Part shown: piece by piece, positions 1 to 64,000 of the stretch
Layout: each line of letters starts with the position of its first letter
Position numbering within the stretch: the first letter of the stretch is position 1
Assembly (NCBI RefSeq): GCF_964204645.1
Contig: NW_027437445.1
Span: 52,937 to 116,936, forward strand
Origin: Tubulanus polymorphus
Lineage: Eukaryota; Animalia; Nemertea
Reading direction: 5' to 3'
Length of the DNA: 64,000 nucleotides
Made by a program: the position numbers and the translations under genes
The notes under the pieces: model-generated
Seen by the model: the letters and a program-made list of their open reading frames with translations, nothing else
Told to the model about the DNA's origin: nothing
Databases searched by the model: none

Positions 1-2
1 GA

Positions 3-1010
3 AGAATTTCAGAAATAATTTCTTATCAAAATAAATCTTATATTTCGTATGGTGAAAAAGAACTAATACAAATAAATGGATTAATGGATGTTTGGACAAA
101 AAATGGATGGGCGAAATTAAAGAATATAATTAGACATAAAACGAATAAGAAAATCTATAGAGTTAGAACTAAATTAGGATTTGTTGATGTTACTGAAGAT
201 CATAGTTTAATTAAACAAAATGGTGATGAAATAAAACCAACTGATATAAAAATTGGAGATGAATTATTACACAACAGATTTTACCCAAGAATGAATCATA
301 TGTCATTTGATGAAATAATTGATAATATTTATAATATAGAACCCGAAACATTAGAAGAAAAAAAATATTTTATCAAAGGATTTTTCATGGGCGATGGTTC
401 AGCAGGTGTGTATAATTATGTTAATCGCACTCAATATCGTTGGTATTTATGCAATCAAGACTTAAAATTATTAGAAAGAATTAAGAAATTCTGTGAAGAA
501 GTTTATCCAAATAAAACATTTAGAATCATGGATCATATGAAATCATCCGCGGTTTATAGAATATTTGTAAATAATCCTAAAGATTTTGCTACAAAATATA
601 ATGATGAATTCTATATTCATGCAATAGTGAAAAGTAATACTTCAACTAAAGAAAAGATAGTTCCAGATTATGTATTAAATGCAAAAAATAATTTAAGAAA
701 ATGGTTCTTCATTGGATTCTATGCAGCAGATGGTTCAAAAAGTTTCCAAAACCGCAAAACAATATCCTTTGCTCAAAAAGGAAAAGTTGCTATATCAGGA
801 TTGAATATATTATGTAGTTCATTAGGATTTAATATGAATATAGAATTAATTAAATCTAAACCAAATTGTTTTAATTTAAGGCATGTAGAAAAAGAATTAA
901 CAGAAGAAGTTAAAGATTTATTTGAAATATATAACCCAACTGACTATGTTTATGATTTATCAACAGATGATGGAACATTCAATTCTGGGTTCCCATTAAT
1001 CCAAAAAAAT
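3..1010 (+). mobile_element. Intein with dual-motif LAGLIDADG homing endonuclease in pPolB motif C (N-terminal splice site is upstream of the window)
   Basis: Hint block B VTEDH; LAGLIDADG motifs FIKGFFMGDGS and FFIGFYAADGS; block F YVYDLST; C-terminal ...IQKN (Asn codon 1008-1010) followed by Thr+1 of TDS (1011). Confidence 0.93.
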
Positions 1011-1466
1011 ACCGACAGTTACATACTAAAAATCAAGACAAATGACATAACAAAAGACTTAAAAACATTAAAACATTATTTTGATTTTAGCAATTACCCC
1101 AAAGATCATGAATTGTTTAGCAATGATAATAAAAAGATTCCTGGTAAGTTTAAAGATGAATTAGGAGGTGATGAAATGATTGAATTTGTTGGGATAAGAA
1201 GTAAAATGTATAGTTACAGAACAAAAGATCATGAAGCTAAAAAGTTAAAAGGAATAACAAAACATGTGGTTGATAAACATATAGAATTTCAAGATTATAT
1301 AAAGTGTTTATATAAATCAATTCTAATGAAACACAAAATGAATTGTTTTAGATCAGAAGATCATGAGATGTACATTAATGAAGTTGAAAAAACTAGTTTA
1401 AATCCATTTGATGATAAAAGGCATATTTTAGATGATGGTATAAAAACATTACCTTATGGCCATTAA
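3..1466 (+). CDS. polB: Protein-primed family B DNA polymerase (pPolB), C-terminal part, containing an intein; 5'-truncated by the window edge
   Basis: The frame is open from base 3 (RISEIISYQN...), so the ATG at 84 is internal. After the intein come TDS (motif C), FDFSNYP, GKFKDE, EFVGIRSKMYSY, KKLKGI and DDKRHILDDGIKTLPYGH*, a typical Polinton pPolB C-terminus. Confidence 0.95.
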   Translation, partial: RISEIISYQNKSYISYGEKELIQINGLMDVWTKNGWAKLKNIIRHKTNKKIYRVRTKLGFVDVTEDHSLIKQNGDEIKPTDIKIGDELLHNRFYPRMNHMSFDEIIDNIYNIEPETLEEKKYFIKGFFMGDGSAGVYNYVNRTQYRWYLCNQDLKLLERIKKFCEEVYPNKTFRIMDHMKSSAVYRIFVNNPKDFATKYNDEFYIHAIVKSNTSTKEKIVPDYVLNAKNNLRKWFFIGFYAADGSKSFQNRKTISFAQKGKVAISGLNILCSSLGFNMNIELIKSKPNCFNLRHVEKELTEEVKDLFEIYNPTDYVYDLSTDDGTFNSGFPLIQKNTDSYILKIKTNDITKDLKTLKHYFDFSNYPKDHELFSNDNKKIPGKFKDELGGDEMIEFVGIRSKMYSYRTKDHEAKKLKGITKHVVDKHIEFQDYIKCLYKSILMKHKMNCFRSEDHEMYINEVEKTSLNPFDDKRHILDDGIKTLPYGH

Positions 1467-2763
1467 AACATAAAATCAATATCATCATACTCGAAATCAC
1501 TATTGGCTTCTTCATTTTCATTTAATTGTTCAGGTTCTTCTTCCATTCCATTTTTCTCATTTAAATAAAGTTCTATCTTGTTCCACATTTCATCTCGCTC
1601 TCTTTGTTTCTTTTTGTTTGTTAATTCATCAAATGGAATTATAATATCTAGGTTTAAATAATTTACAATCTTATTTAAAAAGAATTCATAATTTATTGAA
1701 TCTGTTATTCTATTTTCCAAATGATACATTAATATTTGTTTGAATATTTTTTTTATATTTTTCATATCTTCTTCTGTTAATTTAGGTTTTTCATAATAAT
1801 CGTTAAATAATAAATATAAATACATTTTCTTTTGTTTTGTGTTAAATGTTGGTGGAATAATTGTTTTTATAATATCTTTTTTAGTTATTTCACCATTTTC
1901 ATTTTCTATTATTTTCATTTTTTCAAGCCATTGCATATATTCTGGTGTATGATCTTCTATAGAAAATATTTTAAAAATTTCATCAAGATAATTTAATTTT
2001 GGATCTATGAGAAAATCTCTAGTTTTTTCTTCACCTAATAAATTCTTTTGCCATCCACATTCATTACAAAATATCACAGGACCTTCTTGTCTTAAGTACT
2101 CATAAATACATTGTGGGCATTTTTTTCTATCATAGCTTGGTAATAGATCTTCATTAAGCTCTTGGTATTTTCTTACGTTTTCTTTATGTTTTATTGTTCT
2201 ATTATGTAGATTTGAATTACTTGTTGTAATAATCAATTTACAATATTTACAATAATATGTTTTTCTTGTTAATTCATTATATTGTTTTTCTAACTTTTCA
2301 ACTGTTTCTTCATTATCTGGTAACGTTTTCTCATATTTAAATTTTTCTAATAAATTATTTTTTCTTTCATTGAATTCAGTTTCAAATTTATTAGAAATTT
2401 TATCTATATGTACTTTACGAAATTGATGATTCTCCCAATCTTCTATATTTTCAGGGTTATATTTTATTCGACAAGGCTCACAGAAATGATCTTTTATATT
2501 ATCCTTATCATAGAATAAGAAAGGTCTTTTCCAAATAACTTCAGGTTCAACTTCAGCAGAATTACTATCAACATTAGCCGTTGCGCCATTAATTCTACAC
2601 TTCTCTGAATGTTTTTAACATAATTTCTTGAGAATAATTTATCACATTTTGGGCAGTTTATTTTAGGGGGTTTATAATTTTCATCATGTTTTTTCATATG
2701 TCGAGCCTTATTACTTTTTCTTAGAAGTTCACCACAAATTTCGCATGCTATCTTCTCATCCAT
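1463..2763 (-). pseudogene. Multi-zinc-finger protein fused to a VLTF3 (poxvirus A2-like late transcription factor)-like domain; one frameshift
   Basis: ORFs 2494-2763 and 1463-2236 join into one ~433-aa frame if one base is added to the T5 run at 2612-2616 (YVKK-HSEKC...). I translated the intervening frame by hand and found no stop. It contains CEIC..H..H, CPKC..H..C, CEPC..H..H and CKYC..H..H fingers, a CPQC/CNEC ribbon, and a C-terminal segment (IKKIFKQI..SINYEFFLNKIVNYL..RDEMWNKI) resembling the VLTF3 pattern. The join is well supported; the VLTF3 call is by eye. Confidence 0.7.
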
Positions 2764-2831
2764 TTATTAAGGAAAAATTTTATTAAAATTAATTTTTAGT
2801 GATGAGCGGTAATTTTTTTATGTTATAAATA

Positions 2832-3590
2832 ATGGTAGAATTAAAAGAATACAGAATATTTGTTGATTCTAGAAAACTTACAAATTATAAATCTCATAAT
2901 TTATTAGTACAATTAGATAGAGAATTTAAGAATTGCGTTGATTTAAAATTAGTAAATATAAGTTTATGTAATTCTTTTTATAATATATCGGATAAAACTT
3001 TCGAACATAGAGGTTTTGCAATTCATATGAAAAATAAAAATAAATGGTTTTATCTAATGTTAAAACCAGGGTTATATAATTTAGAAACATTAGCCCAAGA
3101 AATTAATCGGAGAGCACGATTAAAACTTGGAAGTGAATATAAATTTTCAATTAGATTTATAAAAAGTGATAGTTCTGATAAAATTAAAATAAAGTTAGAT
3201 GATGAAAGCAAACATGCATTTATGGTAAGGAAACCTTTAGCTAAAATGTTAGGAATTAAACCACAAATTGTTACAGGAAACGTAGACGGTAATTCAAATA
3301 TAATACCTTTTACACATTTTTATATTTATTGCAATTTAATCGATCCTACAAAAACATTTGAAGCAACTAAAGATACAACATGTAATTCTGGTTTACTAAA
3401 CATTTTACCATTGAAGAATGTTAAACAATTTGGAACGCAAATAAATTATAATTTAACAGAATGTGATTTCAAACCATGCATTCCTCGTTTTAATAATTTT
3501 AGATTAGAAATTAGAAATCATACTGGATACTTAATTGATTTAAATAATTTCCCTGTAATTTATGAATTAGTTATAAGATGTAAAGAGTAA
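2832..3590 (+). CDS. Minor capsid protein (penton, single jelly-roll)
   Basis: 252 aa, beta-rich. IFVDSR, NSFYNI, PGLYNLETL, LAKMLG, FYIYCNLI and C-terminal LEIRNHTGYLIDLNN match the Polinton/virophage penton pattern. Confidence 0.8.
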   Translation: MVELKEYRIFVDSRKLTNYKSHNLLVQLDREFKNCVDLKLVNISLCNSFYNISDKTFEHRGFAIHMKNKNKWFYLMLKPGLYNLETLAQEINRRARLKLGSEYKFSIRFIKSDSSDKIKIKLDDESKHAFMVRKPLAKMLGIKPQIVTGNVDGNSNIIPFTHFYIYCNLIDPTKTFEATKDTTCNSGLLNILPLKNVKQFGTQINYNLTECDFKPCIPRFNNFRLEIRNHTGYLIDLNNFPVIYELVIRCKE

Positions 3591-3606
3591 TTTTTTCATT
3601 ATATAA

Positions 3607-3948
3607 ATGAATATAACTGTTGGACCGAGTATATGTTTTGGGTTTGATTTTAAACATGGTAAAGAAATGAGAATTAAACTAAATGATGTAATTACTGATG
3701 TAAAAAGTAGATCATTTAACAATGCATCAATGATTGATAAAGAAAATTATAATATAGAAAAAGTAATTGATTTAATTAAATCACCTTTAGAATATTATGA
3801 ATTAAATGAAGATGGAATTATTGATGATATTAAAAACATATTATCCAAAATATATGATAATCATAAAACTAGTAATGAAATAAATGTTGAAATAATCATC
3901 ACTAAGATAACTAAATATTTTGATGATAGTAATTTTTTTGATAAATAA
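3607..3948 (+). CDS. Hypothetical protein (113 aa)
   Basis: ORF with a TATAAATG start; it abuts the next gene. No motif recognised. Confidence 0.7.
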   Translation: MNITVGPSICFGFDFKHGKEMRIKLNDVITDVKSRSFNNASMIDKENYNIEKVIDLIKSPLEYYELNEDGIIDDIKNILSKIYDNHKTSNEINVEIIITKITKYFDDSNFFDK

Positions 3949-4170
3949 ATGAGTGATAATAAGTGGATAATAAGTGGATTATATAATGGCGCATTACTAT
4001 CAGTTGGAACGGTTGGTTATTCAATGGTATTAAAAAAAGTATTCAAAATGGGAAGTGTTAATGTTGATAGATTTGATATCAATGATATTTTAAAGTTAAC
4101 ATTAGCAGTTACTTTATCTAATTTAACTATTGATTATTTGGAAAAACAAAAATATATTCCTCCCATATAA
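3949..4170 (+). CDS. Small hydrophobic/membrane protein (73 aa)
   Basis: TAAATG start; two hydrophobic stretches (GALLSVGTVGYSMVL; ILKLTLAVTLSNLTI). Confidence 0.75.
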   Translation: MSDNKWIISGLYNGALLSVGTVGYSMVLKKVFKMGSVNVDRFDINDILKLTLAVTLSNLTIDYLEKQKYIPPI

Positions 4171-4197
4171 GAAGTGTGTAATTTTTTTGCTAAATAA

Positions 4198-4620
4198 ATG
4201 GCTTCTGCAATTATAACTATTATAGGATCGGCAATTGTTAACGCTTTAGCATTTACTGGTGGTGGTTATTTATTTAAACATATTGATAAAAATAGTTCAT
4301 TAGGAGAACAAAGAAGACATAACTTAGCGTTAGAGAAATACAATAAAGCTGCAGAAGAATATAGAGAAAAGAGACAAAACTATATGGATTACATCAATAA
4401 AGAATTATATGATCAGAAGATTTCACACAGAGATTTTCAATCAGTTGATGATGCAATGAGTTTATATAACGCGGTAACCAATAAAGAAAAATTACATCTA
4501 TACAAACCCAAATTATCAGATTATTATACCCCAAGTAAAGAACAACAGAAATATGAAATAATATGGATTTTAGGTGGAACAGTTATTGTTATATTTGTTG
4601 CTTATAAGTTTACTAATTAG
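4198..4620 (+). CDS. Membrane protein (140 aa) with N- and C-terminal hydrophobic helices
   Basis: TAAATG start; N-terminal hydrophobic helix, central helical segment, C-terminal IIWILGGTVIVIFVAY. Confidence 0.8.
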   Translation: MASAIITIIGSAIVNALAFTGGGYLFKHIDKNSSLGEQRRHNLALEKYNKAAEEYREKRQNYMDYINKELYDQKISHRDFQSVDDAMSLYNAVTNKEKLHLYKPKLSDYYTPSKEQQKYEIIWILGGTVIVIFVAYKFTN

Positions 4621-4639
4621 TAATTTTTATTCTAAATAA

Positions 4640-5074
4640 ATGGAAGATAAAGTTGATAGTATTGATATTATTCCTCATGATATAAATAAAACTAAATTAA
4701 AAATATATTTAGAAAAACAAATATTAGAATTTGAAAGTGACTTAAAGATAAAAAAGAAAAAATATTTAAAAAGTAAAATTATATATTATTTGATTATAAG
4801 TGGTTCGGTTACAATTAGTTCTGTAATAACATTTTTAGCAATATTCAGCCCATTAACACCTTTAGCTATATCAATTGGTGTATTAGGATTAAGTTCAAGT
4901 GTTTTAACTGGTATAAGTTCAAAATTAAATATAAAAAGTAATAAAGAAAAAATTAAAACTAATATAAAAGAAATTAATAAATTAAAGAACACACTAGATT
5001 ATATAATAAGTTTAAATGGCCATATAACAGTTGAAGAACAAGATAAATTATTAAAAGAATTAATAAATTATTAA
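4640..5074 (+). CDS. Two-TM membrane protein (144 aa)
   Basis: TAAATG start; hydrophobic hairpin IIYYLIISG...LAIF / LAISIGVLGLSSSVL flanked by charged helices. Confidence 0.8.
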   Translation: MEDKVDSIDIIPHDINKTKLKIYLEKQILEFESDLKIKKKKYLKSKIIYYLIISGSVTISSVITFLAIFSPLTPLAISIGVLGLSSSVLTGISSKLNIKSNKEKIKTNIKEINKLKNTLDYIISLNGHITVEEQDKLLKELINY

Positions 5075-5090
5075 TTTTTTAATTATATAA

Positions 5091-6477
5091 ATGGTAGATA
5101 GTTTTCCAAAAGCTTTCCGATATAATAAATCAATTAAATATAATATTCCAGCAATAGATTTTAATAAAGATATTACATATAGAAATGAAGTTTTAGATTC
5201 ATTAACTAATTTAGAAATTTATGTTACTGAAACTAATAATTTTAATGCAAAGATGGAAAATATATTTCATGTATATTTAATTAATTTTAAAAAATTGAAA
5301 GATGAAAAACAATGGTTATTAAAATCTAATATGAAGTATTGGCAGAACCAATTAAATTTTGCTGTTTATTGTGCAACAACAGGATGTGGAATTAGTTGGA
5401 ATGATCATTTAAATAATTCTAAATATAAATTAATTCAAAGTTTATTTAGATTTCATACATACTTTCAAATCAGAATAATATTAAATGAATTAGAGTACGC
5501 TTTACCAGGATCTAGGTATTTCAAAGAATTAGATAATAATATTAATTTATCTAAGTTTTATAAGATTTGCAATGAATTTAATATAGATATAAATAATTCT
5601 GATTTTAGAACAAAAATTGGAACAATAAGATCACTTCCATGCCCTAGAAAGATTGCAGAATATTGTGCACTTCCCATACCATCTAATACTTTTTATAATA
5701 TCTATAATAATAAATTAGGTTATGGTAAAATAGAAACAAAGGATTTAGAAACATTAAATTTCAATAAATTACCAAAATTTTATGATAATTTAAAACAAGA
5801 AAACAATAATGGTTGGGTTTATTTTATTTTAGAAAATAGTGAAGGTTTTACTAAATCAGGTATAGAAAGAATAAATCAATCTATTAGAATTTATTTGATT
5901 TGTATTCTAGGTGCGCAAGTTGAAACAAGATCACCGATAACTGGAAATTTGAATACATCATTCGATACACAAAAACAATTTAAAGTATTATTTGAAGATT
6001 CCATACATGATGATAAAAATAGATCGATTCCAGAAAACATTATAAGATATCAAAATTATTTAGATAAATCTCATGTAAGACTTAATTATTGTATAGGCCC
6101 TAATCTATTAATTATTTCTAATGATTTAGTATTGAAGATGGGAAATATAATTGGTTATAATAATCTAATTAAAACTGCAACAATAAATAATTCATTCGGG
6201 TTAAATAATATAAATAAAAAGATTATTACTGCTCCAAAATTAATGGAAGGTGAAAAAAATAAAAAAACATATTCAATCAACAGAAACTAAAACTAAGAAT
6301 ATTAAATTAAATAATGATTCTAAAATAAAAGATTACAATACATCAGAAAATAATAGAACTGATATTATTCAACATGATATAATTAAACTAAATGATGATA
6401 ATAAATCCCATGAAAATACTAAATTAGCTAAATTAACTTGTATAGGAATTGTTATAGGAGGAATATTATATTTTTAA
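5091..6477 (+). pseudogene. Element protein of unknown function with probable C-terminal TM anchor; one frameshift near 6252-6267
   Basis: The 399-aa ORF 5091-6290 and ORF 6250-6477 join if one A is removed from the A7 run at 6253-6259 (or the adjacent A run). The result ends in HENTKLAKLTCIGIVIGGILYF*. The second ORF has no ATG/TAAATG start of its own. Confidence 0.65.
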
Positions 6478-6499
6478 TTTTAATTTTTTTATTATATAA

Positions 6500-7942
6500 A
6501 TGGATGTAGAAGGTGGAGAAGATATTGGAATGGATCCTTTTGATGAACCTAACATAACTGATGAACAACCACCTGATTTTGATGAAACAAGTTTTAATGA
6601 TGGTAATGAACCAGAATATAACAATAATTTAAATATGCCTGATTATATTAAAAATGCTGAATCACAATTAAATCCTGAAAATTTAGACCCAGATTTAGTA
6701 AAACAAGATTTAGATAATTTAAACAAAATACCTAAATTAGAAGATTTAATTGAAAAATCTAATTTTAACATAAATGATGAAGACGTTGCACTTTTAGCAG
6801 ATCAATTAAAATTTTTAGATAATGGTAAATGTAATTATCGTTTGAAAGGTGATTATTATATTGATATCACTTATAAAAATAATAAAAATAAAATATTATC
6901 AGAATCAACTTTAGAAAAATTAAAACCAGATAGAATTAAAATAAAAAGTAATAGTAATGAAATAACTGATGTTACACAAAAAGAAATAGATGATAATATA
7001 GATGTATTTAAACAAAGAATTAATGAATTATTTGAAATAATCAAAAAGAAATCAGAAACAGAAACAACTTCTGAACAGAATATAACTTCCAAAAATAGTA
7101 AACTTAGATCAAATAAAGTTCCAATTGAAAAACTTTTACCGAATGGATTACTTGATGCAACAGATCAAGAATTAGAAGATTTAGATATATTTTCTGATAA
7201 AGCAATTAGAGAAATTATTAGTATAAGACTTGCATCTGATAAAATTGCACATAATAAAAGTATAAGAGATTTTAAAATTAGAACTTTAGAAAAAGAATTA
7301 ACTGATAAAAATAAAGAAATAGAACAATTAAAGTCTGATTTAGATCATCAAGTAATTGATGAAATAGAATATAGGCAAAAAGAATTACGTTTAGAAAAAG
7401 AAATTAGTAATTTAAAAGATAATTTAGAAGTACAGAAAGAAGAAATTAAATTATTATTAAAATCATATGATTATAATATTAATAGATTAAAAGTTATTTT
7501 TAAAGATTTGTTGATTAAACCAAATTCTGAAATATCATTAAAAGACAGGATGAAGTTATTATTTAAATTAGAAGGAATAACAATTCTTTCAATTCTAACA
7601 GCTGTAACTATGTTATTTACAACAATTGGTTTAGCTATATCAAATGCTTTAAAATCTACTCCTCCTACTCCCACTCCCAATAAACCAGATAAACCTCCAG
7701 GCAATAATTCTATACAAGATAAAGTTAAAGATGGTTTAAAGAAATTAGCAAAATATTTATGGGAACTATCTAAAAAATCTGCTGCAGCATTGCCAGGAGT
7801 TATTGCATCAATTGTTGGTTTTATATTGAAATCTGCTGGGAATATTCTTAACTTTGCTGCCGAACATATTATTTTATTTTTAATTACAGTTGTAAGTGCT
7901 ATTATTTTTGGTTTAGTAAATATGATATCAAAAAATAAATAA
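6500..7942 (+). CDS. Coiled-coil membrane protein (480 aa)
   Basis: TATAAATG start; acidic N-terminus, long heptad region, TM helix (ITILSILTAVTMLFTTIGLAI), Pro-rich linker, further amphipathic/TM helices. Confidence 0.85.
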   Translation: MDVEGGEDIGMDPFDEPNITDEQPPDFDETSFNDGNEPEYNNNLNMPDYIKNAESQLNPENLDPDLVKQDLDNLNKIPKLEDLIEKSNFNINDEDVALLADQLKFLDNGKCNYRLKGDYYIDITYKNNKNKILSESTLEKLKPDRIKIKSNSNEITDVTQKEIDDNIDVFKQRINELFEIIKKKSETETTSEQNITSKNSKLRSNKVPIEKLLPNGLLDATDQELEDLDIFSDKAIREIISIRLASDKIAHNKSIRDFKIRTLEKELTDKNKEIEQLKSDLDHQVIDEIEYRQKELRLEKEISNLKDNLEVQKEEIKLLLKSYDYNINRLKVIFKDLLIKPNSEISLKDRMKLLFKLEGITILSILTAVTMLFTTIGLAISNALKSTPPTPTPNKPDKPPGNNSIQDKVKDGLKKLAKYLWELSKKSAAALPGVIASIVGFILKSAGNILNFAAEHIILFLITVVSAIIFGLVNMISKNK

Positions 7943-7962
7943 TTAATTTTTTTGTTTAATAA

Positions 7963-9210
7963 ATGAGTGGGAGTTATATAAGTCCTTCTAAGATTTCTAG
8001 AATATCTAATGCTATTAAAGCAGAAAGATCACATCATATAATTACTCATAACCCTTCAAATATTAATCCCGATGAAACTTTATATGTTAGAATTCCTAGA
8101 TTAACACAAAATACTTTTTATGTTCCAAACAGTATTTATTTATCAGCTGATATAAAAGTAATCGGTAATAATAATAATTATGTTGTTGATAATGTTGGAA
8201 GATATTTGATTAAAAAATTAACAATAAAGATTGGTCCGGAAACAGTTTTCTCATTAGATGATTATAATTTATTTTCACATTATAAAGATTTATGGTTAAC
8301 TAAAGAAAATAGAAATAATATGATATTTCAAGGAATTCAATCAGAAAACCAAAATAAATTAAGATCAGAAGCGCATAATGCAATATTAACTAATGATGTA
8401 GATAAATTGATAAAAAGTATATATGGAAGCAAATATAAAATTCCATTAGACTTTGAATTGATAGATAATAATGCACCTTTATATAAATACGCAATTCAAG
8501 AAGATATTATATTTGAGATAACATTTGCTCCTGTAAATTAAATTGTATTATCTAGCGTTGTTAAAGATATGAGTTATAAATTATCGAATATATGTTTAGA
8601 ATATAACACAATAACTAATGAAAATATTGCTAGCACAATTCAAACTCAATACAATCAAGGATTTTCATTATTATATGATTATATTGATAAATTTAAAACT
8701 GTAACTATTAATGCAAATGATGAAATTATTAATGAGAATATTAACTTTCCTAGAAGATCTATTAAAGGTATATTAATATTTTTTACCATTGGAACGTATA
8801 CTAATGGCGCAATAAAGGTAGATAATTATTATAATCCTGAAATAACAAAAGTAGAAATAACTATCGAAGGAATAGCAAATAAAATATTTTGTCAAGGAAT
8901 GAGAATGATAGATCAATGGGTAGAAATTAAAAAACATTTTATGAATGAAAAATTAAAATCATTTGAAAATTGTAATATTAATCAAATTGACTATTATACC
9001 GGTAATAAATTTGCATTATGGGTAGATTTTAGAACAACTGAAGATAACTTATTACATGGTTCTGGGAAAAAATTACAAAATACAAAAGACGGAATACAAT
9101 TATTTATGAAAAAGAAAAAAGGAAGTTTAAATTTCAAAATGCACATTTATATTATATCTGACGCACAATTAAATATTGTAAATTCACAATTAGATAGTAT
9201 TCAATATTAG
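7963..9210 (+). pseudogene. Major capsid protein (double jelly-roll) with one in-frame TAA at 8539-8541
   Basis: ORFs 7963-8541 and 8569-9210 are in the same frame (offset 606) and are separated only by one TAA, giving 415 codons in total. Beta-rich; NPSNINPDETLYVRIP, LSNICLEY, FALWVDFRT, LHGSG and YIISDAQLNI resemble Polinton MCPs. Lies next to the integrase and ATPase. Confidence 0.8.
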
Positions 9211-9240
9211 AAATATAAAGTTAAAATTAAGGATATATAA

Positions 9241-10368
9241 ATGAGTGGTAAAAAAACTCCTAATACTAAAGAACAATATTTAAGAAATTTATATTACAAC
9301 CCTGAGAGTTCGGTTGCTTATTCTTCTACTAAAAATATATGGCGTAAAGTAAAACAAGATAAATTAGATAAGATAATCCCACAAAATTTAGTTAAATATA
9401 AAGATATAAATGAATTTATGTTAGAACAACCAACATATACAACATATAAAAAAATTGTTAGAAAATATAAAACTCGTAAAACTATGGTAAGTTATGTAGA
9501 TCAACAGTGGCAAGGAGATTTAATTGATATGAAAAATGTTAAGAAAGATAATGATGATTATTGGTGGTTATTGAATATAATTGATATTTTTAGTCGTTAT
9601 GTATGGAGTTTCCCACTTTATAGAAAAGATGCTGTACAAACATCAAATGTTTTAAGAAAATTTCTTTCGGATGATAAACTAAAACCAGAAAAAATACAAT
9701 TTGATGATGGAAAAGAATTTGATAATTCACTTGTTCATGAACTCTTAGATAATCATAATATTAAATATTTTTCAACAAAATCAGATAAAAAAGCAGCAGT
9801 TGTTGAACGATTTAATAGAACATTAAGAACAAGAATGTGGAAATATTTTACAGCAAATAATACTTTTAAATGGATTGATGTTTTACCAAAATTGATAGAA
9901 GGATATAATAATTCTTATCATTCTTCTATTGGAATGAAACCTATTGATGCTAGAAAATCTGAAAATGCTGAAATTGTTTGGAATAATTTATATGGAGCAT
10001 TTCTTATAGATGATTTTGGTGAACCTAAATTTAAAGTTGGTCAAAATGTTAGAATTTCTAAGTATAAAAAGATATTTGACAAAGGATACGATCGAAATTT
10101 TACTAGAGAAATATATAAAATAAAAAAGGTAATAACAACAAAACCATATGTCTATAAATTAGAAGATTTAGATGGTGAAGAAGTTGATGGTTACTTTTAC
10201 GAAGAAGAATTAAGTTTAACTACTGAAAATCTAGAACAAGAATATAAAATTGAAAAAGTATTAAAAACAAAAACTATTAAAAGAAAAAAATATTCTTTAG
10301 TAAAATGGGTTGGATGGCCAAATAAATTCAATGAATGGATATTATCAAGTAAAATTAAAAATATATGA
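9241..10368 (+). CDS. int: Retroviral-like (RVE) DDE integrase with C-terminal chromodomain
   Basis: Catalytic triad WQGDLIDM / IQFDDGKEF / VVERFNRTL; YNNSYHSSIGMKP; chromodomain EYKIEKVL...LVKWVGWPNKFNEWI. The frame is intact. Confidence 0.96.
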   Translation: MSGKKTPNTKEQYLRNLYYNPESSVAYSSTKNIWRKVKQDKLDKIIPQNLVKYKDINEFMLEQPTYTTYKKIVRKYKTRKTMVSYVDQQWQGDLIDMKNVKKDNDDYWWLLNIIDIFSRYVWSFPLYRKDAVQTSNVLRKFLSDDKLKPEKIQFDDGKEFDNSLVHELLDNHNIKYFSTKSDKKAAVVERFNRTLRTRMWKYFTANNTFKWIDVLPKLIEGYNNSYHSSIGMKPIDARKSENAEIVWNNLYGAFLIDDFGEPKFKVGQNVRISKYKKIFDKGYDRNFTREIYKIKKVITTKPYVYKLEDLDGEEVDGYFYEEELSLTTENLEQEYKIEKVLKTKTIKRKKYSLVKWVGWPNKFNEWILSSKIKNI

Positions 10369-10977
10369 ATGAATAAGGAATTATTCATATTTGAGCCTCA
10401 TAATATGTTAATTTCTGGTGTAACAAATTGTGGAAAAACTTATTTTATATTAAATTTATTAGAAACTGTTTACAAAAACTATTTTGATAATATAGTATTA
10501 TTTTGTCCAACATATGAATTTAATCAAACTTATGATAGAAATATTACTAGGAATAATAAATTTATTATATTAGATCCTAAAACAGTAAAATAAAATTTAG
10601 ATAATTGTATAAAAATAGCAATTGATATTTATAAAGGATCAAATACATTATTTATCATAGATGATTGTGCTAATCTACATGATTCAAAAGTTAGAGAAAG
10701 TGAGTTATGTTATTTGGCTTTCTCTGGAAGACATTTTGGGATAACAACTTCGGTTTTAAATCAAAAATATAATTCAATTGTTAAAGACTTTAGAGAAAAC
10801 ATTAGATTTCTAGTTTTATTCTACAATAAAGATAGAAAATCGATGAAAAATGCACTTGAGGAAAATGATATTATTCCACATGATTTACATAATGAATATA
10901 TGGATAAGTTGAAAAATATTAAAAGATCAAAATTACTATTTAGATTACAACACCCATTTAAATATGAATTTATTTAA
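10369..10977 (+). pseudogene. A32/FtsK-like DNA packaging ATPase with one in-frame TAA at 10591-10593
   Basis: Walker A GVTNCGKT. Past the TAA the same frame gives Walker B LFIIDD, then SGRHFGI and NQKY motifs; 202 codons in total. Confidence 0.9.
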
Positions 10978-10980
10978 ATT

Positions 10981-11228
10981 CAATTAGTTTGTTAATCTAG
11001 TTGAATTCTAGTTATTGGTAGTTGTAACAAAAATCAAATAGATTTAACAATATTTTAACTAGCTTGTTAATCTATTTTAATTCTAGTTACATTCTAGTTG
11101 AATTCTAGTTGTTAGTAGTTGAAACAAAAATCAACTAGATTTAACAAGAAATAAACAAAAACAACAATATTTCAACTAGCTTGTTAATCTAGTTGAATTC
11201 TAGTTACATTCTAGTTAAATTCTAGTTG
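10981..11228. repeat. Intergenic composite repeat built from ~10-bp TTCTAGTT units, with direct and inverted copies
   Basis: 66-bp direct repeat at 11046-11111 and 11163-11228 (62/66 identical); partial copy 10997-11050 similar to 11093-11147; inverted pair TTGTTAATCTAGTTGA (10989-11004) / TCAACTAGATTTAACAA (11131-11147). Confidence 0.85.
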
Positions 11229-11261
11229 CAACATCACACAATTAATTTTTTTGTTATATAA

Positions 11262-11867
11262 ATGGGAGGTGAAAAGAAAATAAAATCTAAAAATGGTGAT
11301 GTTCCAATTGAAAAAACTTTAGATGATTTAGGAATAACAGAAACAAAATTTACTCCAGATGATGGTGCTTTAAATATTGTTACAACAAATAATAATTATG
11401 AATATTATCTTTATTGTAAACATCAATTAGAAATATTAATAGCATCTGGAAAATGTAAAAATTTTGTCGGTAAAAATTTAACTTATAATGAATTAGACAC
11501 AATGAAATCAGATGAAATTATTAGATTATTTAAGATTTATGAAGCCGCGAGAACAGCTAGAATTAATGACGCGATATCAGAAAATGTAGTAAAAGGTTAT
11601 AGTAAATTATGTAATTATATACTACCAATTGAAAATGAAAATAGATTATATTCCGATTTAAAAAATGATTATTTAGTTATGACTGAATTAAATAAATGGA
11701 TTGGATATTTATCATTTCAATTAGGTGGATTTATGACATTATTATCAACTGGAGTTATAACATTTTCAAATATTGAAAGTAAAAATATTTCTATAATAAA
11801 TGAGCGAGGTGAAAGAAGTGAAGGAATTAACTGTGAAGAAAAAACCGAGAACTCAGAAACAAATTGA
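11262..11867 (+). CDS. Hypothetical protein (201 aa) with hydrophobic C-terminal segment
   Basis: TATAAATG start preceded by a T-tract; helical; WIGYLSFQLGGFMTLLSTGVITF. Confidence 0.8.
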   Translation: MGGEKKIKSKNGDVPIEKTLDDLGITETKFTPDDGALNIVTTNNNYEYYLYCKHQLEILIASGKCKNFVGKNLTYNELDTMKSDEIIRLFKIYEAARTARINDAISENVVKGYSKLCNYILPIENENRLYSDLKNDYLVMTELNKWIGYLSFQLGGFMTLLSTGVITFSNIESKNISIINERGERSEGINCEEKTENSETN

Positions 11868-12168
11868 ATGGTCTCGACAATTAGGAATTAAATCACAAGA
11901 ATATAAAAAAGCTGTAAAAGAAAAAATAAGTAATAAAAATGTTAATAAAAATGGTGAAAATATTGTTATTTCTACTCCTTCTGATAGTAGAATATTTGAT
12001 AAATATTTATATTTTACAGTTGGATTTGTAATTGTATTCATTTTGATTGGGTGTAATTGGTATAAGAAATCAAATAAAATTCATGATATTAGTAATTCTG
12101 AACCAACTGCTATCAAAAATGAAAGTACTTCTGAAATTCCAAAATTGATAATAAAAAAAATGGATTAA
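11800..12168 (+). CDS. Basic single-TM protein (122 aa)
   Basis: TAAATG start inside the upstream ORF; basic KKKPRTQKQIEW segment; TM YLYFTVGFVIVFILIG. Confidence 0.75.
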   Translation: MSEVKEVKELTVKKKPRTQKQIEWSRQLGIKSQEYKKAVKEKISNKNVNKNGENIVISTPSDSRIFDKYLYFTVGFVIVFILIGCNWYKKSNKIHDISNSEPTAIKNESTSEIPKLIIKKMD

Positions 12169-12514
12169 TATTTTAGAAAAAAAGCAAAAAAAATAATTGA
12201 ATATCTCATTACTTTTGTCTATCACTGTGGAGCAATTAAATTGTCCAGATAAGTCATTTCGGATTCTAGATATTCATTATTTTTATTAATTTATTTTGTT
12301 TTTATTTGAATATTTGAATTTGAATTTGTTAATCAATTAACATAGTAATTGATTACTAATTTGATTAAAAATTATATCATAATGAAGTTAAAAATACATA
12401 ATTCATTTATCAGTTTTCATTCTTACATTCTTTTCATTCGGAATAATTTATAATTTCAAATTTCACATATTTTTTTTTAGCACCAACAACATTTACTTAG
12501 GTGTTTTAGCTAAG

Positions 12515-12521
12515 TATATAA
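12515..12521 (+). promoter_or_regulatory. Putative TATA box for the structured RNA
   Basis: TATATAA begins 31 nt upstream of the first paired base (12546). The AT-rich context lowers its specificity. Confidence 0.5.
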
Positions 12522-12545
12522 GGCAATTCATTCAACCACTGGAGT

Positions 12546-12834
12546 GCCGCCGGGCTTGGCTTGCAGGGGCATTTCGAAAATGCACCTTTGTCCACCCTCC
12601 GTGGTTCTCCTTCAGTTTCGACTTTCGATCCTCCTTTCGGGGGTAAGGGGTTGATAGGAAATGCATTAGGCGCCTTTAATATAATGTGTTTCCTGTCAAC
12701 CATTGAAGGAGAATTGGTGAGGTGTGGGTCACAGGGGTGTAATTAGAAATGCTTGGGGATAGGTATCTCGTGGCGCCTCTCAATAACGGGATGCTTATCC
12801 CCTAAAAACTCTGTGAGTCAAGTCGGGTGGTTTT
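12546..12834 (+). ncRNA. Putative ~286-nt multibranch structured RNA of unknown family with twin GGCGCC hairpin loops
   Basis: Nested stems paired by hand: 12546-68/12809-31 (23 bp, 1 mismatch), 12569-75/12746-52, 12581-91/12731-41, 12602-16/12702-16, 12649-68/12682-701 and 12755-71/12786-802. They contain 20 G-U wobbles on the + strand. The region is a GC-rich island in an AT-rich element and ends in TTTT. Confidence 0.8.
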
Positions 12835-13174
12835 GCTAAAACTTACCGTAAAAACATTGAAATATTCCTTTTAATCACGAGAGAATGATGACTATCCTCC
12901 TGTCGTCACGGCTGAGCTAATTTAAATAAACCTCGTTTTCAGCAACTAATGAAAACGTAGTAATTCAATACCAGCTAACTGGCTTGTGTGTGTTGTATGT
13001 ACTGCGTGCTTATTATATAACAACAACGTTGTGCAACACCTGTTTGATTGATCAATATTCAAATGAAGCACTCTCTTATAATAATATGTAACAGATGTAC
13101 TGTATGATTATAGTTGTTTATAAAACGACTAAGGTCATTTTGGATTCTAGATATTCATTATTTTTATTTCTTAT

Positions 13175-13501
13175 TTAATCAACAATTTCTAAATCATGAT
13201 GACCGTCTTCATTTTTCCCATGATATATTATTTTAAATCCTACTAAATCTTTCAATTCCTCCATACTCAATGAAACCCATTTATCGGGTAAAAACACTTT
13301 AAATTCTCGTGATGTACTAACATTACAGTAGCTTAAATTAGCTGATACTTTCTCTCCATATTTAGTTTTTATCTTTTCTAATTTCAATATCTTATGTTCA
13401 ATTTCTTTTGTAACATCAACTAACTTTTTTATTTCAAATTGTTTTTTTGCTGGTTTTATTCTGTTATTTATTGTTGCTAAGAATGCTTTTCTATCTCCCA
13501 T
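13175..13501 (-). CDS. Small protein (108 aa), probable OB-fold ssDNA-binding protein
   Basis: TATAAATG start; KKL..V, KTKYGEKV, KVFLP and IIYHG pattern recalled from small Polinton proteins. The OB-fold assignment is an inference. Confidence 0.6.
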   Translation of the reverse strand: MGDRKAFLATINNRIKPAKKQFEIKKLVDVTKEIEHKILKLEKIKTKYGEKVSANLSYCNVSTSREFKVFLPDKWVSLSMEELKDLVGFKIIYHGKNEDGHHDLEIVD

Positions 13502-13537
13502 TTATAAGGAAAACAAATTACTTGTGGTGATGAGTGG
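13497..13537 (-). promoter_or_regulatory. Duplicated upstream/promoter block, copy 1
   Basis: 40/41 identical to 14127-14167; spans the ATG plus 36 nt upstream (CCACTCATCACCACAAGTAATTT.TTTTCCTTATAAATG on the - strand). Confidence 0.75.
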
Positions 13538-13636
13538 GGATTACTTCCCCTTGTATATAACAAACACGCTATTAACCGTTCTCACCCAAGCCTCACTCTA
13601 TTTATCCAGGTACAGTTAACACACGCGCAGCTGTTG

Positions 13637-14131
13637 TTACGCGCACTCACTGTTTATGTGTGTCACAATTTTACTACGTAATATTTCTAAAATTTCAATT
13701 GTATCTTTTATTTCTAGTGAATCAATATAATTTCTAACATTTTCCATGTAAGGTTTATTAGAAATGGATTTAGTTTTTGAAGTTGATTCTTTTACTTGTT
13801 GAGGTTTATTATCAAAATATTCTAATCCTAAAACATTTTTATTTAAATTTTTATAATGTTTTTGTGATTCGAGATGTCTATTATAATTCCTTTTTACTAT
13901 AAATTCATTACAAACTTCACATTTTATTTCATCCACATTCATATTTTCTAATCGTTCTTTTCTTTCATTGGAATTTTCTGGAGTTTCAAAATCTATTACA
14001 TTTTTTATATGATTTGCAGTTTTTTCATGTCGTGTTTTATGAGATGTATCGATGTATTTTTTACAATATTGACAATAATATTGATTTTTATTGACATTAT
14101 TGTTTTCTAGTTGGTGTTCATTCTCCCCCAT
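13637..14131 (-). CDS. Zinc-finger protein (164 aa) with two U1/matrin-like C2H2 fingers
   Basis: YYCQYCKKYIDTSHKTRHEKTANH and IKCEVCNEFIVKRNYNRHLESQKH; TATAAATG start. Confidence 0.85.
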   Translation of the reverse strand: MGENEHQLENNNVNKNQYYCQYCKKYIDTSHKTRHEKTANHIKNVIDFETPENSNERKERLENMNVDEIKCEVCNEFIVKRNYNRHLESQKHYKNLNKNVLGLEYFDNKPQQVKESTSKTKSISNKPYMENVRNYIDSLEIKDTIEILEILRSKIVTHINSECA

Positions 14132-14167
14132 TTATAAGGAAAAAAAATTACTTGTGGTGATGAGTGG
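14127..14167 (-). promoter_or_regulatory. Duplicated upstream/promoter block, copy 2
   Basis: 40/41 identical to 13497-13537, at an offset of 630 bp. Confidence 0.75.
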
Positions 14168-14216
14168 TGTGTCGCCCTCTCGCCCTCTGATCTGAAAGCC
14201 TACATTCCCAATTACT
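14168..14216. repeat. Right terminus of the element (presumed outer part of the terminal inverted repeat)
   Basis: Ends ...ATTACT, which fits the AG...CT termini of Polintons; contains CGCCCTCT twice (14173-14188). The partner TIR is not in the window, so TIR length is unknown. Confidence 0.65.
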
Positions 14217-17200
14217 AACGTCGTTCAGCGCGAGAAAAGACGTTTTCTCGTCAACTTATCTCCGTATCGGAAAAATGATAATGTCGATGCGCAAAAGCGC
14301 TCAAATCGTCAGGAAAAGCACTTTTCGACCCGAAAACGTCGTTCAGCGCGAGAAAAGACGTTTTCTCGTCAACTTTTCCCCGTATCGGAAAAATGATAAT
14401 GTCGATGAGCAAAAGCGCTCAAATCGACGGGAAAAGCACATTTCGGTCCGAAAACGTCGTTCAGCGCGAGAAAAGACGTTTTCTCGTCAACTTCTCCCCG
14501 TATCGGAAAAATTAAAATGTCGATGCGCAAAAGCGCACAAATCGTCGGAAAAAGCACATTTCGGCCCGAAAACGTCGTTCAGCGCGAGAAAAGACGTTTT
14601 CTCGTCAACTTCTCCCCGTAACGGAAAAATGATAATGTCGATTCGCAAAAGCGCTCAAATCGACGGGAAAAGCACATTTCGGTCCGAAAACGTCGTTCAG
14701 CGCGAGAAAAGACGTTTTCTCGTCAACTTATCCCCGTATCGGAAAAATGAAAATGTCGATGCGCAAAAGCGCTCTAATCGACGGGAAAAGCACATTTCGG
14801 CCCGAAAACGTCGTTCAGCGCGAGAAAAGACGTTTTCTCGTCAACTTCTCCCCGTATCGGAAAAATGAAAATGTCGAAGCGCAAAAGCGCACAAATCGTC
14901 GGAAAAAGCACATTTCGGCCCGAAAACGTCGTTCAGCTCGAGAAAAGACGTTTTCTCGACGGGAAAAGCACATTTCGGTCCGAAAACGTCGTTCAGCGCG
15001 AGAAAAGACGTTTTCTCGTCAACTTCTCCCCGTAACGGAAAAATGATAATGTCGATGCGTAAAAGCGCTCAAATCGTCAGGAAAAGCACTTTTCGACCCG
15101 AAAACGTCGTTCAGCGCGAGAAAAGACGTTTTCGTATCGAATATTTCCCCTATCGGAAAAACGACGTTGTCGATGCGTAAAAGCGCTCAAATCGTCAGGA
15201 AATGCACTTTTCGACCCGAAAACGTCGTTCAGCGCGAGAAAAAGACGTTTTCGTATCGAATATTCCCCCTAGCAGAAAAACGACGATGTCGATGCGTAAA
15301 AGCGCTCAAATCGTCAGGAAATGCACATTTCGGCCCGAAAACGTCGTTCAGCGCGAGAAAAGACGTTTTCTCGTCAACTTCTCCCCGTATCGGAAAAATG
15401 ATAATGCCGATGCGCAAAAGCGCTCAAATCGACGGGAAAAGCACATTTCGACCCGAAAACGTCGTTCAGCGCGAGAAAAGACGTTTTCTCGTCAACTTCT
15501 TCTCCCCGTAACGGAAAAATGATAATGTCGATTCGCAAAAGCGCTCAAATCGACGGGAAAAGCACATTTCGGCCCGAAAACGTCGTTCAGCGCGAGAAAG
15601 ACGTTTTCTTGTCAACTTCTCCCCGTATCGGAAAATGAAAATGTCGATGCGCAAAAGCGCACAAATCGTCGGAAAAAGCACATTTCGGCCCGAAAACGTC
15701 GTTCAGCGCGAGAAAAGACGTTTTCTCGACGGGAAAAGCACATTTCGGTCCGAAAACGTCGTTCAGCGCGAGAAAAGACGTTTTCTCGTCAACTTCTCCC
15801 CGTAACGGAAAAATGATAATGTCGATGCGTAAAAGCGCTCAAATCGTCAGGAAAAGCACTTTTCGACCCGAAAACGTCGTTCAGCGCGAGAAAAGACGTT
15901 TTCGTATCGAATATTTCCCCTATCGGAAAAACGACGTTGTCGATGCGTAAAAGCGCTCAAATCGTCAGGAAATGCACTTTTCGACCCGAAAACGTCGTTC
16001 AGCGCGAGAAAAAGACGTTTTCGTATCGAATATTCCCCCTAGCAGAAAAACGACGATGTCGATGCGTAAAAGCGCTCAAATCGTCAGGAAATGCACATTT
16101 CGGCCCGAAAACGTCGTTCAGCGCGAGAAAAGACGTTTTCTCGTCAACTTCTCCCCGTATCGGAAAAATGATAATGCCGATGCGCAAAAGCGCTCAAATC
16201 GACGGGAAAAGCACATTTCGACCCGAAAACGTCGTTCAGCGCGAGAAAAGACGTTTTCTCGTCAACTTCTTCTCCCCGTAACGGAAAAATGATAATGTCG
16301 ATTCGCAAAAGCGCTCAAATCGACGGGAAAAGCACATTTCGGCCCGAAAACGTCGTTCAGCGCGAGAAAGACGTTTTCTTGTCAACTTCTCCCCGTATCG
16401 GAAAATGAAAATGTCGATGCGCAAAAGCGCACAAATCGTCGGAAAAAGCACATTTCGGCCCGAAAACGTCGTTCAGCGCGAGAAAAGACGTTTTCTCGAC
16501 GGGAAAAGCACATTTCGGTCCGAAAACGTCGTTCAGCGCGAGAAAAGACGTTTTCTCGTCAACTTCTCCCCGTAACGGAAAAATGATAATGTCGATGCGT
16601 AAAAGCGCTCAAATCGTCAGGAAAAGCACTTTTCGACCCGAAAACGTGGTTCAGCGCGAGAAAAGACGTTTTCGTATCGAATAATCCCCCTATCGGAAAA
16701 ACGACAATGTCGATGAGTAAAAGCGCACAAATCGTCAGGAAAAGCGCATTTCGGCCCGAAAACGTCGTTCAGCGTGAGAAAAGACGTTTCCTCGTCAACT
16801 TCTCCCCGTATCGGAAAAATGATAATGCCGATGCGCAAAAGCGCTCAATTCGACGGGAAAAGCACATTTCGGTCCGAAAACGTCGTTCAGCGCGAGAAAA
16901 GACGTTTTCTCGTCAACTTCTCCCCGTATCGGAAAAATGATAATGCCGATGCGCAAAAGCGCTCAAATCGACGGGAAAAGCACATTTCGGCCCGAAAACG
17001 TCGTTCAGCGCGAGAAAAGACGTTTTCTCGTCAACTTCTCCCCGTATCGGAAAAATGATAATGTCGATGCGTAAAAGCTCTCAAATCGACGGGAAAAGCA
17101 CATTTCGACCCGAAAACGTCGTTCAGCGCGAGAAAAGACGTTTTCGTATCGAATATTCCCCCTATCGGAAAAACGACGATGTCGATGCGTAAAAGCGCTC

Positions 17201-20200
17201 AAATCGTCAGGAAAAGCACATTTCGGCCCGAAAACGTCGTACAGCGCGAGAAAAGACGTTTTCTCGACGGGAAAAGCACATTTCGGTCCGAAAACGTCGT
17301 TCAGCGCGAGAAAAGACGTTTTCTCGTCAACTTCTCCCCGTATCGGAAAAATGATAATGTCGATGCGCAAAAGCGCTCAAATCGACGGGAAAAACACATT
17401 TCGGCCCGAAAACGTCGTTCAGCGCGAGAAAAGACGTTTTCGTATCGAATATTCCCCCTATCGGAAAAACGACGATGTCGATGCGTATAAGCGCTCAAAT
17501 CGTCAGGAAAAGCACATTTCGGCCCGAAAACGTCGTTCAGGGGGAGAAAAGACGTTTTCTCGTCAACTTCTCCCCGTATCGGAAAAATGATAATGTCGAT
17601 GCGTAAAAGCGCTCAAATCGTCAGGAAAAGCACTTTTCGACCCGAAAACGTCGTTCAGCGCGAGAAAAGACGTTTTCTCGACGGGAAAAGCACATTTCGG
17701 TCCGAAAACGTCGTTCAGCGCGAGAAAAGACGTTTTCTCGTCAACTTCTCCCCGTATCGGAAAAATGATAATGTCGATGCGCAAAAGCGCTCAAATCGAC
17801 GAGAAAAGCATATTTCGGCCCGAAAACGTCGTTCAGCGCGAGAAAAGACGTTTTCGTATCGAATATTCCCCCTATCGGAAAAACGACGATGTCGATGCGT
17901 AAAAGCGCTCAAATCGTCAGGAAAAGCGCATTTCGGCCCGAAAACGTCGTTCAGTGCGAGAAAAGACGTTTTCTCGTCAACTTCTCCCCGTATCGGAAAA
18001 ATTATAATGTCGATGAGCAAAAGCGCTCAAATCGACGGGAAAAGCACATTTCGGTCCGAAAACGTCGTTCAGCGCGAGAAAAGACGTTTTCTCATCAACT
18101 TCTCCCCGTATCGGAAAAATGATAATGTCGATGCGTAAAAGCGCTCAAATCGACTGGAAAAGCACATTTCGGCCCGAAAACGTCGTACAGCGCGAGAAAA
18201 TACGTTTTCGTATCGAATATGCCCCCTATCGGAAAAACGACAATGTCGATGCGTAAAACCGCTCAAATCGTCAGGAAAAGCGCATTTCGGCCCGAAAACG
18301 TCGTTCAGCGCGAGAAAAGACGTTTTCTCGTCAACTTCTCCCCGTATCGGAAAAATGATAATGTCGATGCGCAAAAGCGCTCAAATCGACGGGAAAAGCA
18401 CATTTCGGCCCGAAAACGTCGTTCAGCGCGAGAAAAGACGTTTTCGTATCGAATATTGCCCCTATCGGAAAAACGACGACGTCGATGCGTAAAAGCGCTC
18501 AAATCGTCAGGAAAAGCACTTTTCGACCCGAAAACGTCGTTCAGCGCGAGAAAAGACGTTTTCTCGACGGGAAAAGCACATTTCGGTCCAAAAACGTCGT
18601 TCAGCGCGAGAAAAGACGTTTTCTCGTCAACTTCTCCCCGTATCGGAAAAATGATAATGTCGATGCGTAAAGGCGCTCAAATCGACGGGAAAAGCACATT
18701 TCGGCCCGAAAACGTCGTTCAGCGCGAGAAAAGACGTTTTCGTATCGAATATTGCCCCTATCGGAAAAACGACGACGTCGATGCTTAAAAGCGCTCAAAT
18801 CGTCAGGAAAAGCACTTTTCGACCCGAAAACGTCGTTCAGCGCGAGAAAAGACGTTTTCTCGACGGGAAAAGCACATTTCGGTCCGAAAACGTCGTTCAG
18901 CGCGAGAAAAGACGTTTTCTCGACGGGAAAAGCACATTTCGGTCCGAAAACGTCGTTCAGCGCGAGAAAAGACGTTTTCTCGTCAACTTCTCCCCGTATC
19001 GGAAAAATCATAATGTCGATGCGCAAAAGCGCTCAAATCGACGGGAAAAGCATATTTCGGCCCGAAAACGTCGTTCAGCGCGAGAAAAGACGTTTTCGTA
19101 TCGAATATTCCCCCTATCGGAAAAACGACGATGTCGATGCGTAAAAGCGCTCAAATCGTCAGGAAAAGCGCATTTCGGCCCGAAAACGTCGTTCAGTGCG
19201 AGAAAAGACGTTTTCTCGTCAACTTCTCCCCGTATCGGAAAAATGATAATGTCGATTCGCAAAAGCGCTCAAATCGACGGGAAAAGCACATTTCGGTCCG
19301 AAAACGTCGTTCAGCGCGAGAAAAGACGTTTTCTCGTCAACTTATCCCCGTATCGGAAAAATGAAAATGTCGATGCGCAAAAGCGCTCTAATCGACGGGA
19401 AAAGCACATTTCGGCCCGAAAACGTCGTTCAGCGCGAGAAAAGACGTTTTCTCGTCAACTTCTCCCCGTATCGGAAAAATGAAAATGTCGAAGCGCAAAA
19501 GCGCACAAATCGTCGGAAAAAGCACATTTCGGCCCGAAAACGTCGTTCAGCTCGAGAAAAGACGTTTTCTCGACGGGAAAAGCACATTTCGGTCCGAAAA
19601 CGTCGTTCAGCGCGAGAAAAGACGTTTTCTCGTCAACTTCTCCCCGTAACGGAAAAATGATAATGTCGATGCGTAAAAGCGCTCAAATCGTCAGGAAAAG
19701 CACTTTTCGACCCGAAAACGTCGTTCAGCGCGAGAAAAGACGTTTTCGTATCGAATATTTCCCCTATCGGAAAAACGACGTTGTCGATGCGTAAAAGCGC
19801 TCAAATCGTCAGGAAATGCACTTTTCGACCCGAAAACGTCGTTCAGCGCGAGAAAAAGACGTTTTCGTATCGAATATTCCCCCTAGCAGAAAAACGACGA
19901 TGTCGATGCGTAAAAGCGCTCAAATCGTCAGGAAATGCACATTTCGGCCCGAAAACGTCGTTCAGCGCGAGAAAAGACGTTTTCTCGTCAACTTCTCCCC
20001 GTATCGGAAAAATGATAATGCCGATGCGCAAAAGCGCTCAAATCGACGGGAAAAGCACATTTCGACCCGAAAACGTCGTTCAGCGCGAGAAAAGACGTTT
20101 TCTCGTCAACTTCTTCTCCCCGTAACGGAAAAATGATAATGTCGATTCGCAAAAGCGCTCAAATCGACGGGAAAAGCACATTTCGGCCCGAAAACGTCGT

Positions 20201-23200
20201 TCAGCGCGAGAAAGACGTTTTCTTGTCAACTTCTCCCCGTATCGGAAAATGAAAATGTCGATGCGCAAAAGCGCACAAATCGTCGGAAAAAGCACATTTC
20301 GGCCCGAAAACGTCGTTCAGCGCGAGAAAAGACGTTTTCTCGACGGGAAAAGCACATTTCGGTCCGAAAACGTCGTTCAGCGCGAGAAAAGACGTTTTCT
20401 CGTCAACTTCTCCCCGTAACGGAAAAATGATAATGTCGATGCGTAAAAGCGCTCAAATCGTCAGGAAAAGCACTTTTCGACCCGAAAACGTCGTTCAGCG
20501 CGAGAAAAGACGTTTTCGTATCGAATATTTCCCCTATCGGAAAAACGACGTTGTCGATGCGTAAAAGCGCTCAAATCGTCAGGAAATGCACTTTTCGACC
20601 CGAAAACGTCGTTCAGCGCGAGAAAAAGACGTTTTCGTATCGAATATTCCCCCTAGCAGAAAAACGACGATGTCGATGCGTAAAAGCGCTCAAATCGTCA
20701 GGAAATGCACATTTCGGCCCGAAAACGTCGTTCAGCGCGAGAAAAGACGTTTTCTCGTCAACTTCTCCCCGTATCGGAAAAATGATAATGCCGATGCGCA
20801 AAAGCGCTCAAATCGACGGGAAAAGCACATTTCGACCCGAAAACGTCGTTCAGCGCGAGAAAAGACGTTTTCTCGTCAACTTCTTCTCCCCGTAACGGAA
20901 AAATGATAATGTCGATTCGCAAAAGCGCTCAAATCGACGGGAAAAGCACATTTCGGCCCGAAAACGTCGTTCAGCGCGAGAAAGACGTTTTCTTGTCAAC
21001 TTCTCCCCGTATCGGAAAATGAAAATGTCGATGCGCAAAAGCGCACAAATCGTCGGAAAAAGCACATTTCGGCCCGAAAACGTCGTTCAGCGCGAGAAAA
21101 GACGTTTTCTCGACGGGAAAAGCACATTTCGGTCCGAAAACGTCGTTCAGCGCGAGAAAAGACGTTTTCTCGTCAACTTCTCCCCGTAACGGAAAAATGA
21201 TAATGTCGATGCGTAAAAGCGCTCAAATCGTCAGGAAAAGCACTTTTCGACCCGAAAACGTGGTTCAGCGCGAGAAAAGACGTTTTCGTATCGAATAATC
21301 CCCCTATCGGAAAAACGACAATGTCGATGAGTAAAAGCGCACAAATCGTCAGGAAAAGCGCATTTCGGCCCGAAAACGTCGTTCAGCGTGAGAAAAGACG
21401 TTTTCTCGTCAACTTCTCCCCGTATCGGAAAAATGATAATGCCGATGCGCAAAAGCGCTCAATTCGACGGGAAAAGCACATTTCGGTCCGAAAACGTCGT
21501 TCAGCGCGAGAAAAGACGTTTTCTCGTCAACTTCTCCCCGTATCGGAAAAATGATAATGTCGATGCGTAAAAGCGCTCAAATCGACGGGAAAAGCACATT
21601 TCGACCCGAAAACGTCGTTCAGCGCGAGAAAAGACGTTTTCGTATCGAATATTCGCCCTATCGGAAAAACGACGATGTCGATGCGTAAAAGCGCTCAAAT
21701 CGTCAGGAAAAGCGCATTTTGGCCCGAAAACGTCGTTCAGCGCGAGAAAAGACGTTTTCTCGTCAACTTCTCCCCGTATCGGAAAAATGATAATGCCGAT
21801 GCGCAAAAGCGCTCAAATCGACGGGAAAAGCACATTTCGGCCCGAAAACGTCGTTCAGCGCGAGAAAAGACGTTTTCTCGTCAACTTCTCCCCGTATCGG
21901 AAAAATGATAATGTCGATGCGTAAAAGCTCTCAAATCGACGGGAAAAGCACATTTCGACCCGAAAACGTCGTTCAGCGCGAGAAAAGACGTTTTCGTATC
22001 GAATATTCCCCCTATCGGAAAAACGACGATGTCGATGCGTAAAAGCGCTCAAATCGTCAGGAAAAGCACATTTCGGCCCGAAAACGTCGTACAGCGCGAG
22101 AAAAGACGTTTTCTCGACGGGAAAAGCACATTTCGGTCCGAAAACGTCCTTCAGCGCGAGAAAAGACGTTTTCTCGTCAACTTCTCCCCGTATCGGAAAA
22201 ATGATAATGTCGATGCGCAAAAGCGCTCAAATCGACGGGAAAAACACATTTCGGCCCGAAAACGTCGTTCAGCGCGAGAAAAGACGTTTTCGTATCGAAT
22301 ATTCCCCCTATCGGAAAAACGACGATGTCGATGCGTAAAAGCGCTCAAATCGTCAGGAAAAGCACATTTCGGCCCGAAAACGTCGTTCAGGGGGAGAAAA
22401 GACGTTTTCTCGTCAACTTCTCCCCGTATCGGAAAAATGATAATGTCGATGCGTAGAAGCGCTCAAATCGTCAGGAAAAGCACTTTTCGACCCGAAAACG
22501 TCGTTCAGCGCGAGAAAAGACGTTTTCTCGACGGGAAAAGCACATTTCGGTCCGAAAACGTCGTTCAGCGCGAGAAAAGACGTTTTCTCGTCAACTTCTC
22601 CCCGTATCGGAAAAATGATAATGTCGATGCGCAAAAGCGCTCAAATCGACGGGAAAAGCATATTTCGGCCCGAAAACGTCGTTCAGCGCGAGAAAAGACG
22701 TTTTCGTATCGAATATTCCCCCTATCGGAAAAACGACGATGTCGATGCGTAAAAGCGCTCAAATCGTCAGGAAAAGCGCATTTCGGCCCGAAAACGTCGT
22801 TCAGTGCGAGAAAAGACGTTTTCTCGTCAACTTCTCCCCGTATCGGAAAAATTATAATGTCGATGAGCAAAAGCGCTCAAATCGACGGGAAAAGCACATT
22901 TCGGTCCGAAAACGTCGTTCAGCGCGAGAAAAGACGTTTTCTCATCAACTTCTCCCCGTATCGGAAAAATGATAATGTCGATGCGTAAAAGCGCTCAAAT
23001 CGACTGGAAAAGCACATTTCGGCCCGAAAACGTCGTACAGCGCGAGAAAATACGTTTTCGTATCGAATATGCCCCCTATCGGAAAAACGACAATGTCGAT
23101 GCGTAAAACCGCTCAAATCGTCAGGAAAAGCGCATTTCGGCCCGAAAACGTCGTTCAGCGCGAGAAAAGACGTTTTCTCGTCAACTTCTCCCCGTATCGG

Positions 23201-26200
23201 AAAAATGATAATGTCGATGCGCAAAAGCGCTCAAATCGACGGGAAAAGCACATTTCGGCCCGAAAACGTCGTTCAGCGCGAGAAAAGACGTTTTCGTATC
23301 GAATATTGCCCCTATCGGAAAAACGACGACGTCGATGCGTAAAAGCGCTCAAATCGTCAGGAAAAGCACTTTTCGACCCGAAAACGTCGTTCAGCGCGAG
23401 AAAAGACGTTTTCTCGACGGGAAAAGCACATTTCGGTCCAAAAACGTCGTTCAGCGCGAGAAAAGACGTTTTCTCGTCAACTTCTCCCCGTATCGGAAAA
23501 ATGATAATGTCGATGCGTAAAGGCGCTCAAATCGACGGGAAAAGCACATTTCGGCCCGAAAACGTCGTTCAGCGCGAGAAAAGACGTTTTCGTATCGAAT
23601 ATTGCCCCTATCGGAAAAACGACGACGTCGATGCTTAAAAGCGCTCAAATCGTCAGGAAAAGCACTTTTCGACCCGAAAACGTCGTTCAGCGCGAGAAAA
23701 GACGTTTTCTCGACGGGAAAAGCACATTTCGGTCCGAAAACGTCGTTCAGCGCGAGAAAAGACGTTTTCTCGACGGGAAAAGCACATTTCGGTCCGAAAA
23801 CGTCGTTCAGCGCGAGAAAAGACGTTTTCTCGTCAACTTCTCCCCGTATCGGAAAAATCATAATGTCGATGCGCAAAAGCGCTCAAATCGACGGGAAAAG
23901 CATATTTCGGCCCGAAAACGTCGTTCAGCGCGAGAAAAGACGTTATCGTATCGAATATTCCCCCTATCGGAAAAACGACGATGTCGATGCGTAAAAGCGC
24001 TCAAATCGTCAGGAAAAGCGCATTTCGGCCCGAAAACGTCGTTCAGTGCGAGAAAAGACGTTTTCTCGTCAACTTCTCCCCGTATCGGAAAAATTATAAT
24101 GTCGATGAGCAAAAGCGCTCAAATCGACGGGAAAAGCACATTTCGGTCCGAAAACGTCGTTCAGCGCGAGAAAAGACGTTTTCTCTTCAACTTCTCCCCG
24201 TATCGGAAAAATGATAATGTCGATGCGTAAAAGCGCTCAAATCGACTGGAAAAGCACATTTCGGCCCGAAAACGTCGTACAGCGCGAGAAAATACGTTTT
24301 CGTATCGAATATGCCCCCTATCGGAAAAATGATAATGTCGATGCGCAAAAGCGCTCAAATCGACGGGAAAAGCACATTTCGGCCCGAAAACGTCGTTCAG
24401 CGCGAGAAAAGACGTTTTCTCGACGGGAAAAGCACATTTCGGTCCGAAAACGTCGTTCAGCGCGAGAAAAGACGTTTTCTCGTCAACTTCTCCCCGTATC
24501 GGAAAAAGGATAATGTCGATGCGTAAAAGCGCTCAAATCGACGGGAAAAGCACATTTCGGCCCGAAAACGTCGTTCAGCGCGAGAAAAGACGTTTTCGAA
24601 TCGAATATTGCCCCTATCGGAAAAACGACGACGTCGATGCGTAAAAGGCGCTCAAATCGTCAGGAAAAGCACTTTTCGACCCGAAAACGTCGTTCAGCGC
24701 GAGAAAAGACGTTTTCTCGACGGGAAAAGCACATTTCGGTCCAAAAACGTCGTTCAGCGCGAGAAAAGACGTTTTCTCGTCAACTTCTCCCCGTATCGGA
24801 AAAATGATAATGTCGATGCGTAAAAGCGCTCAAATCGACGGGAAAAGCACATTTCGGCCCGAAAACGTCGTTCAGCGCGAGAATAGACGTTTTCGTATCG
24901 AATATTGCCCCTATCGGAAAAACGACGACGTCGATGCTTAAAAGCGCTCAAATCGTCAGGAAAAGCACTTTTCGACCAGAAAACGTCGTTCAGCGCGAGA
25001 AAAGACGTTTTCTCGACGGGAAAAGCACATTTCGGTCCGAAAACGTCGTTCAGCGCGAGAAAAGACGTTTTCTCGTCAACTTCTCCCCGTATCGGAAAAA
25101 TTATAATGCCGATGCGCAAAAGCGCTCAAATCGACGGGAAAAGCACATTTCGGCCCGAAAACGTCGTTCAGCGCGAGAAAAGACGTTTTCTCGTCAACTT
25201 CTCCCCGTATCGGAAAAAATGATAATGTCGATGCGTAAAAGCGCTCAAATCGACGGGAAAAGCACATTTCGGCCCGAAAACGTCGTTCAGCGCGAGAAAA
25301 GACGTTTTCTCGACAGGAAAAGCACATTTCGGTCCGAAAACGTCGTTCAGCGCGAGAAAAGACGTTTTCTCGTCAACTTCTCCCCGTATCGGAAAAATGA
25401 TAATGTCGATGCGCAAAAGCGCTCAAATCGACGGGAAAAGCATATTTCGGCCCGAAAACGTCGTTCAGCGCGAGAAAAGACGTTTTCGTATCGAATATTC
25501 CCCCTATCGGAAAAACGACGATGTCGATGCGTAAAAGCGCTCAAATCGTCAGGAAAAGCGCATTTCGGCCCGAAAACGTCGTTCAGTGCGAGAAAAGACG
25601 TTTTCTCGTCAACTTCTCCCCGTATCGGAAAAATGATAATGTCGATGAGCAAAAGCGCTCAAATCGACGGGAAAAGCACATTTCGGTCCGAAAACGTCGT
25701 TCAGCGCGAGAAAAGACGTTTTCTCTTCAACTTCTCCCCGTATCGGAAAAATGATAATGTCGATGCGTAAAAGCGCTCAAATCGACTGGAAAAGCACATT
25801 TCGGCCCGAAAACGTCGTACAGCGCGAGAAAATACGTTTTCGTATCGAATATGCCCCTATCGGAAAAACGACAATGTCGATGCGTAAAACCGCTCAAATC
25901 GTCAGGAAAAGCGCATTTCGGCCCGAAAACGTCGTTCAGCGCGAGAAAAGACGTTTTCTCGTCAACTTCTCCCCGTATCGGAAAAATCATAATGTCGATG
26001 CGCAAAAGCGCTCAAATCGACGGGAAAAGCACATTTCGGCCCGAAAACGTCGTTCAGCGCGAGAAAAGACGTTTTCTCGACGGGAAAAGCACATTTCGGT
26101 CCGAAAACGTCGTTCGGCGCGAGAAAAGACGTTTTCTCGTCAACTTCTCCCCGTATCGGAAAAATGATAATGTCGATGCGTAAAAGCGCTCAAATCGACG

Positions 26201-29200
26201 GGAAAAGCACATTTCGGCCCGGAAAACGTCGTTCAGCGTGAGAAAAGACGTTTTCGTATCGAATATTGCCCCTATCGGAAAAACGACGACGTCGATGCGT
26301 AAAAGCGCTCAAATCGTCAGGAAAAGCACTTTTCGACCCGAAAACGTCGTTCAGCGCGAGAAAAGACGTTTTTCTCGACGGGAAAAGCACATTTCGGTCC
26401 AAAAACGTCGTTCAGCGCGAGAAAAGACGTTTTCTCGTCAACTTCTCCCCGTATCGGAAAAATGATAATGTCGATGCGTAAAAGCGCTCAAATCGACGGG
26501 AAAAGCACATTTCGGCCCGAAAACGTCGTTCAGCGCGAGAAAAGACGTTTTCGTATCGAATATTACCCCTATCGGAAAAACGACGACGTCGATGCTTAAA
26601 AGCGCTCAAATCGACGGGAAAAGCACATTTCGGCCCGAAAACGTCGTACAGCGCGAGAAAAGACGTTTTCTCGTCAACTTCTCTCCGTATCGGAAAAATG
26701 ATAATGCCGATGCGCAAAAGCGCTCAAATCGACGGAAAAGCACATTTCGGTCCGAAAACGTCGTTCAGCGCGAGAAAAGACGTTTTCTCGTCAACTTCTC
26801 CCCGTATCGGAAAAATGATAATGTCGATGCGTAAAAGGGCTCAAATCGTCAGGAAAAGCACTTTTCGACCCGAAAAACGTCGTTCAGCGCGAGAAAAGAC
26901 GTTTTCGTATCGAATATTCCCCCTATCGGAAAAACGACGATGTCGATGCGTAATAGCGCTCAAATCGTCAGGAAAAGCACATTTCGGCCCGAAAACGTCG
27001 TTCAGCGCGAGAAAAGACGTTTTCTCGTCAACTTCTCCCCGTATCGGAAAAATGATAATGTCGATGCGCAAAAGCGCTCAAATCGACGGGAATAGCACAT
27101 TTCGGCCCGAAAACGTCGTTCAGCGCCAGAAAAGACGTTTTCTCGACGGGAAAAGCACATTTCGGTCCGAAAACGTCGTTCAGCGCGAGAAAAGACGTTT
27201 TCTCGTCAACTTCTCCCCGGTATCGCGGAAAAATGATAATGTCGATGCGTAAAAGCGCTCAAATCGACGGGAAAAGCACATTTCGGCCCGAAAACGTCGT
27301 ACAGCGCGAGAAAAGACGTTTTCGTATCGAATATTGCCCCTATCGGAAAAACGACGACGTCGATGCGTAAAAGCGCTCAAATCGTCAGGAAAAAGCACTT
27401 TTCGACCCGAAAACGTCGGTCAGCGCGAGAAAAGACGTTTTCTCGACGGGAAAAGCACATTTCGGTCCGAAAACGTCGTTCAGCGCGAGAAAAGACGTTT
27501 TCTCGTCAACTTCTCCCCGTATCGGAAAAATGATAATGTCGATGCGTAAAAGCGCTCAAATCGACGGGAAAAGCACATTTCGACCCGAAAACGTCGTTCA
27601 GCGCGAGAAAAGACGTTTTCGTATCGAATATTCGCCCTATCGGAAAAAACGACGATGTCGATGCGTAAAAGCGCTCAAATCGTCAGGAAAAGCGCATTTT
27701 GGCCCGAAAACGTCGTTCAGCGCGAGAAAAGACGTTTTCTCGTCAACTTCTCCCCGTATCGGAAAAATGATAATGCCGATGCGCAAAAAGCGCTCAAATC
27801 GACGGGAAAAGCACATTTCGGCCCGAAAACGTCGTTCAGCGCGAGAAAAGACGTTTTCTCGTCAACTTCTCCCCGTATCGGAAAAATGATAATGTCGATG
27901 CGTAAAAGCTCTCAAATCGACGGGAAAAGCACATTTCGACCCGAAAACGTCGTTCAGCGCGAGAAAAGACGTTTTCGTATCGAATATTCCCCCTATCGGA
28001 AAAACGACGATGTCGATGCGTAAAAGCGCTCAAATCGTCAGGAAAAGCACATTTCGGCCCGAAAACGTCGTACAGCGCGAGAAAAGACGTTTTCTCGACG
28101 GGAAAAGCACATTTCGGTCCGAAAACGTCGTTCAGCGCGAGAAAAGACGTTTTCTCGTCAACTTCTCCCCGTATCGGAAAAATGATAATGTCGATGCGTA
28201 AAAGCGCTCAAATCGTCAGGAAAAGCACTTTTCGACCCGAAAACGTCGTTCAGCGCGAGAAAAGACGTTTTCTCGACGGGAAAAGCACATTTCGGTCCGA
28301 AAACGTCGTTCAGGCGCGAGAAAAGACGTTTTCTCGTCAACTTCTCCCCGTATCGGAAAAAATGATAATGTCGATGCGCAAAAGCGCTCAAATCGACGGG
28401 AAAAGCATATTTCGGCCCGAAAACGTCGTTCAGCGCGAGAAAAGACGTTTTCGTATCGAATATTCCCCCTATCGGAAAAACGACGATGTCGATGCGTAAA
28501 AGCGCTCAAATCGTCAGGAAAAGCGCAATTCGGCCCGAAAACGTCGTTCAGTGCGAGAAAAGACGTTTTCTCGTCAACTTCTCCCCGTATCGGAAAAATT
28601 ATAATGTCGATGAGCAAAAGCGCTCAAATCGACGGGAAAAGCACATTTCGGTCCGAAAACGTCGTTCAGCGCGAGAAAAGACGTTTTCTCTTCAACTTCT
28701 CCCCGTATCGGAAAAATGATAATGTCGATGCGTAAAAGCGCTCAAATCGACTGGAAAAGCACATTTCGGCCCGAAAACGTCGTACAGCGCGAGAAAATAC
28801 GTTTTCGTATCGAATATGCCCCCCTATCGGAAAAACGACGATGTCGATGCGTAAAACCGCTCAAATCGTCAGGAAAAGCGCATTTCGGCCCGAAAACGTC
28901 GTTCAGCGCGAGAAAAGACGTTTTCTCGTCAACTTCTCCCCGTATCGGAAAAATGATAATGTCGATGCGCAAAATCGCTCAAATCGACGGGAAAAGCACA
29001 TTTCGGCCGAACGCGTCGTTCAGCGCGAGAAAAGACGTTTTCTCGTCAACTTCTCCCCGTATCGGAAAAATGATGTTGATGCGCAAAGCGCTCAAATCGA
29101 CGGGAAAAGCACATTTCGGCCCGAAAACGTCGTTCAGCGCGAGAAAAGACGTTTTCGTATCGAATATTGCCCCTATCGGAAAAACGACGACGTCCATGCT

Positions 29201-32200
29201 TAAAAGCGCTCAAATCGTCAGGAAAAGCACTTTTCGACCAGAAAACGTCGTTCAGCGCGAGAAAAGACGTTTTCTCGACGGGAAAAGCACATTTCGGTCC
29301 GAAAACGTCGTTCAGCGCGAGAAAAGACGTTTTCTCGTCAACTTCTCTCCGTATCGGAAAAATAATAATGTCGATGCGTAAATGCTCTCAAATCGACGGG
29401 AAAAGCACATTTCGACCCGAAAACGTCGTTCAGCGCGAGAAAAGACGTTTTAGTACCGAATATTCCCCCTATCGGAAAAACGACGATGTCGATGCGTAAA
29501 AGCGCTCAAATCGTCAGGAAAAGCGCATTTCGGCCCGAAAACGTCGTTCAGTGCGAGAAAAGACGTTTTCTCGTCAACTTCTCCCCGTATCGGAAAAATG
29601 ATAATGTCGATGCGTAAAAGCTCTCAAATCGACGGGAAAAGCACATATCGACCCGAAAACGTCGTTCAGCGCGAGAAAAGACGTTTTCGTATCGAATATT
29701 CCCCCTATCGGAAAAACGACGATGTCGATGCGTAAAAGCGCTCAAATCGTCAGGAAAAGCGCATTTCGGCCCGAAAACGTCGTTCAGCGCGAGAAAAGAC
29801 GTTTTCTCGTCAACTTCTCCCCGTATCGGAAAAATGATAATGTCGATGCGCAAAAGCGCTCAAATCGACGGGAAAAACACATTTCGGCCCGAAAACGTCG
29901 TTCAGCGCGAGAAAAGACGTTTTCGTATCGAATATTCCCCCTATCGGAAAAACGACGATGTCGATGCGTAAAAGCGCTCAAATCGTCAGGAAAAGCACAT
30001 TTCGGCCCGAAAACGTCGTTCAGCGCGAGAAAAGACGTTTTCTCGTCAACTTCTCCCCGTATCGGAAAAATGATAATGTCGATTCGTAAAAGCGCTCAAA
30101 TCGACGGGAAAAGCACATTTCGACCCGAAAACGTCGTTCAGCGCGAGAATAGACGTTATCGTATCGAATATTCCCCCTATCGGAAAAACGACGATGTCGA
30201 TGCGTAAAAGCGCTCAAATCGTCAGGAAAAGCGCATTTCGGCCCGAAAACGTCGTTCAGTGCGAGAAAAGACGTTTTCTCGTCAACTTCTCCCCGTATCG
30301 GAAAAATGATAATGTCGATGAGCAAAAGCGCTCAAATCGACGGGAAAAGCACATTTCGGTCCGAAAACGTCGTTCAGCGCGAGAAAAGACGTTTTCGTAT
30401 CGAATATTCGCCCTATCGGAAAAACGACGATGTCGATGCGTAAAAGCGCTCAAATCGTCAGGAAAAGCGCATTTCGGCCCGAAAACGTCGTTCAGTGCGA
30501 GAAAAGACGTTTTCTCGTCAACTTCTCCCCGTATCGGAAAAATGATAATGTCGATGCGTAAAAGCGCTCAAATCGTCAGGAAAAGCACTTTTCGACCCGA
30601 AAACGTCGTTCAGCGCGAGAAAAGACGTTTTCGTATCGAATATTCGCCCTATCGGAAAAACGACGATGTCGATGCGTAAAAGCGCTCAAATCGTCAGGAA
30701 AAGCGCATTTCGGCCCGAAAACGTCGTTCAGTGCGAGAAAAGACGTTTTCTCGTCAACTTCTCCCCGTATCGGAAAAATGATAATGTCGATGCGCAAAAG
30801 CGCTCAAATCGACGGGAAAAGCACATTTCGGCCCGAAAACGTCGTTCAGCGCGAGAAAAGACGTTTTCTCGTCAACTTCTCCCCGTATCGGAAAAATGAT
30901 AATGTCGATGCGCAAAAGCGCTCAAATCGACGGGAAAAGCACATTTCGGCCCGAAAACGTCGTTCAGCGCGAGAAAAGACGTTTTCTCGTCAACTTCTCC
31001 CCGTATCGGAAAAATGATAATGTCGATGCGTAAAAGCTCTCAAATCGACGGGAAAAGCACATTTCGACCCGAAAACGTCGTTCAGCGCGAGAAAAGACGT
31101 TTTCGTATCGAATATTCCCCCTATCGGAAAAACGACGATGTCGATGCGTAAAAGCGCTCAAATCGTCAGGAAAAGCACATTTCGGCCCGAAAACGTCGTA
31201 CAGCGCGAGAAAAGACGTTTTCTCGACGGGAAAAGCACATTTCGGTCCGAAAACGTCGTTCAGCGCGAGAAAAGACGTTTTCTCGTCAACTTCTCTCCGT
31301 ATCGGAAAAATGATAATGTCGATGCGTAAAAGCGCTCAAATCGTCAGGAAAAGCACTTTTCGACCCGAAAACGTCGTTCAGCGCGAGAAAAGACGTTTTC
31401 GTATCGAATATTCCCCCTATCGGAAAAACGACGATGTCGATGCGTAAAAGCGCTCAAATCGTCAGGAAAAGCGCATTTCGGCCCGAAAACGTCGTTCAGC
31501 GCGAGAAAAGACGTTTTCTCGTCAACTTCTCCCCGTATCGGAAAAATGATAATGTCGATGCGTAAAAGCGCTCAAATCGTCAGGAAAAGCACTTTTCGAC
31601 CCGAAAACGTCGTTCAGCGCGAGAAAAGACGTTTTCCTCGACGGGAAAAGCACATTTCGGTCCGAAAACGTCGTTCAGCGCGAGAAAAGACGTTTTCTCG
31701 TCAACTTCTCCCCGTATCGGAAAAATGATAATGTCGATGCGCAAAAGCGCTCAAATCGACGGGAAAAGCATATTTCGGCCCGAAAACGTCGTTCAGCGTG
31801 AGAAAAGACGTTTTCGTATCGAATATTCCCCCTATCGGAAAAACGACGATGTCGATGCGTAAAAGCGCTCAAATCGTCAGGAAAAGCGCATTTCGGCCCG
31901 AAAACGTCGTTCAGTGCGAGAAAAGACGTTTTCTCGTCAACTTCTCCCCGTATCGGAAAAATTATAATGTCGATGAGCAAAAGCGCTCAAATCGACGGGA
32001 AAAGCACATTTCGGTCCGAAAACGTCGTTCAGCGCGAGAAAAGACGTTTTCTCGTCAACTTCTCCCCGTATCGGAAAAATGATAATGTCGATGCGTAAAA
32101 GCGCTCAAATCGACGGGAAAAGCACATTTCGACCCGAAAACGTCGTTCAGCGCGAGAAAAGACGTTTTCGTATCGAATATTCGCCCTATCGGAAAAACGA

Positions 32201-35200
32201 CGATGTCGATGCGTAAAAGCGCTCAAATCGTCAGGAAAAGCGCATTTCGGCCCGAAAACGTCGTTCAGCGCGAGAAAAGACGTTTTCTCGTCAACTTCTC
32301 CCCGTATCGGAAAAATGATAATGCCGATGCGCAAAAGCGCTCAAATCGACGGGAAAAGCACATTTCGGCCCGAAAACGTCGTTCAGCGCGAGAAAAGACG
32401 TTTTCTCGTCAACTTCTCCCCGTATCGGAAAAATGATAATGTCGATGCGTAAAAGCGCTCAAATCGTCAGGAAAAGCACTTTTCGACCCGAAAACGTCGT
32501 TCAGCGCGAGAAAAGACGTTTTCTCGTCAACTTCTCCCCGTATCGGAAAAATGATAATGCCGATGCGCAAAAGCGCTCAAATCGACGGGAAAAGCACATT
32601 TCGGCCCGAAAACGTCGTACAGCGCGAGAAAAGACGTTTTCTCGACGGGAAAAGCACATTTCGGTCCGAAAACGTCGTTCAGCGCGAGAAAAGACGTTTT
32701 CTCGTCAATTTCTCCCCGTATCGGAAAAATGATAATGTCGAAGCGCAAAAGCGCTCAAATCGACGGGAAAAGCACATTTCGGTCCGAAAACGTCGTTCAG
32801 CGCGAGAAAAGACGTTTTCTCGTCAACTTCTCCCCGTATCGGAAAAATGATAATGTCGATGCGTAAAAGCTCTCAAATCGACGGGAAAAGCACTTTTCGA
32901 CCCGAAAACGTCGTTCAGCGCGAGAAAAGACGTTTTCGTATCGAATATTCCCCCTATCGGAAAAACGACGATGTCGATGCGTAAAAGCGCTCAAATCGTC
33001 AGGAAAAGCGCATTTCGGCCCGAAAACGTCGTTCAGCGCGAGAAAAGACGTTTTCTCGTCAACTTCTCCCCGTATCGGAAAAATGATAATGTCGATGCGT
33101 AAAAGCGCTCAAATCGTCAGGAAAAGCACTTTTCGACCCGAAAACGTCGTTCAGCGCGAGAAAAGACGTTTTCTCGACGGGAAAAGCACATTTCGGTCCG
33201 AAAACGTCGTTCAGCGCGAGAAAAGACGTTTTCTCGTCAACTTCTCCCCGTATCGGAAAAATGATAATGTCGATGCGCAAAAGCGCTCAAATTTGAGGGA
33301 AAAGCACATTTCGGTCCGAAAACGTCGTTCAGCGCGAGAAAAGACGTTTTCTCGTCAACTTCTCCCCGTATCGGAAAAATGATAATGTCGATGCGTAAAA
33401 GCGCTCAAATCGACGGGAAAAGCACATTTCGACCCGAAAACGTCGTTCAGCGCGAGAAAAGACGTTTTCGTATCGAATATTCGCCCTATCGGAAAAACGA
33501 CGATGTCGATGCGTAAAAGCGCTCAAATCGTCAGGAAAAGCGCATTTCGGCCCGAAAACGTCGTTCAGCGCGAGAAAAGACGTTTTCTCGTCAACTTCTC
33601 CCCGTATCGGAAAAATGATAATGCCGATGCGCAAAAGCGCTCAAATCGACGGGAAAAGCACATTTCGGCCCGAAAACGTCGTTCAGCGCGAGAAAAGACG
33701 TTTTCTCGTCAACTTCTCCCCGTATCGGAAAAATGATAATGTCGATGCGTAAAAGCGCTCAAATCGTCAGGAAAAGCACTTTTCGACCCGAAAACGTCGT
33801 TCAGCGCGAGAAAAGACGTTTTCTCGTCAACTTCTCCCCGTATCGGAAAAATGATAATGCCGATGCGCAAAAGCGCTCAAATCGACGGGAAAAGCACATT
33901 TCGGCCCGAAAACGTCGTTCAGCGCGAGAAAAGACGTTTTCTCGACGGGAAAAGCACATTTCGGTCCGAAAACGTCGTTCAGCGCGAGAAAAGACGTTTT
34001 CTCGTCAATTTCTCCCCGTATCGGAAAAATGATAATGTCGAAGCGCAAAAGCGCTCAAATCGACGGGAAAAGCACATTTCGGTCCGAAAACGTCGTTCAG
34101 CGCGAGAAAAGACGTTTTCTCGTCAACTTCTCCCCGTATCGGAAAAATGATAATGTCGATGCGTAAATGCGCTCAAATCGACGGGAAAAGCACATTTCGG
34201 CCCGAAAACGTCGTACAGCGCGAGAAAAGACGTTTTCCCGTCAACTTCTCCCCGTATCGGAAAAATGATAATGCCGATGCGCAAAAGCGCTCAAATCGAC
34301 GGGAAAAGCACATTTCGGCCCGAAAACGTCGTTCAGCGCGAGAAAAGACGTTTTCTCGTCAACTTCTCCCCGTATCGGAAAAATGATAATGCCGATGCGC
34401 AAAAGCGCTCAAATCGACGGGAAAAGCACATTTCGGCCCGAAAACGTCGTTCAGCGCGAGAAAAGACGTTTTCTCGTCAACTTCTCCCCGTATCGGAAAA
34501 ATGATAATGTCGATGCGTAAAAGCGCTCAAATCGACGGGAAAAGCACATTTCGACCCGAAAACGTCGTTCAGCGCGAGAAAAGACGTTTTCTCGTCAACT
34601 TCTCCCCGTATCGGAAAAATGATAATGTCGATGCGTAAAAGCTCTCAAATCGACGGGAAAAGCACATTTCGACCCGAAAACGTCGTTCAGCGCGAGAAAA
34701 GACGTTTTCGTATCGAATATTCCCCCTATCGGAAAAACGACGATGTCGATGCGTAAAAAGGTCTCAAATCGTCAGGAAAAGCACATTTCGGCCCGAAAAC
34801 GTCGTACAGCGCGAGAAAAGACGTTTTCTCGACGGGAAAAGCACATTTCGGTCCGAAAACGTCGTTCAGCGCGAGAAAAGACGTTTTCTCGTCAACTTCT
34901 CCCCGTATCGGAAAAATTATAATGCCGATGCGCAAAAGCGCTCAAATCGACGGGAAAAGCACATTTCGGCCCGAAAACGTCGTTCAGCGCGAGAAAAGAC
35001 GTTTTCTCGTCAACTTCTCCCCGTATCGGAAAAATGATAATGTCGATGCGCAAAAGCGCTCAAATCGACGGGAAAAGCACATTTCGGCCCGAAAACGTCG
35101 TTCAGCGCGAGAAAAGACGTTTTCTCGTCAACTTCTCCCCGTATCGGAACAATTATAATGCCGATGCGCAAAAGCGCTCAAATCGACGGGAAAAGCACAT

Positions 35201-38200
35201 TTCGGTCCGAAAACGTCGTTCAGCGCGAGAAAAGACGTTTTCTCGTCAACTTCTCCCCGTATCGGAAAAATGATAATGTCGATGCGTAAAAGCGCTCAAA
35301 TCGACGGGAAAAGCACATTTCGACCCGAAAACGTCGTTCAGCGCGAGAAAAGACGTTTTCGTATCGAATATTCGCCCTATCGGAAAAACGACGATGTCGA
35401 TGCGTAAAAGCGCTCAAATCGTCAGGAAAAGCACATTTCGGCCCGAAAACGTCGTTCAGCGCGAGAAAAGACGTTTTCTCGTCAACTTCTCCCCGTATCG
35501 GAAAAATGATAATGTCGATGCGTAAAAGCGCTCAAATCGTCAGGAAAAGCACTTTTCGACCCGAAAACGTCGTTCAGCGCGAGAAAAGACGTTATCTCGA
35601 CGGGAAAAGCACTTTTCGACTCGAAAACGTCGTTCAGCGCGAGAAAGACGTTTTCTCGTCAACTTCTCCCCGTATCGGAAAAATGATAATGTCGATGCGT
35701 AAAAGCGCTCAAATCGACGGGAAAAGCACATTTCGACCCGAAAACGTCGTTCAGCGCGAGAAAAGACGTTTTCGTATCGAATATTCGCCCTATCGGAAAA
35801 ACGACGATGTCGATGCGTAAAAGCGCTCAAATCGTCAGGAAAAGCGCATTTCGGCCCGAAAACGTCGTTCAGCGCGAGAAAAGACGTTTTCTCGTCAACT
35901 TCTCCCCGTATCGGAAAAATGATAATGCCGATGCGCAAAAGCGCTCAAATCGACGGGAAAAGCACATTTCGGCCCGAAAACGTCGTTCAGCGCGAGAAAA
36001 GACGTTTTCTCGTCAACTTCTCCCCGTATCGGAAAAATGATAATGTCGATGCGTAAAAGCGCTCAAATCGTCAGGAAAAGCACTTTTCGACCCGAAAACG
36101 TCGTTCAGCGCGAGAAAAGACGTTTTCTCGTCAACTTCTCCCCGTATCGGAAAAATGATAATGCCGATGCGCAAAAGCGCTCAAATCGACGGGAAAAGCA
36201 CATTTCGGCCCGAAAACGTCGTTCAGCGCGAGAAAAGACGTTTTCTCGACGGGAAAAGCACATTTCGGTCCGAAAACGTCGTTCAGCGCGAGAAAAGACG
36301 TTTTCTCGTCAATTTCTCCCCGTATCGGAAAAATGATAATGTCGAAGCGCAAAAGCGCTCAAATCGACGGGAAAAGCACATTTCGGTCCGAAAACGTCGT
36401 TCAGCGCGAGAAAAGACGTTTTCTCGTCAACTTCTCCCCGTATCGGAAAAATGATAATGTCGATGCGTAAATGCGCTCAAATCGACGGGAAAAGCACATT
36501 TCGGCCCGAAAACGTCGTACAGCGCGAGAAAAGACGTTTTCTCGTCAACTTCTCCCCGTATCGGAAAAATGATAATGCCGATGCGCAAAAGCGCTCAAAT
36601 CGACGGGAAAAGCACATTTCGGCCCGAAAACGTCGTTCAGCGCGAGAAAAGACGTTTTCTCGTCAACTTCTCCCCGTATCGGAAAAATGATAATGCCGAT
36701 GCGCAAAAGCGCTCAAATCGACGGGAAAAGCACATTTCGGCCCGAAAACGTCGTTCAGCGCGAGAAAAGACGTTTTCTCGACGGGAAAAGCACATTTCGG
36801 TCCGAAAACGTCGTTCAGCGCGAGAAAAGACGTTTTCTCGTCAATTTCTCCCCGTATCGGAAAAATGATAATGTCGAAGCGCAAAGCGCTCAAATCGACG
36901 GGAAAAGCACATTTCGGTCCGAAAACGTCGTACAGCGCGAGAAAAGACGTTTTCTCGTCAACTTCTCCCCGTATCGGAAAAATGATAATGCCGATGCGCA
37001 AAAGCACTCAAATCGACGGGAAAAGCACATTTCGGCCCGAAAACGTCGTTCAGCGCGAGAAAAGACGTTTTCTCGTCAACTTCTCCCCGTATCGGAAAAA
37101 TGATAATGCCGATGCGCAAAAGCACTCAAATCGACGGGAAAAGCACATTTCGGCCCGAAAACGTCGTTCAGCGCGAGAAAAGACGTTTTCTCGTCAACTT
37201 CTCCCCGTATCGGAAAAATGATAATGTCGATGCGTAAAAGCGCTCAAATCGTCAGGAAAAGCACTTTTCGACCCGAAAACGTCGTTCAGCGCGAGAAAAG
37301 ACGTTTTCGTATCGAATATTCCACCTATCGGAAAAACGACGATGTCGATGCGTAAAAGCGCTCAAATCGTCAGGAAAAGCGCATTTCGGCCCGAAAACGT
37401 CGTTCAGTGCGAGAAAAGACGTTTTCTCGTCAACTTCTCCCCGTATCGGAAAAATGATAATGTCGATGAGCAAAAGCGCTCAAATCGACGGGAAAAGCAC
37501 ATTTCGGTCCGAAAACGTCGTTCAGCGCGAGAAAAGACGTTTTCTCTTCAACTTCTCCCCGTATCGGAAAAATGATAATGTCGATGCGTAAAAGCGCTCA
37601 AATCGACTGGAAAAGCACATTTCGACCCGAAAACGTCGTTCAGCGCGAGAAAAGACGTTTTCGTATCGAATATTCCCCCTATCGGAAAAACGACGACGTC
37701 GATGCGTAAAAGCGCTCAAATCGTCAGGAAAAGCACATTTCGGCCCGAAAACGTCGTACAGCGCGAGAAAAGACGTTTTCTCGACGGGAAAAGCACATTT
37801 CGGTCCGAAAACGTCGTTCAGCGCGAGAAAAGACGTTTTCTCGTCAACTTCTCCCCGTATCGGAAAAATGATAATGTCGATGCGCAAAAGCGCTCAAATC
37901 GACGGGAAAAACACATTTCGGCCCGAAAACGTCGTTCAGCGCGAGAAAAGACGTTTTCGTATCGAATATTCCCCCTATCGGAAAAACGACGATGTCGATG
38001 CGTAAAAGCGCTCAAATCGTCAGGAAAAGCACATTTCGGCCCGAAAACGTCGTTCAGCGCGAGAAAAGACGTTTTCTCGTCAACTTCTCCCCGTATCGGA
38101 AAAATGATAATGTCGATGCGTAAAAGCGCTCAAATCGTCAGGAAAAGCACTTTTCGACCCGAAAACGTCGTTCAGCGCGAGAAAAGACGTTTTCTCGACG

Positions 38201-41200
38201 GGAAAAGCACATTTCGGTCCGAAAACGTCGTTCAGCGCGAGAAAAGACGTTTTCTCGTCAACTTCTCCCCGTATCGGAAAAATGATAATGTCGATGCGCA
38301 AAAGCGCTCAAATCGACGGGAAAAGCATATTTCGGCCCGAAAACGTCGTTCAGCGCGAGAAAAGACGTTTTCGTATCGAATATTCCCCCTATCGGAAAAA
38401 ACGACGATGTCGATGCGTAAAAGCGCTCAAATCGTCAAGAAAAGCGCATTTCGGCCCGAAAACGTCGTTCAGTGCGAGAAAAGACGTTTTCTCGTCAACT
38501 TCTCCCCGTATCGGAAAAATGATAATGTCGATGAGCAAAAGCGCTCAAATCGACGGGAAAAGCACATTTCGGTCCGAAAACGTCGTTCAGCGCGAGAAAA
38601 GACGTTTTCCTCTTCAACTTCTCCCGTATCGGAAAAATGATAATGTCGATGCGTAAAACGCTCAAATCGACGGGAAAAGCACATTTCGACCCGAAAACGT
38701 CGTTCAGCGCGACAAAAGACGTTTTCGTATCGAATATTCGCCCTATCGGAAAAACGACGATGTCGATGCGTAAAAGCGCTCAAATCGTCAGGAAAAGCGC
38801 ATTTCGGCCCGAAAACGTCGTTCAGCGCGAGAAAAGACGTTTTCTCGTCAACTTCTCCCCGTATCGGAAAAATGATAATGTCGATGCGTAAAAGCTCTCA
38901 AATCGACGGGAAAAGCACATTTCGACCCGAAAACGTCGTTCAGCGCGAGAAAAGACGTTTTCGTATCGATTATTCCCCCTATCGGAAAAACGACGATGTC
39001 GATGCGTAAAAGCGCTCAAATCGTCAGGAAAAGCACATTTCGGCCCGAAAACGTCGTACAGCGCGAGAAAAGACGTTTTCTCGACGGGAAAAGCACATTT
39101 CGGCCCGAAAACGTCGTTCAGCGCGAGAAAAGACGTTTTCTCGTCAACTTCTCCCCGTATCGGAAAAATGATAATGTCGATGCGTAAAAGCGCTCAAATC
39201 GACGGGAAAAGCACATTTCGACCCGAAAACGTCGTTCAGCGCGAGAAAAGACGTTTTCGTATCGAATATTCGCCCTATCGGAAAAACGACGATGTCGATG
39301 CGTAAAAGCGCTCAAATCGTCAGGAGAAGCGCATTTCGGCCCGAAAACGTCGTTCAGCGCGAGAAAAGACGTTTTCTCGTCAACTTCTCCCCGTATCGGA
39401 AAAATGATAATGTCGATGCGTAAAAGCTCTCAAATCGACGGGGACGGGAAAAGCACATTTCGACCCGAAAACGTCGTTCAGCGCGAGAAAAGACGTTTTC
39501 GTATCGATTATTCCCCCTATCGGAAAAACGACGATGTCGATGCGTAAAAGCGCTCAAATCGTCAGGAAAAGCACATTTCGGCCCGAAAACGTCGTACAGC
39601 GCGAGAAAAGACGTTTTCTCGACGGGAAAAGCACATTTCGGCCCGAAAACGTCGTTCAGCGCGAGAAAAGACGTTTTCTCGTCAACTTCTCCCCGTATCG
39701 GAAAAATGATAATGTCGATGCGTAAAAGCGCTCAAATCGACGGGAAAAGCACATTTCGACCCGAAAACGTCGTTCAGCGCGAGAAAAGACGTTTTCGTAT
39801 CGAATATTCGCCCTATCGGAAAAACGACGATGTCGATGCGTAAAAGCGCTCAAATCGTCAGGAAAAGCGCATTTCGGCCCGAAAACGTCGTTCAGCGCGA
39901 GAAAAGACGTTTTCTCGTCAACTTCTCCCGTATCGGAAAAATGATAATGTCGATGCGTAAAAGCTCTCAAATCGACGGGAAAAGCACATTTCGACCCGAA
40001 AACGTCGTTCAGCGCGAGAAAAGACGTTTTCGTATCGATTATTCCCCTATCGGAAAAACGACGATGTCGATGCGTAAAAGCGCTCAAATCGTCAGGAAAA
40101 GCACATTTCGGCCCGAAAACGTCGTACAGCGCGAGAAAAGACGTTTTCTCGACGGGAAAAGCACATTTCGGCCCGAAAACGTCGTTCAGCGCGAGAAAAG
40201 ACGTTTTCTCGTCAACTTCTCCCCGTATCGGAAAAATGATAATGTCGATGCGTAAAAGCTCTCAAATCGACGGGAAAAACACATTTCGGCCCGAAAACGT
40301 CGTTCAGCGCGAGAAAAGACGTTTTCGTATCGAATATTCCCCCTATCGGAAAAACGACGATGTCGATGTGTAAAAGCGCTCAAATCGTCAGGAAAAGCAC
40401 ATTTCGGCTTGAAAACGTCGTACAGCGCGAGAAAAGACGTTTTCTCGACGGGAAAAGCACATTTCGGTCCGAAAACGTCGTTCAGCGCGAGAAAAGACGT
40501 TTTCTCGTCAATTTCTCCCCGTATCGCAAAAATTATAATGCCGATGCGCAAAAGCGCTCAAATCGACGGGAAAAGCACATTTCGGCCCGAAAACGTCGTT
40601 CAGCGCGAGAAAAGACGTTTTCTCGTCAACTTCTCCCCGTATCGGAAAAATGATAATGTCGATGCGTTAAAGCGCTCAAATCGACGGGAAAAGCACATTT
40701 CGGCCCGAAAACGTCGTACAGCGCGAGAAAAGACGTTTTCTCGTCAACTTCTCCCCGTATCGGAAAAATGATAATGCCGATGCGCAAAAGCGCTCAAATC
40801 GACGGGAAAAGCACATTTCGGTCCGAAAACGTCGTTCAGCGCGAGAAAAGACGTTTTCTCGTCAACTTCTCCCCGTATCGGAAAAATGATAATGTCGATG
40901 CGTAAAAGCGCTCAAATCGTCAGGAAAAGCACTTTTCGACCCGAAAACGTCGTTCAGCGCGAGAAAAGACGTTTTCTCGACGGGAAAAGCACATTTCGGT
41001 CCGAAAACGTCGTTCAGCGCGAGAAAAGACGTTTTCTCGTCAACTTCTCCCCGTATCGGAAAAATGATAATGCCGATGCGCAAAAGCACTCAAATCGACG
41101 GGAAAAGCACATTTCGGCCCGAAAACGTCGTTCAGCGCGAGAAAAGACGTTTTCTCGTCAACTTCTCCCCGTATCGGAAAAATGATAATGTCGATGCGTA

Positions 41201-44200
41201 AAAGCGCTCAAATCGACGGGAAAAGCACATTTCGACCCGAAAACGTCGTTCAGCGCGAGAAAAGACGTTTTCTCGACGGGAAAAGCACATTTCGGTCCGA
41301 AAACGTCGTTCAGCGCGAGAAAAGACGTTTTCTCGTCAATTTCTCCCCGTATCGGAAAAATGATAATGTCGAAGCGCAAAAGCGCTCAAATCGACGGGAA
41401 AAGCACATTTCGGTCCGAAAACGTCGTACAGCGCGAGAAAAGACGTTTTCTCGTCAACTTCTCCCCGTATCGGAAAAATGATAATGTCGATGCGTAAATG
41501 CGCTCAAATCGACGGGAAAAGCACATTTCGGCCCGAAAACGTCGTACAGCGCGAGAAAAGACGTTTTCTCGTCAACTTCTCCCCGTATCGGAAAAATGAT
41601 AATGCCGATGCGCAAAAGCGCTCAAATCGACGGGAAAAGCACATTTCGGCCCGAAAACGTCGTTCAGCGCGAGAAAAGACGTTTTCTCGTCAACTTCTCC
41701 CCGTATCGGAAAAATGATAATGCCGATGCGCAAAAGCGCTCAAATCGACGGGAAAAGCACATTTCGGCCCGAAAACGTCGTTCAGCGCGAGAAAAGACGT
41801 TTTCTCGTCAACTTCTCCCCGTATCGGAAAAATGATAATGTCGATGCGTAAAAGCGCTCAAATCGACGGGAAAAGCATATTTCGGCCCGAAAACGTCGTT
41901 CAGCGCGAGAAAAGACGTTTTCGTATCGAATATTCCCCCTATCGGAAAAACGACGATGTCGATGCGTAAAAGCGCTCAAATCGTCAGGAAAAGCGCATTT
42001 CGGCCCGAAAACGTCGTTCAGTGCGAGAAAAGACGTTTTCTCGTCAACTTCTCCCCGTATCGGAAAAATGATAATGTCGATGAGCAAAAGCGCTCAAATC
42101 GACGGGAAAAGCACATTTCGGTCCGAAAACGTCGTTCAGCGCGAGAAAAGACGTTTTCTCTTCAACTTCTCCCCGTATCGGAAAAATGATAATGTCGATG
42201 CGCAAAAGCGCTCAAATCGACGGGAAAAGCACATTTCGGCCCGAAAACGTCGTTCAGCGCGAGAAAAGACGTTTTCTCGTCAACTTCTCCCCGTATCGGA
42301 AAAATGATAATGTCGATGCGTAAAAGCGCTCAAATCGACGGGAAAAGCACATTTCGACCCGAGAACGTCGTTCAGCGCGAGAAAAGACGTTTTCGTATCG
42401 AATATTCGCCCTATCGAAAAAACGACGATGTCGATGCGTAAAAGCGCTCAAATCGTCAGGAAAAGCGCATTTCGGCCCGAAAACGTCGTTCAGCGCGAGA
42501 AAAGACGTTTTCTCGTCAACTTCTCCCCGTATCGGAAAAATGATAATGTCGATGCGTAAAAGCTCTCAAATCGACGGGAAAAGCACATTTCGACCCGAAA
42601 ACGTCGTTCAGCGCGAGAAAAGACGTTTTCGTATCGATTATTCCCCCTATCGGAAAAACGACGATGTCGATGCGTAAAAGCGCTCAAATCGTCAGGAAAA
42701 GCACATTTCGGCCCGAAAACGTCGTACAGCGCGAGAAAAGACGTTTTCTCGACGGGAAAAGCACATTTCGGCCCGAAAACGTCGTTCAGCGCGAGAAAAG
42801 ACGTTTTCTCGTCAACTTCTCCCCGTATCGGAAAAATGATAATGTCGATGCGTAAAAGCGCTCAAATCGACGGGAAAAGCACATTTCGACCCGAAAACGT
42901 CGTTCAGCGCGAGAAAAGACGTTTTCGTATCGAATATTCGCCCTATCGGAAAAACGACGATGTCGATGCGTAAAAGCGCTCAAATCGTCAGGAAAAGCGC
43001 ATTTCGGCCCGAAAACGTCGTTCAGCGCGAGAAAAGACGTTTTCTCGTCAACTTCTCCCCGTATCGGAAAAATGATAATGTCGATGCGTAAAAGCTCTCA
43101 AATCGACGGGAAAGCACATTTCGACCCGAAAACGTCGTTCAGCGCGAGAAAAGACGTTTTCGTATCGATTATTCCCCCTATCGGAAAAACGACGATGTCG
43201 ATGCGTAAAAGCGCTCAAATCGTCAGGAAAAGCACATTTCGGCCCGAAAACGTCGTACAGCGCGAGAAAAGACGTTTTCTCGACGGGAAAAGCACATTTC
43301 GGCCCGAAAACGTCGTTCAGCGCGAGAAAAGACGTTTTCTCATCAACTTCTCCCCGTATCGGAAAAATGATAATGTCGATGCGTAAAAGCTCTCAAATCG
43401 ACGGGAAAAACACATTTCGGCCCGAAAACGTCGTTCAGCGCGAGAAAAGACGTTTTCGTATCGAATATTCCCCCTATCGGAAAAACGACGATGTCGATGT
43501 GTAAAAGCGCTCAAATCGTCAGGAAAAGCACATTTCGGCTTGAAAACGTCGTACAGCGCGAGAAAAGACGTTTTCTCGACGGGAAAAGCACATTTCGGTC
43601 CGAAAACGTCGTTCAGCGCGAGAAAAGACGTTTTCTCGTCAATTTCTCCCCGTATCGCAAAAATTATAATGCCGATGCGTTAAAGCGCTCAAATCGACGG
43701 GAAAAGCACATTTCGGCCCGAAAACGTCGTACAGCGCGAGAAAAGACGTTTTCTCGTCAACTTCTCCCCGTATCGGAAAAATGATAATGCCGATGCGCAA
43801 AAGCGCTCAAATCGACGGGAAAAGCACATTTCGGTCCGAAAACGTCGTTCAGCGCGAGAAAAGACGTTTTCTCGTCAACTTCTCCCCGTATCGGAAAAAT
43901 GATAATGTCGATGCGTAAAAGCGCTCAAATCGTCAGGAAAAGCACTTTTCGACCCGAAAACGTCGTTCAGCGCGAGAAAAGACGTTTTCTCGACGGGAAA
44001 AGCACATTTCGGTCCGAAAACGTCGTTCAGCGCGAGAAAAGACGTTTTCTCGTCAACTTCTCCCCGTATCGGAAAAATGATAATGCCGATGCGCAAAAGC
44101 ACTCAAATCGACGGGAAAAGCACATTTCGGCCCGAAAACGTCGTTCAGCGCGAGAAAAGACGTTTTCTCGTCAACTTCTCCCCGTATCGGAAAAATGATA

Positions 44201-47200
44201 ATGTCGATGCGTAAAAGCGCTCAAATCGACGGGAAAAGCACATTTCGACCCGAAAACGTCGTTCAGCGCGAGAAAAGACGTTTTCTCGACGGGAAAAGCA
44301 CATTTCGGTCCGAAAACGTCGTTCAGCGCGAGAAAAGACGTTTTCTCGTCAATTTCTCCCCGTATCGGAAAAATGATAATGTCGAAGCGCAAAAGCGCTC
44401 AAATCGACGGGAAAAGCACATTTCGGTCCGAAAACGTCGTACAGCGCGAGAAAAGACGTTTTCTCGTCAACTTCTCCCCGTATCGGAAAAATGATAATGT
44501 CGATGCGTAAATGCGCTCAAATCGACGGGAAAAGCACATTTCGGCCCGAAAACGTCGTACAGCGCGAGAAAAGACGTTTTCTCGTCAACTTCTCCCCGTA
44601 TCGGAAAAATGATAATGCCGATGCGCACAAGCACTCAAATCGACGGGAAAAGCACATTTCGGCCCGAAAACGTCGTTCAGCGCGAGAAAAGACGTTTTCT
44701 CGTCAACTTCTCCCCGTATCGGAAAAATGATAATGCCGATGCGCAAAAGCACTCAAATCGACGGAAAAAGCACATTTCGGCCCGAAAACGTCGTTCAGCG
44801 CGAGAAAAGACGTTTTCTCGTCAACTTCTCCCCGTATCGGAAAAATGATAATGTCGATGCGTAAAAGCGCTCAAATCGACGGGAAAAGCACATTTCGACC
44901 CGAAAACGTCGTTCAGCGCGAGAAAAGAAGTTTTCGTATCCAATATTCGTCCTATCGGAAAAACGACGATGTCGATGCGTAAAAGCGCTCAAATCGTCAG
45001 GAAAAGTGCATTTCGGCCCGAAAACGTCGTTCAGCGCGAGAAAAGACGTTTTTTCGTCAACTTCTCCCCGTATCGGAAAAATGATAATGCCGATGCGCAA
45101 GAGCGCTCAAATCGACGGGAAAAGCACATTTCGGCCCGAAAACGTCGTACAGCGCGAGAAAAGACGTTTTCTCGTCAACTTCTCCCCGTATCGGAAAAAT
45201 GATAATGCCGATGCGCAAAAGCGCTCAAATCGACGGGAAAAGCACATTTCGGCCCGAAAACGTCGTTCAGCGCGAGAAAAGACGTTTCTCGTCAACTTCT
45301 CCCCGTATCGGAAAAATGATAATGCCGATGCGCAAAAGCGCTCAAATCGACGGGAAAAGCACATTTCGGCCCGAAAACGTCGTTCAGCGCGAGAAAAGAC
45401 GTTTTCTCGTCACATTCTCCCCGTATCGGAAAAATGATAATGTCGATGCGTAAAAGCGCTCAAATCGACGGGAAAAGCACATTTCGGTCCGAAAACGTCG
45501 TTCAGCGCGAGAAAAGACGTTTTCTCTTCAACTTCTCCCCGTATCGGAAAAATGATAATGTCGATGCGTAAAAGCTCTCAAATCGACGGGAAAAGCACAT
45601 TTCGACCCGAAAACGTCGTTCAGCGCGAGAAAAGACGTTTTCGTATCGATTATTCCCCCTATCGGAAAAACGACGATGTCGATGCGTAAAAGCGCTCAAA
45701 TCGTCAGGAAAAGCACATTTCGGCCCGAAAACGTCGTACAGCGCGAGAAAAGACGTTTTCTCGACGGGAAAAGCACATTTCGGCCCGAAAACGTCGTTCA
45801 GCGCGAGAAAAGACGTTTTCTCGTCAACTTCTCCCCGTATCGGAAAAATGATAATGTCGATGCGTAAAAGCGCTCAAATCGACGGGGAAAAGCACATTTC
45901 GACCCGAAAACGTCGTTCAGCGCGAGAAAAGACGTTTTCGTATCGAATATTCGCCCTATCGGAAAAACGACGATGTCGATGCGTAAAAGCGCTCAAATCG
46001 TCAGGAAAAGCGCATTTCGGCCCGAAAACGTCGTTCAGCGCGAGAAAAGACGTTTTCTCGTCAACTTCTCCCCGTATCGGAAAAATGATAATGTCGATGC
46101 GTAAAAGCTCTCAAATCGACGGGAAAAGCACATTTCGACCCGAAAACGTCGTTCAGCGCGAGAAAAGACGTTTTCGTATCGATTATTCCCCCTATCGGAA
46201 AAACGACGATGTCGATGCGTAAAAGCGCTCAAATCGTCAGGAAAAGCACATTTCGGCCCGAAAACGTCGTACAGCGCGAGAAAAGACGTTTTCTCGACGG
46301 GAAAAGCACATTTCGGCCCGAAAACGTCGTTCAGCGCGAGAAAAGACGTTTTCTCATCAACTTCTCCCCGTATCGGAAAAATGATAATGTCGATGCGTAA
46401 AAGCTCTCAAATCGACGGGAAAAACACATTTCGGCCCGAAAACGTCGTTCAGCGCGAGAAAAGACGTTTTCGTATCGAATATTCCCCCTATCGGAAAAAC
46501 GACGATGTCGATGTGTAAAAGCGCTCAAATCGTCAGGAAAAGCACATTTCGGCTTGAAAACGTCGTACAGCGCGAGAAAAGACGTTTTCTCGACGGGAAA
46601 AGCACATTTCGGTCCGAAAACGTCGTTCAGCGCGAGAAAAGACGTTTTCTCGTCAATTTCTCCCCGTATCGCAAAAATTATAATGCCGATGCGTTAAAGC
46701 GCTCAAATCGACGGGAAAAGCACATTTCGGCCCGAAAACGTCGTACAGCGCGAGAAAAGACGTTTTCTCGTCAACTTCTCCCCGTATCGGAAAAATGATA
46801 ATGCCGATGCGCAAAAGCGCTCAAATCGACGGGAAAAGCACATTTCGGTCCGAAAACGTCGTTCAGCGCGAGAAAAGACGTTTTCTCGTCAACTTCTCCC
46901 CGTATCGGAAAAATGATAATGTCGATGCGTAAAAGCGCTCAAATCGTCAGGAAAAGCACTTTTCGACCCGAAAACGTCGTTCAGCGCGAGAAAAGACGTT
47001 TTCCTCGACGGGAAAAGCACATTTCGGTCCGAAAACGTCGTTCAGCGCGAGAAAAGACGTTTTCTCGTCAACTTCTCCCCGTATCGGAAAAATGATAATG
47101 CCGATGCGCAAAAGCACTCAAATCGACGGGAAAAGCACATTTCGGCCCGAAAACGTCGTTCAGCGCGAGAAAAGACGTTTTCTCGTCAACTTCTCCCCGT

Positions 47201-50200
47201 ATCGGAAAAATGATAATGTCGATGCGTAAAAGCGCTCAAATCGACGGGAAAAGCACATTTCGACCCGAAAACGTCGTTCAGCGCGAGAAAAGACGTTTTC
47301 TCGACGGGAAAAGCACATTTCGGTCCGAAAACGTCGTTCAGCGCGAGAAAAGACGTTTTCTCGTCAATTTCTCCCCGTATCGGAAAAATGATAATGTCGA
47401 AGCGCAAAAGCGCTCAAATCGACGGGAAAAGCACATTTCGGTCCGAAAACGTCGTACAGCGCGAGAAAAGACGTTTTCTCGTCAACTTCTCCCCGTATCG
47501 GAAAAATGATAATGTCGATGCGTAAATGCGCTCAAATCGACGGGAAAAGCACATTTCGGCCCGAAAACGTCGTACAGCGCGAGAAAAGACGTTTTCTCGT
47601 CAACTTCTCCCCGTATCGGAAAAATGATAATGCCGATGCGCACAAGCACTCAAATCGACGGGAAAAGCACATTTCGGCCCGAAAACGTCGTTCAGCGCGA
47701 GAAAAGACGTTTTCTCGTCAACTTCTCCCCGTATCGGAAAAATGATAATGCCGATGCGCAAAAGCACTCAAATCGACGGAAAAAGCACATTTCGGCCCGA
47801 AAACGTCGTTCAGCGCGAGAAAAGACGTTTTCTCGTCAACTTCTCCCCGTATCGGAAAAATGATAATGTCGATGCGTAAAAGCGCTCAAATCGACGGGAA
47901 AAGCACATTTCGACCCGAAAACGTCGTTCAGCGCGAGAAAAGAAGTTTTCGTATCCAATATTCGTCCTATCGGAAAAACGACGATGTCGATGCGTAAAAG
48001 CGCTCAAATCGTCAGGAAAAGTGCATTTCGGCCCGAAAACGTCGTTCAGCGCGAGAAAAGACGTTTTTTCGTCAACTTCTCCCCGTATCGGAAAAATGAT
48101 AATGCCGATGCGCAAGAGCGCTCAAATCGACGGGAAAAGCACATTTCGGCCCGAAAACGTCGTACAGCGCGAGAAAAGACGTTTTCTCGTCAACTTCTCC
48201 CCGTATCGGAAAAATGATAATGCCGATGCGCAAAAGCGCTCAAATCGACGGGAAAAGCACATTTCGGCCCGAAAACGTCGTTCAGCGCGAGAAAAGACGT
48301 TTTCTCGTCAACTTCTCCCCGTATCGGAAAAATGATAATGCCGATGCGCAAAAGCGCTCAAATCGACGGGAAAAGCACATTTCGGCCCGAAAACGTCGTT
48401 CAGCGCGAGAAAAGACGTTTTCTCGTCACATTCTCCCCGTATCGGAAAAATGATAATGTCGATGCGTAAAAGCGCTCAAATCGACGGGAAAAGCACATTT
48501 CGACCCGAAAACGTCGTTCAGCGCGAGAAAAGACGTTTTCGTATCGAATATAAGCCCTATCGGAAAAACGACGATGTCGATGCGTAAAAGCGCTCAAATC
48601 GTCAGGAAAAGCGCATTTCGGCCCGAAAACGTCGTTCAGCGCGAGAAAAGACGTTTTCTCGTCAACTTCTCCCCGTATCGGAAAAATGATAATGCCGATG
48701 CGCAAAAGCGCTCAAATCGACGGGAAAAGCACATTTCGGCCCGAAAACGTCGTTCAGCGCGAGAAAAGACGTTTTCTCGTCAACTTCTCCCCGTATCGGA
48801 AAAATGATAATGTCGATGCGTAAAAGCTCTCAAATCGACGGGAAAAGCACATTTCGACCCGAAAACGTCGTTCAGCGCGAGAAAAGACGTTTTCGTATCG
48901 AATATTCCCCCTATCGGAAAAACGACGATGTCGATGCGTAAAAGCGCTCAAATCGTCAGGAAAAGCACATTTCGGCCCGAAAACGTCGTACAGCGCGAGA
49001 AAAGACGTTTTCTCGACGGGAAAAGCACATTTCGGTCCGAAAACGTCGTTCAGTGCGAGAAAAGACGTTTTCTCGTCAACTTCTCCCCGTATCGGAACAA
49101 TTATAATGCCGATGCGCAAAAGCGCTCAAATCGACGGGAAAAGCACATTTCGGCCCGAAAACGTCGTTCAGCGCGAGAAAAGACGTTTTCTCGTCAACTT
49201 CTCCCCGTATCGGAAAAATGATAATGTCGATGCGCAAAAGCGCTCAAATCGACGGGAAAAACACATTTCGGCCCGAAAACGTCGTTCAGCGCGAGAAAAG
49301 ACGTTTTCGTATCGAATATTCCCCCTATCGGAAAAACGACGATGTCGATGCGTAAAAGCGCTCAAATCGTCAGGAAAAGCACATTTCGGCCCGAAAACGT
49401 CGTTCAGCGCGAGAAAAGACGTTTTCTCGTCAACTTCTCCCCGTATCGGAAAAATGATAATGTCGATGCGTAAAAGCGCTCAAATCGTCAGGAAAAGCAC
49501 TTTTCGACCCGAAAACGTCGTTCAGCGCGAGAAAAGACGTTTTCTCGTCAACTTCTCCCCGTATCGGAAAAATGATAATGTCGATGCGTAAATGCGCTCA
49601 AATCGACGGGAAAAGCACATTTCGGCCCGAAAACGTCGTACAGCGCGAGAAAAGACGTTTTCTCGTCAACTTCTCCCCGTATCGGAAAAATGATAATGCC
49701 GATGCGCACAAGCACTCAAATCGACGGGAAAAGCACATTTCGGCCCGAAAACGTCGTTCAGCGCGAGAAAAGACGTTTTCTCGTCACTTTCTCCCCGTAT
49801 CGGAAAAATGATAATGCCGATGCGCAAAAGCACTCAAATCGACGGAAAAAGCACATTTCGGCCCGAAAACGTCGTTCAGCGCGAGAAAAGACGTTTTCTC
49901 GTCAACTTCTCCCCGTATCGGAAAAATGATAATGTCGATGCGTAAAAGCGCTCAAATCGACGGGAAAAGCACATTTCGACCCGAAAACGTCGTTCAGCGC
50001 GAGAAAAGAAGTTTTCGTATCCAATATTCGTCCTATCGGAAAAACGACGATGTCGATGCGTAAAAGCGCTCAAATCGTCAGGAAAAGTGCATTTCGGCCC
50101 GAAAACGTCGTTCAGCGCGAGAAAAGACGTTTTTTCGTCAACTTCTCCCCGTATCGGAAAAATGATAATGCCGATGCGCAAGAGCGCTCAAATCGACGGG

Positions 50201-53200
50201 AAAAGCACATTTCGGCCCGAAAACGTCGTACAGCGCGAGAAAAGACGTTTTCTCGTCAACTTCTCCCCGTATCGGAAAAATGATAATGCCGATGCGCAAA
50301 AGCGCTCAAATCGACGGGAAAAGCACATTTCGGCCCGAAAACGTCGTTCAGCGCGAGAAAAGACGTTTTCTCGTCAACTTCTCCCCGTATCGGAAAAATG
50401 ATAATGCCGATGCGCAAAAGCGCTCAAATCGACGGGAAAAGCACATTTCGGCCCGAAAACGTCGTTCAGCGCGAGAAAAGACGTTTTCTCGTCACATTCT
50501 CCCCGTATCGGAAAAATGATAATGTCGATGCGTAAAAGCGCTCAAATCGACGGGAAAAGCACATTTCGACCCGAAAACGTCGTTCAGCGCGAGAAAAGAC
50601 GTTTTCGTATCGAATATAAGCCCTATCGGAAAAACGACGATGTCGATGCGTAAAAGCGCTCAAATCGTCAGGAAAAGCGCATTTCGGCCCGAAAACGTCG
50701 TTCAGCGCGAGAAAAGACGTTTTCTCGTCAACTTCTCCCCGTATCGGAAAAATGATAATGCCGATGCGCAAAAGCGCTCAAATCGACGGGAAAAGCACAT
50801 TTCGGCCCGAAAACGTCGTTCAGCGCGAGAAAAGACGTTTTCTCGTCAACTTCTCCCCGTATCGGAAAAATGATAATGTCGATGCGTAAAAGCTCTCAAA
50901 TCGACGGGAAAAGCACATTTCGACCCGAAAACGTCGTTCAGCGCGAGAAAAGACGTTTTCGTATCGAATATTCCCCCTATCGGAAAAACGACGATGTCGA
51001 TGCGTAAAAGCGCTCAAATCGTCAGGAAAAGCACATTTCGGCCCGAAAACGTCGTACAGCGCGAGAAAAGACGTTTTCTCGACGGGAAAAGCACATTTCG
51101 GTCCGAAAACGTCGTTCAGTGCGAGAAAAGACGTTTTCTCGTCAACTTCTCCCCGTATCGGAACAATTATAATGCCGATGCGCAAAAGCGCTCAAATCGA
51201 CGGGAAAAGCACATTTCGGCCCGAAAACGTCGTTCAGCGCGAGAAAAGACGTTTTCTCGTCAACTTCTCCCCGTATCGGAAAAATGATAATGTCGATGCG
51301 CAAAAGCGCTCAAATCGACGGGAAAAACACATTTCGGCCCGAAAACGTCGTTCAGCGCGAGAAAAGACGTTTTCGTATCGAATATTCCCCCTATCGGAAA
51401 AACGACGATGTCGATGCGTAAAAGCGCTCAAATCGTCAGGAAAAGCACATTTCGGCCCGAAAACGTCGTTCAGCGCGAGAAAAGACGTTTTCTCGTCAAC
51501 TTCTCCCCGTATCGGAAAAATGATAATGTCGATGCGTAAAAGCGCTCAAATCGTCAGGAAAAGCACTTTTCGACCCGAAAACGTCGTTCAGCGCGAGAAA
51601 AGACGTTTTCGTATCGAATATTCGCCCTATCGGAAAAACGACGATGTCGATGCGTAAAAGCGCTCAAATCGTCAGGAAAAGCACATTTCGGCCCGAAAAC
51701 GTCGTACAGCGCGAGAAAAGACGTTTTCTCGACGGGAAAAGCACATTTCGGTCCGAAAACGTCGTTCAGCGCGAGAAAAGACGTTTTCTCGTCAATTTCT
51801 CCCCGTATCGGAAAAATGATAATGTCGAAGCGCAAAAGCGCTCAAATCGACGGGAAAAGCACATTTCGGTCCGAAAACGTCGTTCAGCGCGAGAAAAGAC
51901 GTTTTCTCGTCAACTTCTCCCCGTATCGGAAAAATGATAATGTCGATGCGTAAATGCGCTCAAATCGACGGGAAAAGCACATTTCGGCCCGAAAACGTCG
52001 TACAGCGCGAGAAAAGACGTTTTCTCGTCAACTTCTCCCCGTATCGGAAAAATGATAATGCCGATGCGCAAAAGCGCTCAAATCGACGGGAAAAGCACAT
52101 TTCGGCCCGAAAACGTCGTTCAGCGCGAGAAAAGACGTTTTCTCGTCAACTTCTCCCCGTATCGGAAAAATGATAATGCCGATGCGCAAAAGCGCTCAAA
52201 TCGACGGGAAAAGCACATTTCGGCCCGAAAACGTCGTTCAGCGCGAGAAAAGACGTTTTCTCGTCAACTTCTCCCCGTATCGGAAAAATGATAATGTCGA
52301 TGCGTAAAAGCGCTCAAATCGACGGGAAAAGCACATTTCGACCCGAAAACGTCGTTCAGCGCGAGAAAAGACGTTTTCTCGTCAACTTCTCCCCGTATCG
52401 GAAAAATGATAATGCCGATGCGCAAAAGCGCTCAAATCGACGGGAAAAGCACATTTCGGCCCGAAAACGTCGTTCAGCGCGAGAAAAGACGTTTTCGTAT
52501 CGAATATTCGCCCTATCGGAAAAACGACGATGTCGATGCGTAAAAGCGCTCAAATCGTCAGGAATAGCGCATTTCGGCCCGAAAACGTCGTTCAGCGCGA
52601 GAAAAGACGTTTTCTCGTCAACTTCTCCCCGTATCGGAAAAATGATAATGCCGATGCGCAAAAGCGCTCAAATCGACGGGAAAAGCACATTTCGGCCCGA
52701 AAACGTCGTTCAGCGCGAGAAAAGACGTTTTCTCGTCAACTTCTCCCCGTATCGGAAAAATTATAATGCCGATGCCCAAAAGCGCTCAAATCGACGGGAA
52801 AAGCACATTTCGGTCCGAAAACGTCGTTCAGCGCGAGAAAAGACGTTTTCGTATCGAATATTCGCCCTATCGGAAAAACGACGATGTCGATGCGTAAAAG
52901 CGCTCAAATCGTCAGGAATAGCGCATTTCGGCCCGAAAACGTCGTTCAGCGCGAGAAAAGACGTTTTCTCGTCAACTTCTCCCCGTATCGGAAAAATGAT
53001 AATGCCGATGCGCAAAAGCGCTCAAATCGACGGGAAAAGCACATTTCGGCCCGAAAACGTCGTTCAGCGCGAGAAAAGACGTTTTCTCGTCAACTTCTCC
53101 CCGTATCGGAAAAATGATAATGTCGATGCGTAAAAGCGCTCAAATCGTCAGGAAAAGCACTTTTCGACCCGAAAACGTCGTTCAGCGCGAGAAAAGACGT

Positions 53201-56200
53201 TTTCTCGTCAACTTCTCCCCGTATCGGAAAAATGATAATGCCGATGCGCAAAAGCTCTCAAATCGACGGGAAAAGCACATTTCGACCCGAAAACGTCGTT
53301 CAGCGCGAGAAAAGACGTTTTCGTATCGAATATTCCCCCTATCGGAAAAACGACGATGTCGATGCGTAAAAGCGCTCAAATCGTCAGGAAAAGCACATTT
53401 CGGCCCGAAAACGTCGTACAGCGCGAGAAAAGACGTTTTCTCGACGGGAAAAGCACATTTCGGTCCGAAAACGTCGTTCAGTGCGAGAAAAGACGTTTTC
53501 TCGTCAACTTCTCCCCGTATCGGAACAATTATAATGCCGATGCGCAAAAGCGCTCAAATCGACGGGAAAAGCACATTTCGGCCCGAAAACGTCGTTCAGC
53601 GCGAGAAAAGACGTTTTCTCGTCAACTTCTCCCCGTATCGGAAAAATGATAATGTCGATGCGCAAAAGCGCTCAAATCGACGGGAAAAACACATTTCGGC
53701 CCGAAAACGTCGTTCAGCGCGAGAAAAGACGTTTTCGTATCGAATATTCCCCCTATCGGAAAAACGACGATGTCGATGCGTAAAAGCGCTCAAATCGTCA
53801 GGAAAAGCACATTTCGGCCCGAAAACGTCGTTCAGCGCGAGAAAAGACGTTTTCTCGTCAACTTCTCCCCGTATCGGAAAAATGATAATGTCGATGCGTA
53901 AAAGCGCTCAAATCGTCAGGAAAAGCACTTTTCGACCCGAAAACGTCGTTCAGCGCGAGAAAAGACGTTTTCGTATCGAATATTCGCCCTATCGGAAAAA
54001 CGACGATGTCGATGCGTAAAAGCGCTCAAATCGTCAGGAAAAGCACATTTCGGCCCGAAAACGTCGTACAGCGCGAGAAAAGACGTTTTCTCGACGGGAA
54101 AAGCACATTTCGGTCCGAAAACGTCGTTCAGCGCGAGAAAAGACGTTTTCTCGTCAATTTCTCCCCGTATCGGAAAAATGATAATGTCGAAGCGCAAAAG
54201 CGCTCAAATCGACGGGAAAAGCACATTTCGGTCCGAAAACGTCGTTCAGCGCGAGAAAAGACGTTTTCTCGTCAACTTCTCCCCGTATCGGAAAAATGAT
54301 AATGTCGATGCGTAAATGCGCTCAAATCGACGGGAAAAGCACATTTCGGCCCGAAAACGTCGTACAGCGCGAGAAAAGACGTTTTCTCGTCAACTTCTCC
54401 CCGTATCGGAAAAATGATAATGCCGATGCGCAAAAGCGCTCAAATCGACGGGAAAAGCACATTTCGGCCCGAAAACGTCGTTCAGCGCGAGAAAAGACGT
54501 TTTCTCGTCAACTTCTCCCCGTATCGGAAAAATGATAATGCCGATGCGCAAAAGCGCTCAAATCGACGGGAAAAGCACATTTCGGCCCGAAAACGTCGTT
54601 CAGCGCGAGAAAAGACGTTTTCTCGTCAACTTCTCCCCGTATCGGAAAAATGATAATGTCGATGCGTAAAAGCGCTCAAATCGACGGGAAAAGCACATTT
54701 CGACCCGAAAACGTCGTTCAGCGCGAGAAAAGACGTTTTCTCGTCAACTTCTCCCCGTATCGGAAAATGATAATGCCGATGCGCAAAAGCGCTCAAATCG
54801 ACGGGAAAAGCACATTTCGGCCCGAAAACGTCGTTCAGCGCGAGAAAAGACGTTTTCGTATCGAATATTCGCCCTATCGGAAAACGACGATGTCGATGCG
54901 TAAAAGCGCTCAAATCGTCAGGAATAGCGCATTTCGGCCCGAAAACGTCGTTCAGCGCGAGAAAAGACGTTTTCTCGTCAACTTCTCCCCGTATCGGAAA
55001 AATGATAATGCCGATGCGCAAAAGCGCTCAAATCGACGGGAAAAGCACATTTCGGCCCGAAAACGTCGTTCAGCGCGAGAAAAGACGTTTTCTCGTCAAC
55101 TTCTCCCCGTATCGGAAAAATTATAATGCCGATGCCCAAAAGCGCTCAAATCGACGGGAAAAGCACATTTCGGTCCGAAAACGTCGTTCAGCGCGAGAAA
55201 AGACGTTTTCGTATCGAATATTCGCCCTATCGGAAAAACGACGATGTCGATGCGTAAAAGCGCTCAAATCGTCAGGAATAGCGCATTTCGGCCCGAAAAC
55301 GTCGTTCAGCGCGAGAAAAGACGTTTTCTCGTCAACTTCTCCCCGTATCGGAAAAATGATAATGCCGATGCGCAAAAGCGCTCAAATCGACGGGAAAAGC
55401 ACATTTCGGCCCGAAAACGTCGTTCAGCGCGAGAAAAGACGTTTTCTCGTCAACTTCTCCCCGTATCGGAAAAATGATAATGTCGATGCGTAAAAGCGCT
55501 CAAATCGTCAGGAAAAGCACTTTTCGACCCGAAAACGTCGTTCAGCGCGAGAAAAGACGTTTTCTCGTCAACTTCTCCCCGTATCGGAAAAATGATAATG
55601 CCGATGCGCAAAAGCGCTCAAATCGACGGGAAAAGCACATTTCGGCCCAAAAACGTCGTTCAGCGCGAGAAAAGACGTTTTCTCGACGGGAAAAGCACAT
55701 TTCGGTCCGAAAACGTCGTTCAGCGCGAGAAAAGACGTTTTCTCGTCAATTTCTCCCCGTATCGGAAAAATGATAATGTCGAAGCGCAAAAGCGCTCAAA
55801 TCGACGGGAAAAGCACATTTCGGTCCGAAAACGTCGTTCAGCGCGAGAAAAGACGTTTTCTCGTCAACTTCTCCCCGTATCGGAAAAATGATAATGTCGA
55901 TGCGTAAATGCGCTCAAATCGACGGGAAAAGCACATTTCGGCCCGAAAACGTCGTACAGCGCGAGAAAAGACGTTTTCTCGTCAACTTCTCCCCGTATCG
56001 GAAAAATGATAATGCCGATGCGCAAAAGCGCTCAAATCGACGGGAAAAGCACATTTCGGCCCGAAAACGTCGTTCAGCGCGAGAAAAGACGTTTTCTCGT
56101 CAACTTCTCCCCGTATCGGAAAAATGATAATGCCGACGCGCAAAAGCGCTCAAATCGACGGGAAAAGCACATTTCGGCCCGAAAACGTCGTTCAGCGCGA

Positions 56201-59200
56201 GAAAAGACGTTTTCTCGTCAACTTCTCCCCGTATCGGAAAAATGATAATGTCGATGCGTAAAAGCGCTCAAATCGACGGGAAAAGCACATTTCGACCCGA
56301 AAACGTCGTTCAGCGCGAGAAAAGACGTTTTCTCGTCAACTTCTCCCCGTATCGGAAAAATGATAATGCCGATGCGCAAAAGCGCTCAAATCGACGGGAA
56401 AAGCACATTTCGGCCCGAAAACGTCGTTCAGCGCGAGAAAAGACGTTTTCTCGTCAACTTCTCCCCGTATCGGAAAAATGATAATGTCGATGCGTAAAAG
56501 CTCTCAAATCGACGGGAAAAGCACATTTCGACCCGAAAACGTCGTTCAGCGCGAGAAAAGACGTTTTCTCGTCAACTTCTCCCCGTATCGGAAAAATGAT
56601 AATGCCGATGCGCAAAAGCGCTCAAATCGACGGGAAAAGCACATTTCGGCCCGAAAACGTCGTTCAGCGCGAGAAAAGACGTTTTCTCGTCAACTTCTCC
56701 CCGTATCGGAAAAATGATAATGTCGATGCGCAAAAGCGCTCAAATCGACGGGAAAAGCACATTTCGGCCCGAAAACGTCGTTCAGCGCGAGAAAAGACGT
56801 TTTCTCGTCAACTTCTCCCCGTATCGGAAAAATGATAATGTCGATGCGTAAAAGCGCTCAAATCGTCAGGAAAAGCACTTTTCGACCCGAAAACGTCGTT
56901 CAGCGCGAGAAAAGACGTTTTCTCGTCAACTTCTCCCCGTATCGGAAAAATGATAATGTCGATGCGTAAAAGCTCTCAAATCGACGGGAAAAGCACATTT
57001 CGACCCAAAAACGTCGTTCAGCGCGAGAAAAGACGTTTTCGTATCGAATATTCCCCCTATCGGAAAAACGACGATGTCGATGCGTAAAAGCGCTCAAATC
57101 GTCAGGAAAAGCACATTTCGGCCCGAAAACGTCGTACAGCGCGAGAAAAGACGTTTTCTCGACGGGAAAAGCACATTTCGGTCCGAAAACGTCGTTCAGC
57201 GCGAGAAAAGACGTTTTCTCGTCAATTTCTCCCCGTATCGGAAAAATGATAATGTCGAAGCGCAAAAGCGCTCAAATCGACGGGAAAAGCACATTTCGGT
57301 CCGAAAACGTCGCTCAGCGCGAGAAAAGACGTTTTCTCGTCAACTTCTCCCCGTATCGGAAAAATGATAATGTCGATGCGTAAATGCGCTCAAATCGACG
57401 GGAAAAGCACATTTCGGCCCGAAAACGTCGTACAGCGCGAGAAAAGACGTTTTCTCGTCAACTTCTCCCCGTATCGGAAAAATGATAATGCCGATGCGCA
57501 AAAGCGCTCAAATCGACGGGAAAAGCACATTTCGGCCCGAAAACGTCGTTCAGCGCGAGAAAAGACGTTTTCTCGTCAACTTCTCCCCGTATCGGAAAAA
57601 TGATAATGCCGATGCGCAAAAGCGCTCAAATCGACGGGAAAAGCACATTTCGGCCCGAAAACGTCGTTCAGCGCGAGAAAAGACGTTTTCTCGTCAACTT
57701 CTCCCCGTATCGGAAAAATGATAATGCCGATGCGCAAAAGCGCTCAAATCGACGGGAAAAGCACATTTCGGCCCGAAAACGTCGTTCAGCGCGAGAAAAG
57801 ACGTTTTCTCGTCAACTTCTCCCCGTATCGGAAAAATGATAATGTCGATGCGTAAAAGCGCTCAAATCGACGGGAAAAGCACATTTCGACCCGAAAACGT
57901 CGTTCAGCGCGAGAAAAGACGTTTTCTCGTCAACTTCTCCCTGTATCGGAAAAATGATAATGCCGATGCGCAAAAGCGCTCAAATCGACGGGAAAAGCAC
58001 ATTTCGGTCCGAAAACGTCGCTCAGCGCGAGAAAAGACGTTTTCTCGTCAACTTCTCCCCGTATCGGAAAAATGATAATGTCGATGCGTAAAAGCGCTCA
58101 AATCGACGGGAAAAGCACATTTCGACCCGAAAACGTCGTTCAGCGCGAGAAAAGACGTTTTCTCGTCAACTTCTCCTGTATCGGAAAAATGATAATGCCG
58201 ATGCGCAAAAGCGCTCAAATCGACGGGAAAAGCACATTTCGGCCCGAAAACGTCGTTCAGCGCGAGAAAAGACGTTTTCTCGTCAACTTCTCCCCGTATC
58301 GGAAAAATGATAATGCCGATGCGCAAAAGCGCTCAAATCGACGGGAAAAGCACATTTCGGCCCGAAAACGTCGTTCAGCGCGAGAAAAGACGTTTTCTCG
58401 TCAACTTCTCCCCGTATCGGAAAAATTATAATGCCGATGCGCAAAAGCGCTCAAATCGACGGGAAAAGCACATTTCGGCCCGAAAACGTCGTTCAGCGCG
58501 AGAAAAGACGTTTTCTCGTCAACTTCTCCCCGTATCGGAAAAATGATAATGTCGATGCGCAAAAGCGCTCAAATCGACGGAAAAGCACATTTCGGCCCGA
58601 AAAAGTCGTTCAGCGCGAGAAAAGACGTTTTCTCGTCAACTTCTCCCCGTATCGGAAAAATTATAATGCCGATGCGCAAAAGCGCTCAAATCGACGGGAA
58701 AAGCACATTTCAGTCCGAAAACGTCGTTCAGCGCGAGAAAAGACGTCTTCTCGTCAACTTCTCCCCGTATCGGAAAAATGATAATGTCGATGCGTAAAAG
58801 CGCTCAAATCGACGGCAAAAGCACATTTCGACCCGAAAACGTCGTTCAGCGCGAGAAAAGACGTTTTCGTATCGAATATTCGCCCTATCGGAAAAACGAC
58901 GATGTCGATGCGTAAAAGCGCTCAAATCGTCAGGAAAAGCGCATTTCGGCCCGAAAACGTCGTTCAGCGCGAGAAAAGACGTTTTCTCGTCAACTTCTCC
59001 CCGTATCGGAAAAATGATAATGCCGATGCGCAAAAGCGCTCAAATCGACGGGTAAAGCACATTTCGGCCCGAAAACGTCGTTCAGCGCGAGAAAAGACGT
59101 TTTCTCGTCAACTTCTCCCCGTATCGGAAAAATGATAATGTCGATGCGTAAAAGCGCTCAAATCGTCAGGAAAAGCACTTTTCGACCCGAAAACGTCGTT

Positions 59201-62200
59201 CAGCGCGAGAAAAGACGTTTTCGTATCGAATATTCCCCCTATCGGAAAAACGACGATGTCGATGCGTAAAAGCGCTCAAATCGTCAGGAAAAGCGCATTT
59301 CGGCCCGAAAACGTCGTTCAGTGCGAGAAAAGACGTTTTCTCGTCAACTTCTCCCCGTATCGGAAAAATGATAATGTCGATGCGTAAAAGCGCTCAAATC
59401 GTCAGGAAAAGCACTTTTCGACCCGAAAACGTCGTTCAGCGCAAGAAAAGACGTTTTCGTATCGAATATTCCCCCTATCGGAAAAACGACGATGTCGATG
59501 CGTAAAAGCGCTCAAGTCGTCAGGAAAAGCGCATTTCGACCCGAAAACGTCGTTCAGTGCGAGAAAAGACGTTTTCTCGTCAACTTCTTCCCGTATCGGA
59601 AAAATGATAATGTCGATGAGCAAAAGCGCTCAAATCGACGGGAAAAGCACATTTCGGTCCGAAAACGTCGTTCAGCGCGAGAAAAGACGTTTTCTCTTCA
59701 ACTTCTCCCCGTATCGGAAAAATGATAATGCCGATGCGCAAAAGCGCTCAAATCGACGGGAAAAGCACATTTCGGCCCAAAAACGTCGTTCAGCGCGAGA
59801 AAAGACGTTTTCGTATCGAATATTCGCCCTATCGGAAAAACGACGATGTCGATGCGTAAAAGCGCTCAAATCGTCAGGAAAAGCGCATTTCGGCCCGAAA
59901 ACGTCGTTCAGTGCGAGAAAAGACGTTTTCTCGTTAACTTCTCCCCGTATCGGAAAAATGATAATGTCGATGCGTAAAAGCGCTCAAATCGTCAGGAAAA
60001 GCACTTTTCGACCCGAAAACGTCGTTCAGCGCAAGAAAAGACGTTTTCGTATCGAATATTCCCCCTATCGGAAAAACGACGATGTCGATGCGTAAAAGCG
60101 CTCAAATCGTCAGGAAAAGCGCATTTCGACCCGAAAACGTCGTTCAGTGCGAGAAAAGACGTTTTCTCGTCAACTTCTCCCCGTATCGGAAAAATGATAA
60201 TGTCGATGCGTAAAAGCGCTCAAATCGTCAGGAAAAGCACTTTTCGACCCGAAAACGTCGTTCAGCGCGAGAAAAGACGTTTTCGTATCGAATATTCCCC
60301 CTATCGGAAAAAACGACGATGTCGATGCGTAAAAGCGCTCAAATCGTCAGGAAAAGCGCATTTCGGCCCGAAAACGTCGTTCAGTGCGAGAAAAGACGTT
60401 TTCTCGTCAACTTCTCCCCGTATCGGAAAAATGATAATGTCGATGCGTAAAAGCGCTCAAATCGTCAGGAAAAGCACTTTTCGACCCGAAAACGTCGTTC
60501 AGCGCAAGAAAGACGTTTTCGTATCGAATATTCCCCCTATCGGAAAAACGACGATGTCGATGCGTAAAAGCGCTCAAGTCGTCAGGAAAAGCGCATTTCG
60601 ACCCGAAAACGTCGTTCAGTGCGAGAAAAGACGTTTTCTCGTCAACTTCTTCCCGTATCGGAAAAATGATAATGTCGATGAGCAAAAGCGCTCAAATCGA
60701 CGGGAAAAGCACATTTCGGTCCGAAAACGTCGTTCAGCGCGAGAAAAGACGTTTTCTCTTCAACTTCTCCCCGTATCGGAAAAATGATAATGTCGATGCG
60801 TAAAAGCGCTCAAATCGACTGGAAAAGCACATTTCGACCCGAAAACGTCGTTCAGCGCGAGAAAAGACGTTTTCGTATCGAATATTCCCCCTATCGGAAA
60901 AACGACGATGTCGATGCGTAAAAGCGCTCAAATCGTCAGGAAAAGCACATTTCGGCCCGAAAACGTCGTACAGCGCGAGAAAAGACGTTTTCTCGACGGG
61001 AAAAGCACATTTCGGTCCGAAAACGTCGTTCAGCGCGAGAAAAGACGTTTTCTCGTCAACTTCTCCCCGTATCGGAAAAATGATAATGTCGATGCGCAAA
61101 AGCGCTCAAATCGACGGAAAAACACATTTCGGCCCGAAAACGTCGTTCAGCGCGAGAAAAGACGTTTTCGTATCGAATATTCCCCCTATCGGAAAAACGA
61201 CGATGTCGATGCGTAAAAGCGCTCAAATCGTCAGGAAAAGCACATTTCGGCCCGAAAACGTCGTTCAGCGCGAGAAAAGACGTTTCTCGTCAACTTCTCC
61301 CCGTATCGGAAAAATGATAATGTCGATTCGTAAAAGCGCTCAAATCGACGGGAAAAGCACATTTCGACCCGAAAACGTCGTTCAGCGCGAGAATAGACGT
61401 TTTCGTATCGAATATTCCCCCTATCGGAAAAACGACGATGTCGATGCGTAAAGCGCTCAAATCGTCAGGAAAAGCGCATTTCGGCCCGAAAACGTCGTTC
61501 AGTGCGAGAAAAGACGTTTTCTCGTCAACTTCTCCCCGTATCGGAAAAATGATAATGTCGATGAGCAAAAGCGCTCAAATCGACGGGAAAAGCACATTTC
61601 GGTCCGAAAACGTCGTTCAGCGCGAGAAAAGACGTTTTCGTATCGAATATTCGCCCTATCGGAAAAACGACGATGTCGATGCGTAAAAGCGCTCAAATCG
61701 TCAGGAAAAGCGCATTTCGGCCCGAAAACGTCGTTCAGTGCGAGAAAAGACGTTTTCTCGTCAACTTCTCCCCGTATCGGAAAAATGATAATGTCGATGC
61801 GTAAAAGCGCTCAAATCGTCAGGAAAAGCACTTTTCGACCCGAAAACGTCGTTCAGCGCGAGAAAAGACGTTTTCTCGTCAACTTCTCTCCGTATCGGAA
61901 AAATGATAATGTCGATGCGTAAATGCGCTCAAATCGACGGGAAAAGCACATTTCGGCCCGAAAACGTCGTACAGCGCGAGAAAAGACGTTTTCTCGTCAA
62001 CTTCTCCCCGTATCGGAAAAATGATAATGCCGATGCGCAAAAGCGCTCAAATCGACGGGAAAAGCACATTTCGGCCCGAAAACGTCGTTCAGCGCGAGAA
62101 AAGACGTTTTCTCGTCAACTTCTCCCCGTATCGGAAAAATGATAATGCCGATGCGCAAAAGCGCTCAAATCGACGGGAAAAGCACATTTCGGTCCGAAAA

Positions 62201-64000
62201 CGTCGTTCAGCGCGAGAAAAGACGTTTTCTCTTCAACTTCTCCCCGTATCGGAAAAATGATAATGTCGATGCGTAAAAGCGCTCAAATCGACTGGAAAAG
62301 CACATTTCGACCCGAAAACGTCGTTCAGCGCGAGAAAAGACGTTTTCGTATCGAATATTCCCCCTATCGGAAAAACGACGATGTCGATGCGTAAAAGCGC
62401 TCAAATCGTCAGGAAAAGCACATTTCGGCCCGAAAACGTCGTACAGCGCGAGAAAAGACGTTTTCTCGACGGGAAAAGCACATTTCGGTCCGAAAACGTC
62501 GTTCAGCGCGAGAAAAGACGTTTTCTCGTCAACTTCTCCCCGTATCGGAAAAATGATAATGTCGATGCGCAAAAGCGCTCAAATCGACGGAAAAACACAT
62601 TTCGGCCCGAAAACGTCGTTCAGCGCGAGAAAAGACGTTTTCGTATCTAATATTCCCCCTATCGGAAAAACGACGATGTCGATGCGTAAAAGCGCTCAAA
62701 TCGTCAGGAAAAGCACATTTCGGCCCGAAAACGTCGTTCAGCGCGAGAAAAGACGTTTTCTCGTCAACTTCTCCCCGTATCGGAAAAATGATAATGTCGA
62801 TTCGTAAAAGCGCTCAAATCGACGGGAAAAGCACATTTCGACCCGAAAACGTCGTTCAGCGCGAGAATAGACGTTTTCGTATCGAATATTCCCCCTATCG
62901 GAAAAACGACGATGTCGATGCGTAAAAGCGCTCAAATCGTCAGGAAAAGCGCATTTCGGCCCGAAAACGTCGTTCAGTGCGAGAAAAGACGTTTTCTCGT
63001 CAACTTCTCCCCGTATCGGAAAAATGATAATGTCGATGAGCAAAAGCGCTCAAATCGACGGGAAAAGCACATTTCGGTCCGAAAACGTCGTTCAGCGCGA
63101 GAAAAGACGTTTTCGTATCGAATATTCGCCCTATCGGAAAAACGACGATGTCGATGCGTAAAAGCGCTCAAATCGTCAGGAAAAGCGCATTTCGGCCCGA
63201 AAACGTCGTTCAGTGCGAGAAAAGACGTTTTCTCGTCAACTTCTCCCCGTATCGGAAAAATGATAATGTCGATGCGTAAAAGCGCTCAAATCGTCAGGAA
63301 AAGCACTTTTCGACCCGAAAACGTCGTTCAGCGCAAGAAAAGACGTTTTCGTATCGAATATTCCCCCTATCGGAAAAACGATGATGTCGATGCGTAAAAG
63401 CGCTCAAATCGTCAGGAGAAGCGCATTTCGGCCCGAAAACGTCGTTCAGTGCGAGAAAAGACGTTTTCTCGTCAACTTCTCCCCGTATCGGAAAAATGAT
63501 AATGTCGATGAGCAAAAGCGCTCAAATCGACGGGAAAAGCACATTTCGGTCCGAAAACGTCGTTCAGCGCGAGAAAAGACGTTTTCTCGTCAACTTCTCC
63601 CCGTATCGGAAAAATGATAATGCCGATGCGCAAAAGCGCTCAAATCGACGGGAAAAGCACATTTCGGCCCGAAAACGTCGTTCAGCGCGAGAAAAGACGT
63701 TTTCTCGACGGGAAAAGCACATTTCGGTCCGAAAACGTCGTTCAGCGCGAGAAAAGACGTTTTCTCGTCAATTTCTCCCCGTATCGGAAAAATGATAATG
63801 TCGAAGCGCAAAAGCGCTCAAATCGACGGGAAAAGCACATTTCGGTCCGAAAACGTCGTTCAGCGCGAGAAAAGACGTTTTCTCGTCAACTTCTCCCCGT
63901 ATCGGAAAAATGATAATGCCGATGCGCAAAAGCGCTCAAATCGACGGGAAAAGCACATTTCGGCCCGAAAACGTCGTTCAGCGCGAGAAAAGACGTTTTC
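14217..64000 (+). repeat. Tandem satellite array: 118-bp monomers (types A and B) plus a 60-bp deletion monomer, with higher-order duplications; possibly centromeric or pericentromeric
   Basis: Type A: AACGTCGTTCAGCGCGAGAAAAGACGTTTTCTCGTCAACTTCTCCCCGTATCGGAAAAATGATAATGTCGATGCGCAAAAGCGCTCAAATCGACGGGAAAAGCACATTTCGGCCCGAA (118 bp). Type B replaces the middle with TTTTCGTATCGAATATTCCCCCTATCGGAAAAACGACGATG. All monomers are head-to-tail in one orientation to the end of the window. Confidence 0.98.

Follow-up and report, generated by a model that had tools for sequence, protein, structure and literature searches.

Within the AT-rich Polinton that makes up bases 1-14216 of the window (the whole stretch of DNA analysed, 64,000 nucleotides), we found that a segment of about 290 nt, here called the RNA unit, is a real feature and is selected for its + strand fold. 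Its helices (P1 to P6), its loops and the candidate signals around it are as follows:

12515..12521, + strand: TATATAA, candidate TATA box, 31 nt upstream of P1
12546..12834, + strand: predicted structured RNA of about 290 nt, from P1 to the T4 run; GC content 0.50, against about 0.23 for the element
12546..12568, + strand: 5' strand of P1, which pairs with 12809-12831 and closes the RNA unit
12569..12616, + strand: 5' strands of the spine P2/P3/P4, with partners at 12746-52 (P2), 12719-41 (P3 and the extensions) and 12702-16 (P4)
12617..12648, + strand: P4/P5 junction with two small hairpins, 12618-28 and 12630-43
12649..12701, + strand: P5, a 20-bp hairpin
12669..12681, + strand: P5 loop, 13 nt, starting with GGCGCC
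12755..12802, + strand: P6, a 17-bp side hairpin
12772..12785, + strand: P6 loop, 14 nt, starting with GGCGCC
12803..12808, + strand: P6-P1 junction strand, A-rich, 6 nt
12831..12834, + strand: T4 run, candidate Pol III terminator, the only four-T run in the RNA unit

The MFE structure recovers the six helices at the positions where the earlier note, made from the letters of the DNA, had placed them, and their mean pair probabilities, like those of the CCAC/CCTC extensions, are 0.96-1.00; the CCTCC hairpin reaches 0.79 and the small hairpin at 12618-28 reaches 0.71. The pair census reported there was reproduced as well: the 93 helix positions hold 72 Watson-Crick pairs, 20 G-U pairs and one mismatch (G-G, in P1), with zero A-C. 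Folding both strands of 12540-12840 against shuffled controls, a check that had been proposed with the claim, gave -156.3 kcal/mol (z -11.65) for the + strand and -89.9 kcal/mol (z -4.05) for the - strand, and 0 of 100 shuffles folded as well on either strand. When bases 1-13920 were tiled with 48 segments of 290 nt (both strands, 8 shuffles each), the lowest z, -7.1, fell on the segment over the RNA unit, and the next best elsewhere was -3.5. The longest stop-free frame crossing the RNA unit has 84 codons, in agreement with the statement that it holds no credible ORF. The P5 and P6 stems differ in sequence, as had been claimed, but some relatedness is left, since GATAGG occurs close to the base of both. 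The word TTCG occurs four times in the 5' half (12573, 12617, 12624 and 12636), a number reached by 143 of 5000 shuffles; three of these words lie inside the P4/P5 junction (12617-12648), and they are possible U-turn or T-loop motifs. Downstream of the RNA unit, the stretch 12840-12985 folds weakly (z -3.5).

Selection on the fold was supported by a second copy family. DNA data over 12482-13120 were available from three runs, as 2946 raw DNA reads (X5) and as contigs (X1 and X3). The second family is represented by one contig each in two runs, at depths of 229.8 and 919.4, and its P5 changes occur on about one third of the raw reads in the third run. Over 12651-12802 it diverges by 17%, and all 26 differences of the X3 contig in this interval were tabulated, so that unlisted sites there are unchanged. 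In this comparison, which is a single pairwise one inside one species label, 12 changes fall on the 35 P5/P6 pairs with both sides visible, and none of these pairs is broken. Three P5 pairs are altered on both sides (12654/12696, 12658/12692 and 12661/12689; A-U to G-C, G-C to A-U and A-U to U-A), the single changes in P5/P6 pairs turn four G-U pairs into Watson-Crick pairs and two the reverse way, and all five single changes in P6 keep the pairing. Placing the same substitution types at random positions in 200,000 trials broke 5.5 P5/P6 pairs on average and left all of them intact in 6 trials. Read as - strand, 6 and 4 of the 35 pairs are broken. These pair-keeping changes bear out the view of the earlier note that the + strand fold is under selection.

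The G-U bias itself could have been the trace of a one-strand mutation process. This origin was rejected, since among the changes listed for the unpaired flank 12913-13110 both directions occur, T>C six times and A>G five times, and one-strand deamination therefore does not account for the bias. For P1-P4 the support consists of fold energy and G-U bias, because the second family did not align at 80% over its 5' half, with 145 loose-ended reads at 12545 and 146 at 12651. Eleven changes have a 5' partner that is unseen, ten on P1-P4 and one at the P5 base; if the partner is unchanged, 7 of the 11 keep the pair found in the window and 4 break it, and the same stretch holds two indels. The depth of common contigs relative to rare ones points to tens of genomic copies, depth being no copy number. 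Many copies skip about 100 bp just 3' of the RNA unit (12884-12985; 92 reads in X5), a stretch that is likely dispensable given its weak fold.

Both loops have the sequences and positions first reported for them and are predicted to be unpaired (probability 0.91-1.00). GGCGCC occurs in the whole 64-kb window at 12669 and 12772 only, once per loop; 6 of 5000 dinucleotide shuffles contain it twice, and 122 of 5000 contain any all-GC palindromic hexamer twice. In both loops the hexamer directly continues the 5' strand of the stem, and a linker of 7-8 nt with AAUA at its end comes after it. Both predicted loops present an exposed palindrome in the manner of a DIS-type hairpin. The hexamer duplex is worth -14.1 kcal/mol as free strands, loop strain not counted. 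In the second copy family the loops are altered at 1 of 27 sites, compared with 25 of 125 elsewhere in 12651-12802 (p 0.03): the P5 loop at 0 of 13 sites and the P6 loop at 1 of 14, namely 12779, outside the hexamer. The hexamers are unaltered at all 12 sites, an invariance that alone is not significant (p about 0.07), and neither was found switched to another palindrome in that family. Judging from this predicted architecture, loop-loop kissing is plausible, and we give it an even chance.

TATATAA was confirmed to start at 12515, 31 nt ahead of 12546. A TTTT directly after P1 had also been described; the run is present at 12831-34, but its first T doubles as the last P1 pair. For the description of the whole as a Pol III-like unit, the signals are weak. 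TATA and T4 exist, but no clear A box candidate was found within the RNA unit, and the lack of an internal T4 is unremarkable, being shared by 707 of 5000 shuffles (14%). A B-box-like 9-mer at 12623, in the P4/P5 junction, has one mismatch to the consensus of the internal B box of Pol III genes. TATATAA itself resembles the T-tract/TATAAATG motif that precedes most Polinton ORFs, but lacks the ATG. Among 14 ORF starts listed for 2832-14131, 12 end in TAAATG, and a T tract lies before most; together with the VLTF3-like gene (1463-1936), these starts recall poxvirus late promoters. In the second family a four-T run seems to be present among the loose ends, early in the 5' half; if real, it would undercut the reading of T4 as a terminator. 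We predict that the RNA unit probably has its own + strand transcript, bounded by the TATA at -31 and the T4 run. Pol III is the likelier polymerase in this prediction.

The Polinton context that had been recognised in the letters was upheld by matches to an intein-bearing ORF, a VLTF3-like protein, a capsid-like protein, an rve-integrase/chromo protein and an A32 ATPase (Pfam E-values 2.8e-10 for rve, 3e-06 for A32 and a weak 0.003 for Capsid_N), and zinc-finger ORFs are present in the element. The ORF at 84-1466 matches Pfam through intein domains only, including LAGLIDADG, and appears polymerase-like from C-terminal motifs read by eye; a 1241-aa relative of it is encoded at 337-4062 of the related contig L067 and matches window positions 1009-1459. 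Among integrase relatives named from eukaryotes, the nearest belong to a ribbon worm (47%) and a fish (42%), which makes an animal host likely, probably an invertebrate. The left end of the element falls outside the window, and no reverse transcriptase gene was found within the stretch of the element that is seen. The capsid gene is split over two ORFs in 7963-9210 (192 + 213 aa, against 415 aa in the related contig L064) and the ATPase ORF (10369-10593) is short (74 against 204 aa in L064), which may reflect decay or assembly error. Past the ATPase gene, repeats of 93-97 bp and of 11 bp are clustered in 10957-11228, a region with equal folding of the two strands, and similar words occur near the homologue of a 201-aa neighbour in L069 and L070. 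An array of a 118-bp satellite, organised in higher-order repeats and with a GC content of 0.47, directly abuts the element and fills 14217-64000; the repeat analysis covered 10000-20000, composition is flat to the end of the window, and the ORFs in the satellite are repeat artefacts.

The immediate surroundings of the RNA unit are the following:

11800..12168, + strand: left neighbour, a 122-aa ORF without a Pfam match, conserved in related Polintons
12253..12287, no strand assigned: left copy of a 35-bp direct repeat, with AATAAA on the - strand
13134..13168, no strand assigned: right copy of the 35-bp direct repeat, just downstream of the - strand 108-aa gene
13175..13501, - strand: right neighbour, a convergent 108-aa ORF without a Pfam match, with a homologue in L064

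The 35-bp repeats are 97% identical, enclose an 881-bp unit that contains the RNA unit, and look like a shared 3' signal. Next to them, 44-bp direct repeats (95%; 13494-13537 and 14124-14167) enclose a 630-bp unit with a zinc-finger ORF, and in each copy lie the promoter motif and the start of a gene read on the - strand. Accessory modules may enter by recombination at shared signals.

Eight related Polinton contigs (L-series) were obtained from a metagenome scan via the 201-aa neighbour; they are partial (1.1-11.5 kb) and about 70-83% identical in DNA to the window genes. The RNA unit was found in 0 of the 8 by BLAST, GC content, hexamer count or covariance model, and GGCGCC is absent from all eight. 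Their top 200-nt GC is 0.28-0.43, compared with 0.52 in the window. The position behind the 122-aa gene, which the RNA unit occupies in the window, differs in its cargo: L064 carries a deoxynucleoside kinase there (10340-10981; Pfam E 1.7e-31), and L066 and L067 the integrase. A covariance model returned no RNA homologue in the eight contigs; this model was built from one sequence, which limits its reach, and over the window and the eight loci it recovered the RNA unit itself and its own hairpins reversed. The absence from the related contigs implies accessory cargo, and the RNA unit looks like a lineage-specific cargo of one Polinton lineage; since the contigs are partial, it could sit elsewhere in those genomes.

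The related Polintons have gene-junction hairpins of their own: L066:3033-3105 (z -9.7), L068:3540-3680 (z -8.8), L071:905-1000 (z -6.8) and L064:2430-2540 (z -3.6). Three of the four sit after the ATPase gene, and all are AT-rich (GC 0.16-0.31), strand-symmetric and unbranched or nearly so, with 0-5 G-U/G-T pairs. They are possible 3'-end signals. With z values of -6.8 to -9.7 in such hairpins, a low z by itself is nothing unusual among these Polintons.

A search of the 64 kb against Rfam gave 0 matches at the gathering score. With the limit set at E 10, the interval 12000-13300 gave 8 chance-level matches, one of them, of 24 nt, over the RNA unit, and no match was obtained to the Rfam models of ribozymes, group I/II introns, SRP, 7SK or RNase P/MRP. 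Remote lineage-specific forms of an RNA can escape Rfam. A tRNA or tRNA-derived SINE was rejected (0 genes at the normal threshold, and no A tail), as was a tRNA-Ser-like fold, a weak match equalled by 129 of 500 shuffles. An IRES or 3' UTR element was discarded too, there being no + strand ORF after the RNA unit and poly(A) hexamers nearer the upstream stop. In viral contigs, the twin-loop pattern retrieved 63 loci, none with both hexamers on stems (8 and 4 pairs in the best, against 20 and 17 in the window), a second twin-loop pattern retrieved 0, and the covariance model gave one chance match (E 0.45). The P5 loop occurs 0 times in the prokaryotic genomes, phage records hold no DNA match to the RNA unit, and protein-anchored scans found no related loci in the viral contigs or prokaryotic genomes. 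The earlier note knew of no described ncRNA of this kind in Polintons, and we found none in the mainly open-access literature searched. The RNA unit is a new family within the databases and literature searched.

How might such a segment work? We tentatively propose, by analogy, that it is transcribed into an RNA that is clasped by its two loops and acts as a decoy for Dicer-type or other dsRNA-binding defence proteins. The non-coding accessory segment, likely a stand-alone + strand RNA of about 290 nt, would then be a VA-RNA-like decoy of dsRNA defence. P1-P2-P3-P4-P5 would form one long rod that small loops and G-U pairs interrupt, and P6 would branch off it sideways as an arm; the predicted structure has zero unpaired bases between P1/P2 and between P4/P5, and P6 is joined via a 2-nt and the A-rich 6-nt linker. 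By pseudoknot geometry, the 7-8-nt linker of each loop would suit a strand that crosses the minor groove of a 6-bp loop-loop helix. P5, kiss and P6 add up to 43 bp, compared with 41 bp plus small loops for the P2-P4 spine. Were the arm to fold back where P4 meets P5, these two lengths would match and the kiss would close a single molecule; if the rod is straight, the loops would meet only those of other molecules and yield dimers or chains. The single-molecule kiss and the multimers are about evenly balanced. A VA-like decoy was chosen because the segment is accessory, consists mostly of a long imperfect helix with variable stems, and ends in a U run. VA RNA is described as an inhibitor of PKR and a Dicer substrate, and a flaviviral RNA is thought to be a Dicer decoy in insects (PMC4378190).

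Two other accounts, both rather unlikely in our estimate, put self-pairing in the foreground. In one, rods that each bear two identical self-complementary loops, oriented in different directions, would assemble on their own, with no protein involved, into rings, chains or a condensate. In the other, a self-pairing RNA would have a scaffold or localisation role outside defence, the loops serving as twin protein-binding sites or dimer contacts. The latter agrees with the conservation of the entire loop beyond the hexamer (26 of 27 sites), with the sole loop change, which brings the P6 loop closer to the P5 loop, and with the zinc-finger ORFs of the element; however, the RNA unit is mostly long G-U-rich stems, and a stem-flush palindrome in both loops would be unneeded for protein binding.

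An origin of the segment by capture, be it of a host RNA gene, of a SINE or of a small mobile cassette, without function for the Polinton seems unlikely. In favour of it, the segment is a GC island in the 881-bp unit between the 35-bp direct repeats, the relatives are without it, and a 1425-nt contig matches 12513-12626 only and then diverges from the window. Against capture, there is no Rfam family, tRNA or poly(A) tail, the 35-bp repeat looks like a shared 3' signal and adjoins the 630-bp unit with its 44-bp repeats, and pairing is kept between multi-copy families. That the RNA unit is a precursor whose P5, P6 or P1 is processed into viral miRNAs or siRNAs is quite unlikely: P4 and P5 do offer about 35 stacked pairs plus a terminal loop, and viral Pol III pre-miRNAs exist (PMC4378190), but here the stems vary and the loops are kept, the opposite of a miRNA precursor.

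The RNA might instead be structural, as part of the virion or of the packaging motor, with loops that join copies into a ring on the capsid and ATPase as in phi29 pRNA, one of the analogies first drawn. A three-way junction whose separate arms bear the two loops would suit it, as would the capsid and A32 ATPase genes of the element, and pRNA multimerises head to tail via two loops (PMC7357161). Yet the pRNA loops are complementary and non-palindromic (PMC7357161), whereas here both carry the same palindrome, and the accessory nature of the RNA unit argues against a packaging role: the related contigs, several with the same capsid, integrase and ATPase genes, lack the RNA in the stretches covered. 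We therefore disfavour the analogy and regard this role as very unlikely.

Similarly improbable is that the segment acts as single-stranded DNA, in a structure that serves packaging or strand-displacement replication. The replication of Polintons is believed to expose single strands, and a fold of the + strand with DNA parameters gives z -8.45, so that energy alone is compatible with this account. The pairs speak against it, since G-U/G-T pairs make up 21 of the 109 MFE pairs on the + strand and none on the - strand, compared with 0-5 in the DNA-symmetric hairpins of the relatives, and so do the internal site and the relatives without the RNA unit. The selected molecule is thus very probably RNA and not single-stranded DNA. 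A 3'-end or termination hairpin between convergent genes is extremely unlikely: the neighbours converge, giant viruses follow a rule of hairpins at transcript 3' ends or termination, and strong junction hairpins occur in L066, L068, L071 and L064, but these are near-unbranched, AT-rich and strand-symmetric, unlike the RNA unit, which begins 378 nt beyond the + strand stop of the left neighbour with a TATA of its own, and the poly(A) hexamers of both neighbours are closer to their stops than the RNA unit is.

Polintons are widespread in animal genomes, have been proposed as adenovirus relatives, and share with adenoviruses a common protein-primed polymerase lineage. So far they have been described by their proteins; if the RNA unit is indeed a selected stand-alone RNA, they also carry RNA effectors, and one could test directly whether this lineage gave rise to VA-like decoys repeatedly. 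Since Rfam misses the RNA unit, screening the intergenic regions of Polintons by fold may reveal more. Natural RNA multimers are described as rare (PMC7357161). An RNA of 290 nt with two identical kissing candidates is easy to handle in vitro, so that the question of self-assembly could be settled quickly. Should it self-assemble, it would be the first for this virus group within the literature searched.

Among known systems, a survey of Polinton-like viruses with Rfam, ARAGORN and Barrnap, and limited by these tools to known classes, lists tRNA, rRNA, miRNA, group I intron, snRNA, snoRNA and histone stem-loop (PMC12220804); the RNA unit matches no class named in that survey. In OLE, ROOL and GOLLD, symmetric kissing loops are described to join copies, and the L9.3 palindromes of OLE include GGCC (PMC12286853). 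These RNAs are far larger, bacterial or phage, and switch palindromes, whereas for the RNA unit no such switching was seen and there is no Rfam match. The likeness to phi29 pRNA lies in a three-way junction, two loops for intermolecular pairing and a protein-primed DNA virus; pRNA is given as 174 nt long and essential, with 4-bp complementary non-palindromic loops (PMC7357161, PMC2241910), and its Rfam model is not matched by the RNA unit. If self-assembly holds, the RNA unit would be a eukaryotic viral counterpart of the pRNA and OLE/ROOL/GOLLD assemblies.

Retroviral dimerisation signals (HIV-1 DIS, MMTV, MoMuLV) present a palindromic GC hexamer in a hairpin loop, as is predicted here. For MMTV, a GGCGCC palindrome is implicated in RNA dimerisation (pal II, PBS pal; PMC4264320), and MoMuLV has two self-complementary loops, in SL-C and SL-D (PMC7357161). 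Those signals act in cis in an RNA genome, while the present loops belong to a DNA element, have 13-14 nt and carry the palindrome at the 5' edge. VA RNAI/II and EBER1/2 are likewise compact, highly paired, non-coding RNAs of DNA viruses with a 3' U run, VA RNA being about 160 nt long in contrast to about 290 nt here (PMC4378190). The RNA unit does not match the VA and EBER models of Rfam, and it has an upstream TATA without clear internal A/B boxes of the Pol III promoter type. To our knowledge, twin palindromic loops are not a feature of VA RNA. In its working, the RNA unit would by analogy come closest to a VA RNA or EBER fitted with DIS-type loops, but as a member of none of these families.
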